Sequence record: SRR31156797_6884
DNA length: 64,000 bases
Reading direction: 5' to 3' (one strand)
The notes under the pieces were generated by a model that searched no databases, was not told the origin of the DNA, and was given only the letters and a program-made list of their open reading frames with translations. Both the position numbers and the translations under genes were made by a program. Of this stretch, positions 1 through 64,000 are shown one piece after another (within the stretch, counting starts at the first letter, position 1; each line of letters starts with the position of its first letter).

Positions 1-36
1 AACAAAATTTAACCTCAAAAGATAAACAGACCCTAA
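1..36 (-). repeat. End of a MITE-like intergenic repeat, truncated at the window edge
   Basis: Minus strand reads TTAGGGTCTGTTTATCTTTTGAGGTTAAATTTTGTT. The same terminal motif recurs at 9017 and 40654. Confidence 0.5.
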
Positions 37-43
37 GGATTAG

Positions 44-712
44 CTATTTATCAATTGATAATCCGAATTCTTTACCTGCATCGGCTAACCAGCGCCAGAT
101 ATAGTCGGCGAAACTGCGCCTTACCACCAACTGCCACTGATTTTCTCCGACTCGGTAGAAAAGTGCCGAACTCTTAGCGAGCAGTGATGCCGCCACTTTA
201 CCAACCGGAAACTCTGAAGGGTGCACGTCTAATGGAGTGCTCTTTTTCAACACATCAATAGCATTAACACCCGACAACTCAATGATGGTCTGGCCGCCAC
301 TTTGATTCACTATCGAGAAATGCCCCGTTAGCTTGTCACGCAACGCGACTTCGATATCAAACATCATGTCTGCGGAAGAGATAATCAGCCACTCATCAGG
401 GCTCAACCATAAGATTTTAGTGACATCATTTGCAGAGGAGGTCAGTGGTTTAACAGGTAAACTCAACCCAAGAACCTCGGAAACACCCTTTGCAAAACCT
501 TCATCTTCGCAGTTACCACGTAAGATCAAATGCCCCATCAGCTCGAGCTCTTTCATCACAACGCCTGCAAACTTAGTCGTTGGCTGAACAGTAAAGTGTT
601 TTTGGCTCTCAAACACTGGAGACTGTGCTGGTAGTGTTGAGAACTGGTCCATCACCGCCACTTGGTTTTCTAACGTCAATTTTTCTTTTTCAGGTGAAAG
701 TACATCAGACAT
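44..712 (-). CDS. soxG: Sarcosine oxidase subunit gamma
   Basis: Start moved to MSDVLS (ATG at 712), overlapping the soxA stop. WLSPDEWL and RRSFADY motifs; last gene of soxBDAG. Confidence 0.9.
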   Translation of the reverse strand: MSDVLSPEKEKLTLENQVAVMDQFSTLPAQSPVFESQKHFTVQPTTKFAGVVMKELELMGHLILRGNCEDEGFAKGVSEVLGLSLPVKPLTSSANDVTKILWLSPDEWLIISSADMMFDIEVALRDKLTGHFSIVNQSGGQTIIELSGVNAIDVLKKSTPLDVHPSEFPVGKVAASLLAKSSALFYRVGENQWQLVVRRSFADYIWRWLADAGKEFGLSIDK

Positions 713-3700
713 TTTGGCGTTCTCCTTTAGGGTCAAAAAATACCGGGCTACAAATTTCTGCTTCGATGACTTGCCCATTAGCAAGTGGGTAATAAACCTT
801 ATCGCCCATTTTGTTCAGTCCATCGACAATAAAGCCCATGGCAATACTGCGTTCCAGATTTGCACTCCAATAACTTGAGCTGACATGCCCCAACATGGTC
901 ATTGGAATTGGTTGATTTGGATCCGCTACCGCCTGGGCGCCTTCTGGAATCACCACTTTGGGATCTACGGTTTTAAGGCCAACCAATTGCTTACGCCCTT
1001 TACGAGCATTCGCTTCTAACGCCATACCACGCTTACCAATAAAGCTGAATGGTTTTTTAACCCCAACACACCAGCTCATATCCAAATCATAAGGCGTGAC
1101 TGAACCATCGGTATCCTGACCTGCAATGATGAAGCCTTTTTCAGCACGCAGAATGTGCATGGTTTCTGTACCGTAAGGTGTTAAATCGTATTTCGCGCCA
1201 TGCTCGAACAATTTGTCCCAAACATACTGCGCGTAATTCGCCTGAACGTTGATTTCAAATGACAGTTCACCAGTGAATGAAATACGGAATACACGGGCAG
1301 GTACGCCAGCGACTTTGCCTGCTTTCCAATCCATGAACTTAAAGTTCTCTGCACTGATATCTATGTCCGTTAATTCTTCCAGTAATTTACGACTGTTAGG
1401 ACCACCGATGGTCATGGTTGCCCAGTGATCGGTAACACTGTTGAAATAGACTTCAAGTTCCGGCCATTCCGTTTGATGATATAGCTCTAGCCATTCGAGA
1501 ACATGCGCAGCACCGCCGGTTGTTGTGGTCATCAAGAAGTGATTTTCACCAAGGCAAGACGTTACGCCATCGTCAAATACCATACCGTCTTCACCACACA
1601 TCAGTCCGTAACGACATTTGCCCACACCCAGTTTGGCCCAAGCATTCGAGTAAACACGGCCGACAAACTCACGCGCATCTTTACCCTGAATATCGATTTT
1701 ACCCAGCGTTGAGGCATCCAAAATACCGACACTGGTGCGAACGGCTTTACATTCACGGTCCAATGCCTGTTGCATCGTTTCATTCCCTTGCGGGTAATAC
1801 CAAGGACGCTTCCACAAACCGACATCTTCAAATTTGGCACCATGCGCGACATGCCACTCATGCATCGCTGTATAGCGCATTGGGTCGAACAACTCGTTAC
1901 AATTGCGACCAGCGATAGCACCGAAAGTCACCGGCGTATAGTTTGGTCGGAAAATGGTGGTACCTGTTTCAGGAATTGTTTGTCCAAGCTTTTTCGCAGC
2001 GATAGCCATACCGTTGATATTACCCAGCTTGCCCTGATCGGTACCAAAGCCTAGCGCGGTATAACGTTTAACGTGCTCAATCGATTCAAAACCCTCGCGA
2101 GTTGCAAGTTCAATCGCCGATGCTGTGACATCATTCTGATAGTCAACAAACTGCTTTGGCGCACGAGATGTCGGCTTGAAATGAGGAATATGGAAAAGCG
2201 CCATAGGTTCACTGTATTTCTTTGATTGAACTGTCGGACAACTGGTTGCACTCGCCGTGCCCTTCAACAAATTAACCGCTTGTTGACCGACTTCAAAACC
2301 TTGTCGGATCACATCTTCCAGTGTTTTTAACCCATTGATGGAACCCGCAGTAAGCTGACGCTGAACCGTCTCTCCTGGAATAAAGCCAATCGCTTCATCA
2401 CTCCACACCGGACGACTGCCAGTGTGACAAGACAAGTGAACGGCTGGGCTCCAGCCACCTGAGCTGGCAATAGTGTCACAAGTCAGTAAGCGCTCTTTAC
2501 CCACCACGCTATCACCTTTTGCATTGATACTAGCAATAACAGCACCGCTTACACGCTTGGAACCTTTAACATCGATAACAGCACTACCGGTAATCAACTC
2601 AATACCTAAGTTCTTCACCAGTTCAACAAGCTCTCCGCTCACGGTTTGGCGCGTATCGACTATCGCAACCACTTCTTTTCCGGCATTGAACCAATCAACA
2701 GCCGTCTGGTATGCGCCATCATTCGTCGTCATCAATACCAGTTTCTCACCCGGAACAACCGCATAGCGATTGATATAGGTTGAAACGGCGGATGCCACCA
2801 TACATCCCGGCACATCGTTATTACCGAAAACTAACGGGCGCTCATGTGCACCTGTCGCAAGAACAACCCAATCAGCACGCACACGGTGCATACGCTGACG
2901 CGCTTTTTCGCGACCGACGAAATCAGCACTATGATCGGCAATACGCTCATGAATCGTCAGGAAGTTATGATCATGGTAACCGTTGACCGTGGAACGGCTG
3001 AGCATAGTGACATCTGGGTATCTGGCCAATTCGTCGACAACACTGCTTACCCACTCTATTGCTGGCTTTTCATCAATCAGTTCTTGTGTAGACAATAAGC
3101 TACCGCCAAACTCGTTTTGCTCGTCAGCGATGATGACTCGCGCGCCCGCTCTGGCTGCACACAAGGCACTCATTAAGCCTGCCGGTCCAGCACCAACCAC
3201 TAACAAGTCACAATGTTGATTCAAGTGATCATAAATATCCGGATCGACTTCGGTTGAAGAACGACCCAAACCCGCCGCTTTACGGATGTATTTCTCATAG
3301 GTCGGCCACATTTTTGCCGGAGACATAAAGGTTTTGTAGTAAAAACCCGGCGGCATTAAGTTAGCACCTACTTTGCCAACAACGCCCATAAAATCAGACT
3401 CGACGTTTGGCCAACCATTAGTAGAAGTACAAACTAAACCATCATAAAGCTCTTGCTGCGTCGCTCGAACGTTAGGAATTTGAGTGGCCTCAGTCGCACC
3501 AATCTGAAGAATTGCATTCGGCTCTTCCGCTCCTGCCGCAACCACGCCGCGAGGGCGGCTGTACTTAAAACTGCGCCCCACAATATCGACGCCATTCGCC
3601 AACAATGCTGAGGCAACCGTATCACCTTCAAACCCTTGATATTGTTTGCCATTAAAAGAAAAAGTAATCGGCTTTACACGTTCAACACGTCCACCAGAAG

Positions 3701-3722
3701 TTAAGCGATTGGTTTGTTTCAT
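705..3722 (-). CDS. soxA: Sarcosine oxidase subunit alpha
   Basis: 1005 aa; GRSFKYSRPRG, GAGPAG Rossmann motif, C-terminal GcvT-like folate domain (DASTLGKIDIQG, RISFTGELSFE). Confidence 0.97.
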   Translation of the reverse strand: MKQTNRLTSGGRVERVKPITFSFNGKQYQGFEGDTVASALLANGVDIVGRSFKYSRPRGVVAAGAEEPNAILQIGATEATQIPNVRATQQELYDGLVCTSTNGWPNVESDFMGVVGKVGANLMPPGFYYKTFMSPAKMWPTYEKYIRKAAGLGRSSTEVDPDIYDHLNQHCDLLVVGAGPAGLMSALCAARAGARVIIADEQNEFGGSLLSTQELIDEKPAIEWVSSVVDELARYPDVTMLSRSTVNGYHDHNFLTIHERIADHSADFVGREKARQRMHRVRADWVVLATGAHERPLVFGNNDVPGCMVASAVSTYINRYAVVPGEKLVLMTTNDGAYQTAVDWFNAGKEVVAIVDTRQTVSGELVELVKNLGIELITGSAVIDVKGSKRVSGAVIASINAKGDSVVGKERLLTCDTIASSGGWSPAVHLSCHTGSRPVWSDEAIGFIPGETVQRQLTAGSINGLKTLEDVIRQGFEVGQQAVNLLKGTASATSCPTVQSKKYSEPMALFHIPHFKPTSRAPKQFVDYQNDVTASAIELATREGFESIEHVKRYTALGFGTDQGKLGNINGMAIAAKKLGQTIPETGTTIFRPNYTPVTFGAIAGRNCNELFDPMRYTAMHEWHVAHGAKFEDVGLWKRPWYYPQGNETMQQALDRECKAVRTSVGILDASTLGKIDIQGKDAREFVGRVYSNAWAKLGVGKCRYGLMCGEDGMVFDDGVTSCLGENHFLMTTTTGGAAHVLEWLELYHQTEWPELEVYFNSVTDHWATMTIGGPNSRKLLEELTDIDISAENFKFMDWKAGKVAGVPARVFRISFTGELSFEINVQANYAQYVWDKLFEHGAKYDLTPYGTETMHILRAEKGFIIAGQDTDGSVTPYDLDMSWCVGVKKPFSFIGKRGMALEANARKGRKQLVGLKTVDPKVVIPEGAQAVADPNQPIPMTMLGHVSSSYWSANLERSIAMGFIVDGLNKMGDKVYYPLANGQVIEAEICSPVFFDPKGERQNV

Positions 3723-4024
3723 AGTTCCGCTCCTTTGATGGCGTTCTCTATTTCTTCAGGTTTTACGCCCATTTTATAAACCTGTTTAATTTCATACGTC
3801 GCCGTATCCCGTGCGATATTGAAAAACTTCCGACACCCTGCCGAGTGATGCCACATCTCGTGATATAAACCCTTTGGATTTGAACGAAAGTGCAGAAATT
3901 CACCCCACTCTTTATCTGTACAGTTATCCGGGTCAAGTGGGCGAGCGATATGCGCTTGCCCTTTAGCATGAAACTCTTCTTCTTCACGCATTTCCTGACA
4001 ATATGGACAATAGATATGAAACAT
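3719..4024 (-). CDS. soxD: Sarcosine oxidase subunit delta
   Basis: CPYC plus H/C Zn-ligand pattern (HSAGC); lies between soxB and soxA. Confidence 0.95.
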   Translation of the reverse strand: MFHIYCPYCQEMREEEEFHAKGQAHIARPLDPDNCTDKEWGEFLHFRSNPKGLYHEMWHHSAGCRKFFNIARDTATYEIKQVYKMGVKPEEIENAIKGAEL

Positions 4025-4039
4025 TGTGCTCTCCTTTGC

Positions 4040-5293
4040 CTAGTGCGCTACGCCAGCGGCGCCGTGTTCATCCACCAAAGAACCATCATGGAAACGGAAC
4101 ATTGAGAAAGGTTTCGCCAGTTCATGCATTTCACCTTTCGCTAATGAAGCCGCAAAAACATTGCCCGACCCCGGAGTCGCTTTAAAACCACCCGTACCCC
4201 ATCCACAGTTGAAGAAAAGGTTCTCAACCGGCGTTTTTGAAATAATTGGGCTTGCGTCGTGAGTCGTATCCACAATACCGCCCCATTGACGATTCATCCG
4301 CACACGACTAAACATAGGGAACATTTCAACAATGGCCTGAATCGTGTGCTCAATAGTTGGGTAAGAACCACGCTGACCATAACCGTTGTAGCCATCAATA
4401 CCTGCACCGATAACTAAGTCACCTTTGTCTGATTGACTCACGTAACCGTGCACGTGGTTTGACATCACCACCGTATCAATCACTGGTTTGATCGGTTCTG
4501 AAACTAAGGCCTGAAGAGGATGGGATTCTAGTGGAAGCTCAAAGCCCGCCAGATTCGCCATGACACCCGAATGTCCAGCAGTCACCACACCAACGCGATC
4601 TGCTTTAATCACACCATGACGATTGGTTTTAACCCCAACCACTGCGCCATCTTCCATCTCAAAACCAATCACTTCGGTTTGCTGGATAAGATCGACACCC
4701 ATGCTGTCAGCACCACGAGCATAACCCCACGCTACCGCATCATGACGAGCGACACCCGCTCTTGGCTGCCAGGAAGCTCCCATTACCGGATAACGACGGT
4801 TTTGCGAGCAGTCCATCGCAGGAACAATCTCTTTAACCTGCTGCGCATCTAATACTTCACCATCAATCCCGTTAAGTCGGTTAGCATTAACACGGCGCTC
4901 AATATCACGCATGTCCTGCAGTGTATGCCCCACGTTCAGACAGCCACGTTGAGAGAACATCACGTTGTAATTGAGATCCTGAGAAAGTCCTTCCCACAGT
5001 TTCAGAGAGTGTTCAAACAAATGCGCCGCTTCGTCCCATAGGTAGTTAGAACGGACAATAGTGGTATTACGCGCGGTATTACCACCACCAAGGTATCCCT
5101 TTTCAACAACCGCGATGTTGGTGATGCCATATTCTTTTGCCAGATAGTAAGCTGTGGCTAAACCGTGACCACCACCACCAACGATGATGACGTCATATTT
5201 TTTCTTTGGTTGTGGATTTCGCCATAGACGCTGCCAGTTTTCATGGTAGCCAAAGCTGTGTTTCAACAGCCCAAATCCTGAGTAACGCTCCAT
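4040..5293 (-). CDS. soxB: Sarcosine oxidase subunit beta
   Basis: GGGGHG FAD motif, [21 protein letters not shown]-terminal EHGAAGVAH. Confidence 0.97.
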
Positions 5294-5321
5294 AATTCTT
5301 CTCCTAGTATCCGTTCCAGGC

Positions 5322-6587
5322 CTAGCGATACACTGGGTATTCAGCGCAAAGGGCGATAACCTGTGATTTCACTTGTTGAATTTTCTGTTCTAATTTTTCT
5401 TCGTCATCTAAAACATCAAGAATGTCTGCAATCCAATTCGCCAAGATCGAACACTCTTCATCTTTGAATCCGCGAGTGGTGATAACCGGAGAACCGATAC
5501 GTAAGCCCGATGTCACAAATGGAGATTGAGGATCATTTGGCACTGCATTTTTATTTACAGTGATGTTCGCGCGACCTAAAGCCGCATCTGCCGCTTTACC
5601 GGTGAGCCCCTGTTTAACCAGACTTAATAGGAAAAGATGGTTATCGGTGCCGTTAGATACGATTTCATAACCACGTCCGCTCAGCACTTCTGCCATGATT
5701 TTTGCGTTAATCAGCACTTGCTCCTGATAAGCGACGAACTCAGGCTGTAGTGCTTCTTTAAATGACACGGCCTTCGCCGCGATAACATGCATCAGAGGGC
5801 CACCCTGACCACCGGGGAACACAGCAGAATTGAGTTTTTTCTCCAGTTCTGGGTTTTCTTGCGCAAGGATTAAGCCGCCGCGAGGACCGCGAAGTGTTTT
5901 GTGTGTGGTAGTGGTCACCACGTCTGCCCATGGCACAGGACTCGGATACAACTTCGCGGCAACCAGTCCGGCAACGTGTGCCATATCCACAAACAGATAA
6001 GCATCAACCTTGTCAGCAATGTCTCTGAAGCGTGACCAGTCCACTTTTCGAGAGTACGCAGAGAAACCAGCGACAATCACTTTTGGACGATGCTCAAAAG
6101 CAAGTTGCTCAACCTGTTCATAATCGATTTCACCGGTGTCCTGAGTGATGCCGTATTGAACTGCATTATAGATTTTTCCGGAAAAGCTCACTTTAGAACC
6201 GTGAGTTAAGTGCCCACCATGATCTAAGCTCATGCCTAGAATGGTGTCTCCTGGTTCACACAAAGCCGCATAGACAGCAGCATTTGCCTGAGAGCCAGAA
6301 TGAGGCTGAACATTGGCGTAATCAGCACAGAAGAGTTTGCATGCGCGTTCGATCGCTAATTTTTCGATCTGATCGACATACTCACAACCACCGTAATAAC
6401 GTTTCTCAGGATACCCTTCTGCATATTTATTTGTTAATACTGAACCCTGCGCTTCCATTACTCGTGGGCTGGTATAGTTCTCTGATGCAATCAGTTCGAT
6501 ATGCTCTTCCTGACGCTTTTCTTCTAACTGCATTGCTGCCCAAACAGCATCATCGAAACTCGCAATCGAATCGTTTTTCGTAAACAT
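5322..6587 (-). CDS. glyA: Serine hydroxymethyltransferase
   Basis: [14 protein letters not shown] and [17 protein letters not shown] motif. Confidence 0.98.
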
Positions 6588-6692
6588 CTCTTCTCTCCAT
6601 GCTGACCTTCACAATGAAGTCACTTTCTTCCTTGGTGTAGATTTGATGTTATAGATTCACCTGTTTGCAGATATGCTTATTAACGTCTAGCG

Positions 6693-6711
6693 AATGTCGA
6701 TTTGCGACATT
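6693..6711. promoter_or_regulatory. Palindromic candidate operator upstream of glyA-sox
   Basis: AATGTCG-ATTTG-CGACATT inverted repeat about 105 bp upstream of the glyA ATG. Confidence 0.45.
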
Positions 6712-6933
6712 TGAAATGGCTTTGGTGATACGACTGGCAATTGTGGCTATAGACGTGATCATCAATATACTTTCATCCAATTACCAAGTAACATGTGGCG
6801 CAATTATGAATTAGCCAAATTTGAATGTTCCAGCAAGGCTGAAACAACTGTTTTTGCCATGTCAGAAAAACAAATTTGGGAAAGTTTTGGAGAAAGACAT
6901 TCTCCATAAAAACATAGGTTTACGATTTAAAAT

Positions 6934-8955
6934 ATGTTTCAAGACAACCCGCTACTCGCCCAGTTAAAGCAACAAATCCAAGAGAACCTGCCGAAGAAAG
7001 AAGGCACTATTAAAGCCACTGATAAAGGCTTTGGTTTTCTGGAAGTTGATAGTAAAAACAGCTTCTTTATACCGCCACCGTACATGAAAAAATGTATGCA
7101 TGGTGACAAAGTCATCGCCATCATTCGTACCGAAAAAGAGCGCGAAGTGGCTGAACCACAAGAACTTGTTGAGCAATCACTAAATCGCTTTATTGGTCGC
7201 GTTAAGTTGTTTAAAGGTAAGCTAAACGTTGCACCTGATCACCCACAGCTCAAGAAAACACCACTGAAAGCTAAGGTGAAAAAGGGACTCAATCCAGAGC
7301 ACTTTAAAGAAGGTGACTGGGTTGTTGCGCATCTTATTCGCCACCCGCTGAAAGGCGACGACGGCTTCTTTGTACAGATTTCAGAAAAAATCACTGACGC
7401 TGACGACAAGATTGCGCCTTGGTGGGTAACGTTGGCGGAAAACGATCTGCCAAATAGCGAACCAGACGGCATTGAAAGCTGGGAACTTAAAGACGACGCT
7501 GATTTAGAACGTACCGATCTTACTGATGTTCCATTTGTCACTATCGATGGTGCTTCAACCAAAGATATGGATGATGCGTTATTTGCTAAGAAACTCGATG
7601 ACGGCAGCTTTGAGCTGACTATTGCGATTGCAGATCCTACTGCGTATATCACGCCAGAAGATAAGATGGATAAAGTCGCGCGCGAGCGTGGTTTCACTAT
7701 CTACTTGCCGGGCCGTAACATTCCAATGTTGCCACGTGATTTAGCGGATGACCTGTGTTCTCTTATCGAAAACCAAGTTCGCCCTGCACTTTGCTGTACT
7801 GTAACTATTGATAAAGATGGTGTTATCGGTGACGACATTCGTTTCTTTGCTGCTAACATGCAATCTCACGCTCGTCTGGTTTACGACCACGTTTCTGACT
7901 GGTTGGAACACGGTGAATCAACAGATTGGCAACCGAATGAAACGATCGCAGAAGTTGTGAAGACGCTGCACGAATTCTCTCAAGCTCGCGCTGACTGGCG
8001 TGAAAACAACGCGGTTGTCTTCCCTGATCGTCCAGACTATCGTTTTGAACTCAGCGAAGATAACGACGTTATCGCGATTCACGCAGACATGCGCCGCACG
8101 GCTAACCGTCTGGTTGAAGAAGCGATGATCACTGCCAATATCTGTGCAGGTAAAGTCCTTCAGTCATCGTTTAATTCTGGCGTATTCAATACACACGCTG
8201 GCTTTAAAGCAGACAAAGTTGCTGACGTTGTTGAACTCATGACATCAAATGGCGCTGAATGTGACGCAGAAAGCGTTGCAACGCTTGAAGGCTTTGCTTC
8301 TCTTCGTCGTTGGTTATGTGAACAAGAAACATCTTACCTCGATAACCGCATTCGTAAGAGCCAAAGCTACAGCGAGATTGGTAACCAGCCTCTTCCTCAC
8401 TACGCGATGGGCTTGGATGTGTACGCAACCTGGACATCTCCAATCCGTAAATACGGCGATATGATTAACCACCGCATGTTGAAAGCTCACGTTCTCAATA
8501 AAGAGCCCGTGCAGCAGCCGGACGATACAGTAGGTGAAGAACTCTCATTACACCGCAAGCACCACAAAATTGCAGAGAGAAATGTCGCTGACTGGTTATA
8601 CGCCCGTACTCTGGCCGAAGAGCCAGCGAAAGAAACTCGATTCACAGCGGAAATCTTCGATGTTAATCGCGCAGGTGTTCGTGTTCGTCTACTGGAAAAT
8701 GGTGCAGCGGCATTTATTCCAGCCTCTCTGATTCTGGCGAATAAAGAACGCTTAGAGTGCAACGGTGAGCAAGGCACGGTTTCTGTTGATAAAGAAGTGG
8801 TTTATCGCTTAGGTGATACTTTAGAAGTGGTGCTATCAGACGTAAACCAGGAAAACCGCAGCATTGTTGCGAAGCCAACACAGATTTTTGCCGACCAGCC
8901 AAAATCAGATGCAGAGCCTGAAACAGCAGACGCAGCGGCGACTAAACCTGAGTAA
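6934..8955 (+). CDS. rnb: Exoribonuclease II
   Basis: [15 protein letters not shown]-terminus, [13 protein letters not shown] catalytic motif, TWTSPIRKY. Confidence 0.97.
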
Positions 8956-8975
8956 ATCTCTATTCAATCAATGAT

Positions 8976-9004
8976 AAAAAGGCATTCTACTGAATGCCTT
9001 TTTT
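8976..9004. terminator. Bidirectional intrinsic terminator
   Basis: AAAAA-GGCATTC-TACT-GAATGCC-TTTTTT between convergent genes. Confidence 0.85.
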
Positions 9005-9016
9005 GTGTCTACTGAT

Positions 9017-9034
9017 TAGGGTCTGTTGATCTAG
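9017..9034 (+). repeat. Short copy of the repeat terminus
   Basis: TAGGGTCTGTTGATCTAG. Confidence 0.45.
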
Positions 9035-9036
9035 CC

Positions 9037-9399
9037 TTATTGCCAAAAATAGGCTTTCGGATCTTTTTCTATCTCGCGCATTAAAGCCGTAAGGTCACTA
9101 CTTTTTGAAAGAAATGGATACGGGACCCACAATTCTTTGTCGCTCTCCATCTCTTCTCGTGATGGAATATACAAGGCCCAGTTATGCTCTTGTTCATCGC
9201 GAACAATTCGGGCAACAATACTCGAATACTCACAATGGACTGAGTCTAGTTTATAGTGATGTTGGATAAACTGAACCCCATTATCAATAGGCTCAAAACT
9301 GCATTTACCTAAATCTACTGGCAGACTACGATTACGGCTATGACACAGAAGTTCAGCTCTACGTTCTATCTGACGCTGCAGTAAATTAATGACTGCCAT
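9037..9399 (-). CDS. Conserved hypothetical protein (DUF3024-like)
   Basis: 120 aa ending EKDPKAYFW, which resembles the DUF3024 C-terminus; GAGGGA-type RBS upstream. Confidence 0.7.
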   Translation of the reverse strand: MAVINLLQRQIERRAELLCHSRNRSLPVDLGKCSFEPIDNGVQFIQHHYKLDSVHCEYSSIVARIVRDEQEHNWALYIPSREEMESDKELWVPYPFLSKSSDLTALMREIEKDPKAYFWQ

Positions 9400-9539
9400 G
9401 ATGATAGGTCCCTCTTTATCGTGTGACCAAGCATCTCTATAACCTCTAACCGATTAAGACTCACAGAGATATCTGAATATATTTCACCCCAGCCAAACTA
9501 AAGATATTTCTCGAATAATGCAAGGGGATGGATTGAATG

Positions 9540-9568
9540 CATTCATAAAACTGTCACTTAAACGACAT
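9540..9568 (+). promoter_or_regulatory. Pho box (PhoB site)
   Basis: CATTCAT-AAAA-CTGTCAC-TTAA-ACGACAT: three units at 11 bp period upstream of pstS. Confidence 0.8.
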
Positions 9569-9611
9569 ATGATATGCAGCTGATATTTCATTATTTGTTT
9601 GGAGTTCCACT

Positions 9612-10433
9612 ATGTTTCGAGTTGCTATCGCCACTCTTTGCTCCCTTTGCTTATTAAACCCTTTTGTCAATGCAGCCGAAATAAACGTATCTGGTTCGAC
9701 ATCCGTTTCTCGAATTATGGATGTTATCGCTGAAGAATATAATGCTAGCCACCCTGACACATACATCGCCGTTCAAGGTGTTGGATCTTCTGCGGGTATC
9801 ACGCTGTTAAAAAAAGGTGTTGCTGATATCGCAATGAGTTCTCGCTATCTGACGTCCAACGAAACGGAAGAATCCCTGCAAACAGTCATCCTTGCGTTTG
9901 ATGGTATTGCGGTTGTCGTTAATAAATCGAATCCAGTTAACGACTTAACTCGTGAACAGTTGTACAACATTTATAAAGGTAAAGTCACTAACTGGAAGCA
10001 AGTTGGCGGCACTGACCAGAAAATTGCCGTTGTTACTCGAGAAGCTTCTTCCGGCTCTCGTTATAGCTTTGAAAGCTTGTTAGGTCTGACTCGCGTTATC
10101 AAAGACCGTTTAGTTTCAGATATCAGCCCGAATAACCTTGTTGTTAACAGTAACAGCATGGTGAAAACGCTGGTCAACCATAACTCTCAAGCGGTGGGTT
10201 TTATCTCTACAGGGTCTGTTGATCAATCAGTAAAAGCCATTAGCTTTGAGGGTGTAGTAGCAACGCCTGAGACCATTGCCAGTCACGAATACCAACTAGC
10301 ACGTCCATTCCTGATTCTTCACTACCCAGAGAAAGAGACTGAAGCGGTGACAGAGTTCTTCCGCTTTATTAAATCAGACCGAGTAAAGCAGCTTATAGAA
10401 GAATATGGCTACATCCCTACAGCCAAGTACTAA
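9612..10433 (+). CDS. pstS: Phosphate ABC transporter substrate-binding protein (standalone)
   Basis: Signal peptide; SGSTSV, GVGSSAG, ADIAMSSR, REASSGSR motifs. Confidence 0.9.
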   Translation: MFRVAIATLCSLCLLNPFVNAAEINVSGSTSVSRIMDVIAEEYNASHPDTYIAVQGVGSSAGITLLKKGVADIAMSSRYLTSNETEESLQTVILAFDGIAVVVNKSNPVNDLTREQLYNIYKGKVTNWKQVGGTDQKIAVVTREASSGSRYSFESLLGLTRVIKDRLVSDISPNNLVVNSNSMVKTLVNHNSQAVGFISTGSVDQSVKAISFEGVVATPETIASHEYQLARPFLILHYPEKETEAVTEFFRFIKSDRVKQLIEEYGYIPTAKY

Positions 10434-10445
10434 CCGATAGAAAGC

Positions 10446-10477
10446 AAAAAGGAGAGCTAAATAAGCTCTCCTTTTTT
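10446..10477. terminator. Bidirectional intrinsic terminator
   Basis: AAAAAGGAGAGCT...AGCTCTCCTTTTTT. Confidence 0.85.
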
Positions 10478-10490
10478 CTATGAATCAACA

Positions 10491-11165
10491 TTAGAAATGA
10501 AGCTGAATAACCGAGGTTACGACACAACCGGGACGGCGGACACCTTCAATTTCGACTTTAATTTCACGTTCAATTTCTAAACCTTTCCTGATAGGCGTTA
10601 CTTTCGATAAAGTACTCACCGCTCGTACTCGGCTGTCCACTTTAATTGGATACGGAAAACGTACCGAATTTAAGCCGATATTCACCATCATTTTTGCTGT
10701 CGGGAACAGCAACTTGTCTTCATCTACACTATCGGTCAACTTAGGCAACAACGCTAACGTTAAAAAACCATGAGCAATAGTAGTTTTAAATGGAGACTCC
10801 GCTTGAGCTCTTTCTGGATTCGTATGAATCCATTGCATGTCTTCCGTAACTGCACCAAATTGGTTGATACGATGTTGATCAACCATCATCCAATCTCCAG
10901 TATGAATCACTTCACCTACCTTTAACGCAAGCTCGTTATAGACGGCCTGAGCTTCTGGTTTTAATACGATAGGTTCAACAACAGGAGCATCTTCGTTTGC
11001 TGGCGGGTTAAATTCCTTCACCCATGAAAAAAGCTGACGGCTATTGGTTTTATCCAACAACTCCCCCCAGTACTCACGTACTGTTGGAGACATCAATTGT
11101 TTAAACTCGTTATGCTTAACTAAGTTCTCAGCATGATGTTTGAAAAGATCCGCAACTTTCATCAA
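10491..11165 (-). CDS. MaoC-family (hot-dog fold) dehydratase
   Basis: D-x-Q-W-I-H and TIAHGFLTL motifs. Confidence 0.88.
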   Translation of the reverse strand: MMKVADLFKHHAENLVKHNEFKQLMSPTVREYWGELLDKTNSRQLFSWVKEFNPPANEDAPVVEPIVLKPEAQAVYNELALKVGEVIHTGDWMMVDQHRINQFGAVTEDMQWIHTNPERAQAESPFKTTIAHGFLTLALLPKLTDSVDEDKLLFPTAKMMVNIGLNSVRFPYPIKVDSRVRAVSTLSKVTPIRKGLEIEREIKVEIEGVRRPGCVVTSVIQLHF

Positions 11166-11471
11166 AACCTCATTCTTAACTAAGAGGAAATACTAATGCC
11201 TTAATTTTGAAGCACTTCACAATAATCTGCAATAACTTTCGAGCGTACAAGCGTTCCCTGAAAGTTTAAAAATAGAATAAAAACAACACGTTAATCAATA
11301 AAACATTATTTTATTAGTGTTCAGATAAATAGAGTTAACGCTCTAAGGAAAAATTTACTGTTGACACTCAACTTACTGATATTCCTAAACTAATGAATAA
11401 TAGACAACAGATAGCATAACCGCCACCCGAAATGTCGTTTTTAAACGAAACCTGACATCACTAGCACGCAT

Positions 11472-12317
11472 TTACCCTCGCCATCGTTCCACTTTGTATA
11501 AGCCACCCAGTACCATAAATTCTTGCTCCCCTTGCAAGCTGTGGGGTAGCAAAGATTCAAAACACGCAATTTTGGCTAATGGCACCTGAACCGAAAAGAC
11601 TTTAGACCCAAAACGAAGCGCACTTTCTGGATCTGCAGTAAAAGAACTCAGGTTGTTGAACAGCTTAATGCTGTCACCGTTAATAATGTACTCCGGAATT
11701 GCACTGCAACCACGATACAAGGTTAAATGTTCGCTGCTGTACCTTAACCTCAGCTCGTGCTGACAAAAACAGTAGAGCAGGTCAAGCTGTGCATACAGTT
11801 CATTGGTATTGTATGTTGCTCGGGTACAGGCTTGTCGAAAACGTAAGTATTGCGACGTATCTGGCCCGAGCAGAGATTCACGGTGGTAGCGAGTCAGCAA
11901 TCCAAATCGGGACTCAACCCAACTTCGCCAAGCTGCACCTTGTTCGTTATCCGAATCGAACAACCAACCCAGTAATAAACGACGATAATTCACTTTAGGC
12001 CTGGGAGGAGGATCGTTGCAATCTAACTCGGTCTGCTCACTCTTACCCAAACGAAAATGAACGGCCATAAAGTTATTAAAGTACTCTAAGCGTGTTTTAT
12101 ACCCATCAGCACTGTCTAACGCACGAAACAAAGCCGAATACCAAACGTGAGTTCCATCAATCTGCAATGGAATCGGATTGGCTTGATAGGCCGTGCTCGC
12201 CAATAGCCAAGACGGTACATTACAGTGATTAAGAGGCAATGATATTTTTTGCAGTAGCTCGGTTTCAGCTTGGCTGCATAGGTAGTTAGTTGACGACGCG
12301 AAGTGACTGACTGCCAT
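11472..12317 (-). CDS. draT: DraT-family NAD+:dinitrogenase-reductase ADP-ribosyltransferase
   Basis: NHCNVPSWLLAS, GWLFDSD, WVESRFGL, QLDLLY, TLYRG, NNLSSFT and GEQEFMVLGG. These give the R-S-ExE arginine ADP-ribosyltransferase signature. Confidence 0.9.
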   Translation of the reverse strand: MAVSHFASSTNYLCSQAETELLQKISLPLNHCNVPSWLLASTAYQANPIPLQIDGTHVWYSALFRALDSADGYKTRLEYFNNFMAVHFRLGKSEQTELDCNDPPPRPKVNYRRLLLGWLFDSDNEQGAAWRSWVESRFGLLTRYHRESLLGPDTSQYLRFRQACTRATYNTNELYAQLDLLYCFCQHELRLRYSSEHLTLYRGCSAIPEYIINGDSIKLFNNLSSFTADPESALRFGSKVFSVQVPLAKIACFESLLPHSLQGEQEFMVLGGLYKVERWRG

Positions 12318-13315
12318 TAATCACCGTCCAGTGAAGCGGGTATACGTTTGTCTCTACAAGCACTGGTAAATAGCTTATCGCTCAACGCCAGAATATCATC
12401 ATGTTGATACAGTACATCGAGCCAATCTAAACGAATTGCGTCGTAACCGTAGTACGCGCCCGCTAACTGACCAGCAATGGCAGCGGTAGTATCTGCATCA
12501 TTACCTAGATTCGCAGCCGCCAGCACACAAGATTCGAAATCATCCGTGTGAATAAAACACCACAGTGCCGATTCTAAACTTTCAATAACATAACCACTGC
12601 CCGTTATCTGGTCATAACTTTTGTTAACAAAATGACCAGATTTGATGCTCGAAACTTCTTCGGTATTTGGCAAGTAGTCGATGCGACAATAAACCCCTTT
12701 GTCTTCTCCGTGAATCAAATGAACAAGGACAGAAGAGAGGAAACGGCATGCATCGATACACAACTCCGACCCGTGGGTTGTTCGGGAGCTTTCACCACCA
12801 AACGTGGTCGCATCTAACAATGAATATTGATAAAAAATAGGGATAGGTGCTAAACGCATTATAGAGCCATTACCCGAACTCCAACGCGCTTTTGAGCCAG
12901 AATATGGCTCGCCAGTTTTCATAAATCGACGCAATGCGGAAGACACTCCGACACCAACATCAAAGCAAACACCAATACTGCTCATAAATCCGTTATTCAT
13001 CCAGTCACAGTATTTGTTCATTTGGTCGAGGGCATCAAAACCTTGGCAATCAATAAGACTATGTGCGAGGCACAGTGCCATTGAAGTATCATCGGTCCAA
13101 TAACCTTTCTTCAAGCAGAAATGCCCACCGCCAACCATGTCCGTCAACGGTTTAAAAGAGCCCCGAGGTTGAAACTCCAGAGTGGTTCCAAGTGCATCGC
13201 CAACAGCTAAACCAATCAAACAGCCTCGAGAGCGATTTTGATTAGCTGTAATAGCACTTTCTGATTTGATTGAAGGTGACATAGCAGCTCCATTGCTTTC
13301 TTGACACGCAAGCAC
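12317..13315 (-). CDS. ADP-ribosylglycohydrolase (DraG/ARH family)
   Basis: GLAVGDALG, WTDDT, GNGSIMR and DADT metal motifs. Stop overlaps the draT start (TAATG). Alternative start ATG at 13282. Confidence 0.92.
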   Translation of the reverse strand: MLACQESNGAAMSPSIKSESAITANQNRSRGCLIGLAVGDALGTTLEFQPRGSFKPLTDMVGGGHFCLKKGYWTDDTSMALCLAHSLIDCQGFDALDQMNKYCDWMNNGFMSSIGVCFDVGVGVSSALRRFMKTGEPYSGSKARWSSGNGSIMRLAPIPIFYQYSLLDATTFGGESSRTTHGSELCIDACRFLSSVLVHLIHGEDKGVYCRIDYLPNTEEVSSIKSGHFVNKSYDQITGSGYVIESLESALWCFIHTDDFESCVLAAANLGNDADTTAAIAGQLAGAYYGYDAIRLDWLDVLYQHDDILALSDKLFTSACRDKRIPASLDGD

Positions 13316-13499
13316 TTCGATCCTTGAAGTGCATTTACTTGCGTAATCAAACTAGACTGCCATAAACAGAGACGTTAAAAAGCCACTAGGCTCTCAGCTT
13401 TTGCGTTCCATACATCGATAAAGTTATATACAGGTTAGCTAATATAATCTTATTACATTTACAGTATACAAACCTGTTACATCTGATTGCGTAGCAAAG

Positions 13500-15203
13500 C
13501 TACGAGCACTCAGCTCTGACCTGAAATGCTCCCATTAAGGTTCTCAACGCATTTGCTTGTACCGCTAACCCCTCACTCGCCTGAGCGGTTTCTTCGGTAC
13601 TGAGTAACACTCGGTCTCCTGAGTCTTTAATTCCTATGAGATTTTGGCTTATTTCGTCCGCAGTGACGGATTGCTCTTCACTAGCCGCTGCAACTTGAGT
13701 ATTGGATTCAGCCAGTTCAGCTAAAACGGTGGCAATTTGATTCAGTTGATGCCTTGCTTGCTGAATATACTCGGAAGTTTGACGCACTTTTGCATTACTG
13801 TGATTCATTGCATCATGAGCCTGCTCTGAACTTTTGACTAGCGTTTCGATCAAGTTTCCAATTTCATTCGTGGCTTGCTGACTTCGGGAAGCCAATGCTC
13901 GGACTTCATCAGCCACAACGGCAAACCCTCTGCCTTGCTCTCCTGCCCGTGCAGACTCGATAGCAGCATTTAAAGCTAATAAGTTGGTTTGTTCCGATAT
14001 CCCATCAACGACTTTGACAAAATCTTGTATCTTTTGCGTACTATTTTTTAAATCCAAAATCATGTTTTGAGATTGGCTTGCTTGCTCCACCAGCAAAACA
14101 GACAACTCTTGAGTCATATCAATAGTAGAGCAACCTTCTTTGACATTCGTTTCTGCACTAGAAGTAGCATAAGCAGCACTATCTGCATTGCTCGCCACTT
14201 CGGTGATAGTCGCGGCCATTTCCGTCATGGCCGAAGCAACTTGTTCCGTATTTTCCTGCTGAACTTGCATTGCCTCCCTATTGTTTTCTGCAACAGCGGA
14301 TAACTGTGTTACGGTAGCAGCAATCGCATCAGTTCGACTCATCACCTCACCAATCATTTCACTCAGAGAATTTGCCATGACGTTCATGCTCGACATCAAC
14401 TGGCCAATTTCATCGTTCGATTTCACTTCGATTACTTGGTCAAAATTACCCTGTGCCATACTCGCTGCAACATTTCGAGCTCGATTCATCGAATTCACAA
14501 TTCTGCGACTAAATAAGATGCCAACCGTTAAACCAAAAATAATCGAGACACTAGAAAGTATCACCATACCAATCAAAGCTTCGTGTTCTTCTTCTTCCGT
14601 CACTGATACAGCATTCTCTGTCGCATCTTCTAAGCCGACTAAAAAATTAGCCAGTTCTTCGTTAAGTATTTGTTGAGTTGCCTCAAACTTGTGGACAACC
14701 GAAGCCATTGCCGCATTGTCTTGTTTCTCTTCCAATGCATCCAATATAGAAAATAAAGTTTTCTCATAGCTTTTGTGGTGCTCTTCAAGCTGAGCCAAAT
14801 TTCCGGTTAATTGAGTAAGATGGTCGAACTGTTTCGTGGTAATCGCGTGTTTTTTTGCTTCCATAAGCAATGACCTAGCATCGACGATTTCCTCATCAAA
14901 ATACAATGACGATTGCCTGACTTGAGAGATAAATTTAGCCATTTCTTGCTGACTCTCCCCCGAAGAAATCTCGGCTAACCGAAAGGCTTTTTCTAACAGC
15001 ACAGCACCTTCCAACTGCTTGATCGTGATATTACTCGCGAGCTTGACCAGAGGTAAGTTTTCATGGGCTATACCATTAATCTCTTGGGCAACACGCTCCA
15101 TCTTAATAACCGCATAAGAAGAAACGAGTAAGGTCGAAACAAGTAACGTGACGATTAGCCCGACCAGTTTCTTTGTAATTGTAAGGTTTCTAAGCCAGCT
15201 CAT
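13500..15203 (-). CDS. Methyl-accepting chemotaxis protein
   Basis: Two TM helices, HAMP domain, [31 protein letters not shown]. Confidence 0.95.
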
Positions 15204-15347
15204 AGACGCCTCTTCATTAATGTAAGCACATTAAGCATAGTAGATCCGAACCAACAAGCCTTAAAAGGTGGCCAATATTAGAGCCATCACTAAATCTAAA
15301 TATTGTCTGATTAGGCAGTTCACAGGTATTGATCATTTTTCACCACT

Positions 15348-15364
15348 CTTAAGCGTTTCTTAAG
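15348..15364 (+). promoter_or_regulatory. PmrA/QseB-type OmpR-family direct repeat box
   Basis: CTTAAG-CGTTT-CTTAAG, 53 bp upstream of the PepSY gene. Confidence 0.6.
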
Positions 15365-15416
15365 AATTCAATTTCATACTGATATCGAATAAACACGCAG
15401 CCACCAAGGAGAGAGC

Positions 15417-15701
15417 ATGTCTATCGCCACCCAACTTCGTTCAGGGTTAATCCTATCCCTTCTAGCAACGTCTTCATTGGCATTCGCGGATCCGACTTGT
15501 ACAAAAGAACCAGAATCCAAATGGATGTCATTCGACCAAGCAAAACAACAAGTCACGGACATGGGCTACAAAATCAAAAAATTCAAAAAGACCAAAACTG
15601 GCTGCTATGAGCTCTACGGCCATAACGCTGAGGGCAAGCGCACCGAAATTTATTTTAATCCGGTCGACATGAGCAAAGTGAAAGAGGAACAAGATGACTA
15701 A
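15417..15701 (+). CDS. PepSY domain secreted protein
   Basis: Signal peptide; GYKIKKFK...GCYELYG...EIYFNP. Confidence 0.85.
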   Translation: MSIATQLRSGLILSLLATSSLAFADPTCTKEPESKWMSFDQAKQQVTDMGYKIKKFKKTKTGCYELYGHNAEGKRTEIYFNPVDMSKVKEEQDD

Positions 15702-16206
15702 ACCTTATGTTTGGGACGTGGTTGTTCGTCTCACTCACTGGACAGTCGCAGCTCTGTTTCTTGCTAATTTCTTTGTTACCGAAGAAGGCAGTGATGTTCA
15801 TGAATGGGTTGGCTATGTTGTTCTTACCGCAGTCGCTGTCAGGCTATTGTGGGGGATAGTCACTCGTTCACCGGCTCGGTTGTCTGCTTTCAAGCCAAAC
15901 ATTGCCAAAGCCATTTCTCATCTCGCCGAAGTGCTAGAAACCAAGTCCGATTCACACTTAGGCCACAACCCTGCAGGTGCGATTATGATTTGGGTAATGT
16001 GGCTGTGCCTAATCATTACCGGTATTTCTGGCTGGATAACACAATGGGATCTGTTTTGGGGAGAAGAATGGGTTGAAGAACTTCACGAGTTCTTTGCCAA
16101 CTTCACAATGATTGCTGTAGCTGTTCATATCAGCGCAGTTATTTTCATGACTCACTGGACAAAACGCCCTTACTTAAAAAGTATGTTGTTTAGTAAAAAT
16201 CAATAA
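15694..16206 (+). CDS. Cytochrome b561/HupC-like di-heme membrane protein
   Basis: WDVVVRLTHW, HEWVGY, GHNPAG, HE...H heme ligands. Confidence 0.88.
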   Translation: MTKPYVWDVVVRLTHWTVAALFLANFFVTEEGSDVHEWVGYVVLTAVAVRLLWGIVTRSPARLSAFKPNIAKAISHLAEVLETKSDSHLGHNPAGAIMIWVMWLCLIITGISGWITQWDLFWGEEWVEELHEFFANFTMIAVAVHISAVIFMTHWTKRPYLKSMLFSKNQ

Positions 16207-16219
16207 ATGTCATAGAGTT

Positions 16220-16257
16220 AAAGCCGTCTGGTCGTTACTTTGCCCGACGGCTTTTTA
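16220..16257 (+). terminator. Intrinsic terminator
   Basis: AAAGCCGTC...GACGGCTTTTT. Confidence 0.75.
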
Positions 16258-16377
16258 ATATCTAATCAATGACGACGCTCCCTTACACCACAGGTCTCAT
16301 ATGAAATTTAATTACATTTATTTCACATTAAAGTCCCAAAAATTCTAAGAAATGACTAAAAATAACGACACTTTTTA

Positions 16378-16406
16378 TTGATCTAAGTCATACTTTGGAA
16401 TAAAAT
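16378..16406 (+). promoter_or_regulatory. Sigma70 promoter for the small ORF
   Basis: TTGATC-17bp-TAAAAT, followed by CRP-like TGTGA-CCAACA-TCTCG at 16406-16421. Confidence 0.6.
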
Positions 16407-16449
16407 GTGACCAACATCTCGTTAAATGACCAATCAAAAAGGTGAAATT

Positions 16450-16569
16450 ATGTTTGATAAAAAGAAATCGTTACTAAACAACATCAGCGAACTTGGCGGA
16501 ATCTTAGCACTGTTCTCAGTGGCATCTTTAAGTGTACTAATGCTTAGCCAAACTTGGGTTAACTACTAA
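16450..16569 (+). CDS. Unannotated 39-aa small membrane protein
   Basis: MFDKKKSLLNNISELGGILALFSVASLSVLMLSQTWVNY; AAGGTGA RBS; basic N-terminus plus one hydrophobic helix. Confidence 0.65.
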   Translation: MFDKKKSLLNNISELGGILALFSVASLSVLMLSQTWVNY

Positions 16570-16818
16570 TTCTGAGCTATTTGATAGCCAACACAGATAA
16601 AAATCGAGAAAGCGAGCTGACTCTTTGAGTTCCAATCTTTCAATTGTGCGAACTCAATAATGACAGTTTTAATTGGAGAGTTTTGATGGTTTGCTTGAGC
16701 GCAGAAAGCCCAAACAAGGTGTCATTTCATCACTAATCACTATGTTTATAATAGTACTGTGTGAAATGACACACTTGAAACGATAGACACTATTCAAATA
16801 GCGCCATCGCAATTAGGT

Positions 16819-17892
16819 TTAAGATTGCTTAGCATCTTTCACTGCTGCATCCCATACACCCAAAATGTACATGATGCCGAGTGCGCGGTCATAAAGTCCA
16901 TAACCCGGACGAGCCCATTGTTCTTCGCCCCAGATATGACGACCGTGATCCGGACGCACATAACCGCTATAACCATGTTTATGTAGTGTTTGCACGACTT
17001 TCACTGTATCCACGGAACCATCGCACGCACGGTGAGATGCTTCAATAAAGTCACCATTTTCATAACGTTTCACATTACGAATATGCATGAAGTGAATGCG
17101 ATCGTGGTAGGTGTCGATGATGTCAGGGATGTCGTTGTTCGCTGACCCCAGCGAGCCAGTGCACAGGCTTAAACCATTGTATGGGCTATCAACCAAATTC
17201 AGGAAACGACCAATGTTTTCTTTGTTGATGATTAAGCGTGGCAGACCAAAAATAGGGAATGCAGGATCATCAGGGTGAATACCCATCTTGATACCCACTT
17301 CTTCACACACTGGAATCACTTGTTCAAGGAAGTATTGTAGGTTCTTCCACAGGTCTTCGGCGGTGAAACCGTCGTACTGTTCAAATGTTTCTTTCAAACG
17401 AGCCAAGCGTTCTGGTTCCCATCCCGGCATCGTTACATCAACGTTAGTAGACAGCTTTTCAATCAGTTCCATTGGGTCGATGTTAGCAATCTGACTTTTT
17501 TCAAAGAACAATGCATTTGAGCCATCTTCCATCTCTTTGTAGAGATCTGTACGAGTCCAGTCGAATACCGGCATAAAGTTATAACAAACGACTTTTACGC
17601 CCACTTTTGCCAAACGGCGCAGTGTCTCTTTGTAGGTTTCAATATATTGATCGCGAGTGGGCAAGCCCAGCTTGATGTCTTCGTGAACATTAACACTTTC
17701 TACCACATCAATATTAAAGCCAGCAGCTTCAATGATCGCTTTCTCTTTGGCAATGCGTTCTTCACTCCAAAGCTCACCTGCGGCCATATCGTGCAGTGAC
17801 CATACTATGCCTTCTACACCCGGGATTTGTTTAATGTTACCTAGGGTGACTTTATCGTTACCCTCGCCATACCAGCGAAATGTCATCTTCAT
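16819..17892 (-). CDS. uxuA: Mannonate dehydratase (short form, copy 1)
   Basis: Start moved to MKMTFRWYG; VVESVNVHE, CYNFMPVFDWTRT, HPDDP, RPDHG. Confidence 0.93.
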   Translation of the reverse strand: MKMTFRWYGEGNDKVTLGNIKQIPGVEGIVWSLHDMAAGELWSEERIAKEKAIIEAAGFNIDVVESVNVHEDIKLGLPTRDQYIETYKETLRRLAKVGVKVVCYNFMPVFDWTRTDLYKEMEDGSNALFFEKSQIANIDPMELIEKLSTNVDVTMPGWEPERLARLKETFEQYDGFTAEDLWKNLQYFLEQVIPVCEEVGIKMGIHPDDPAFPIFGLPRLIINKENIGRFLNLVDSPYNGLSLCTGSLGSANNDIPDIIDTYHDRIHFMHIRNVKRYENGDFIEASHRACDGSVDTVKVVQTLHKHGYSGYVRPDHGRHIWGEEQWARPGYGLYDRALGIMYILGVWDAAVKDAKQS

Positions 17893-17893
17893 T

Positions 17894-19384
17894 TTATAAA
17901 TTCCTCTCAACGACAAAGCTTGCAACCGATGACTTAGCCCCGTCCGCAAACAGCTTTTCTAATGCTGATTGCAGTGTTGCTCTCAATATAGGGTTACTCG
18001 CCAATTCTTTATCAAATACGCTTTGCAGCGATAAGAAACCATCCACTACTTTTTCTAAATCTGAACCCGCTTGTTGCCATACTTGGGCAAGCTGTTGTTT
18101 TAGCGGATCCTGTACATCAATTTCTTGCTCTTGTTCATCAACTCCACTGACGTAACGCATCCAGCCAGCCAATGCCAGACACAGGCCTTCAATAGATATG
18201 CCGTTGTCTAATGAATAATGGATAGTTTGCAGGAAGCGTTGTGGGATCTTCTGCGTACCGTCCATTGCAATTTGCCAAGTGCGGTGCTGTAGAGCCGTGT
18301 TTTCATAACGTTCAATAAGCTGAGTTTTGTACTCATTCAGGTCAATACCTTCAATTTGAACTGAAGGCGTGATCTCAATATCCATCAGATATCTGACGAA
18401 CAGTTTAAAATTCGGATCCTGAATGGTTTCGGCAACAGTCTCATAGCCAGACAGATAGCCAAGATAGGCCATCGTCGAGTGCGTGCCATTGAGCAGGCGA
18501 AGCTTCATCTCTTCGAATGGCACCACATCATTCGTTACCTGTACATTGGCAATAGATGTTTTTTCCCATTCTGGACGGTCACTAACAAATTTGTCTTCAA
18601 TGACCCATTGCAGAAAAGGTTCAGTCATTACACAGGACTTATCTTCCATGCCTAATGCTGCTTCAATACGCGCGATGTCATTCTCTGTCGTGCGCGGAAC
18701 AATACGGTCTACCATGGTGCAAGGGAACTTCATATTTCCCTTAACCCAGTGATAAAATTCTTCATCCAATTGTTGTGCAAACTGTAATACGACTTTTTCT
18801 AGCACGTGACCATTTTCAGGCAGGTTGTCACAACTCAATGGAGTAAATGGGGCGATACCATTTAAATAACGATAACGCATCGCAGACACCAAAAAGCCAA
18901 TCGCAGATTTAGGCTGTTCGATGTTCTCTAAATCGTGTTGAATTAATGGATGGTTCAGGTCTAGGTCACCAGAGGCAGGGTTGTGACAGTAACCTTTTTC
19001 CGTCACAGTCAAAGAAACCACTTTAACCTGCGGATCACACATGTATCCCATCACTTGTTCAATTTGACTCGAATTTAATACTGTTTCGATAGCGCCAACA
19101 ACATTCAAATCAAGCTGACTATTGTAGCCAACACCTACAGAATAAAGGCAGTCTTGAGCTAGCATGTCTTTCTGTAAACCGACAGCACTCCAAGTCACAC
19201 CGACTATTTTCCAGTCACCACCTTTTTCTTTGATTACAGCATCGGTAATTAAAGCTTGATGAGCACGGTGGAAAGCACCAAATCCCAAATGAACAATCCC
19301 AACTTTGGCTTTTTTATTATTTTCGTTGGGTTTTACCGAGGCATTAGCCTCAGATAAATAAGCTTGACTTAATCTCATAATCAT
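17894..19384 (-). CDS. Mannitol dehydrogenase-family fructuronate reductase (UxuB-like, copy 1)
   Basis: IVHLGFGAFHRAHQA, MVDRIVP, KLRLLNGTH, QIAMDGTQK. Confidence 0.88.
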   Translation of the reverse strand: MIMRLSQAYLSEANASVKPNENNKKAKVGIVHLGFGAFHRAHQALITDAVIKEKGGDWKIVGVTWSAVGLQKDMLAQDCLYSVGVGYNSQLDLNVVGAIETVLNSSQIEQVMGYMCDPQVKVVSLTVTEKGYCHNPASGDLDLNHPLIQHDLENIEQPKSAIGFLVSAMRYRYLNGIAPFTPLSCDNLPENGHVLEKVVLQFAQQLDEEFYHWVKGNMKFPCTMVDRIVPRTTENDIARIEAALGMEDKSCVMTEPFLQWVIEDKFVSDRPEWEKTSIANVQVTNDVVPFEEMKLRLLNGTHSTMAYLGYLSGYETVAETIQDPNFKLFVRYLMDIEITPSVQIEGIDLNEYKTQLIERYENTALQHRTWQIAMDGTQKIPQRFLQTIHYSLDNGISIEGLCLALAGWMRYVSGVDEQEQEIDVQDPLKQQLAQVWQQAGSDLEKVVDGFLSLQSVFDKELASNPILRATLQSALEKLFADGAKSSVASFVVERNL

Positions 19385-19439
19385 TCGAACCGAATCTTGT
19401 TAATACCTGCAAATAGAACAATTTGCTCGGGAAGAAAGT

Positions 19440-19470
19440 AAATAGCGTGGAGTAAGTCTCCACGCTATTT
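19440..19470. terminator. Intra-operon hairpin after dctP
   Basis: AAATAGCGTGGAG...CTCCACGCTATTT. Confidence 0.6.
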
Positions 19471-19480
19471 ATAGTTCAAA

Positions 19481-20443
19481 TTACATTGCTTGAACTTTGT
19501 CTAGTAGAGGAACTAGATCTGGGTTTTCTTTACGGAATTTTTCGTAAACAGGTTTAACTGCTTCCTGGAATGCAGGAATGTCACTTTCTACGAATTGAAC
19601 ATTGAAGCCTTCTAGCTCACCCTTCGCTTTTTCTACGTAGTTTGCCCAGTTAGTTTCTTGCTCTTTCACTGTTTCTTTCGCGATTTCACGCACTTTAGCT
19701 TGGTCTTCAGCTGATAGCTTATCCCAAACACTTGTAGACACTACAAGTACGTCTGGAACCATAGTGTGTTTGTCGTAAGAGTATGTTTTCTTCACTTCAT
19801 AGTGACGAGACGAGAAGTACGATGGAATGTTGTTCTCTGCACCGTCAACAACACCTTGTTGCAGTGCTGAGTATAGTTCACCGTATGGTAGTGGAACCGG
19901 AGTACCGCCTAGTGCTTTAATCGTATCGATAGAAAGCGCTGAGTTTTGAACACGGATTTTCAGACCTTTCAAATCTTCAGGAGTACGAATTGGCTTATCT
20001 GTGTAGAAGCTACGTGCACCTGCATCAAGGAAAGCTAGACCGATAAAGCCAGATTTTTCAGAAGACGCTAGAATTTGCTCACCAATTTCACCTTGAAGAA
20101 CCGCATCATATTGAGCACGGTCACGGTATAGGTACGGTAAAGATAGCAGTTTGTAGTCAGATGCAAATGCTGTTAATGGAGCCGCACTTACTTTAGTGAA
20201 ACCAATTGTTCCGCCCTGAACCATTTGTAGCAATTCAGTTTCGTTACCTAGCGTGCCGTTTGGATAAACTTTTACGCGTAAGCTAGTTTCTTTAGTTACT
20301 TTTTTCGCAAAATAATCTAGTGATGAGTGTACTGGGTGCTCAGTCGGTAGAGAGTGCGCCAGTTTAGCAGTAGCAGCGTAAACGTTACCGGCCATAAGTG
20401 TAGAGATTGTACAAGCAAGTAAAAGTTTTTTATTAAGTTTCAT
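19481..20443 (-). CDS. dctP: TRAP transporter substrate-binding protein (DctP family, probably hexuronate)
   Basis: Signal peptide; DLKGLKIRV, GELYSALQQGVVDGAEN. Confidence 0.92.
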   Translation of the reverse strand: MKLNKKLLLACTISTLMAGNVYAATAKLAHSLPTEHPVHSSLDYFAKKVTKETSLRVKVYPNGTLGNETELLQMVQGGTIGFTKVSAAPLTAFASDYKLLSLPYLYRDRAQYDAVLQGEIGEQILASSEKSGFIGLAFLDAGARSFYTDKPIRTPEDLKGLKIRVQNSALSIDTIKALGGTPVPLPYGELYSALQQGVVDGAENNIPSYFSSRHYEVKKTYSYDKHTMVPDVLVVSTSVWDKLSAEDQAKVREIAKETVKEQETNWANYVEKAKGELEGFNVQFVESDIPAFQEAVKPVYEKFRKENPDLVPLLDKVQAM

Positions 20444-20455
20444 TTTATAGTCCTA

Positions 20456-21820
20456 TCAATATTGAGGTTTATAACCAGCTAGTTCCGGTAGCCATAATGA
20501 AAGTGAAGGGAACAAAGTAACTATCGTCAACGTGATGACCATGAGGACGAATAGTGGTAACAATTTAGGAACAACTGAACCTAACTTACTACCTGTTACA
20601 CTACAACCAACGAACAGCGCTGTGCCTACTGGTGGTGTACAGATACCAATACATAAGTTAAATACTAAGATGATCCCAAAGTGTACTGGGTCAATACCAA
20701 GTGTCATTGCAATTGGTAAGAAAATTGGTGTGAAGATCAGTACCGCTGGCGTCATATCCATAAAGGTACCAACCACTAACAAAATCAGGTTCATCAATAA
20801 GATAACCATGATTGGGTTCGTTGATGTTTCTAATACGAAATCTGCGATTTGTGTTGGAATGTCCGCGTTTGCCATCGCCCAAGACATCGCTGAAGACGTT
20901 GCAACCATTAACAGTACGATTGACGTTGTAATAACACTGTCTACCAATACAGGAAACAAATCGTTGAGCTTCAGTTCACGGTAAGCAAAACCCAGGAACA
21001 GTGCATACACTACAGCGATAGCTGATGCTTCTGTTGCTGTGAAAATACCGCCAAGAATACCACCCATGATAACGATAACCAGAGTCAAACTTGGAATCGC
21101 ATCCCAGATAACTTTACGCTTTCTCTCTGTCTGAATGATTCTGTCACGAGGGATGTTGTATTTTTTACCCAGTAAAAAGATACCAACCATCACACTCAAA
21201 CCCATCATAATCCCAGGAATGTAACCCGCAATGAATAGGTATTGAACAGAAGTGCTACTGACAAGAGCAAACAAGATCAAAATGTTTGATGGCGGAATCA
21301 AAAGACCAGAAGGACAAGACGCAACGTTAACGGCTGTTGAAAAGTCCATTGGGTACTTACGTTCTTCCTGCAGTGGCTTCATGATACCACCAACCGCAGC
21401 AGCAGAAGCCGTTGCCGAACCAGACAAAGAACCAAACAACATGTTTGCCATTACGTTCACGTGTGATAGAGAACCCGGTAAACGACCACCAAAGATCATT
21501 ACAAAGTTAATCAGACGTGAAGCAAGACCGCCTCGGTTCATCAAGTTACCGGCCACAATGAAGAACGGCAATGCGAGCAAGCCGAAGTTATCCAGACCGT
21601 TAGCCAGTTTCTGTGAAACCAAGATGGTTACGTGTTCTACAGGGAAATCGATAAATACTGTAAACAGAGCCGCGATACCAATTGAGAACGCAATTGGTAC
21701 ACCAACTAATAGTAGTATCCCTAGAACACCGAACAGGACAAATACAGGGAAAAAGTTATAAAAAGCATCAGGAGCATTATCTAAAAACTCAGCTGAAAAT
21801 AATAAATCCATCAAAGTCAT
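20456..21820 (-). CDS. dctM: TRAP transporter large permease
   Basis: LLALPFFIVAGNLM, GSLSGSA, LIPPS, TPPVG. Confidence 0.93.
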   Translation of the reverse strand: MTLMDLLFSAEFLDNAPDAFYNFFPVFVLFGVLGILLLVGVPIAFSIGIAALFTVFIDFPVEHVTILVSQKLANGLDNFGLLALPFFIVAGNLMNRGGLASRLINFVMIFGGRLPGSLSHVNVMANMLFGSLSGSATASAAAVGGIMKPLQEERKYPMDFSTAVNVASCPSGLLIPPSNILILFALVSSTSVQYLFIAGYIPGIMMGLSVMVGIFLLGKKYNIPRDRIIQTERKRKVIWDAIPSLTLVIVIMGGILGGIFTATEASAIAVVYALFLGFAYRELKLNDLFPVLVDSVITTSIVLLMVATSSAMSWAMANADIPTQIADFVLETSTNPIMVILLMNLILLVVGTFMDMTPAVLIFTPIFLPIAMTLGIDPVHFGIILVFNLCIGICTPPVGTALFVGCSVTGSKLGSVVPKLLPLFVLMVITLTIVTLFPSLSLWLPELAGYKPQY

Positions 21821-22353
21821 TTTGAATATCCTTCTGCTGTAACTCGATTGTCTTTATTCGTCAACATAAGAATTGAAGTAATGATGTCGACAATACCGAA
21901 GTAAGTAATAATGTAGCCAGCAAGTGGTACGACAACATATACGTACCCAATCAAAAGGTGTTCTCCACCGATAACGATGCCCGGAGAAATCTGACCATGT
22001 TGCAGCGTGTTACTTACCAGAGCATGCCCACCATAAATGAAGGTGACAGCGGAAAAAGCGATAACAACAACATTGATAAAAATACCAAGGATGAGTTGTC
22101 CTCTATCACCTAACTTTGAATGTAAGAGCTCCAGAGCTAAGTGACGTTTAACTGCAAAGGTATAAGCGCCACCTAGTACACCAATCCAGATTAATAAATA
22201 GCGAGACAGTTCATCAGTAAAATTTGATGGGTCTTGCATAACGAAACGAGTGAATACTTGCCAAACAACCGTAATAATCATCACGGTCATAAATACGCTT
22301 AAGACAACGCGTAATAAACTGTTTATATAAGAGTTTATAGACTTAATTATCAT
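21817..22353 (-). CDS. dctQ: TRAP transporter small permease
   Basis: Start moved to MIIKSIN; WQVFTRF...DELSRYLLIW; four TM helices. Confidence 0.88.
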   Translation of the reverse strand: MIIKSINSYINSLLRVVLSVFMTVMIITVVWQVFTRFVMQDPSNFTDELSRYLLIWIGVLGGAYTFAVKRHLALELLHSKLGDRGQLILGIFINVVVIAFSAVTFIYGGHALVSNTLQHGQISPGIVIGGEHLLIGYVYVVVPLAGYIITYFGIVDIITSILMLTNKDNRVTAEGYSK

Positions 22354-22528
22354 AGTAATTAATCTCTTAAAGTTGTTTTGTTCCCATCTGATCGCTATGC
22401 ATAATCCTTTACTACATAACCAATCAGTTGGCACTTCCCTGAATAGTGTGTGTCGCTTGCAATCTTCACAAAGTACTATTCGTAAACTATTGTCACTTGA
22501 ATAACCAATGACTGTGCTAATCCTACAT

Positions 22529-22540
22529 TTGGTATAACAA
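22529..22540. promoter_or_regulatory. ExuR/UxuR-type operator
   Basis: TTGGTATAACAA, the exact reverse complement of the site at 28022-28033. Confidence 0.7.
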
Positions 22541-22735
22541 TAAAAAATTGGTCTAAGTCATGAAACGAAACAGTCTTTCATTTTTTTGTGTAAAGTATGA
22601 TCACCTTTAAACTTTTGACAAAAAACTCACTTTACTGGGTCATTAATTAATCAAAACGGCGCTTAAATCATGTTTATTTCCATATTTTGCATTTAATATC
22701 GCACACAAATGGTAGAACAAATAAGGACAACCTGT

Positions 22736-24148
22736 ATGACATCTTTTCTTTCGGAGGATTTTTTACTCCACAACGAGTTTGCTAAGCGTCTATATCACGA
22801 AGTAGCAGCGGATTTACCTATCATCGACTACCACTGTCATCTACCGCCTCATCAGGTATCAACAGATTATCGATTTGAAAACCTGACAGATATCTGGCTT
22901 CGCGGCGACCATTACAAATGGCGTGCAATGCGAATCAACGGTGTAGATGAGCGTTTCTGTACTGGTGATGCATCAGATAAAGAGAAGTTTTTAGCCTTCG
23001 CTCGTACGGTTCCGTACACAATTGGTAACCCTATCTATCACTGGGCACATTTAGAACTGCGTCGTCCATTTGGTATATCAGGTATCGTACTAAATGAAGA
23101 CACCGCTGAACGCGTGTGGAATGAAACTAACGAAATGTTAGCAACGCCAGAATTCAGCGCGCGTTCTATCATGCAGAAAATGAATGTTGAGATGGTGGGT
23201 ACAACCGATGACCCAATCGACGACCTTTCTGCTCATAAAGTCGTTGCTGAAGATAAAGACTTCCCAGTACAAATGCTTCCTAGCTGGCGACCAGACAAAG
23301 CGTTCAATGTTCACCTAGAGACATTCCCTGCTTATATAGAAGCACTTTCTAAAGCTGCCGATGTTGACATTACACGCTTTGCTGATTTGTGTGATGCATT
23401 AGATAAACGCCTACAGCACTTCGCAGATCACGGTTGCTGTGTAACGGACCACGCTTTAGATACGGTTTGTTATGAAGATTCAACAGAGCAAGAGTTAGAC
23501 GCAATTCTTGCAAAACGTCTAAATGGTGGCGAAGTTTCAGAATTCGAAACTGCACAGTTTAAAACTGCAGTATTGGTTTACCTAGGTAAAGAATACGCGA
23601 AACGCGGTTGGGTTCAGCAATACCATATTGGTGCTCTGCGTAACAATAACGAACGTATGTTCAAACTGTTAGGCCCAGATACTGGTTTTGATTCTATTAA
23701 TGATGGTTTGGTTGCAATGCCTTTAGCACGTCTTCTTGATGCGCTGGATCGTGACAATGCACTACCGAAAACCATCCTTTATGGATTAAACCCTCGTGAC
23801 AACGAAGTGTTAGCGACCATGTGCGGCAACTTCCAGGACGGTAGCATCGAAGGCAAGATCCAATTCGGTTCTGGCTGGTGGTTCAACGACCAGAAAGACG
23901 GTATGGAACGTCAAATGACTCAGCTAGCTCAACTTGGTCTGTTAAGCCGCTTCGTTGGTATGCTAACTGACAGCCGTAGCTTCATGTCTTACACGCGCCA
24001 TGAATATTTCCGTCGAATCCTTTGCCAAATGATTGGTAAATGGGTTGAAGATGGTGAAGTTCCTGCTGATTTCGAGCTACTTAGCCGCATGGTCAGAGAC
24101 ATTTGCTACTACAACGCAAAAAACTACTTCGGTATCACCGCTAAATAA
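22736..24148 (+). CDS. uxaC: Uronate isomerase
   Basis: [30 protein letters not shown]; start at MTSFLSEDF with AAGGA RBS. Confidence 0.97.
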
Positions 24149-24216
24149 CACTTTCTGCTGTTGATGCTTTGACTCGTCCTCAGGCTTCAACAGCAGCCTT
24201 TCTACAGGTAATTCAT

Positions 24217-25677
24217 ATGAAACAGCTAAACCGTGACACGTATCCCGGTCCATCTTATCCGACCAAAATCATTCAATTTGGTGAAGGTAACTTTCTACGT
24301 GCATTTTTAGACTGGCAAATAGATCAACTGAATGAACACACTAATTTCAATGCTGGTATCAGTGTTGTTCGCCCAATTGATACTGATTTCCCACCAAGCC
24401 TGAACACTCAGCAAGGAATCTACACCACACTGATTCGTGGTTTAGACGAAACTGGTCAGGCAGTTTCTCAATCACGCATCGTTTATTCTGTAAACGAAGA
24501 GCTTTCTGCTTATCGTGATTTTGCAAACTTACTACAGCTATCTCGTGATCCTGAAACCAAGTTTGTTTTTTCCAATACCACTGAAGCCGGTATTGCATTT
24601 GTACCAAGTGATCAATTAGATGATGTGCCACCGAGCAGCTACCCAGCCAAGCTGACACGCATGCTGTGGGAACGATACACCCATTTCAGTGGTGCCGAAG
24701 ACAAAGGTTGGATCATCGTTCCATGTGAACTGATTGACTACAACGGAGAATGTTTGAAAGAAATCATTCTGCGTTATGTTGACACATGGCAACTGCCTGC
24801 AGAATTTAAACAATGGGTCGAAAGTGCCAATACATTCTGTTCAACACTCGTTGACCGTATTGTTACAGGTTATCCAAAAGATGAAGTCAGCCAGCTAGAA
24901 TCAGAACTGGGTTACCAAGATACCTTCATGGTGAGCGCTGAAAACTTCTACCTGTTCGTTATTCAGGGTCCACAATGGCTAAATCAGGCATTGTGCTTAG
25001 ATCAACTCAGTTCAGAACAGTCACTCAACATCAAGATCGTTGATGACATCAAACCCTATAAAGAACGAAAAGTAGCCATTCTTAATGGTGCACATACCGC
25101 TTTAGTACCCGTGGCTTTCCAGTCTGGTATTGATACGGTTGGCGAAAGTATGGCTGATGAACAAATGGCTGCTTATCTGAAAGAAGTCATGTTCTCAGAG
25201 ATCATTCCAACATTGTCATTACCAAAAGATGAGCTGAATGCCTTTGCACAAGATGTGGAATACCGATTTAAGAATCCTTACATCAAACACCTATTGCTGT
25301 CGATTTCACTGAACAGCATGACAAAATTCAAAACTCGAATTTTGCCTCAATTATTAACGTACCAAAAAACCACTAACGAACTGCCACGTTACTTAAGCTT
25401 CGCGCTTGCGGCGTTAATTACTTTCTACCGTGGGGAACGTCAAGACGGCAACTATCCGCTTAACGATGACCAACCATGGTTAGATCTCTTCGCTTCAGAG
25501 TGGCCGAAAGTTACATCAGGTGAAGCAACGTATGCTTCTTTGGTGAATACCGTATTGGGCGATGCTACTCACTGGGGAGAAGATTTGACTCAAATACCAG
25601 GACTTGCAGAGTGTGTCACTGCCCATGTTGAGCGTATCTGCCAACTCGGTATGCGAGAAGCACTTGCTGGCTGTTAA
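24217..25677 (+). CDS. uxaB: Tagaturonate reductase (altronate oxidoreductase)
   Basis: [41 protein letters not shown]. Confidence 0.96.
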
Positions 25678-25686
25678 GGAGAGAAT

Positions 25687-27174
25687 ATGAACTCTTTAAT
25701 TAAAATTCACCCAGCAGACAATGTCGCCGTTGCACTTCAGGATTTGAGCGCCGGTACGACAGTGGTTGTTGATGATCAAGAAATCGTATTGCTTGAGGAT
25801 GTACCTCAGGCACACAAAGTTGCACTGCAAACTTTTGCTCAAGATGAACTGGTCATCAAATATGGCTGTCCGATCGGGCATGCGCTGCGTACCATTGAGT
25901 TTGGCCATCGTGTGGACCAAGACAATATTCGTACTAACCTAAGTGACTTAAACGAATATCAGTATGAGCCTGAATTCCAAACGGTAAACAGTGCACTTGA
26001 AAACAAACCGGTGAATATCTACCGTCGTGCAAACGGTGATGTCGGTATCCGTAACGAATTGTGGATTATCCCAACGGTTGGTTGCGTCAATGCCATGGCC
26101 AACATGATGAAAAAGCAATTCGAATCTGAAGTTGATATGTCATTGATTGATGGTGTACAGGTATTTACTCATCAATACGGCTGTTCTCAGTTGGGCGACG
26201 ACCACAATAACACTAAGCTTCTGCTTCAGAACTTAGTGAAACACCCGAACGCAGGAGGTGTTTTGGTGGTTGGCCTGGGCTGTGAAAACAATCAGGTTAA
26301 CGCATTCAGAGATACGTTAGGTGATTTTGACCAAGACCGTGTTCAATTCATGATCTGCCAAAAACAGGATGATGAAGTGGAATACGGTGTAGAGATGATG
26401 AAAAAACTCTACGAAGTGATGTCCAAAGATCAACGTGTTGAAGGACACCTAAACGAAGTTCGTTTCGGTCTTGAATGTGGTGGCTCTGATGGTTTCTCTG
26501 GTATTACAGCGAACCCACTACTGGGTCGTTTCTCTGACTATCTGGTTACTCACGGTGGTACTACCGTATTAACTGAAGTGCCAGAAATGTTTGGTGCCGA
26601 GCATATCCTAATGAGTCGCTGTGCTGACGAAAGCATTTTCGATAACACGGTTTCGATGATCAATAACTTCAAGCAGTACTTTATCGATCACAAGCAACCT
26701 ATTTACGAAAACCCATCACCGGGCAACAAAGCTGGCGGTATTTCTACTCTTGAAGAAAAATCACTGGGCTGTACTCAAAAAGCGGGATCCAGCCAAGTTA
26801 TGGACGTTCTAAAATATGGTGAACGCCTAACTAAACCAGGCCTGAACCTACTTAGTGCGCCGGGTAACGACGCTATCGCAACCTCCGCTCTTGCAATGGC
26901 TGGATGTCATATGGTGCTGTTCAGTACAGGTCGCGGTACGCCTTATGGTGGCCCCGTTCCAACATTGAAACTGGCAACCAACAGTGATTTAGCTCGTCGT
27001 AAGCCACACTGGATCGACTTCAACGCCGGCTCGCTGGTGGAAGGGACTCCAATGGATACTTTACTCGAGCAATTTGTCGACAAAGTTGCTGACTTCGTAA
27101 ACGGCGAACCTACTCGCAATGAACTGAATGAGTTCCGTGAAATCGCGGTATTCAAAAGTGGTGTAACACTTTAA
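25687..27174 (+). CDS. uxaA: Altronate dehydratase
   Basis: SAF N-terminus, GCSQLGDD, CGGSDGFSG, FSTGRGTPYG. Confidence 0.96.
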   Translation: MNSLIKIHPADNVAVALQDLSAGTTVVVDDQEIVLLEDVPQAHKVALQTFAQDELVIKYGCPIGHALRTIEFGHRVDQDNIRTNLSDLNEYQYEPEFQTVNSALENKPVNIYRRANGDVGIRNELWIIPTVGCVNAMANMMKKQFESEVDMSLIDGVQVFTHQYGCSQLGDDHNNTKLLLQNLVKHPNAGGVLVVGLGCENNQVNAFRDTLGDFDQDRVQFMICQKQDDEVEYGVEMMKKLYEVMSKDQRVEGHLNEVRFGLECGGSDGFSGITANPLLGRFSDYLVTHGGTTVLTEVPEMFGAEHILMSRCADESIFDNTVSMINNFKQYFIDHKQPIYENPSPGNKAGGISTLEEKSLGCTQKAGSSQVMDVLKYGERLTKPGLNLLSAPGNDAIATSALAMAGCHMVLFSTGRGTPYGGPVPTLKLATNSDLARRKPHWIDFNAGSLVEGTPMDTLLEQFVDKVADFVNGEPTRNELNEFREIAVFKSGVTL

Positions 27175-27192
27175 TCCGTTTGGTCTAAGAAC

Positions 27193-27226
27193 AACAAAGG
27201 CTACCCAAGGGTAGCCTTTGTTTTTT
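27193..27226. terminator. Bidirectional terminator
   Basis: ACAAAGGCTACCC-AA-GGGTAGCCTTTGTTTTTT. Confidence 0.85.
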
Positions 27227-27241
27227 AATAAATCGCAACAG

Positions 27242-28003
27242 TTAAGAAGCAGTAATCGGACTTTCAGAAAACAAGAAACGATCATAATCATCGTTTGACG
27301 CATCAAAGAGCATGGTTTTTGTGTTCTCTATATGCAGCCATGCTGCCTGTCGTGCAGCCGCGGGATCTCTCTGAATCAATGCCTGTACAATTGCATCATG
27401 GTCAGTGCACCAACTACGGATTTTGTTATCTTCGATATGCTCGTGAAGCTTTTTCCAATAAGGGTTATTCTCACGATGCTTAGACAACATTTCTGCAATA
27501 TGAACCACTACTGAGTTTTGAGTACAGCGCGCAAGTTGAATATGAAACTCGGTATCCCAATAAGAATCTCTTGAGCAATCATCCAGCTTTGCTTGCTCCT
27601 GAATCTTCATCAGCGCAACCAAATCCTGCTTCGTCGCTTGAGTAGCCGCAAACTCAGCAATATTACTTTCAAAAAGTTGACGAGCTTGAAGAAGCTCAAA
27701 TGGACCACAAGTGAGTATGAAATTCATAGAACTCATGTCTAAACCTGAATCAGGAGACACAGTTGATACTGCCGGTTCCGCTTGAGTGTTAATCACTCGA
27801 ATTCCCGACCCTTTACGAACTTCAACAAATCCTTCAACTTCAAGCATTATCATTGCTTCACGGATTACGGTTCGACTTACTTCCATCTGTTCCGCAATAA
27901 CACGTTCCGCAGGTAGCATGTCCCCCACTTTATAAACACCATTGGCGATTTCTGATTTAAAGTGGTTGGCTATTTTTTGATAAAGCTTAACATTCGGTTC
28001 CAT
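27242..28003 (-). CDS. exuR: GntR/FadR-family hexuronate regulator (ExuR-like)
   Basis: LPAER...[22 protein letters not shown]; adjacent to uxaCBA. Confidence 0.8.
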
Positions 28004-28021
28004 ATTAATCTCATAGACAAC

Positions 28022-28033
28022 TTGTTATACCAA
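28022..28033. promoter_or_regulatory. ExuR/UxuR-type operator (autoregulatory)
   Basis: TTGTTATACCAA 18 bp upstream of the exuR start. Confidence 0.7.
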
Positions 28034-28194
28034 TTGATTAGAGCTTAACATAGTTAGTAATCCAATCCCTAGATAAAACTTTGGTCTAGTGTCAAAGTTT
28101 TAAAAAACATTCGACGCAAATAAAAAAACCTTTCACGTGCTGAAGTAATCACTCTTTGTTAATATTTTTTCTTTATAGAAAAGAGTGGCTAAAT

Positions 28195-28881
28195 ATGACG
28201 ATTGAAAAGTATGCAACAATTTATCATCGAGCAGCGGAGCGTAAAGGCGGCAACGATAATCTTGAGTTGTTAATTAGTAAGCCACTCACTAGAGGCGAGA
28301 TAGCAAAAATTCCTGAAGATCGCTGGTTATCCGCATTTAGTATGAAGGTATTTCAGTCTGGCATTTCATGGCAAGTGGTGAGAAACAAATGGCCTAACTT
28401 CGAAGAGCTGTTCTTTGGTTTTAAAATTGATCCACTATTGATGCTTTCGGACGAAATTTGGGAACAAAAAGCACAGGATCCAAAAATCATTCGTCACCTG
28501 ACCAAAGTTATGTCTATTCCGCAAAACGCTCGTATGATTTACGAAGCTCGCATAGACCACGGTTCATTCAGCCAGATGGTTGCAGACTGGCCTTTGGAGG
28601 ATATTACCGGGCTTTGGCAGTACATGAAAAAGCATGGCAATCGTCTAGGCGGCAATACTGGCCCCTATACGCTGCGTCAGATGGGTGCTGATACGTTTAT
28701 ATTCTCAACCGACGTTGAAGCTTATCTACGTAACACTGGTATCATCGACAGCGCAAAAACCACTAAGCGTGCCATGGCCGCAGCCAACAAAGCATTCAGC
28801 CAATGGCGTGAAGAATCCGGACGTAGCCTAAGTGAAATCAGTCAAATCATCGCTTACAGTACCGGCGATAATCGGGTTTAG
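28195..28881 (+). CDS. DNA-3-methyladenine glycosylase I-like protein
   Basis: VFQSGISWQVVRNKWPNFEE, IIRHLTK, RLGGNTG. Confidence 0.8.
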   Translation: MTIEKYATIYHRAAERKGGNDNLELLISKPLTRGEIAKIPEDRWLSAFSMKVFQSGISWQVVRNKWPNFEELFFGFKIDPLLMLSDEIWEQKAQDPKIIRHLTKVMSIPQNARMIYEARIDHGSFSQMVADWPLEDITGLWQYMKKHGNRLGGNTGPYTLRQMGADTFIFSTDVEAYLRNTGIIDSAKTTKRAMAAANKAFSQWREESGRSLSEISQIIAYSTGDNRV

Positions 28882-29020
28882 TATTTTAACGCCAAGCTTA
28901 TGATATCTAGGTCTTACTGCATTCCCTAAAAGCAATTAAGGCACATCTTATTAAAGCGTTAAGTAGTAAAAAGGCCTCGCATTGAATACGAGGCCTTCCT
29001 TTAGAATGGTGTAAAGAAGC

Positions 29021-29881
29021 TTATTGAGGCTTCTTACTCAATACTGCATCAATATCGGCAGCACTGTGACGCTCTGCGACTTGTTCCCACTCTTCACCAA
29101 ACGTACGGTTCACAATGCGACCACGCTGAACCGCTGGGCGTTCTAACATCATTTTAGCCCAACGTTGAACATGTGTGTAAGACTCAACATCGAGGAACTC
29201 ACCTGCATTATACGCGTTGCCCAGAGCTAAATTACCGTACCAAGGCCAGATAGCGATATCGGCAATACTGATCTCTTCACCAGCAATAAAGGCATGTTTT
29301 GCCAGTTGCTTATCAAGCACGTCAAGCTGACGTTTCGCTTCCATAGCAAAGCGATTAATTGGGTACTCGAATTTCTCCGGTGCGTAGGCATAGAAGTGAC
29401 CAAAACCACCGCCTAAATATGGTGCAGAACCCTGAAGCCAGAACAGCCAGTTCATCACCTGAGCTCGCGCTGCACCCTCTTTTGGTAGGAAGTGACCAAA
29501 TTTCTCAGCAAGATAAAACAGAATATTGCCAGATTCAAAAACATTTACCGGCTCATCACCTGAACGGTCAACCATAGCTGGGATTTTCGAGTTTGGGTTA
29601 ACGTCAACAAAGCCTGAACCAAACTGATCACTTTCTCCGATACGGATCAGAAACGCATCATACTCAGCTTCAGTCACACCAAGAGCCAGTAACTCTTCAA
29701 GCATAATCGTCACTTTCTGACCGTTTGGTGTTCCCATAGAGTAAAGCTGGATTGGATGAGAACCGACAGGTAACTCTTTTTCAAAACGAGCACCTGAATC
29801 CGGACGGTTAATGCTCGCCCACTGACCACCATTTTCGCTGTCCATTGTCCAAACTTTTGGTGGGATATATTCGTTAGCCAT
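29021..29881 (-). CDS. yghU: Glutathione-dependent disulfide-bond oxidoreductase (Nu-class GST)
   Basis: YIPPKVW, SINRP, TPNGQK, NPNSKIP, FESG. Confidence 0.93.
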   Translation of the reverse strand: MANEYIPPKVWTMDSENGGQWASINRPDSGARFEKELPVGSHPIQLYSMGTPNGQKVTIMLEELLALGVTEAEYDAFLIRIGESDQFGSGFVDVNPNSKIPAMVDRSGDEPVNVFESGNILFYLAEKFGHFLPKEGAARAQVMNWLFWLQGSAPYLGGGFGHFYAYAPEKFEYPINRFAMEAKRQLDVLDKQLAKHAFIAGEEISIADIAIWPWYGNLALGNAYNAGEFLDVESYTHVQRWAKMMLERPAVQRGRIVNRTFGEEWEQVAERHSAADIDAVLSKKPQ

Positions 29882-30062
29882 GGTTTATCCTTATCTGTTT
29901 ACTAATGTTGTTCTGTAACTAGATATAAGGGCAAAATATGTCAGATAAAACCCTTTTGCCATTTTTAGTTATAACAATAAATTATGGCTCAACAGATGTG
30001 ATTATATAAAAACAAAAACGCCCCGTAGTTTTCGCTACGAGGCGTTTAGAAAACAGAACGAC

Positions 30063-30866
30063 TTAGAACGCGGGTTCAATCGTGCCACCGAACGTTTGCT
30101 GCATAAAATCACGAATCGGCTGTGACTGGTAAATTTCGACAAACTTCTTGTACGCTTCGTTATCTTTGTCCGCTTCACGGCTAGCAATAACCATTACCGC
30201 TAGAGGTGCCTGTTTAGATTCTAAATAGATACCTTGCTTTTTAGGATCTAAACCCGCTGACATCACGTAGTTCATCGTAATTGCAGCAGCATCAACGTCA
30301 TCCAGAGTGCGAGGCAGTTGAGCCGCATCCACTTCCAAAAATTCAAAGTTTTTCGGGTTATCAACAATGTCGTTCAACGATGCTTTAAAGCCAACGTCTT
30401 CCCTTAGGGTAATCAAACCTGCATCTTTAAACAGCAATAGACCGCGACCGCCGTTCGTTGGATCATTCGGGATCGCGATACGAGCACCTTCAGGCAGCTC
30501 TTCCAGTGATTTAAACTTGTTCGAATAAATGCCCATACGCATCAAAATTGATTCACCAATAGAAACCAGATGAGAATCATGACTGCTGTTGTAATTATTC
30601 AGGAAAGGCAAATGTTGATAACTGTTCAAGTCAATACTGCCATCTTCAAGAGCCGCATTCGGTGTGATGTAATCTGAGAACTCAACCACTTTTACGTTCA
30701 GGCCCTGTTTAGCGGCTTCTTTTGCTACAGCTTCAACGACTTGAGCATGAGGACCTACCGTTGCACCAACTGAAATTTCATTGGTTTCTTGATCGCCACA
30801 CGCAGCTAAGCCTAAAACAAGTGACGCTACTAAGCCCCACTTAGTGATGTTTTTTATTCCGTTCAT
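30063..30866 (-). CDS. metQ: MetQ/NlpA family lipoprotein
   Basis: LAAC lipobox, FSDYITPN, IPNDPTNGGR. Confidence 0.88.
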   Translation of the reverse strand: MNGIKNITKWGLVASLVLGLAACGDQETNEISVGATVGPHAQVVEAVAKEAAKQGLNVKVVEFSDYITPNAALEDGSIDLNSYQHLPFLNNYNSSHDSHLVSIGESILMRMGIYSNKFKSLEELPEGARIAIPNDPTNGGRGLLLFKDAGLITLREDVGFKASLNDIVDNPKNFEFLEVDAAQLPRTLDDVDAAAITMNYVMSAGLDPKKQGIYLESKQAPLAVMVIASREADKDNEAYKKFVEIYQSQPIRDFMQQTFGGTIEPAF

Positions 30867-30890
30867 AAACTCTTCCTTACCTAACCAATA

Positions 30891-30914
30891 AGACGTATAG
30901 CCGTCTAAACCGCC
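30891..30914. promoter_or_regulatory. Tandem MetJ boxes
   Basis: AGACGTAT-AGCCGTCT-AAACCGCC compared with the AGACGTCT consensus. Confidence 0.75.
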
Positions 30915-31070
30915 ATATTAACTAGAGTTTATGAATATGCAACAAAAATTTTGCTATAAGATATTCATTCATCGCTGCATTCAGAGCACCACAAATAACG
31001 ATTGAACTGAGATTTTGTTTTATCTACATTGATTGATGAGAGTTCAACTTCATCAAATAAAAAGGAATTT

Positions 31071-31775
31071 ATGAAAACACTACTCATCATTAACGTTGGG
31101 CAACCTCCACAACAGCAGTTAGAGAAATACGGTGATTTTGAACATTGGGCACACCGAGCTATCGGTGAAGAGGCCACTAACGTCACTTTTCTTGATGGTG
31201 TTCGTGACCCACTACCACCCTATGAATCTTTAGCGGGTGTGATCATTATGGGGTCGCTTTCCATGGTGACAGAGAAAACAGAATGGATGCTGAGATTGTC
31301 ACAAAACATTGTTGAACTCACTGAAAGGAACATTCCTTTATTGGGCATCTGTTTTGGCCACCAGCTCATTGCTCAGGCACTGGGTGGAGAAGCAGGATAT
31401 AATCCCAATGGGCTGGAAATAGGTACTGCGAAGCTTACTCGTCATCCATCTGCTGCAAACGACGTGTTATTTAACGAAATTCCACAAAGCTTCTCAGCTC
31501 AAACCGTGCACTTTCAATCAGTACTGCAACTTCCGCCGAATGCAACGTGTCTAGCCAAAAGCGACCTTGATCCACACCACGCTTTTAGAGTGGGAACCTA
31601 CACATGGGGAGTACAATTTCACCCGGAGTTTACTCCTGAAATCATGCAAGATAGCCTTATTGGTATGAAAGAGCATTTGGAGGCTTGTTTAAACCGCAAA
31701 ATAGAGCAAATTAGCCATACAGACCATGCAAAACAGGTCTTGGTCCGCTTTGCTCGATTATGTCAGAACAAATAA
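31071..31775 (+). CDS. Class I glutamine amidotransferase-like protein
   Basis: LGICFGHQ and QFHPE catalytic triad motifs. Confidence 0.88.
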   Translation: MKTLLIINVGQPPQQQLEKYGDFEHWAHRAIGEEATNVTFLDGVRDPLPPYESLAGVIIMGSLSMVTEKTEWMLRLSQNIVELTERNIPLLGICFGHQLIAQALGGEAGYNPNGLEIGTAKLTRHPSAANDVLFNEIPQSFSAQTVHFQSVLQLPPNATCLAKSDLDPHHAFRVGTYTWGVQFHPEFTPEIMQDSLIGMKEHLEACLNRKIEQISHTDHAKQVLVRFARLCQNK

Positions 31776-31896
31776 AGATGATCTTGTACAAATAATCAAC
31801 AATTTATAGTTTAATTAATACATACAGATGAACCATTCACATCTAGAATGAAATTTGTCCACCTAAGGTTTAAATTTCATTTCTAGGCTAGGTAGT

Positions 31897-32835
31897 ATGA
31901 GTAGAATACCTAAAATTTGTGAAACGCGAGAATGCGAAGAATTTAAAGCGGTTATCTCTGCTCTTCCTGACCTCGTATTTGTATTAACTGAATCTGGGCT
32001 CTACGCCGGTATCTACGGTGGTGAATCGACTGAGCTATACCATGATGGATCATCGCTACAAGGCCTAACCTTGTTTGATGTTCTTCCGAAAGACAAAGCA
32101 CAATGGTTTCTCGATAGAATTCACGAAACTCTCGAAGCGAACAAAACCATGGTATTCGAATACTCCCTCGAAGTAGATGACGTCAAAAATGTGGATAGCA
32201 GCACAGGTCCTACTGGTGTGGTTCGATTTGAGGGACATGTCAATCCGCTTTCCTCTCTTCGCTATGGAGAAAGAGCGGTAGTGTGGGTTGCCAGAAACAT
32301 TACCCAACGATATCAAATGGAGCAGCAACTGATCTATCAGTCAGAAATTGATGATCTCTCACAAGTGCTCAATCGCCGAAAACTGTTCGAAAACCTCAAT
32401 AACGCGTTCTACTCTTTCCAACGTTACAAAGAAAACTACTGCTTTTTGTTATTAGATATCGACAATTTTAAGCAAATTAATGACACTTACGGCCATCACT
32501 GTGGAGATGAAGCCATCCGAAATTTGGCAAAACTGTGTCAATCCCTAATAAGACAAAGCGATGCCGTTGGCCGACTCGGCGGCGATGAGTTTGGTATATT
32601 ATTAAAACACGCAGAAGATTTATCGCCCGTTGCTTTTGCCGAGCGTTTGATCGAAGCAACAGCAAATACCAGGATGATAAGCGGCTCGAAAGATAGCCGT
32701 TTGACGATCAGTATTGGTCTTAGTCACTTTTTAGAAACAGATACCAGTAATGATCAAGTCTATCAACGAGCTGACCGTGCTCTTTATGATGCGAAAGGAA
32801 GAGGCAAAAAACGAGTGTCTATTAATTTTAAATAA
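31897..32835 (+). CDS. PAS-like sensor diguanylate cyclase
   Basis: DIDNFKQINDTYGH and RLGGDEF; RQSD I-site present. Confidence 0.92.
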   Translation: MSRIPKICETRECEEFKAVISALPDLVFVLTESGLYAGIYGGESTELYHDGSSLQGLTLFDVLPKDKAQWFLDRIHETLEANKTMVFEYSLEVDDVKNVDSSTGPTGVVRFEGHVNPLSSLRYGERAVVWVARNITQRYQMEQQLIYQSEIDDLSQVLNRRKLFENLNNAFYSFQRYKENYCFLLLDIDNFKQINDTYGHHCGDEAIRNLAKLCQSLIRQSDAVGRLGGDEFGILLKHAEDLSPVAFAERLIEATANTRMISGSKDSRLTISIGLSHFLETDTSNDQVYQRADRALYDAKGRGKKRVSINFK

Positions 32836-32886
32836 GTGATGGTTCTGCTCACTGAAGTAATGAGCAGAACGGATGTCAGAGGCAAA

Positions 32887-34011
32887 CTACAGTTTTTCAA
32901 CGACCGCCGGAATCGCCGCTAGCACATCTTGACCGAAGGCAACACTGCGCTCTGGTGACCAGCCATACAACTCATCTGGATGGCAATTGTGGTCTTTAAA
33001 TGGCATTTCTATCGTATACGACAAACACTTAAACTGTTCAGCAACCCATTTCGAACCGACAGTTAAGTTCGCCGTTCCCGGTGTATTTTTCTCATAACCA
33101 AATTCATCCTGAAACTCAGGCGTAATATAGGTTAACGCTTGCTTAAACAGCTCTTCCAGTTCGGTCATTTTCGCATCATAACTTGGCACGCCTTCCGAAC
33201 CGGCAACAAAGTTATATGGAATGGCTTCATCGCCGTGAATATCTAAGAACACGTCTACCCCTGTTGCGAGCATACGCTCACGGACATAATAAACTTCCGG
33301 ACTTTTCTCGGTAGAAGGCGTTTGCCATTCACGGTTTAAGTTCACACCAATAGCGTTGGTTCTTAAATGACCTCGTACACTACCATCGGGATTCATATTC
33401 GGCACAATATAAAACACCGCTTTATCCAGCAGCGATCTGGCTACCGTATCGGTATTGTCTAACAAGCGTTGTAGCAAACCTTCTACAAACCACTCAGCCA
33501 TTGTTTCACCAGGGTGCTGACGTGCAGTAATCCAGATGCTTTTCTTATCTTCAGTCGGCTCACCAATGGTTAGCAGGCTGATATCACGGTTATCTAGGGT
33601 TTGGCCTAATGTCTCCAACTTAGTGTTTGGATGCATTTGCGCTTGATGGAGCAAATCAAGATGACGCTCATAGCTGTATGGCGCAAAGTAGGCAAAATAA
33701 ATGGAGTCATACTCAGGTAAAACAGAGAAACTCAACGTATCCCCGTCAAATGTAGCTGGAATTCGGAACCACTCTTCTCGGTCGTACGACGCAACCACAT
33801 CGTAACCTTCCCACCCTTCTGGGTACGCCGATTTTTTCAAATCAACAATACGGAAGTTGTGTTCAGTATTAGCTTCACTTTCTAATCGAAAATAGAACCA
33901 TTGAGCAAACTCAGATTGATTATCAGGCTTGAGAGCTAACTGGATGTCATCACGGCTCTCTGCACGAAGGACGTTAATACTGCCTGCATCAAAATTACTA
34001 AATATTTTCAT
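32887..34011 (-). CDS. M14 zinc carboxypeptidase (cytosolic type)
   Basis: RQHPGE, NPDG, NLNR, DIHGDE. Confidence 0.92.
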   Translation of the reverse strand: MKIFSNFDAGSINVLRAESRDDIQLALKPDNQSEFAQWFYFRLESEANTEHNFRIVDLKKSAYPEGWEGYDVVASYDREEWFRIPATFDGDTLSFSVLPEYDSIYFAYFAPYSYERHLDLLHQAQMHPNTKLETLGQTLDNRDISLLTIGEPTEDKKSIWITARQHPGETMAEWFVEGLLQRLLDNTDTVARSLLDKAVFYIVPNMNPDGSVRGHLRTNAIGVNLNREWQTPSTEKSPEVYYVRERMLATGVDVFLDIHGDEAIPYNFVAGSEGVPSYDAKMTELEELFKQALTYITPEFQDEFGYEKNTPGTANLTVGSKWVAEQFKCLSYTIEMPFKDHNCHPDELYGWSPERSVAFGQDVLAAIPAVVEKL

Positions 34012-34095
34012 CGTATTACTCTGTGTCTTCTGATTGTGGCTAATCTAACAATTTAAGGCAGAAGTGAAAAGGATAGCCTACTTGTGCGGCTTATT

Positions 34096-34992
34096 TTACG
34101 AGTACTTAGCAAAAACAGAAATAAGCCAATTAATAAACTCTACAATTCTCTTAGGCTGCTGATGACGTGATTCATATAACACCGACATTTCCATTGGTTC
34201 GCAACGGTAATCAGGAAGAACTTCCACCAGCTCACCGCTAGCCAAATAGTTTTCTACCCCCATACGCGGAAGTTGGATGATACCAAGACCATTTAGACAT
34301 GCAGACAAATAAGCGTCTGTAGTACTGACCGAAATCAGACTCGGAACCGAAACAAAATAGGCTTTACCTTCGGCAGTGTACTCAAAACCGTTATCTTGTT
34401 GTCCCTGATTCGGCGAGTAATCAACAACGTAATGATGGCTTAAACTGTTCAAGGTCGCTGGTAAACCGTAACGATCTACATAACCCGCACTGACACAATT
34501 CACCATTGGCATAGAGCCTAGCGCTTTCGATACCAAGTTACTGTCTTCTAACGCGCCTCCGCGAATGACACAGTCTATTTTTTCTTTAATGAGATCAACT
34601 CTGTGGTCCGCGCCTACAAGCCTGATTTGTGTCTTTGGGTACATCCCGAACCATTCCGCCAAATGTGGCGACACCAAGGTTGAAAAAAAGCGACTGGGCA
34701 TATCGACTTTGATCAAGCCACTTAGCTCATTACTTTCTCTTTGAAATTGATTTTCCAGACCTTCTAACTCATCAATCAACCGTTGGCTTTGCAACAGGTA
34801 GCGCTCACCTGCTTCGGTCAAAGAGAGCTGTCTGGTACTTCGGCGTAATAAGCGAGTTTGTAAGTAGTCTTCGAGTTTACTCACTGAGGTAGAAATCGCA
34901 GATTTAGGCACGTTTAGCTGATTCGAAGCCTTGGTAAAACTGCCTGTTTGCGCTACAGCGATGAACCGCTTCATGGTTTCGATTTTATCCAT
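34096..34992 (-). CDS. LysR-family regulator
   Basis: N-terminal LysR HTH (GSFTKAS...LLRRSTR). Confidence 0.93.
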   Translation of the reverse strand: MDKIETMKRFIAVAQTGSFTKASNQLNVPKSAISTSVSKLEDYLQTRLLRRSTRQLSLTEAGERYLLQSQRLIDELEGLENQFQRESNELSGLIKVDMPSRFFSTLVSPHLAEWFGMYPKTQIRLVGADHRVDLIKEKIDCVIRGGALEDSNLVSKALGSMPMVNCVSAGYVDRYGLPATLNSLSHHYVVDYSPNQGQQDNGFEYTAEGKAYFVSVPSLISVSTTDAYLSACLNGLGIIQLPRMGVENYLASGELVEVLPDYRCEPMEMSVLYESRHQQPKRIVEFINWLISVFAKYS

Positions 34993-35004
34993 AACCCATC
35001 TTAT

Positions 35005-35023
35005 TGTTCATTTTATATGAACA
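35005..35023. promoter_or_regulatory. LysR-type dyad between divergent genes
   Basis: TGTTCA-N7-TGAACA. Confidence 0.6.
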
Positions 35024-35105
35024 GTCTTATCTCATTATCCGTATTTTTCAACATAATAATTTACGTTAACTTACCTATCACAAGACACGAAAGGCAGGAA
35101 CAAAC

Positions 35106-35861
35106 ATGAACAAATTAGCATTAATCACAGGTGGCAGTCGCGGCCTTGGACGTAACGCAGCAATAAAACTAGCTGAAAAAAACGTCAACATAATCTTCAC
35201 GTATCATTCCAATGAAGGTGCAGCTCAGGAAGTCATTAAAGAAATTGCAGCGCTAGGCCGAAGAGCCATAGCCATCCAATCAGATGTTCGTGATATAGGA
35301 CAATTTGAACTGTTCGCTACAAAGCTTCAATCACTAATGAAGCAAGAGTTTGGACGTGAAAGCTTTGACTATCTATTAAACAATGCTGGTACCGGATTAC
35401 ATGCTTCAATTGAAGAAACGAGCATGGAAGAGCTCGATGACATGTTGAATACACATGTAAAAGGTCCATTCTTTTTAACTCAGAAACTACTACCGCTTAT
35501 TGAAAATGGTGGTCACATTGTCAATATTTCGTCTGGCTTAGCACGTTTCTCTTTCCCGGGCTCTGCCGCGTATGCGATAGCAAAAGGCGCTGTAGAAGTG
35601 ATGACTCGCTATATGGCTAAGGAGTTTGCTGCCAAAGGCATCAGAGTTAACACTGTGGCACCGGGTGCTATTGCCACTGACTTTAGAGGTGGATCTATTC
35701 GCGACAATAAGCAAGCTCAAGCCATGGTATCTTCAGTTACCGCTTTGGGCCGCGTGGGTGAAGCTGATGATATTGGTAAAATCATCGCAGCAGTGTTTAG
35801 TGAGGGCTTCGATTGGGTTACAGGACAAAGAATCGAAGCGTCAGGTGGCATGATGCTTTAA
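35106..35861 (+). CDS. Short-chain dehydrogenase/reductase
   Basis: TGGSRGLG, NNAG, YAIAK. Confidence 0.93.
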   Translation: MNKLALITGGSRGLGRNAAIKLAEKNVNIIFTYHSNEGAAQEVIKEIAALGRRAIAIQSDVRDIGQFELFATKLQSLMKQEFGRESFDYLLNNAGTGLHASIEETSMEELDDMLNTHVKGPFFLTQKLLPLIENGGHIVNISSGLARFSFPGSAAYAIAKGAVEVMTRYMAKEFAAKGIRVNTVAPGAIATDFRGGSIRDNKQAQAMVSSVTALGRVGEADDIGKIIAAVFSEGFDWVTGQRIEASGGMML

Positions 35862-35935
35862 AGTGGTTACAGTAAAAGGGCTCAAAGAGCCCTTTTGTTT
35901 TGAATTGTCACCTTTCAACTGCACACATTCATTCG

Positions 35936-35985
35936 CTGTAAACATAACGCCACAAAACCCTCATGGTTTTGACACAATTGGTCAC
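35936..35985 (+). promoter_or_regulatory. Degenerate Pho box array
   Basis: GTAAA/GCCAC/CTCAT/GACAC at 35938/35949/35960/35971 (11 bp period), plus GTCAC at 35981. Confidence 0.5.
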
Positions 35986-36025
35986 TAGCGTGTTTGCATA
36001 CTTCATGAACAACCAGGATTAAGGC

Positions 36026-38197
36026 ATGGAAGTCAGACACTTGAAAATGACATTTTTAGCAGCGGCAATGGCTGCTGTTACCCCTCTTGCACACGCAGAT
36101 TCATTTCAGAGAATTGCCACTTTTGCGGTCGCGGATAACATTCCATCTGGCAAAGCATCAACATCAGTAACCTCGGCGGAAATTATCACAGCTTCTGATG
36201 ATGGGAATACGTTAATTTATTCAGATAGCCCTATGGGTGGCATTGGCTTTGTTGATATTAAAGATGCTGAACAGCCTCATCCAGCAGGTTTCCTTGATCT
36301 TCATGGTGAACCAACGTCAGTCGCAGCGAAAGGAAACACCGTTGTCGTAGGCGTAAATACATCAGAGAGCTATACCCAACCGTCAGGCTACTTAGCAGCA
36401 GTTAATATTAACAGCCATAAGTTAGTTCAAAAATGCGATTTAGGTGGTCAACCTGATTCGGTCGCCGTATCAAAAGATGGTCGTTTCGTTGCCGTCGCGA
36501 TTGAAAACGAACGTGATGAAGACTTAAACGATGGGGAGCTTCCGCAGATGCCTGCGGGTTACCTGTCTATTATTCCGATGAATAATGACCAACTCGACTG
36601 TGGTAAAACGAAGAAAGTAATGATGACAGGGTTGGCAGAAATTGGAGCGACGGACCCAGAGCCTGAGTTTGTCGCATTTAATGATCAAAATGAAATCGTT
36701 TTGACCATGCAGGAAAACAACCATATTGCCATCATCAATGCCGAAAGTGGTCAAATCATTAACCATTTCTCTGCGGGCACCGTAGACCTTAAGAACATTG
36801 ATATCAAAAAAGATGGCGCATTAACTTTTGATAAATCACTCGACAACGTTCGCCGAGAACCAGACGCAGTGAAATGGATAGACAATGATCGCTTCGTTAT
36901 CGCCAACGAAGGAGATTACAAAGGTGGTGCTCGCGGTTTTACTATTTTCAATAAACAAGGCGAAGTGCTATTCGAAAGCGGCTCAAGTTTTGAGCATGAA
37001 GTGGTCAAAACTGGTCACTATCCAGAAAAACGTTCTGGCAAAAAAGGCGCGGAGCCTGAAGGGTTAGAAGTCGCAACATTTAACGGTGAAACATACATCT
37101 TTTTGATGTCTGAGCGCGGTTCAGTCGTTGGTGTCTATCGTGATACGGGCGCTGAACCTGAGTTGGTTCAAATGCTTCCTTCTGGTATAGCACCGGAATC
37201 CGCAATCGCTATTCCATCTCGAGGGTTAATTGCTACTGCTAACGAAGAAGATATGGTTAAAGACGGTGGGCCACGTTCACACGTTATGATTTACCAATGG
37301 GCCAGCGAAACCCCAACTTATCCTATGATTCAGTCAACAACGGATAACAACAATCGTCCAATTGGCTGGGGGGCTCTATCAGGCTTAGACGCTGATCTTA
37401 AACAAGCGGGTAAACTCTATGCTATCAGCGATAGTTTTTACTCTGCGCAACCCGCAATCTTTACCATTGATGCCACCCAAAAACCGGCAGTCATCAAAGA
37501 AAAAATGATCATCACCAAAGGTGGAATTCCAGCGACGCATCTCGATTTAGAAGGTATCGCAGTTGATCCTAATGGCGGCTACTGGCTAGCATCAGAAGGT
37601 AACAGTAAGAAACAAGCTCCACACCAGTTACTCCATGTAACCGAGAGTGGTGCAATTGATCAAACGATCCCTTTCCCAGAATCGCTACTCCAATACCAAG
37701 AGCGATTCGGTGCTGAAGGTATTGCTGTTCACGGAGACACGCTTTGGGTAGCGATTCAACGTCCATGGAAAGACGATGATAAAAATACCGTTAAGCTACT
37801 GTCATACGATCTGAACACTCAACAATGGGGAGCGGTTAGATACCCACTGGAAAGCGCAGACAAAGGGTGGATTGGGTTATCAGAAATTACCATTCGTGGC
37901 GACTATGCGTACATTATTGAGCGTGACAATCAACTCGATAAATCAGCGAAAGTAAAACGTCTATACAAAGTGGCAGTAGCAGAACTGCAATCAGCGCCCC
38001 TTGGTTCAACGTTGCCAATAGTGAAAAAGACATTCGTCCACGATTTTCTTCCGGACCTTAAATCAATCAGCGGCTATGTGGTTGATAAAGTTGAAGGGTT
38101 CACTATCGATGCTGCAGGGCAAGGTTTTGCTGTAACAGACAACGATGGTGTAGACGACAGTAACGGTGAGACATTGTTTTTTAAAGTCGACCTATAA
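36026..38197 (+). CDS. Secreted beta-propeller phosphatase (esterase-like phytase family)
   Basis: Signal peptide; repeated PE/PD/EG motifs (GQPDSV, ANEGD, EPEG, DLEGI, KVEG, DNDG). Confidence 0.8.
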   Translation: MEVRHLKMTFLAAAMAAVTPLAHADSFQRIATFAVADNIPSGKASTSVTSAEIITASDDGNTLIYSDSPMGGIGFVDIKDAEQPHPAGFLDLHGEPTSVAAKGNTVVVGVNTSESYTQPSGYLAAVNINSHKLVQKCDLGGQPDSVAVSKDGRFVAVAIENERDEDLNDGELPQMPAGYLSIIPMNNDQLDCGKTKKVMMTGLAEIGATDPEPEFVAFNDQNEIVLTMQENNHIAIINAESGQIINHFSAGTVDLKNIDIKKDGALTFDKSLDNVRREPDAVKWIDNDRFVIANEGDYKGGARGFTIFNKQGEVLFESGSSFEHEVVKTGHYPEKRSGKKGAEPEGLEVATFNGETYIFLMSERGSVVGVYRDTGAEPELVQMLPSGIAPESAIAIPSRGLIATANEEDMVKDGGPRSHVMIYQWASETPTYPMIQSTTDNNNRPIGWGALSGLDADLKQAGKLYAISDSFYSAQPAIFTIDATQKPAVIKEKMIITKGGIPATHLDLEGIAVDPNGGYWLASEGNSKKQAPHQLLHVTESGAIDQTIPFPESLLQYQERFGAEGIAVHGDTLWVAIQRPWKDDDKNTVKLLSYDLNTQQWGAVRYPLESADKGWIGLSEITIRGDYAYIIERDNQLDKSAKVKRLYKVAVAELQSAPLGSTLPIVKKTFVHDFLPDLKSISGYVVDKVEGFTIDAAGQGFAVTDNDGVDDSNGETLFFKVDL

Positions 38198-38217
38198 CCG
38201 ATCTTCATTTAACTAAT

Positions 38218-38240
38218 AAAGCGAGCTTAATGCTCGCTTT
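38218..38240 (+). terminator. Terminator hairpin, repeat copy 1
   Basis: AAAGCGAGCTTAATGCTCGCTTT. Confidence 0.75.
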
Positions 38241-38320
38241 ATTAATTCTTAGGTATTAAAAGCGCGCCTCTTTTTATTAACTATACTATCAGTAATGACC
38301 AACACACCGTAAGGGAAGCC

Positions 38321-40018
38321 GTGATGAAAACGTTACGTCATGTTCTACTCATTCTACTCTCAACCCTCGTTTATTCAGTCAGTTACGCGCAGTCTAATCA
38401 AGCATTAGATAGGTATATTGTTGTACTTAAACCCGATGCCCAATCACAAACAGTCGCAACGGAAATGGCTCAAAACAGCAACGGGCGTGTCGGTTTCATT
38501 TATCAAAAAGTACTCAATGGGTTCTCGATTTCACTCCCCGAAGCGGCACTTAAAGGAATCAGTAACAACCCCAACGTCGCTTACATTGAAGAGGACATCG
38601 AAGTTACCGCATCCGCTCAATCTATTCCTACAGGTATTCGGCGTATTTTTACCAATCAATCCGCGGTCAGTATTAATAGTATTGATGACTTCCATGTTGA
38701 TGTGGACGTCGCGGTTCTCGATACTGGCATCGATACTGAGCACCCAGACTTAAATGTGGTTGGTGGAGCTAACTGCTTAAATTATATGAGCTCGGGACGA
38801 AACCGCAGTTACTATTGTGATACAAACCTCAGTTACGATGACGACCATTATCACGGTACTCACGTTGCCGGAACGATTGCCGCTCTGGATAACGATTTTG
38901 GTGTCGTCGGCGTTGCTCCCGGCGCTCGTCTATGGGCAGTAAAAGTGCTTAATTCATCAGGTTCTGGTTCACTATCTGGGATAATAGCAGCGATTGATTG
39001 GGTCGTAAGCCAAGGCGAAATTGAAGTCATTAACCTGAGCTTAGGCGGCTCTGGTCAAAGTACGGCGATGAACACCGCCATCGAATCGGCATTTAACAAT
39101 GGTGTCTTTGTTGTCGTTGCAGCAGGCAATTCTGGTGACGATAGCCAAAACTACACCCCGGCAAACGCGCCTTTTGCTTTTACCATTTCAGCTCTGGCTG
39201 ATTACAATGGTCTAGCGTCCCCAATCGACTCGTTGGCGTATTTCAGTAACTGGGGTGATCCGGTCGACATGGTTGCGCCTGGGGTGAACATTTATTCCAC
39301 TTTCCCCCTAGAAAGAAATGCTTACAGTACCATTAGCGGAACTTCAATGGCGACCCCACATGTTGCAGGAGCCGCGGCATTACTGGCCAGTAACGGTGAT
39401 TCCCCCTCAACCATCAAAACCCTTCTCATCACTAGCGGTAATTATGATTGGCTAGATAATTCAGGTGATGCGGTTCAAGAACCTTTACTTGATGTCAGTT
39501 CTTCGGTTTTTGTGCCTAAACTGATTGCCGCAAACGAAGTGATAGAAAACAGTTCACCAACCGCGCGATTTTCCTTTAATTGCACAGAGCTAGCTTGTAG
39601 CTTTGATGCAACAGACTCCAGTGATAGTGATGGCAGCATTTCATCTTATTCATGGAACTTTGGCGACGGTTCCCCGTCAGTCTTTGGCGCAACAACATCC
39701 CACGACTTTGCAGCAAACGGCACCTACAGTGTCACGCTGACCGTTACCGACAATGAAGGTGCGCAAGACTCCTATTTTCAGGATGTCGCTGTAGAGATCG
39801 CAGGAGAAGAGCCTGTATTCGTCACGCAAACCATTAATGAAGGTAAATATTGGCATGCTACGGTTTCCTATTCGAACAATGCCCCTATTAGCGGAACGTG
39901 GTCGAGCGGAGGAGCTTGTAATGCGAATCTATGCGTCAGTAATGACGTACGGAAAAAACAAAGCAGTATTGTGTTTACGGATTCCAACGGAGTATCAGTC
40001 ACCATTAACAAGCCTTAG
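38321..40018 (+). CDS. S8 subtilisin-like protease with I9 propeptide and PKD domain
   Basis: VLDTG, HGTHVAG, GTSMATPH triad; WNFGDG PKD motif. Confidence 0.95.
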   Translation: MMKTLRHVLLILLSTLVYSVSYAQSNQALDRYIVVLKPDAQSQTVATEMAQNSNGRVGFIYQKVLNGFSISLPEAALKGISNNPNVAYIEEDIEVTASAQSIPTGIRRIFTNQSAVSINSIDDFHVDVDVAVLDTGIDTEHPDLNVVGGANCLNYMSSGRNRSYYCDTNLSYDDDHYHGTHVAGTIAALDNDFGVVGVAPGARLWAVKVLNSSGSGSLSGIIAAIDWVVSQGEIEVINLSLGGSGQSTAMNTAIESAFNNGVFVVVAAGNSGDDSQNYTPANAPFAFTISALADYNGLASPIDSLAYFSNWGDPVDMVAPGVNIYSTFPLERNAYSTISGTSMATPHVAGAAALLASNGDSPSTIKTLLITSGNYDWLDNSGDAVQEPLLDVSSSVFVPKLIAANEVIENSSPTARFSFNCTELACSFDATDSSDSDGSISSYSWNFGDGSPSVFGATTSHDFAANGTYSVTLTVTDNEGAQDSYFQDVAVEIAGEEPVFVTQTINEGKYWHATVSYSNNAPISGTWSSGGACNANLCVSNDVRKKQSSIVFTDSNGVSVTINKP

Positions 40019-40041
40019 TCACCTTGACATACCCACCAAGA

Positions 40042-40064
40042 AAAGCGAGCTTAATGTTCGCTTT
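40042..40064 (+). terminator. Terminator hairpin, repeat copy 2
   Basis: AAAGCGAGCTTAATGTTCGCTTT. Confidence 0.75.
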
Positions 40065-40161
40065 TCTTTTTTAACGTCTTTTAACAATGAAAGAGGCTGG
40101 TTTGAAGCTGAAACCGTATTTCAGTAGAATCGGCCCATAATAAGTTTAAGAGAACTCTTTC

Positions 40162-40599
40162 GTGGCAAAACGTACTCCTGTAATTGAAATATCATCCTAC
40201 GGCATCTATTCCCTCTGGGATGCAAAATCCAAAGACCTACCTAAAATCAAAGAGTTTACTCAGGTGGTCACGGCTGACGAAGAGGTAGAGTTTGGCTTTA
40301 CCGTTAACATTAAGAAAGCCAAAGGCGAGTTACTCGAATACTGTATTTACCACCCTGGGGTTATCAATAAAAAAGGCAAAGTACTCGCTCCGTTTGATGG
40401 CGAAGTGTATGTGCGCAGTAATGACTGGGATTTTTACCTTGGAGACACCATTCAGCTTCTCTGCCCTATCAATGGCTTAGAAAGTAATTTAGGTGAGTGG
40501 CGTATGACAATGGAAATGCAGGGAAAAGTGATTGCTGAAAAGACTTTTAAAGTCGTGGCTCGCGATGAAGGGCAGTTTTGGAGAAGCAGAGGGTATTAA
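40162..40599 (+). CDS. Conserved hypothetical protein (DUF3859-like)
   Basis: SYGIY...EFGF...HPG...WDFYLGD pattern; GTG start. Confidence 0.7.
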   Translation: MAKRTPVIEISSYGIYSLWDAKSKDLPKIKEFTQVVTADEEVEFGFTVNIKKAKGELLEYCIYHPGVINKKGKVLAPFDGEVYVRSNDWDFYLGDTIQLLCPINGLESNLGEWRMTMEMQGKVIAEKTFKVVARDEGQFWRSRGY

Positions 40600-40653
40600 T
40601 CGCAACATCTAACCAGCCGAGCCAAGTAACAATCAACACGCTTCTTGGCTCAC

Positions 40654-40671
40654 TAGGGTATGTTGACCTAG
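40654..40671 (+). repeat. Short copy of the repeat terminus
   Basis: TAGGGTATGTTGACCTAG, overlapping the PhzF stop codon. Confidence 0.4.
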
Positions 40672-41537
40672 GACAAGTTCACATATTTTATTCCAACCTC
40701 TTGGGCAAACCCGCCGACAAGAACTTGGCTGATACCATTTAAGTTCAACTCAACCGACGCGGTAATATGTGAAACACAACCCATTGCCCTGCCTTGCTCA
40801 AAAGTAAAATGGTTTGTGCCTAAGTGTCCCAAATACTTGGTTAAGTAACTGGCTAACGCGCCGCTGGCACTTCCTGTGGCAGACTCTTCTGGAATGCCGA
40901 ATAACGGTGCAAAATTTCGGCAACTCGCAGTTAACTCACTTCCTTTCTCATTCAACTCAAACGCGTGAATACCCACTACATTGTGTACTTTGCTGAACTC
41001 AGCGAGTAACGAATCATTCACTTCTATTTTATCCAGATATCCATTTGCAACAGGAACGATAATATCGCGCAGCCCCGTTGATACCACTTCGATCGGAAGC
41101 TGATCAGACGCTAATACGCTTGTATCGAGTCCAATTAACTCAGCGATATCATTAGCACTTAGCTCAGATAAATATTCTGGTAACGTCTGTTCCATGATGA
41201 TCTGCCCGTCAGCTTTTATTATCACTGCCAGTAGGCCGGCTTTTGTTCTTTGAATGTACTTACCCGCGGTAACAATCCCCTTTTTATACAGAGTTGAAAA
41301 TGCAGCCAATGTAGCATGCCCACAAAAGTCCACTTCATCAGTGACAGTAAAGAAAGAAACCTCGAAATCGACTTCATCATCTTGAGAAACAAACGCCGTT
41401 TCTGAAAATCCAACCTGTTGAGCGATGTTTAATTTTTGTTCATCAGACAAATTATCTGCGTTCAATACCACGCCTGCAGCATTACCGCCCGTTCCATTGA
41501 CAGTAAATGAGTTGACCAAAAATACTTCAATCTCCAT
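40668..41537 (-). CDS. PhzF-family isomerase
   Basis: GN.AGV, SETAF, EVDFCGHAT, EESATGS. Confidence 0.92.
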   Translation of the reverse strand: MEIEVFLVNSFTVNGTGGNAAGVVLNADNLSDEQKLNIAQQVGFSETAFVSQDDEVDFEVSFFTVTDEVDFCGHATLAAFSTLYKKGIVTAGKYIQRTKAGLLAVIIKADGQIIMEQTLPEYLSELSANDIAELIGLDTSVLASDQLPIEVVSTGLRDIIVPVANGYLDKIEVNDSLLAEFSKVHNVVGIHAFELNEKGSELTASCRNFAPLFGIPEESATGSASGALASYLTKYLGHLGTNHFTFEQGRAMGCVSHITASVELNLNGISQVLVGGFAQEVGIKYVNLS

Positions 41538-41600
41538 TGATATAAGCTCCAGATCATATTAGTTAATTAAGGATTACTGACGTTGTTCCGGCTTAAAACT

Positions 41601-42524
41601 TCACAGTTTATAAATCGAATCTGGTTTTTCAGCTTGCTCTACCAGTGCATCAATAACCACTCGCTGTCTTGGTTTTAAATAACGGGAGCGAGGCCAAACC
41701 GCATGTATTGGCATTTCTGCTCCGGCATACTGGTCTAAAACCGTGACTAATGCTCCGGTAGCAAGGTGCTCAGAGATCAACCAAGTGGGTAACTGAGACA
41801 CACCCATTCCATCCAGCACAGCAGATAGCATCGCATCACCATCACTAAAACAGTATCGTCCATGCACAACTTGAGAAAAGCTGTCACCGTTATTGTGGCG
41901 AAACAACCATGCTGGTTGGCTGCTCCGTTGACCACCAACAATACAATCATGCTCTGTGAGCTCCATGACTGATTTGGGTGCCCCCTTTTTACTCAAATAC
42001 TCAGGGCTAGCACACACAACTAACCGTTGACGTCCCAATCGTCGTGCAACCAAGTCTGCGTCATCTTCCAAACTCCCGATACGTACCACCAAATCAACGC
42101 CTTCATCCACTAGGTTTATGCGCTTTTCACTAAAGGCGACTGACAAATCCAGGTTGGGGTAAGTCTTCGTTAAATCAAGAAGTAACGGCATAACATGTCT
42201 TCGGCCAAAAGCGGCTGGTAGGTGCACATTCAAACTTCCTGATACCTGAACACTCCCTACAACAACGCCTTGTTCCAGACAGTCTATTTCATCCAGAATC
42301 GCAATCCACCCATCAAAGTAACGTTGACCTTCAGGTGTTGGTGTTAAGCTACGGGTAGTGCGATGCAATAATTTTGTTCCCAGCTTCTTTTCCAACCGGG
42401 TAACGCTTTTACCAACCGCTGAACCTGTCAGCCCGAGACGTTCTCCTGCCGCGGTAAACGAACCTGTTCTCAGCGTTTCAACATATTCGATCACCCCGGA
42501 AAATTGGGTTTCGGTCACTTTCAT
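41601..42524 (-). CDS. LysR-family regulator
   Basis: GSFTAAG...LLHRTTR HTH. Confidence 0.93.
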   Translation of the reverse strand: MKVTETQFSGVIEYVETLRTGSFTAAGERLGLTGSAVGKSVTRLEKKLGTKLLHRTTRSLTPTPEGQRYFDGWIAILDEIDCLEQGVVVGSVQVSGSLNVHLPAAFGRRHVMPLLLDLTKTYPNLDLSVAFSEKRINLVDEGVDLVVRIGSLEDDADLVARRLGRQRLVVCASPEYLSKKGAPKSVMELTEHDCIVGGQRSSQPAWLFRHNNGDSFSQVVHGRYCFSDGDAMLSAVLDGMGVSQLPTWLISEHLATGALVTVLDQYAGAEMPIHAVWPRSRYLKPRQRVVIDALVEQAEKPDSIYKL

Positions 42525-42776
42525 TATGGAACCTTAGGATGCAATAATTAGAAATAAAACTGTATTATCATTTGATAACAAGTCAATACAATATCTCCTA
42601 ACAATAATAGATCTGTCAGATGACTAACGCCTGTTTCGGCATAATCAAATACACCACTCCTAATCTTAAAAGAAAAAAAAGTGGCCAAACAAGCGGAAGA
42701 TGCTGGCGTTAAAAGCATTTTCGGCACTTTTTCTGACCACTTAATTGACTGTAATAAGGACGACTAAGTATGAAGA

Positions 42777-43529
42777 TTACGCGACGTAGCCATCGACGCC
42801 TTTAAACGAAGAGTAACCATCATCCACCATAACCGTAGAGCCATTAATAGCACTGGCTTCAGGCAACGATAAAATATAGATAGCATCGGCAATCTCTTTC
42901 GGTTCGATAATACGGCCTTTCATGTGAAGTTTGCTGCCAATCTCTTCTATCGGTTTATCGATCATGGCTGTTTTCACCCAACCCGGAGCAACAGAAAGCA
43001 CGCGCACCCCGTAAGGCGACAACTCTCTCGCCATAGCCTGAGTAGCCATCCGAACTCCGCCTTTGCTTGCGTGGTAACCAATACTCTCTGTATTCGCAAT
43101 CGAACCGCAGATTGAACCCACGTTAATCATGACACCAGTCCGGTTTTTCACCATCACTTTACCCACCTCATGGCAGAGCTGAATTGTGCCCATAAGGTTA
43201 ATTTGGATGGTATTCAAAATATCCGACAAATCCGCGTCAACCAAAGGAACTCTTTGACCAACGACACCTGCAACATTGGCAAGAACATCAATTGTGCCGA
43301 ATTTATCTAACGTCTGGCGAACCGCTTGTGCACATTGGTTAGCATCCGCGATATTACATTCCACAAAAATAACATCACCTAATACAGACAGCTCAGACAT
43401 CGCCTGATTAATGGTTTCCTCATTATCTATACTAGCAATTGCAACCTTGTACCCTTTCTCCAAGTATTTTTTTGCTGTTTCAAAACCAATACCACGAGTA
43501 CCGCCCGTCACCATAGCCACTTTATTCAT
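42777..43529 (-). CDS. Short-chain dehydrogenase/reductase
   Basis: TGGTRGIG, NVAG, YHASK. Confidence 0.92.
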   Translation of the reverse strand: MNKVAMVTGGTRGIGFETAKKYLEKGYKVAIASIDNEETINQAMSELSVLGDVIFVECNIADANQCAQAVRQTLDKFGTIDVLANVAGVVGQRVPLVDADLSDILNTIQINLMGTIQLCHEVGKVMVKNRTGVMINVGSICGSIANTESIGYHASKGGVRMATQAMARELSPYGVRVLSVAPGWVKTAMIDKPIEEIGSKLHMKGRIIEPKEIADAIYILSLPEASAINGSTVMVDDGYSSFKGVDGYVA

Positions 43530-43620
43530 ATATTGTCCTTCATTAATATTTTTATTTATTAAAAGTTATTCTTCTCTATGAGACTAACGGTTATAAAAAC
43601 AATAAATAAAGGCAATTTAA

Positions 43621-43637
43621 TTCCAAACAGACTGGAA
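43621..43637. promoter_or_regulatory. LysR-type dyad
   Basis: TTCCA-N7-TGGAA in the AT-rich divergent spacer. Confidence 0.5.
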
Positions 43638-43989
43638 CAAAATTCCATAATAGAAGCACAAAACTCCTATAGATGAAATTATTTACCGCCAAATCTCACT
43701 TATACATGAATGCTAGGAAAAAGACTGTGGAACACTAAGATGGAATGATATAAAAACCGCTAATAATGTTAAATAACAAACAGACCAAACCAACTTCAAC
43801 ATCTTGAAATATAATAAACAAATACAAAAATTGATGTTAGTCAAATTAAAAATCAACAAATAAGCAACGGCAGATTAATATTCAATCCTTTTAATTAATA
43901 TAGAACATAAAAATTCAAGGCTATAAAATAAATAAAAATTAATATTTAAAATAATCCCAAATTAATCAACTTCACGAAAAGAATAAAAG

Positions 43990-45915
43990 ATGCTTAAACA
44001 TATTTTTGAACCTTTAACTATCGGCAACTTAGTATTAAAAAACCGTTTTGTTGTTCCACCAATGGTATCCAACTACGCAAATGAAGATGGGACCTGTAGC
44101 GAACAGTTTATTGCTTATCACGAAGAAAAAGCTAAAGGGGGCTGGGGATTAATTATTGTAGAAGATTATAAAATTAATCCGGAGTCAGGTGGTTTCGTAA
44201 AATTGCCGGGGCTTTGGCATGACGATCAGATCAAAAGCCATCAAGAACTGACCGCTCGTGTTCATAAACACGGTGCAAAAATAGCGGCCCAGATCTATCA
44301 TGCAGGAAGAGAAACATCAGCGGCCATAACAGGTGTACAGCCAGTAGCACCGTCAGCAATTCCTGACCCTGTCGTTAATGCCATGCCAAGAGAACTCACT
44401 ATTGAAGAAATTTCTCAGTTGGTTGAGGAGTTCGGAGATACCGCACTAAGAGCAAAGATAGCAGGATTTGACGCGGTTGAAATACATGGTGCACACGGCT
44501 ATTTGGTCAATCAGTTTATGTCGCCATTTTCCAACAAGCGAACAGACAAGTACGGCGGTACGATACTTAACCGTGCGAGATTTGCGCTTGAAATTATTGC
44601 CAACATTCGCTCTAAAGTTGGAGACGATTTTCCTTTAATTTATAGAATGTCAGTTAACGAATATGTTGAAGGTGGTCTTACAACTGAAGACAGCAAAGTT
44701 ATCTCAATGCTTTTGGAAGACGCTGGCATCGATGTCATTCATGCATCCAACGGTGTTTACGCATCGAGCGACAAAATTATTCCTCCAACGGCGGTAAGCC
44801 ACGCCTGGAGTGCATCAATCAGTGAAGAAATAAAGAAAGTCGTGTCAATCCCGGTTATTGCTGTCGGTCGAATCAACGACCCGCTCATTGCTGAATCTGT
44901 TTTACGCGCTAATCAGGCAGACCTCATTTCAATGGGACGCGCATCATTAGCTGACCCTCATCTACCCAATAAAGCCAAAGCCGGTGACTTTGACAACATA
45001 ATCCGCTGCATCGGATGTCTGCAGGGTTGCATCCAGCGCAACGGCCAGCAACTTCCAATTAAATGCTTGGTTAATCCTATGACAGGTCACGAATCAGAAA
45101 GACAAATACAACCAGATAATAATAAGAAAACGGTCGTTATTATTGGTGGGGGAATTGCAGGCATGGAAGCGGCTATCGTCGCTGCTCAAAAAGGTCATAC
45201 CGTTGAACTGTTTGAAAAAAATAGTCGCCTTGGTGGTCAATGGGTGCTTGCGGCAATCCCACCGACAAAAGAGGAGCTCGGTTCGTTTACAACATGGCAA
45301 ATACACAAACTCCAGGAGCTTGGCGTCACCGTTCACCTAAACAAAGAGATTACTCTTGAAATAATTGAAACCATAAATCCAGATTCCGTTATTGTTGCCA
45401 CAGGCGCTTTACCATTTATTCCAAATATCCCGGGCAAAGATTTACAACACGTTGTTACTGCTAATGACGTTCTGCAAGGTAACGTAGTACCGGGGAAACA
45501 GGTTGTTGTCATTGGTGGCGGACTTGTGGGCTCAGAAACAGCAGCACACCTAGCCAATCACGGTCATAACGTTTCGATTATAGAAATGGGTTCTGATATT
45601 TTTGTTGGCACACCGTCATCAACAAAAAAATATCTGCTGGAAGATCTACACAATCACAACGTCGTCGTCAAGACCGAAACGGTAGTAAAAGAGATACGTT
45701 CAAACGCCGTTTTAGTTGAAATCCAAGACGGAGATACAAAAGAACTGAGCAACATCGACACCGTTGTTATGGCGATCGGGTCTCGTCCGATCAACTTCTC
45801 ACTGGACCAACTCAAAGATAAGGTCAGCAACGTTGTAACCATTGGTGATGCGCTTCAGGTAAGAAAAGCAATGGAAGCCATTGAAGAAGGATACTTGGCG
45901 GGGCTTGAAGTTTAG
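43990..45915 (+). CDS. Multidomain NADH:flavin oxidoreductase (OYE barrel + 4Fe-4S + FAD; enoate/dienoyl reductase family)
   Basis: EIHGAHGYL, NKRTDKYGG, CIGCLQGC-x11-C, two Rossmann-type glycine motifs. Confidence 0.92.
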   Translation: MLKHIFEPLTIGNLVLKNRFVVPPMVSNYANEDGTCSEQFIAYHEEKAKGGWGLIIVEDYKINPESGGFVKLPGLWHDDQIKSHQELTARVHKHGAKIAAQIYHAGRETSAAITGVQPVAPSAIPDPVVNAMPRELTIEEISQLVEEFGDTALRAKIAGFDAVEIHGAHGYLVNQFMSPFSNKRTDKYGGTILNRARFALEIIANIRSKVGDDFPLIYRMSVNEYVEGGLTTEDSKVISMLLEDAGIDVIHASNGVYASSDKIIPPTAVSHAWSASISEEIKKVVSIPVIAVGRINDPLIAESVLRANQADLISMGRASLADPHLPNKAKAGDFDNIIRCIGCLQGCIQRNGQQLPIKCLVNPMTGHESERQIQPDNNKKTVVIIGGGIAGMEAAIVAAQKGHTVELFEKNSRLGGQWVLAAIPPTKEELGSFTTWQIHKLQELGVTVHLNKEITLEIIETINPDSVIVATGALPFIPNIPGKDLQHVVTANDVLQGNVVPGKQVVVIGGGLVGSETAAHLANHGHNVSIIEMGSDIFVGTPSSTKKYLLEDLHNHNVVVKTETVVKEIRSNAVLVEIQDGDTKELSNIDTVVMAIGSRPINFSLDQLKDKVSNVVTIGDALQVRKAMEAIEEGYLAGLEV

Positions 45916-45930
45916 TAGTACGCTTTGCGA

Positions 45931-45965
45931 CAACATAAGGCCCAGCGTTTTAGGGCCTTATGTTG
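45931..45965. terminator. Hairpin terminator
   Basis: CAACATAAGGCCC...GGGCCTTATGTTG followed by CTTTT. Confidence 0.8.
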
Positions 45966-46005
45966 CTTTTGTAATCATTTGTTATTGTATTAATTCCATA
46001 CTTAA

Positions 46006-46106
46006 ATATCTTCAATAAGTCCCGTCACGTAACACAACAAGGCCCAGATAGAGGCTAAGTAAAACCCGAACTTCATTCGTCATATCGACCAATTTTTACA
46101 TTTTTC
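46006..46106 (-). repeat. Duplicated non-coding element, copy A
   Basis: Homologous to 50052-50152, with blocks of 25/27 and 17/21 identity. Confidence 0.8.
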
Positions 46107-46203
46107 ACGTTTATCATTCCAGCTCTGGTTGATTAATTCTTTAGCCATCCTCAATACAGCTGCGCTCCCCGCCCCCAGAACAAAATATGACCAATTACTC
46201 AAA

Positions 46204-46268
46204 ATGGCACACCAATACTAAAATTTGGTCGATCAAAATCACCAACAAAAAACTACTTGGTTTACCAA
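46204..46268. promoter_or_regulatory. Cluster of UxuR/ExuR-type operators
   Basis: ATGGCACACCAA (46204), TTGGTCGATCAA (46225), TTGGTTTACCAA (46257). Confidence 0.7.
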
Positions 46269-46339
46269 TTGTTGAATAAAAAATATATTGCTTTTGTTTA
46301 TTTCAAACGCAAGAAGGCAAACAATGAAAAGAGGTAAAC

Positions 46340-46711
46340 ATGCATATTTTGAATTGGAACGATAGCGCTATTCCACATGAATTGTGGATAGAAGAAACTC
46401 CTGCGGGTACAGCAAAACTCATTTTAAAAGTAGTAAAAGATGTAGAACCAGAAGTGTTGTCACTTGACCTACCTTGCACACCTGAGACGTTAATTGAAGC
46501 CTGGCAAGGTTATGCAGAACCGATTTCTGACGCTTATGATGACGGATACTTATATTCTCAAGTTCGTAGTCTGTTCAACCTTAAACAAGGCTGTGTGGTT
46601 TGGGCTGTAAATCATGTAAAACTGGCTGATGAAAACAAAATGTCATTCGATAGACTAGAATTCGTTCCAACGATGGTAAGTAAAGAACATCGTTTAATTC
46701 CAGCTAGTTAA
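46340..46711 (+). CDS. Hypothetical protein
   Basis: 123 aa with GAGG RBS; no recognised motif. Confidence 0.75.
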   Translation: MHILNWNDSAIPHELWIEETPAGTAKLILKVVKDVEPEVLSLDLPCTPETLIEAWQGYAEPISDAYDDGYLYSQVRSLFNLKQGCVVWAVNHVKLADENKMSFDRLEFVPTMVSKEHRLIPAS

Positions 46712-46846
46712 CATTAAACTCATCCTCAAGCTTAATAAGACAAGCAACCAATCCTTCAAATTGCGTTGCTTGTTTTTTTACATCTACCAAGTGACAAAAA
46801 AGCCTCTCGCAAAGGAGAGGCTCGATACGAAAGCAATAAGCAACAA

Positions 46847-47476
46847 TTAAGAGTTAACCAACTCCACAGCTTCACGAGTGAGACGAGCCAACTCTTCCCA
46901 CTCTCCTGCTTCGACCAGCTTTTTATCAACCATCCAAGTACCACCACATGCCAGAACACGCGGTACAGATAGATACTCTTTAATATTGTTCGGGTTAATG
47001 CCACCAGTCGGCATAATATGAACATCACCGTAAGGCGCGAGCAGGGCTTTGACCATATTCACTCCACCAGAAGCTTCAGCAGGGAAGAACTTTAACGTGG
47101 TTAATCCCATTTCAAGAGCACCTTCAACCGCACTAGGATTGTTCACGCCAGGGATAATATCAATACCAATTTCCTGACAAGCTTTCACTGTGTTTGGGTT
47201 GAACCCAGGAGAAACAATAAACGTCGCACCCGCTTCTTTTGCCGCAATGGCTTGTTCTTTATTCAACACGGTACCCGCACCGATAAGCATATCCGGCTGG
47301 GCTTCGCGAAGCAATCGAATGGCTTCTACCGCCGCGTCAGATCTGAACGTAATTTCAGCGGCTGGTAAACCATTTTCCGCTAACACTTTACCAAGGGGAA
47401 TAATATCCTCCGCTTTATCGATAGCGATAACAGGGATAACTTTAAGTGCTTTAAGCTGTTCATTAATAACAGACAT
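46847..47476 (-). CDS. eda: KDPG/KHG aldolase
   Basis: AEITFRS, GAGTVL, LKFFPAE, MPTGG. Confidence 0.96.
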   Translation of the reverse strand: MSVINEQLKALKVIPVIAIDKAEDIIPLGKVLAENGLPAAEITFRSDAAVEAIRLLREAQPDMLIGAGTVLNKEQAIAAKEAGATFIVSPGFNPNTVKACQEIGIDIIPGVNNPSAVEGALEMGLTTLKFFPAEASGGVNMVKALLAPYGDVHIMPTGGINPNNIKEYLSVPRVLACGGTWMVDKKLVEAGEWEELARLTREAVELVNS

Positions 47477-47493
47477 AACAAGTCCTTTTAATA

Positions 47494-48450
47494 CTATTTT
47501 TGAAGCAAAACATCGGTAGCAGATTTAGGGATAATCGCACCACGATGCTGAATGATGATACCGGCAAGCGCGTTACCACGTTGACAAGATTCTTCTATCG
47601 AGCCACCAGCCAAGTAACAAGACAGAAACCCACCGTTAAATGAATCACCGGCAGAAGTTGTATCAACAACGGTTTCGACTGGTACCGTTGGGACTGAGTA
47701 GTGACATTTGGCAGCAACGTCACCAACCAAACAACCTTCTTCGCCAAGTTTGACAACCACTTTTGATACGCCAAGCTGACTTAAACGCGCTAAAGTATCT
47801 TCAGGCGTTGTATCTCCCCAGATCAGTTGTTCATCATCAAACGTGACGAGCGCCAAATCTGTTGCTTGATACATTGCCAGATAGTTATCTTTAACCGTTT
47901 TGAGTTCGTCGTTAGGCCACAATGCAGGACGATAGTTACTATCAAACGCAATCTCGACACCTTTATTCCTTAGGGTATTAAGCAGTTCAAGTAACGTAAT
48001 ACGATCTTCTTCAGGTAGGATTGCTAAAGTAATACCACTAACAAAGATCATGTCCACGTCAGATAGTGATTGTTCGATACGCTCAAAATCGGGGTGCTGC
48101 ATAACGAAGCGAGCAGCTGACTGATTGCGCCAATACAGAAAAGTACGCTCACCTTTATCATCCAATTGGATTAGATAAAGACCCGGCGTACGATGCTCAT
48201 CACGCAATACTAAACTTGTGTTGATGCCTTCGTCCTGCCAACGAGTAACAATACCGTTACTCAAAGGGTCCGTACCCATCGCAGAAACGTAGGAAATGGT
48301 AATGGGTTGATTCTCGGGGTTAAGCATACAACCGCGGCTCAGGTATACCGCGGCGTTTAGCGTATCTCCACCGAAGGTTTGATGCATAGAGCCAAACGGT
48401 TTACCGTTTAGCTCTATCATGCATTCACCAATAATAGCGATATGTTTCAT
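47494..48450 (-). CDS. kdgK: 2-keto-3-deoxygluconate kinase (PfkB family)
   Basis: IGECMIEL, GGDTLN, DSNYRPALW, DTTSAGDSF. Confidence 0.93.
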   Translation of the reverse strand: MKHIAIIGECMIELNGKPFGSMHQTFGGDTLNAAVYLSRGCMLNPENQPITISYVSAMGTDPLSNGIVTRWQDEGINTSLVLRDEHRTPGLYLIQLDDKGERTFLYWRNQSAARFVMQHPDFERIEQSLSDVDMIFVSGITLAILPEEDRITLLELLNTLRNKGVEIAFDSNYRPALWPNDELKTVKDNYLAMYQATDLALVTFDDEQLIWGDTTPEDTLARLSQLGVSKVVVKLGEEGCLVGDVAAKCHYSVPTVPVETVVDTTSAGDSFNGGFLSCYLAGGSIEESCQRGNALAGIIIQHRGAIIPKSATDVLLQK

Positions 48451-48460
48451 ACACTTCTTA

Positions 48461-49924
48461 CTACAGGGCTTCAACTGTCGCACGAGCGCCATTATTAATT
48501 AAAGACAAATACGCAGAACTCACTGCATCGATGACTTTAGGATTTTGACCAATCTCAGGTGCAAAAATCGCTTCGATAGACAGTAGAGCCGGAACAACGG
48601 ATACGTTTAATCCATGTTCATCGCACACAGCTTTCAGTTTGTCTGCCATTGGATCACACACTTCAATTTCGTTGCCTTGTTCGTCAACGGCTGATACGTA
48701 ACGCATCCAACCCGCAATTCCAGCAGCAAGCCATTTGAAATCAGAACCTTGCTCTAAATGGAAACGCAAGCTACCACCCATACGCTGAGGGATCTTCTGG
48801 CTACCATCCATCGCGATTTGCCATGTTCTGTGTTTTAAGCTTGGGTTTGTAAAGCGATCAATAAGCAAGGTTGCATAACCTTCCAGATCCGTGCCTTCAG
48901 GCATGTTTAATGACGGAGCTTGCGCTTTCATCATCATGTCCAATGCCGCTTTGCGGTAGCCTTCGTTAGTCATAGTGTCAGAGATGTGTGCATAGCCGCC
49001 AAGATAACCTAGGTATGCAAGGAACGAGTGGCTGCCATTTAACATACGCAATTTCATTTCTTCGTAAGGAACAACGTCTGCAACGAATTCTGCTCCAGCA
49101 ATATTCCAGTCTGGACGACCAGCAACAAAGTTGTCTTCGATAACCCATTGGCGGAATGGTTCACAGGCAATACCGCATGGATCTTCAACACCCAGTAGAT
49201 CTGTAATTTCATTTAATGTTTCTGGTGTTGCTGCCGGAACAATACGGTCAACCATAGTGCATGGGAATGTCACATTAGCTTCAATCCAAGCACCTAACTC
49301 CGAATCAACTAACTTAGCGAATTCCAAAATTGCCGCTTTAGCTACATGACCATTCTCTTGAACATTGTCACACGACATCACAGTGAAAGGTTTTAGGTTG
49401 CGCTCACGACGAAGTTTCAGAGCCTGAACAATATAACCTAATGCAGACTTAGGCTGAGTTGGGTTTTCTAAATCCGCTACAACTAGAGCGTTACTTTTAT
49501 CAAGCAGGCCTGTCGCAGGGTCCGCACAATAGCCTTTTTCTGTGATGGTCATTGAAACGATAGCAACTTGAGGTTCTGCCATTTTTTCAATAACAGCATC
49601 AGATCCATCAAAGGTAGGGTGTAAAGATTCACAAACAGCACCAATGACTTTAACTTCCGTTTGTTCTGCACCTTTCTCTGCAACAGTGTATAGGTGATCT
49701 TGCGCTCTTAGAGACTGAATTAACTCTTCACCGCCAAACAAATTTACTTCACAAATACCCCAGTCACTGTCTGATTTACGAGCGACTTCATCAGTAAAAA
49801 GCCCTTGGTGTGCGCGATGAAATGCTCCAAACCCTAAATGGACGATTCTCGACTTAAGCTTCGAGCGGTCGTAAGTACCGACATTAACTTGTTGGTTCAG
49901 TGAAGAATTCGATATATTTTTCAT
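48461..49924 (-). CDS. uxuB: Fructuronate reductase (D-mannonate oxidoreductase, copy 2)
   Basis: IVHLGFGAFHRAHQ, DWGICEVNL, KLRMLNGSH, QIAMDGSQK. Confidence 0.94.
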   Translation of the reverse strand: MKNISNSSLNQQVNVGTYDRSKLKSRIVHLGFGAFHRAHQGLFTDEVARKSDSDWGICEVNLFGGEELIQSLRAQDHLYTVAEKGAEQTEVKVIGAVCESLHPTFDGSDAVIEKMAEPQVAIVSMTITEKGYCADPATGLLDKSNALVVADLENPTQPKSALGYIVQALKLRRERNLKPFTVMSCDNVQENGHVAKAAILEFAKLVDSELGAWIEANVTFPCTMVDRIVPAATPETLNEITDLLGVEDPCGIACEPFRQWVIEDNFVAGRPDWNIAGAEFVADVVPYEEMKLRMLNGSHSFLAYLGYLGGYAHISDTMTNEGYRKAALDMMMKAQAPSLNMPEGTDLEGYATLLIDRFTNPSLKHRTWQIAMDGSQKIPQRMGGSLRFHLEQGSDFKWLAAGIAGWMRYVSAVDEQGNEIEVCDPMADKLKAVCDEHGLNVSVVPALLSIEAIFAPEIGQNPKVIDAVSSAYLSLINNGARATVEAL

Positions 49925-50035
49925 AGTAAAAGTGTCCTTTTCTCGGCAGTAAAGTGCGAGAAGTCCATTAATTTATTGGTTAAACTTGGTCACCCAGAAC
50001 CAAATCAGGCAGCAACAACCCGTATCTAAAAGTGC

Positions 50036-50647
50036 TTGGCTTACCAATCACATATCTTAATAAGACTTGCCACATAACACAGAAAGGCCGAAAGAGAGAA
50101 ACTCAGTGAAGCGATAACTTCATTTGTCATGTCGACCAATTTGTAATTTTTTGCTTTCAACAATGATCATCGGCTGTTAGTTGGCACACCAATTATAAAA
50201 TACCCTTTAGTGCAAAGAACTTAACAATCTCGCGATTAAAGCCTGATTATAAATAGCATCCCCCGTTTGTCACGCGATCGGAGTCACACATTAATTGTCA
50301 TACCAAAATAGCAACAACTATTGTGATTTTAATCAATTTACCTATAATTGGTTTTGATTTTACCCACATTGGTATGACAATATCGTCATTACCTCAGCTA
50401 AACCTCACAGTTTGGGATACCAATTGTCGACATAGTTGGTTTCATTCGTAACCAGATAATGAGTCGTGCAGACATAAAGTGGGAGTTGCATTTATTTAAC
50501 TGAGTGAGATTACATGGGCGAGTAGTACGATCTGTGTATTGATAACTACTTGATCTAATACTGAACATAGCGGAATGGTGTAAATAGCCAAAGCCGCTTA
50601 GCAATAACGAAAAGGACGTTACTACATTTGACTTTTTGGTTGACCGA
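50036..50647. promoter_or_regulatory. uxuB/uxuR divergent control region with multiple UxuR-type operators and CRP-like sites
   Basis: TTG-N6-CAA-type boxes at 50036, 50181, 50295, 50369, 50412 and 50636; CRP-like CGCGA-N6-TCACA at 50273. Confidence 0.75.
50052..50152 (-). repeat. Duplicated non-coding element, copy B (in the uxuB upstream region)
   Basis: Homologous to 46006-46106. Confidence 0.8.
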
Positions 50648-50693
50648 TTGTTTCTTGCCATTATCATAACGTAAGAAATCAGATGGAATATAC

Positions 50694-51455
50694 ATGTCAA
50701 ATACACCAAAAAGAGCTTACCAAGAAATTGGTCTCATACTACAAAACGAATTAATGGAAGGTCTTTACAAAGTTGGAGACAGACTTCCTCCAGAACGTGA
50801 TATTGCGGAACGCATGAATGTGAGCCGTACTGTCGTACGCGAAGCAATCATAATGCTGGAAATTCAAAACTTAGTAGAGGTTAAAAAGGGCTCTGGTGTT
50901 TATGTATGCAACATTCCATCTTCAGCCAATACAGAAGGCAGTGAGCTCGACGATGACGACGTAGGACCGTTTGAGTTACTGCAAGCTCGACAGTTACTCG
51001 AAAGTAACATTGCAGAGTTTGCAGCAGCAATGGCGACACCAAGTGATATTGGTAGAATGCGCCAAGCGCTTGCACTTGAAAAGAAAGAGCTTGAAAACGG
51101 CTCATCTGAAAGCAGCGGCGACGAACAGTTTCACATATGTATCGCACAAGCGACTCAAAATTCTGTATTGGTAGATATCTTAAAACAGTCTTGGGGCGGG
51201 CGTTTAAAAAGCCCAATGTGGAGAAAGCTTCACACTCGAATTAACGGGCAAGACTATCGTAAAGAGTGGGTGGATGACCACGCAAAAATACTTGCAGCCA
51301 TCCAACGTCGAGACCCTATCGCAGCCAAAAGTGCCATGTGGCAACACCTTGAAAATGTCAAACAGCGTTTACTCGAGCTGTCTGATATTGATGATCCAAA
51401 CTTCGATGGATATTTGTTTAATTCAAATCCAGTGATATCACTGAAGATGGATTAA
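50694..51455 (+). CDS. uxuR: GntR/FadR-family hexuronate regulator
   Basis: [36 protein letters not shown]-terminus. Confidence 0.88.
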   Translation: MSNTPKRAYQEIGLILQNELMEGLYKVGDRLPPERDIAERMNVSRTVVREAIIMLEIQNLVEVKKGSGVYVCNIPSSANTEGSELDDDDVGPFELLQARQLLESNIAEFAAAMATPSDIGRMRQALALEKKELENGSSESSGDEQFHICIAQATQNSVLVDILKQSWGGRLKSPMWRKLHTRINGQDYRKEWVDDHAKILAAIQRRDPIAAKSAMWQHLENVKQRLLELSDIDDPNFDGYLFNSNPVISLKMD

Positions 51456-51593
51456 CATTCAGATTCCATCGTTGTTTATCATTAAGCCCTATTAGCGACA
51501 CATATGCGTAGCTGATTAAACATTGTCATCGTACTTAGCGTTCTATACTTATTTCTGGATAGAGCTAATTACGTCCAATACAAGGTAAATAAC

Positions 51594-52775
51594 ATGGAAC
51601 AAACATGGCGTTGGTACGGTCCTAACGATCCTGTATCGTTAGACGATATAAAACAAGCGGGCGCAACAGGTATTGTGAACGCACTTCACCACATTCCCAA
51701 TGGTGAAGTTTGGACAAAAGAAGAAATCCTTAAACGTAAAGAGATTATCGAAGCGAAAGGGTTTGTCTGGTCTGTTGTCGAAAGCGTTCCCGTACACGAA
51801 GAAATTAAAACTCGTACTGGCGATTACGCAAAATGGATTGAGAACTACAAACAATCCCTAATCAACCTAGCAGAATGCGGTATCGATACGGTTTGTTATA
51901 ATTTCATGCCTGTCCTTGATTGGACTCGAACAGATCTTGAGTACCAACTTGAAGATGGCTCAAAAGCACTTCGTTTCGATCAAATCGAATTTGCTGCGTT
52001 TGAACTCTATATTCTTAAGCGCCCAGGTGCAGAAGCTGAATATACAGAGCAAGAACAAAAAGAAGCAAAAACCACTTTCGAGTCAATGACTCAAGCCCAA
52101 ATCGATAAACTCACCGCGAATATTATCGCAGGCCTTCCAGGTGCAGAAGAAGGTTATACGTTAGAAGAGTTTCAGGCTCGTCTCGATACCTATCAGGGAA
52201 TCACTAAAGAGAAGCTTCGTGAACACATGGTACTCTTCTTACAAGAATTGATGCCTGTTTGCGAGCAATATGGTCTGAAGCTGGCAGTACACCCAGACGA
52301 TCCACCGCGTCCAATCTTAGGTTTACCTAGGATCGTATCAACTATTGAAGATATCGAAGCACTGACAACTGCCGTTCCAAGCAAAATGAACGGTATTACA
52401 ATGTGTACTGGCTCTTACGGTGTACGTGGTGATAATGATCTCGTTAAGATGATTGAAACATACGGTGACCGTATCTACTTTACGCATCTTAGATCAACGC
52501 TACGTGAAGAAAATCCAATGAGCTTCCATGAGGCCGCTCACCTTGAAGGTGACGTTGATATGTATAACGTAATCAACGCACTGCTTAAAGAAGAATACCG
52601 CCGAAAAGGCGAAGGTGAAACTCGTCTGATTCCAATGCGTCCTGATCACGGTCATCAAATGATCGACGATCTCAAGAAGCAAACAAACCCAGGTTACTCG
52701 TGTATTGGTCGCCTTAAAGGTCTGGCTGAAATTCGCGGCGTTGAGTTAGCTCTGAAGCGTACCCTGTATAGCTAA
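51594..52775 (+). CDS. uxuA: Mannonate dehydratase (long form, copy 2)
   Basis: [26 protein letters not shown] insert, RPDHGH. Confidence 0.97.
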
Positions 52776-52793
52776 AATAAACTCACAATGTTC

Positions 52794-52886
52794 AAAGCCT
52801 CGTTTTACGAGGCTTTTTACTTTCCAATTCAGCAGAACATGTAATAACCCAAAAAGGGTGAATAATGTCGCCATTATTCACCCTTT
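52794..52886. terminator. Two terminator hairpins between convergent uxuA and tctA
   Basis: AAAGCCTCG..CGAGGCTTTTT and AAAGGGTGAATAATG..CATTATTCACCCTTT. Confidence 0.75.
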
Positions 52887-52903
52887 CATGATTGTTATCA
52901 GTC

Positions 52904-54385
52904 CTACTTACGAATCGCTTTTCTTATCGTCGGACCAACAGCGACTGCAACTGTAAGCGCAACCAAAATTAAGCTCGTTGTATTTTCAAACAGAATCGTC
53001 CAATCACCGCCACCAATCAACAGTGCTAGCCTTAAGTTTTCTTCTGCAAAACCACCTAAAATCAGTCCTAGAACGACTGGCGGTAAAGGAAACTTAAACT
53101 TATCCATAACATAACCAATAACGCCAAAACCAAGCATCAGGTAGACATCAAACATTCGTTCATTGATCGAATATACGCCGATAAACATCAGAACCATGAT
53201 GATAGAACCAAGCACAGGACGAGGCAGCTTAAGAAGCTTGGCGAAACTATTAGTAGCTAAAGTACCGCCTAAAAATATCAATAGCACAGCACCGAAAAGA
53301 AACTGCCACATAAAACCAAACACGATGTCTGGGTTATCTCTAAACAGCATAGGACCAGGCTGCAAACCATGAACCAATAAACCACCAAGCATAACAGCGG
53401 CGACTGCCGTACCAGGAATACCTAAAGTTAATGCAGGAATAAGAGCCGAAGCGGTATCCGCATTATTTGCCGTCTCCGATGCAGCAACGCCTTCTGGCTC
53501 ACCATTACCCCAAGTTTCTGGTGTTTTACTCGCTCTCTTGGCTTCATTGTAAGACATGAAAGCAGCCATAGAACCACCCGCACCAGGTAGTATGCCGATA
53601 CAGATACCAATAAACGAAGCGCGTAACCAAGTGACCCAAAATCCAACCATTCTAGGTATAGAACGCAGCATAGATTCAGTTTTTAACGACTTGTATTCAC
53701 CTTTGCTTTCCAGCGGCGTTTCAAGCAAATCAATAACAGGAGGAAGTGCATATAAACCAACAAGAAGAATAACAATATTAATGCCATCAACAAGTTCTAA
53801 ATAGCCAAAAGTAAACCTGTCTTCGCCTGAAATTGGATCAACACCAACGATAGAAACGACAATACCAAAACACGCTGCAATCAAACCTTTTAACGGGCTT
53901 TCACCCAACAAAAAGATAATGCTACACAAGCCAAACACAGCAACCCAGAAGACTTCTGAAGGTCCAAATAACAGTGTCACTTTTGCCAAAGGTGGCGCTA
54001 ACAGCATTAATGCTAATGCACTCGCGATTCCTCCAATCGAAGAGGAAATAACAGCAACCTGCAACGCAAAGCCACCCTGCCCTTTCTGAGCCATAGGATA
54101 GCCATCAAAGCTTGTTGCAACTGCCGAAGGCGTACCTGGAATTCTTAAAAGAACCGCAGGAATTGCACCACCGTACATAGCACCATTGTATATACCTGCC
54201 ATTAAACCCAGAGCAACGAGAGGGTCCAAGCCAAAAGTAAAAGGAACTAAAACCGATATCGCCATCGTTGCGCTAAGACCTGGCATAGCACCAACAATGA
54301 TGCCTGAGAGTACACCAATGACAATGGCCAATAGGTTCGTCAATGATGCTACATTAGGCAAGGCAGATATTAAATCATGATACAT
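52904..54385 (-). CDS. tctA: Tripartite tricarboxylate transporter large permease
   Basis: GAMPGL, YGGAIPAVL, IPGTP, ETANNA, LTLGIPG. Confidence 0.93.
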   Translation of the reverse strand: MYHDLISALPNVASLTNLLAIVIGVLSGIIVGAMPGLSATMAISVLVPFTFGLDPLVALGLMAGIYNGAMYGGAIPAVLLRIPGTPSAVATSFDGYPMAQKGQGGFALQVAVISSSIGGIASALALMLLAPPLAKVTLLFGPSEVFWVAVFGLCSIIFLLGESPLKGLIAACFGIVVSIVGVDPISGEDRFTFGYLELVDGINIVILLVGLYALPPVIDLLETPLESKGEYKSLKTESMLRSIPRMVGFWVTWLRASFIGICIGILPGAGGSMAAFMSYNEAKRASKTPETWGNGEPEGVAASETANNADTASALIPALTLGIPGTAVAAVMLGGLLVHGLQPGPMLFRDNPDIVFGFMWQFLFGAVLLIFLGGTLATNSFAKLLKLPRPVLGSIIMVLMFIGVYSINERMFDVYLMLGFGVIGYVMDKFKFPLPPVVLGLILGGFAEENLRLALLIGGGDWTILFENTTSLILVALTVAVAVGPTIRKAIRK

Positions 54386-54397
54386 ACTTATTCATCC

Positions 54398-54853
54398 TTA
54401 AATAATCCAACCTGTTGGAAATTCCTTTGACATTGCAAAACTAAATATTAGGTAAACAAAAGAAACAAATATGACGGTTGATAAAAATAGTACTTTAAAA
54501 TTCTTACAGCCAAAAAAGTATGATATTAGAGGAACAAATATAATTATTGTTGGATAAAAACCTACGAACTCTACACATACAATTAAAGCTAACATCGCTA
54601 ATAGTGCGAAAAACACTCTTTGAGGCGATGTTAATACCGTCACATCCTGACGAACATTTTTAAATACATCCTTAGCTATTTTCAACAAAGAAAACAAAGC
54701 AAAAACAACCAAAAGGAATAGCATAGCTTTAGGTAACATTCCTGCTTCTGAATCTAGTTCAGACGCTGGACCTAAAAGGAAAAAGGATAACCCAATGATA
54801 CCAAAATATATTAATGAAATAGGTTTAAGAAATATATACCTTACATTTTCCAT
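54398..54853 (-). CDS. tctB: Tripartite tricarboxylate transporter small permease
   Basis: Hydrophobic 151 aa between tctC and tctA; GFY and C-terminal P.G motifs. Confidence 0.82.
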   Translation of the reverse strand: MENVRYIFLKPISLIYFGIIGLSFFLLGPASELDSEAGMLPKAMLFLLVVFALFSLLKIAKDVFKNVRQDVTVLTSPQRVFFALLAMLALIVCVEFVGFYPTIIIFVPLISYFFGCKNFKVLFLSTVIFVSFVYLIFSFAMSKEFPTGWII

Positions 54854-54907
54854 ATGTACCTCAGTTCTAAAATTAATAAATGTGGGCCGTTAAGCCCACA
54901 TAGTTTT

Positions 54908-55861
54908 TTATTTCCAAGGATTCTTATTCCAAACATCTTTCGCTAAGTTATATGTTTCATCATTTAACTTTTTGAAATCATCACCGATCGCAACAGAAAC
55001 TGGGTTCGCTGTCGCTTTCATTTTTGCCTGGAACTCTGGATCTTGAGATAATTTGGTAAATGCATCAAACAACTTAGCTTTCACATCTTCCGGTAGACCG
55101 GCTGGCGCAACAAATCCGCGCATAGAACCATTAACCATATCGACACCCTGTTCTTTAAATGTCGCTAGGGTTGGATCAAACTCTGAACGCTCTTGCTGAG
55201 AAATTCCAATCACGTTTAGCTCTTCTTTAAACTCTGTAACTTCAGAGATATTAAGCACAGCAGCTTTCACATGTTCACCCAGAACCGCAGTACGAGCAGC
55301 TGAAGAACCTTTAAAAGGGATGATATTAAATTGAGTATCAGTCAGTCCTTCAAACTTAATAAGGCCTAAGTGGTCATCTCCTCCTAAGCTAGACATACCA
55401 ATCGCCATTGGGCGGGAAGATTCTTTCGCTGTTTGGATAAACTTTTGCAGAGTATCAACACCACTGCGCTTTGAAGTTACGATAACGTTTGGATCGTTCA
55501 CGATATTAGCTAAGTAAGTAAAGCTCTCTGCAGAATAGTTAGCTTTTCTGTCTAATGTACGAGCCATCATACCTGGAAGGTTATATGTACCAATGGTGTA
55601 CCCATCAGCATCCGCATGTGCCACTTCGGTGATACCAATTTGACCGCTTGCTCCTGGAACATTTTTCACAACGACTGTAGCGTCATCTCCGAGATATTTT
55701 TCCAAATAAGGAGCCACGTTACGAGCCATAACGTCAGTACCGCCCCCTGCTGAAAAGCCAACAATGAGAGTAATTGGTTTTTCAGGGTAATTTGCCATTG
55801 CTAATGTAGAGGTAAGAGCACAGGTAGCTGTTAGAACCAATTTAGTTATTGAGTTTAACAT
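54908..55861 (-). CDS. tctC: Tripartite tricarboxylate transporter binding protein (Bug/TctC)
   Basis: YPEKPITLIVGFSAGGGTD, NVPGASG, DGYT. Confidence 0.92.
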   Translation of the reverse strand: MLNSITKLVLTATCALTSTLAMANYPEKPITLIVGFSAGGGTDVMARNVAPYLEKYLGDDATVVVKNVPGASGQIGITEVAHADADGYTIGTYNLPGMMARTLDRKANYSAESFTYLANIVNDPNVIVTSKRSGVDTLQKFIQTAKESSRPMAIGMSSLGGDDHLGLIKFEGLTDTQFNIIPFKGSSAARTAVLGEHVKAAVLNISEVTEFKEELNVIGISQQERSEFDPTLATFKEQGVDMVNGSMRGFVAPAGLPEDVKAKLFDAFTKLSQDPEFQAKMKATANPVSVAIGDDFKKLNDETYNLAKDVWNKNPWK

Positions 55862-56152
55862 TCGTTTTCTCCATCTTTTTATAGTTAGAATAATATTTGT
55901 ATTCTACGTATTGGAGATATAATTTTTAAATAATACACGCCATATACATTCAACACTCTAATGAGAAAAATTATCTAGCAAGATAAAAATTTGAGTATTC
56001 GCTTAACGGTAAGAACTCAAATCAATAATATTCACTTATAATTACTCATCCGTAGCATGCTTAATGGCTATGGTTGATATACATTCACGTTATATTAGGT
56101 TATTAAATATTATATCTATTATCTTATATTTATATTGTTTTCTGATTATTAT

Positions 56153-56827
56153 TTATACGACCAAGCATCCTTTACTTTCTAATGTTTTATCGACCCAAGT
56201 ACGATCATTAGTACCTTCGCTAATTGCAGCCATTTGCGTCACTTCTTTATCTTGTTTAAGCAACGTACTTTCCAGAATCCACTCAGCATCATCTAAAGGA
56301 ACAGATAGTACCCCATCTGAATCGCCAATAATAATATCTCCAGGGTTAATAACCATACCATCAATACTAATTGGAACGTTGATCTCCCCAGGTCCATCTT
56401 TAAAAGGCCCACGGTGGGTCACACCTGCAGCAAAGGTCGGCAAGTTAACGGAGCGAAATGCATCCAAATCACGAATAGCACCATTAATAACAAAGCCAAC
56501 AACCCCTTTCTTGATCGCATACGCAAGCATTAACTCACCCATCAGCGCATTCGATACTTCACCACCACCATCGACAACAATAACATCTCCCGGTACAGCC
56601 ATATCAATGGCTTTGTGTAACATTAAGTTATCACCAGGTCTTGTTTTAACGGTGATAGCTGAGCCAATCAAAGCTCCAGAAGTATGCATCGGACGTAATG
56701 TCGGACCAGCGGCAAAGATTCGATTCATTGAATCAGAAACATTTGCTACAGGTAAACCTTTGTATGATTGCAATAACTCTTCTGAGGCCTTGCGAGCTCG
56801 AGTATTTATTTTAAATCCTATTGTCAT
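56153..56827 (-). CDS. RraA/HMG-CHA aldolase family protein
   Basis: ANVSD, PGDNL, GEL, GAIRD, GDIIIGDSDG. Confidence 0.88.
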   Translation of the reverse strand: MTIGFKINTRARKASEELLQSYKGLPVANVSDSMNRIFAAGPTLRPMHTSGALIGSAITVKTRPGDNLMLHKAIDMAVPGDVIVVDGGGEVSNALMGELMLAYAIKKGVVGFVINGAIRDLDAFRSVNLPTFAAGVTHRGPFKDGPGEINVPISIDGMVINPGDIIIGDSDGVLSVPLDDAEWILESTLLKQDKEVTQMAAISEGTNDRTWVDKTLESKGCLVV

Positions 56828-56855
56828 TCTTCGTTCTCCACTCTTGTATCACTCT

Positions 56856-57836
56856 CTATATCATCAACTTACGATTAACTATTCGGTGTTCTGGCAGTTT
56901 CTCACCTTCCACGATGGCAATAATGCCTTCAGCTGCGGCTTCACTGACTCGAGTACTACCTTCGTTGGTAACACCTGCAATGTGAGGGGTAACCACAATA
57001 TTTCTTTCTTGAAAGAATGGATGTGTTGCCGAAGGTGGCTCAACAGCAAAAGTATCAAGGCCTGCGCCTGCTAAATGGCCAGATTGAATCGCTTTAACCA
57101 ACGCTTGTTCATCGATCAACCCACCTCGCGCAGTGTTTACGATAAAGCTACCCGCCGGCATTAAATTAATTGCGGCTTCGTTAATGATTTGGTTAGTCTC
57201 AGAAGTCAGTGGAGAGTGCAGACTTAGCACATGACTTTTTGATAATAGTTGCTCTAAAGTCTCGCATCTTTTAACACCGAATTGCTCAAAAATTGCCGCA
57301 TCTGCGTAGGGATCATAACCAAACAATGTCATTCCAAGCCCTTTGGCGATTTTAGCCGTTTCCTGAGCGATAGCCCCCATACCTAAAAGACCAAAGGTTT
57401 TAGACGCAACTTCATAACCAGAGAACTGAGGTTTTTCCCATAGACCACTATGTAATCCTTGGTTTAATGGAATAATTTGCTTAGTTACCGTCAACATTAA
57501 AGCAATCGTGTGTTCAGCAACAGACACCGCATTCGCACCTGAAGCAACAACAACAGGAATACCTTTCTCTGCAGCGGCTTTAACATCTATGTTGTCAACA
57601 CCGACACCGTGTTTTGCAATAACTTTCAAGTTAGGCAAAGCAGCATCAATAATCGTTGAAGTGATCTTTCCCATACGAGAGATGATGCCAACAGGCTTGG
57701 TTTTTTGAACCAACTCAATGAGGTCACTCTCTTCACTATAAGGGGCCGTGTATTCCAGCTTAAAACCTCTTTTTGTTAACAATTCAACAGCAGAGGAAGC
57801 TAAGCTAGGGCCAGTTATGATTATCGTCTTTTCCAT
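56856..57836 (-). CDS. D-2-hydroxyacid dehydrogenase (SerA-like catalytic core)
   Basis: GVGVDNID, GMGAIA, NTARGG, TPHIAG. Confidence 0.92.
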   Translation of the reverse strand: MEKTIIITGPSLASSAVELLTKRGFKLEYTAPYSEESDLIELVQKTKPVGIISRMGKITSTIIDAALPNLKVIAKHGVGVDNIDVKAAAEKGIPVVVASGANAVSVAEHTIALMLTVTKQIIPLNQGLHSGLWEKPQFSGYEVASKTFGLLGMGAIAQETAKIAKGLGMTLFGYDPYADAAIFEQFGVKRCETLEQLLSKSHVLSLHSPLTSETNQIINEAAINLMPAGSFIVNTARGGLIDEQALVKAIQSGHLAGAGLDTFAVEPPSATHPFFQERNIVVTPHIAGVTNEGSTRVSEAAAEGIIAIVEGEKLPEHRIVNRKLMI

Positions 57837-58009
57837 ATTTTATTATCTTTTTTGTAGAGGTATCAGCAAAAAATAAAGATTCAACGCACATATTTGGTGA
57901 TGTATGAATCAATTTCCTGCCTTTCAGAAATTGAAACCTAGACTACAAAACAAAAAAAACTTATGGTAGCAAAAAAAATTTAACAACAAATAAAGAATAA
58001 TTTTACATA

Positions 58010-58909
58010 ATGGATACAAGACAGCTAAAAACTCTCGTCGCAATTTGGAAGCATGGCACTTTTGCTAAAGCCGCTGCCGACGTGTGCCTAACTCCAGCCG
58101 CTGTTGGTCAACAAATAGCTGCATTAGAACTAGAACTGGATATCCAACTGTTTGACCGAACCAACCGGCCGCCAAAACTCACACCACAAGGAATGCAAGC
58201 CGTTGAAATGGCGAGTCAAATTTTGAGATTGGAGGAAGACACTAAGTTGTCACTGAAAGGCGATTTGGTATCTGGAACATTTGTCATTGGAGCTGTACGT
58301 TCCAGCGCACTTAACCTATTACCAACGGCGATGGTAGAGATGGGAAAAGACTATCCGCACTTAAAAACACGACTAAAAGTTGGAAACTCTGCGGACTTGG
58401 TAGCGGATATCGCTGCTGGGCAATTGGACGCTGCCATTGTTGCTGAGCATATAAAAATTCCGCCAAATGTGAAATGGAGCCCATTTATCAATGAGCCTCT
58501 ATGGCTAATTTCAGCCAATGACATCAGTGGATTGACACTTCGAGAGGCATTAGAGACATCTCCTTTTATCCGTTTCACCAGTAACGTTCCACTTGCGAGC
58601 CTGATAAATACTGAGCTATCCAGAATGGAAATCACAACATCTGACATTGCAGAGGTCGATAATATCGAATCTATCATTGCCTGTGTACAACATGGGCTTG
58701 GTACCGCCATCGTGCCTCAAATGTCTATCAAGCCAGAAATGTCTTCAATATATAGAGTGCCCTTTGGTAACCCACAAATTAAAAGACAGATCGGTATCGT
58801 TGCAAGACAATCGAGCCCAAGAAAAGCGGTTATTGGTAAACTGCATGAGATTTTGACGGATAAAATCAGGAAAGGTTACGACTACTTAAATGACATGCAC
58901 CCAATGTAA
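58010..58909 (+). CDS. LysR-family regulator
   Basis: LysR HTH; divergent from the dehydrogenase operon. Confidence 0.92.
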   Translation: MDTRQLKTLVAIWKHGTFAKAAADVCLTPAAVGQQIAALELELDIQLFDRTNRPPKLTPQGMQAVEMASQILRLEEDTKLSLKGDLVSGTFVIGAVRSSALNLLPTAMVEMGKDYPHLKTRLKVGNSADLVADIAAGQLDAAIVAEHIKIPPNVKWSPFINEPLWLISANDISGLTLREALETSPFIRFTSNVPLASLINTELSRMEITTSDIAEVDNIESIIACVQHGLGTAIVPQMSIKPEMSSIYRVPFGNPQIKRQIGIVARQSSPRKAVIGKLHEILTDKIRKGYDYLNDMHPM

Positions 58910-58982
58910 CCATCACTGTTGTGTATATAAAGACGATTGAGCAACGGATCACCAAAGGATACGGTGCAAAAGATATCAGCTT

Positions 58983-59915
58983 TTACGCCATCGTTATTTT
59001 ATCTCTGAGGTTAGCGGTGATAGCGAATTGTCCATCAATGGTAATCACGATAGCGCCCATACCCTCAATTTTATTTACTGTTTCGATAATACGTTTAGCA
59101 TCCAATCCAAAAAGCTTCGTTGTATAGATATCACAATCCAATGATTTATCAGCAATGATGGTGAGCGATGCCACATTGTTATCAACTGGGTAACCGCTGT
59201 GGCTATCAAAAATGTGGTGGTACTTCTCTCCATTATGCTCGAAGGTTCTCTCATAAATACCAGAGGTCACAACTGACTGATTGCGTATTTTAACTTTGGC
59301 AACACAATGTCCTCTTGGGAGAAAAGGGTTCTGTATACCGACATGCCAATCGAGCTCATTTTTGGGCGACTCCCCGTAAACCAAAAGGTTTCCACCAATA
59401 TCAATCATCGCAGAAACAGGAGATTTTCCCTTGAAGAAATCCATGATTTTATCGCTGAAATACCCCTTAGCAATCGCCCCGAGATCAATCTCAAGGCCCT
59501 CTCTGGCTAACAATACTGAGTGTTGTTGATCATTCAATACGATTTCAGCAGGATCGAGTCGATCCAGAACCTGATTAATTTCTGCCTGATTTGGAACTCG
59601 AGCTTCGTTAAAACCAATGCGCCACAGCTTAATCAAAGGGCCAATAGCAATATTCAAGAAACTGTTGGATTCAAGGCTATGCTGTTTTCCAATCTTAATC
59701 AGTTCATACAAGTCCGGATCAACGGTAATGGGTTCTTTTCCCGCAGTTTTTTTCAAAGCAAATAGCTGAGAGTCCCCACTATTAGCACTAAAAACATGCT
59801 CAAAGTGTCTTAACATTTCACACGCTTCGGCGACCCATTTGTCGGCCTGTTCACCCTTAAAGTAAAGGCGAATTTTCGTCCCCATCAGTTCTATCATCTG
59901 ATTGGCTTCGGTCAT
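58983..59915 (-). CDS. apbE: FAD:protein FMN transferase (cytoplasmic ApbE)
   Basis: MGT, DLGAIAKGY, TSGIYER, HHIFD; no signal peptide or lipobox. Confidence 0.93.
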   Translation of the reverse strand: MTEANQMIELMGTKIRLYFKGEQADKWVAEACEMLRHFEHVFSANSGDSQLFALKKTAGKEPITVDPDLYELIKIGKQHSLESNSFLNIAIGPLIKLWRIGFNEARVPNQAEINQVLDRLDPAEIVLNDQQHSVLLAREGLEIDLGAIAKGYFSDKIMDFFKGKSPVSAMIDIGGNLLVYGESPKNELDWHVGIQNPFLPRGHCVAKVKIRNQSVVTSGIYERTFEHNGEKYHHIFDSHSGYPVDNNVASLTIIADKSLDCDIYTTKLFGLDAKRIIETVNKIEGMGAIVITIDGQFAITANLRDKITMA

Positions 59916-59950
59916 ATTTTCTCCGTTTCATCCCATCTGTTGTCGTCAAA

Positions 59951-60883
59951 CTAATATGACGCGGTGTCTTTGTTATTCACAAAGGAATCAAGCATACCTT
60001 TATCGATATCTGACAGTTTCCGCTCACTAGGGTAAGCCATGAAATAATCTAAGTTTAACTGTTCGATCGGTAGATCATAGGTATTGTACTCTGATGGACA
60101 CACTTCTTCTGCGAGACTTTTAGGAACAAAAGTGACCCCTAAGCCTGACATTGCAAGATGTTTCACCGTTCTTATCTCTGAGCTTTCCAAAATGATGTCT
60201 GGCTTTACTTTATAAATACTCAATAAATGGTCCACTTGCGCTCTAATAGCTGAACCTCTAGAGGTTAATACCAGCTTCTGCCGCAACAGGTCTTCTATTG
60301 CAATACTGTCTGATGATACTGCGCTAAGCCCCTCTTGATAAAGTTCACAAGACTTTGGAATAACCGCAAAGTAGCCATGTTTTCCCCATGTCACAGCAAG
60401 TAGGTTTGGAGCGATATTGCTCGAGTTCTGTCCAATAAAAAAGTCCACCTCCCCCTTTAACAAGCGCTTCTCGTTGTTTTCCGGAATATCTTCCACCAGC
60501 TCAATTTGACAATGGGGGTACTGGGCCAAAAATTTGGGTAAAAACAGAGGGATAAGATAAGTACCAATACTAGCTAAGATACCAATTTTGATAGTCGTTT
60601 TGCCGACATCGGTTAAAGCCGATATCTGCCTACGCATATTGGAATAAACCGTTTGAAGAGAACTGAGGTAATCATAATAAACTTTCCCCTGCTCGGTTAA
60701 GCGGTAGGGATACTCACTGCGGTTGATAATCTGGCAGCCCAACTCATTCTCAATACGCTTTACCACCTGGGTTAAGTAGGGTTGAGAGATATAGAGAGAA
60801 TCCGCAGCCTTGCTGTAATTACTGAACCGCAGCAAAGCATCAATGTAGTATAAAGTGTTTTGATTATGATATTTCGACATCAA
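59951..60883 (-). CDS. LysR-family regulator (HcrR-like position)
   Basis: NYSKAADSLYISQP HTH; divergent from the reductase genes. Confidence 0.9.
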   Translation of the reverse strand: MMSKYHNQNTLYYIDALLRFSNYSKAADSLYISQPYLTQVVKRIENELGCQIINRSEYPYRLTEQGKVYYDYLSSLQTVYSNMRRQISALTDVGKTTIKIGILASIGTYLIPLFLPKFLAQYPHCQIELVEDIPENNEKRLLKGEVDFFIGQNSSNIAPNLLAVTWGKHGYFAVIPKSCELYQEGLSAVSSDSIAIEDLLRQKLVLTSRGSAIRAQVDHLLSIYKVKPDIILESSEIRTVKHLAMSGLGVTFVPKSLAEEVCPSEYNTYDLPIEQLNLDYFMAYPSERKLSDIDKGMLDSFVNNKDTASY

Positions 60884-61032
60884 TTCCCACCTTCTAAGAT
60901 CTCAAATTGGCAACTATAACAAATTGCTTATAGATAGCGAATATATTGCTATTAGATACCGGTTTCAGACTATGTTAAAACAGTAACCAGAAAATATTTA
61001 TGGTTATTAAAAATATAGGGGAAACCTTTAAT

Positions 61033-61641
61033 ATGAACTACTTAGCAATTGTTGGCACGAATTCCGAAGTGTCAACAAACCGTATGTTATTGGAATTCAT
61101 GAAAGAGCACTTTAATGAAGAAGCCCAAATTGAGCTTTTCGAAATTAAAGACTTACCCGCTTTTTATGAGGCAGATGGTGACGAAGTGCCTCAAGAAGTA
61201 AGCGTGCTTTCTGAGAAGATTCGTCAGGCTGATGGCGTAATAATTTCAACGCCTGAGTACGATCACACCATCACAGCTTCTTTAAAAAGTGCGTTGGAAT
61301 GGATCAGTTACACAAGCCAAGCGCTGACTGACAAGCCGGTACTGATTGTCGGTGCATCACATGGTTCTTTAGGTTCTTCACGCGCACAGGCACACCTTCG
61401 CCAAATTCTTGACTCGCCAGAATTAGCCGCTCGCCTTATGCCAAGCAGCGAATTTCTGTTGGGAAGATCGCAAGCTGCGTTCAACGCTAGTGGCACTTTA
61501 ATCTACGAAGACAAGCTCACTGAACTGGATGAGATTTTTAGAGAATTTGTACTGTTCACACAACTTATAACAAAACTCTTATCAGAAAAAGCGACCATCA
61601 AAAAAGACAAAAAGTACGTTTGGCAAACTCAAGAGGCATAA
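61033..61641 (+). CDS. NAD(P)H-dependent FMN reductase subunit (HcrA/CrdA-like)
   Basis: [33 protein letters not shown]. Confidence 0.88.
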
Positions 61642-61646
61642 GAGAA

Positions 61647-64000
61647 ATGAAATTTACAGCGATCGTCGGAACGACTTCTCCAAAGTCCCATAACCGGACA
61701 CTGCTTCAGTTTATGCAAACGCATTTTAAAGACAAAGCAGAAATTGAACTGTTAGAAATTAACGAAGTTCCTATGTTTAATCAGGATAACCCGTCTAATA
61801 ACCCACAATTATTGGAAATCAATGAGAAAATCATTGCTAGTGATGGCGTTATTATCGCGACTCCTGAATATAACCACTCAATTCCCTCTAGCCTGAAGAG
61901 TGTTCTTGAATGGTTAAGTTATGAACTTCATCCTCTTGACGGCAAGCCAGTGATGATTCTTGGTGCGTCGATTGATTCTCAAGGCTCTTCTCGTGCTCAG
62001 TTGCACCTACGTCAAATACTGGATGCACCGGGCGTGAATGCTAACGTAATGCCTGGATACGAGTTCTTACTAGGAAATTCACACAAAGCGTTTGATGAAA
62101 ATGGTCAATTGAATAACGAAGGCACTATCGACTTTTTAGAAGTTTGTTTCTTAAGGTTCATGCGTTTTGCCAAGATTTCAAATCAATTGAATGAAGAAGA
62201 AGAATTTTCATTCACTCCGGGAACCTATGAAGTTCACGCCCTCGGTCACGGTGGTGCGTTACCAATGAAAGTGGCTTTCAGCGAAAATAAAATCGAAAGC
62301 ATTGATATCGACACAGCCGGAGAGACAGAAGGTCTTGCTGATGTTGTATTCGTACGTATCCCAGACAAGATTATTGAAGGTCAAACCCTGAATGTGGATG
62401 CTCTATCAGGTGCTTCTGAAACCAGTAATGCGGTTCTTGACGGCGTTGCGAAAGCCGTAAAACTGGCTGGAGTAAACCCTGACATCTTAAGAAAACGACC
62501 AAAACCAGCCAGTAGCTTAAACAAGGGGGACGAAGAGTTCACTTGTGATGTGGTTGTGATTGGCGGCGGTGGCGCTGGCTTAAGTGCTGCAGCAACAGTT
62601 CTACAACAAGGCAAAAGTGCAATTGTTGTAGAGAAATACCCTGCCGTCGGTGGTAACACCATTCGTTCTGGTGGACCTATCAATGCAGCGAACCCAGAAT
62701 GGCAACACACTTTCGATGAGAACCCTGGTGAAAGACTGACACTTGAGGCGTTAACCAATACCGATGAAAGTGACGTTCACCCAGAGTATTTGGCTGACTT
62801 CCGTGCGCTTAGAGACGAGTTCGCCACCTATCAGGCTGAATTTGGAGAAGAGAAAGGCTACCTATTTGATTCACCACTGCTACACCGTATGCAAACGTAC
62901 TTTGGTGGTAAACGTACCGACCTTGAAGGTAAGGACATTTACGGACAATACGACTTGGTGAAAATCCTGACCGATCGCGCATTAGAGAGCGTGAAATGGT
63001 TGGAGGATATCGGTGTTGAATACGACAAAGAAGCCGTTTGTGCTCCTGTTGGTGCACTATGGCGTCGTGGTCACAAACCAATTAAAAGATACGGTACCGC
63101 TTTTATTCTTGCTCTAAGTGAATATATTGAAAAATTGAACGGCACGATCATTACCGATAGTCCAGCTAGAGAGTTCCTTATTGAAGATGGTGAAATCAAA
63201 GGAATTATCGCAACGGGTGTGAACGGCCAGAAAATTACCATTCATGCGAAAGCTGTGGTTCTAGCAAGTGGCGGTTTTGGTGCGAACACCAAGATGCTAC
63301 AGCAGTACAATACGTACTGGAGCAACATTGCTGACGATATCAACACAACCAACTCTAGCGCGATGACCGGCGACGGTATTGTGCTTGGTCAATCTGTCGG
63401 TGCAAGTTTAACCGGTATGGGCTTCTCTCAAATGATGCCTGTCGCAGATCCTATTACAGGTGAACTCTTCAGTGGTGTTATTGTTCCGCCAGAAAACTTT
63501 GTCATAGTGAACACACAAGGTAAACGTTTCATCAATGAGTTCGCAGGTCGTGATGTATTGACAAAAGCTGCATTGGCGGAAGGTGGTCTCTTCTATCTAA
63601 TTGCTGATGATGAGATCAAAAAACAAGCGGTGAATACCAGCCAAGAGAAATTGGATCGACAAGTTGAAGCAGGCACACTATTTAGAGCCGACACGCTTGA
63701 AGAACTGGCATTAAAAGTGGGAATGGATCCTGCGGTACTGGTCGACACAGTTAACAAGTACAACAGCTATGTAGAAGCAGGATATGATCCTGAGTTCCAT
63801 AAAGATACCTTTAGTCTTAAGGTAGAGAAAGCGCCATTCTATGCCACACCAAGACATCCAGCTACTCACCATACAATGGGTGGTTTGAAGATCGACACTG
63901 CAACACGCGTTCTGGATGAAAAGAATCAGCCTATCAAGAACCTATACGCAGCGGGTGAAGTCGCCGGTGGTATCCACGCTGGTAACCGCCTCGGTGGTAA
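61647..64000 (+). CDS. Partial flavocytochrome-c-family enoate reductase with FMN-reductase, covalent FMN-binding and FAD domains (HcrB/CrdB-like); runs off the window
   Basis: Absent from the ORF track. ATG at 61647 gives [23 protein letters not shown] flavinylation motif at 62397-62417; [21 protein letters not shown] at the window end. Confidence 0.9.

Follow-up and report, generated by a model that had tools for sequence, protein, structure and literature searches.

What is known of post-translational nitrogenase switch-off comes almost entirely from alpha- and betaproteobacteria. The closest described counterparts of the locus considered here are the canonical DraT/DraG systems of Rhodospirillum rubrum, Azospirillum brasilense, Rhodobacter capsulatus and Azoarcus (draTG, draTGB), which in a passage of one review are called a 'domesticated' toxin-antitoxin (TA) system (PMC8120803). 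A second counterpart is Tre1/Tri1, a type VI secretion toxin-immunity system of Serratia proteamaculans (PDB 6DRE/6DRH), where Tri1 is an ADP-ribosylarginine hydrolase that also blocks the active site of the toxin by means of an N-terminal extension. A third is represented by stand-alone ADP-ribosylhydrolases (ARHs), such as that of Thermus thermophilus (2CWC) and those of Vibrionaceae.

The present locus lies on the minus strand of the window, the whole stretch of 64,000 nucleotides that was analysed, and in an ORF reading of that stretch its two genes fill the interval 11472-13315 exactly (Table 1). It shares with DraT/DraG a full-length DRAT protein with the same R-S-ExE signature, a partner hydrolase of the ARH fold with intact metal-site residues and, in the genomes sampled, the occurrence of this type of DraT only alongside nifH. 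It differs in that the hydrolase gene precedes the transferase gene, with overlapping codons. Such a hydrolase-first, co-directional order was found in none of 27 canonical systems, where draT is followed by an adjacent draG in 4 cases, the two genes are adjacent and convergent in 8, DraG is encoded 2-11 kb away in 10, and DraG is found on another contig in the remaining 5.

Table 1. Features of the hydrolase-transferase locus (positions in the window)
Feature	Position	Strand	Remarks
ADP-ribosylhydrolase (ARH) gene	12317..13282	-	321 aa from the ATG at 13282; presumed eraser, taking ADP-ribose off arginine
DraT-family NAD+:arginine ADP-ribosyltransferase gene	11472..12317	-	281 aa; writer; Pfam DRAT, full length
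TAATG stop/start overlap of ARH and DraT	12315..12319	-	suggestive of translational coupling; direct sequence reading
GGAG Shine-Dalgarno	13288..13291	-	upstream of the ARH ATG; direct sequence reading
Palindrome in ARH 5' leader	13312..13332	.	near-perfect, 9-bp arms; terminator scan, plus-strand listing
Weak terminator-like hairpin	11408..11429	-	43 nt past the DraT stop; consensus match only

Organization and context of the pair

The original prediction described an ARH gene whose stop codon overlaps the start of an intact DraT gene, in the order eraser then writer, between a methyl-accepting chemotaxis protein (MCP) gene and a MaoC gene, and both the sequence and the Pfam domains bear this out. 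The TAA of the ARH gene (12319-12317) and the ATG of the DraT gene (12317-12315) have one base in common on the minus strand, and in all 12 related loci that possess both genes the ARH/DraT junction either overlaps or leaves a gap of no more than 14 nt. The neighbour upstream of the ARH gene is an MCP with MCPsignal and HAMP domains (13500..15203), and that on the DraT side is a MaoC-domain protein (10491..11165).

The ARH ORF as listed (12317..13315) begins with a GTG codon at 13315, which would specify a protein of 332 aa. The GTG is unlikely to represent the translation start, and the ATG at 13282 is probably used instead, because the GGAG sequence is positioned five bases 5' of this ATG and because the resulting protein agrees in length with its two closest homologues (321 aa each; 92% and 86% identity). 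Further upstream, a promoter scan of the coding strand did not find a sigma-70 consensus promoter ahead of the ARH gene, and a GG-N10-GC sigma-54 promoter is absent on inspection by eye; a recognisable NifA-type promoter was not seen there, nor is a NifA or NtrC site established. A conserved TATGGCA motif is present upstream of the ARH gene and, again by eye, does not conform to the sigma-54 pattern GG-N10-GC. The palindrome of the leader, which is partly kept in a related locus (L001), could function as an operator or as a leader hairpin, and the hairpin past the DraT stop likely marks the 3' end of a two-gene operon.

Nitrogenase, P-II and ammonium-transporter families are not represented among the window's 54 non-overlapping ORFs of at least 90 aa in a Pfam scan, and when 47 ORFs from the nifH, P-II and nif-cluster loci of relatives were compared with the window by tblastn, the sole match was DraT; the predicted absence of nif, glnK/glnB and amtB from the 64 kb is thus upheld. 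The same 54 ORFs include no secretion-system genes. A compositional signal of horizontal transfer was not found, the GC content of the two genes being 0.446 and 0.459 as compared with 0.431 for the window.

Family assignment of the two proteins

The transferase matches the Pfam DRAT profile PF07357 over positions 2-255 of 256 with 269.1 bits (gathering score 25; E 4.1e-80), in agreement with the family to which it had originally been assigned. Its R-S-ExE signature is intact (R202, S225 and E264/E266), each residue being shared by 99% or more of the sequences in an alignment of 159 DraT proteins, 27 of them from the canonical sample, and E264 and E266 are invariant in a further DraT alignment. 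The AlphaFold model of the protein (pLDDT 87.4) gave no Foldseek match at E <= 0.001 and no VIA-align match with Z >= 5. The weak matches that were obtained are almost all R-S-E ADP-ribosyltransferases, too weak to strengthen the Pfam assignment, and the N-terminal helical half of the model has no clear match in the fold search. A dN/dS of 0.062 relative to the nearest relative points to purifying selection. In a tree, the marine gammaproteobacterial DraTs, that of the window included, form a starred clade of their own (28 rows, support 99), whose members score 213-296 bits on the Pfam model as opposed to 312-369 bits for the canonical sample.

The non-DraG status of the hydrolase was not part of the original prediction. 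The protein scores 251.3 bits against Pfam ADP_ribosyl_GH, and only 163.2 bits against the DraG equivalog TIGR02662 (NCBIfam), for which the cut-off is 337.05; its identity to canonical DraG is 28-32%. Its best NCBIfam model is that of Tri1 (NF041672), with 317.9 bits against a cut-off of 490 and a match that starts at model position 62 of 361, and its best solved relative is likewise Tri1 (6DRE, 236 bits), ahead of the T. thermophilus ARH (2CWC, 217 bits) and R. rubrum DraG (2WOC, 124 bits). In a quick tree of 41 rows, the 12 canonical DraG rows occupy a separate long branch, the window ARH groups with Vibrionaceae ARHs that are not linked to DraT (support 91), and the DraT-linked ARHs form a starred clade of their own (support 99). 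A canonical DraG above the TIGR02662 cut-off is encoded in none of 13 related genomes, in contrast to 27 of 29 other DRAT-positive Pseudomonadota. The residues E36, T63-D64-D65-T66, D108, H170 and D262/D264/T265, which we take to be the ARH binuclear metal site, are invariant, also in the 12 canonical DraGs. Judged from these comparisons, the window hydrolase is not an orthologue of DraG and comes from another ARH branch than canonical DraG, nearest to Tri1 and the Thermus ARH. Because it does not pass the DraG equivalog test, DraG-style regulation, in which the hydrolase is inactivated through AmtB/GlnK(GlnZ)-dependent membrane sequestration, is not to be assumed for it.

As in Tre1/Tri1, the hydrolase gene is paired with that of an R-S-E arginine transferase. 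The identification of the ARH as a Tri1 immunity protein was nevertheless rejected, since its score is below the Tri1 cut-off, it does not have the N-terminal extension of Tri1 (Tri1 aligns only from its residue 69 onwards, and the window protein has only about 14 residues ahead of its ARH domain), and its partner is a DRAT protein to which Tre1 is just a weak fold match (Z 3.6); the type VI secretion context is also missing from the window. The Vibrionaceae stand-alone ARHs are on the same ARH branch, with 44-53% identity to the window protein, but no transferase is encoded beside them, and many of them are extended at the C-terminus by DUF6508.

Co-occurrence with nif and inheritance of the pair

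Two possibilities had been raised for the pair, a little-studied nitrogenase switch-off system in a diazotrophic Vibrio and a reversible ADP-ribosylation module repurposed for another target, and its distribution with respect to nif across Vibrionaceae favours the former. All 13 genomes with a relative of the window DraT have nifH above the TIGR01287 cut-off. Among 401 sampled Vibrionaceae genomes, 22 carry DRAT and 42 carry nifH above the cut-off; all 22 are found within the 42, and none of the 359 nifH-negative genomes has DRAT (Fisher p = 5.6e-25, with counts that are not independent of phylogeny). In a sample of the phylum, there were two DRAT matches in genomes without nifH, one with an internal stop and the other a 162-aa fragment.

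In some genomes the two genes are also close to each other on the DNA. Five of the 22 (G170, G313, G273, G318 and G011) have DraT at 9-10 kb from nifH. In the case of G313 and G170, DraT is in line with the nif cluster, within which it follows nifHDK and nifEN-sized ORFs, and in G318 and G011 the same coupled ARH-DraT pair is found about 10 kb from nifH. Canonical draT is as a rule next to nifH, whereas in the closest relatives of the window that allow measurement (G005, G010, G311 and G299) the pair or DraT is some 250 kb away (~248-255 kb). The CAGRG loop of NifH, presumably the site of the arginine that DraT modifies, is present in 13 of 13 relatives, although the motif is not discriminating. 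For the window's own organism, sequence data point indirectly to nifH: sequencing run X1 contains all sampled words of the pair, and its high-depth contigs cover the whole nifH locus of a relative at ~94-97% identity, in a run that may be mixed, as a second contig set of lower depth and greater divergence possibly indicates more than one organism.

In 12 of 13 related loci the ARH gene immediately precedes DraT, as it does in 15 of the 22 DRAT-positive Vibrionaceae genomes, and ARHs of at least 62% identity do not occur in the DRAT-negative genomes of the 401. ORF clustering of the 13 neighbourhoods identified ARH and DraT as the only genes common to them, with no draB-like gene or other additional neighbour conserved, and the pair occupies at least seven different neighbourhoods as a two-gene cassette. 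The hydrolase is dedicated to DraT and moves together with it. It is not indispensable to the role of DraT, however, because two genomes (G010 and G299) retain a DraT that is under purifying selection but has no hydrolase gene linked to it, G010 having no ARH-family gene anywhere in its genome. In a further genome (G377), the ARH beside DraT carries two stops.

Proposed function and alternatives

The pair is probably a translationally coupled two-gene operon for the post-translational off/on control of nitrogenase in a diazotrophic Vibrio, and is most likely a variant of the known nitrogenase switch with a different eraser, rather than a new system. By homology to the DraT proteins of Rhodospirillum and Azospirillum, on the appearance of ammonium or a fall in energy DraT would use NAD+ to place one ADP-ribose on the conserved arginine in the CAGRG loop of the NifH dimer. 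The modified NifH would be unable to dock on the MoFe protein. When conditions reverse, the co-translated ARH, as a metal-dependent ADP-ribosyl-arginine hydrolase, would strip off the ADP-ribose. That DraT ADP-ribosylates the NifH arginine, that P-II proteins control the pair, as the P-II protein GlnB activates canonical DraT, and that the ARH is the physiological reverser are each inferred from the described systems.

An alternative that keeps NifH as the target of DraT is that the coupled hydrolase is a Tri1-like safeguard, clearing stray or basal arginine ADP-ribosylation instead of acting as a regulated 'on' switch and making a possibly toxic transferase safe to carry, with recovery of activity mainly through new NifH. 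The affinity of the ARH to the immunity protein Tri1, its clustering with generic ARHs and not with DraG, and a hydrolase-first overlap that results in hydrolase being made whenever transferase is made would all fit such a role, as would the constrained DraT of the lineages that lack a hydrolase and the interrupted ARH gene of G377. However, the ARH is strongly conserved, with a mean column identity of 62% as compared with 45% for DraT, and is co-inherited with DraT in most of the DRAT-positive Vibrionaceae; it is also without the Tri1 plug, and a dangerously toxic DraT should not persist in hydrolase-free lineages. A safeguard is considered unlikely. Less probable again is that the pair has been repurposed, as a module for reversible ADP-ribosylation or as a toxin-antitoxin system, and acts on a target other than NifH. 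The distance of the pair from nif in the closest measurable relatives and the mobility of the cassette are in keeping with it, and the antitoxin-toxin likeness noted in the original prediction holds for the layout, but not beyond it: neither protein matched any family of the PADLOC-DB defence models at E up to 0.01, and the ARH has no counterpart of the Tri1 plug. The base composition is like that of the flanks. Repurposing is contradicted by the strict co-occurrence of DRAT with nifH, in the Vibrionaceae sample and in the 13 relatives alike, which the original prediction had itself named among the grounds for refuting it, by the five genomes in which the module is in or beside the nif cluster, and by the decayed state of the DRAT remnants in genomes without nifH.

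A pair that is an inactive evolutionary relic, with no present function, appears very improbable. The lack of a promoter consensus would be expected of a relic, whereas two intact ORFs, the retention of all catalytic residues, the low dN/dS and a coupling conserved in 12 loci would not.

If the pair is a variant nitrogenase switch, how it arose is open to a more speculative reading, offered here tentatively and with some doubt. The switch may have been assembled independently in marine gammaproteobacteria, by a diverged DraT lineage that dropped DraG, recruited an ARH of the Tri1 branch in a non-orthologous displacement, and joined the two genes in a self-contained, co-translated cassette that changes its place on the chromosome. 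Under such a scenario the ARH would function outside the AmtB-GlnK logic of membrane sequestration, and lineages without an ARH (V. plantisponsor-like) would possess a one-way off switch that is reset by new NifH synthesis only.

The module is annotated in databases but unstudied. A full-text literature search, covering main texts and a minority of the subscription journals, found no account of DraT combined with a hydrolase other than DraG in Vibrio or in related bacteria, and no paper in which 'Vibrio diazotrophicus' occurs together with draT or draG. Vibrio natriegens, a model Vibrio, is without DraTG according to a passage in a 2026 preprint (PMC13252129). In the present sample, about half of the nifH-carrying Vibrionaceae (22 of 42) carry DraT, most of them with a non-DraG hydrolase. 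The pair is also of relevance to the engineering of Vibrio as ammonium-excreting chassis strains. If the proposed function is correct, the pair would amount to a natural experiment in which a reversible modification has been given another eraser, and the lineages without an ARH would make it possible to test whether such a system can do without one. Marine heterotrophic diazotrophs including Vibrio, Agarivorans, Shewanella, Psychromonas and Celerinatantimonas would then be able to switch nitrogenase off within minutes, with a bearing on how N2 fixation responds to ammonium pulses.

The coupled hydrolase and transferase genes

The ADP-ribosylhydrolase (ARH) gene ends in a TAA codon at 12319-12317 that overlaps by one nucleotide with the DraT initiation codon at 12317-12315, creating the arrangement TAATG. 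The originally predicted pair, joined in this way between an MCP and a MaoC gene, is borne out and lies on the minus strand. The ARH start is probably the ATG at 13282 rather than the GTG at 13315, because GGAG (13288-13291) lies five bases upstream and because of homologue length; from this ATG the protein is 321 aa, matching in length its two nearest homologues (92% and 86% identical). Beyond the palindrome in the ARH leader, a TATGGCA motif is found ~30 nt further upstream, and is common to the window and to two loci from relatives (L001 and L005). No consensus promoter was found upstream of ARH, and no regulator could be assigned to the palindrome or the TATGGCA motif. The base composition of the pair is like that of the flanks. 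A DUF3024 protein is encoded two genes away (9037-9399).

DraT covers positions 2-255 of the 256-position PF07357 profile, and is thus a full-length member of the DRAT family. The R-S-ExE signature that had been noticed in it corresponds to R202, S225 and E264/E266, each kept in at least 99% of a 159-sequence alignment (the window, 13 related loci, 27 canonical-sample loci and 118 database homologues), with E264 and E266 invariant in the 67-row DraT alignment A2. AlphaFold predicts the DraT fold with confidence (pLDDT 87.4, pTM 0.87), and the structural matches of this model, weak as they are (Foldseek E of at least 0.016, VIA-align Z of at most 4.8), are almost all R-S-E ADP-ribosyltransferases. 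In comparison with the nearest relative, dN/dS is 0.062. For the hydrolase, numbered from ATG 13282, residues E36, T63-D64-D65-T66, D108, H170 and D262/D264/T265 are invariant in an alignment of 55 sequences, 12 of them canonical DraGs, and in the ARH family make up the binuclear metal site.

Coordinates of the pair, its surroundings and the comparison loci
Feature	Location	Strand	Remarks
ARH ORF, as listed	window:12317..13315	minus	Pfam ADP_ribosyl_GH, 251.3 bits
DraT ORF, 281 aa	window:11472..12317	minus	PF07357, 269.1 bits, E 4.1e-80
MCP gene	window:13500..15203		Pfam; upstream of pair
MaoC-domain gene	window:10491..11165		Pfam; downstream of pair
Near-perfect palindrome	window:13312-13332		GCACTTCGA-TCC-TTGAAGTGC on + strand; ARH leader, 30-50 nt upstream of likely ARH start
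UxuA dehydratases (two)	window:16819-17949; 51594-52775		
Mannitol-dehydrogenase-family oxidoreductases (three)	window:17894-19384; 24169-25677; 48461-49924		
DraT in line, nif-like cluster	L076:10493-11317 (G313)		no adjacent hydrolase
DraT in line, nif-like cluster	L078:10662-11549 (G170)		no adjacent hydrolase
ARH-less DraT locus	L010:8196-10849 (G010, V. plantisponsor)		DraT intact
ARH-less DraT locus	L080:4422-7114 (G299)		DraT intact
Divergent ARH/DraT	L074:4349-6199 (G327)		
Divergent ARH/DraT	L075:4314-6197 (G377)		ARH match with one TGA and one TAA in frame
DRAT remnant	G683:C8:44116-45084		internal stop, adjoins partial DraG; locus L061
DRAT remnant	G594:C29:4084-4521		162-aa fragment; locus L062

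Association of DraT with nifH

The gene content of the window consists of ordinary chromosomal functions, as judged by a Pfam scan of all 54 non-overlapping ORFs of at least 90 aa, including sarcosine oxidase, SHMT, an RNase II-type nuclease, hexuronate catabolism, TRAP and Tct transporters, and LysR and GntR regulators. No nitrogenase, P-II or ammonium-transporter family was present among the 54 ORFs, and a tblastn search of the window with 47 ORFs taken from the nifH, P-II and nif-cluster loci of relatives found DraT as the sole match, in agreement with the earlier observation that the 64 kb hold no nif genes. ORFs of 336, 123, 125 and 90 aa (56064-57074, 46340-46711, 62381-63081) gave no Pfam hit at E <= 1e-5. 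The hexuronate/hexonate catabolic genes form two separate clusters (16819-27174 and 46847-52775), each of which has a GntR/FCD regulator and a transporter to itself (TRAP for one cluster, Tct for the second).

Co-occurrence with nif was assessed on the genomes of relatives. Among species-representative genomes, 13 loci carry a DraT relative of 62-87% identity (11 Vibrio, 1 Agarivorans and 1 Shewanella mangrovi), and all 13 genomes encode a nifH above the TIGR01287 cut-off. In 401 evenly drawn Vibrionaceae genomes, DRAT was detected in 22 and nifH above cut-off in 42, leaving 20 with nifH and no DRAT; the sampled genomes come without completeness figures, such that 'not found' does not equate to absent. 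The original prediction had offered either a nitrogenase switch-off system or a repurposed module with a non-NifH target. The latter is unsupported, as DRAT tracks nifH, being accompanied by it in 22/22 genomes and found in 0/359 of the others (Fisher p = 5.6e-25, a value that ignores shared ancestry), and the same comparative genomics supports the former. In a Pseudomonadota sample (n=401), DRAT occurs in 29 genomes besides G001, of which 26 carry an above-cut-off nifH and another a contig-truncated one. The DRAT copies of the two nifH-less genomes (G683 and G594) look like decaying remnants following nif loss, and DraT thus seems to decay in genomes missing nif.

The distance from DraT to nifH is 9-10 kb in five genomes (G170, G313, G273, G318 and G011). 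For G318 and G011, this DraT belongs to a pair coupled with ARH like that of the window, while for G313 and G170 it lies on the same strand inside an ORF run resembling a nif cluster, which by size and order can be read as nifHDK...nifEN...(DraT)...nifUSV, with nifH alone profile-confirmed. The latter two genomes have a very remote ARH 23-40 kb off, which scores 114-120 bits with Pfam and is undetectable using the window ARH. The closest lineage to the window for which distances are measurable (G005, G010, G311 and G299) has DraT and nifH on one contig, 248-255 kb apart, and nif is therefore not expected within a 64-kb window.

Every sampled word of the pair is present in the sequencing run X1, a possible source of the window. 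High-depth X1 contigs (~3500) of roughly 94-97% identity across long pieces wholly cover L020 (3825 bases), the nifH locus of a relative. This is consistent with the window's organism carrying nifH, although the pair and nifH may lie in different genomes within X1. A second contig set on L020:1-1930 (depth ~553, with 127/739 and 229/1218 letters differing) could be a second copy of the nifH region or a second organism in X1.

A hydrolase distinct from DraG, and its arrangements

The window ARH scores below the NCBIfam cut-offs for both Tri1 (NF041672, 317.9 bits, cut-off 490) and DraG (TIGR02662, 163.2 bits, cut-off 337.05), and by these scores is closer to Tri1, the immunity hydrolase that partners the Tre1 type VI toxin. 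Against solved structures, it scores 236 bits with Tri1 (6DRE) and 217 with a Thermus ARH (2CWC), as compared to 124 and 105 with the DraGs of R. rubrum (2WOC) and A. brasilense (3G9D); identity to 12 canonical DraGs is 28-32%. No TIGR02662 match above cut-off exists in the 13 related genomes, where the best is the ARH adjoining DraT (151-178 bits); of the other 29 Pseudomonadota with DRAT, 27 encode a canonical DraG above cut-off. A quick maximum-likelihood tree built from 41 ARHs unites the 14 DraT-coupled and two divergently oriented ones in a clade (support 99) that joins 11 Vibrionaceae ARHs with no DraT neighbour (91), and the 12 canonical DraGs occupy a separate long branch. The simpler reading of these sequences is that DraG was displaced by a non-orthologous ARH, a reading short of proof because the only rooting of the tree comes from two very distant ARHs. 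The Tri1 N-terminal plug is missing from the window ARH and from the four non-DraT ARHs checked; the latter have extensions at the C-terminus, which in two of the four are DUF6508.

In 12 of the 13 related loci the gene immediately upstream of DraT is ARH, with an overlap or a gap of at most 14 nt in every case (TAATG in three, ATGA or longer overlaps in others). Of the 401 Vibrionaceae, 15 have an ARH with 62% identity or more; all 15 genomes are DRAT-positive, and in each the ARH is upstream of DraT on the same strand. G327 and G377 show a third arrangement, in which the ARH belongs to the same clade (with 53% identity) and is divergent from DraT; the G377 ARH may be a pseudogene. No gene families other than ARH and DraT are shared among the 13 neighbourhoods, which represent at least seven contexts. 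By comparison, the hydrolase is upstream and co-directional in 0/27 canonical systems. In the DraT tree, this type of DraT forms a clade of marine gammaproteobacteria (28 of 56 rows, support 99), separate from the 27 rows of the canonical sample. A class-wide even sample of 300 genomes yielded 14 other DRAT matches, all of the canonical high-scoring type (314-354 bits), two with an ARH within 1.5 kb, both DraG-like.

Related transferases in Vibrio, Agarivorans, Celerinatantimonas and Shewanella are already named DraT by NCBI, with the partner named 'ADP-ribosylglycohydrolase family protein' only. A 2026 preprint (10.64898/2026.08.28.747955) lists draT in 18 of 25 putative diazotrophic Thalassolituus without naming draG alongside it, and a 2020 study of freshwater Proteobacteria records draT and draG near nif (PMC7341956). 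Full-text searches of openly accessible articles gave no description of a partner other than DraG, nor of the reversed and coupled gene order.

Probable nitrogenase switch-off and the possible role of the hydrolase

By homology with DraT/DraG, as outlined in a review (PMC8120803), DraT would ADP-ribosylate a NifH arginine upon an ammonium or energy shift, and ARH would then remove the ADP-ribose. The CAGRG loop that holds the target arginine is present in NifH of all 13 relatives, and two P-II genes in G001 indicate that the usual sensors exist. The codon overlap implies that no transferase is produced without hydrolase. Since ARH comes from a different branch, the membrane sequestration of DraG cannot be assumed.

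A linked ARH of the window's clade was not found in five genomes (G010, G299, G170, G313 and G273). In G010 and G299 the MCP-DraT-MaoC neighbourhood is as in the window, with ARH cleanly missing; the G010 genome has no ADP_ribosyl_GH family gene, and the sole one in G299 is distant and on a different contig. DraT nevertheless remains constrained between these two genomes (dN/dS 0.113), and the selection on DraT, whatever its cause, therefore does not require the hydrolase. This leaves room for ARH to act as a safeguard, as opposed to a regulated 'on' switch. Comparative genomics gives good support for the pair as a nitrogenase switch-off module. It is a variant of DraT/DraG specific to its lineage: its hydrolase is non-orthologous, the two genes are coupled with the hydrolase first, and the pair has the habit of a mobile cassette.
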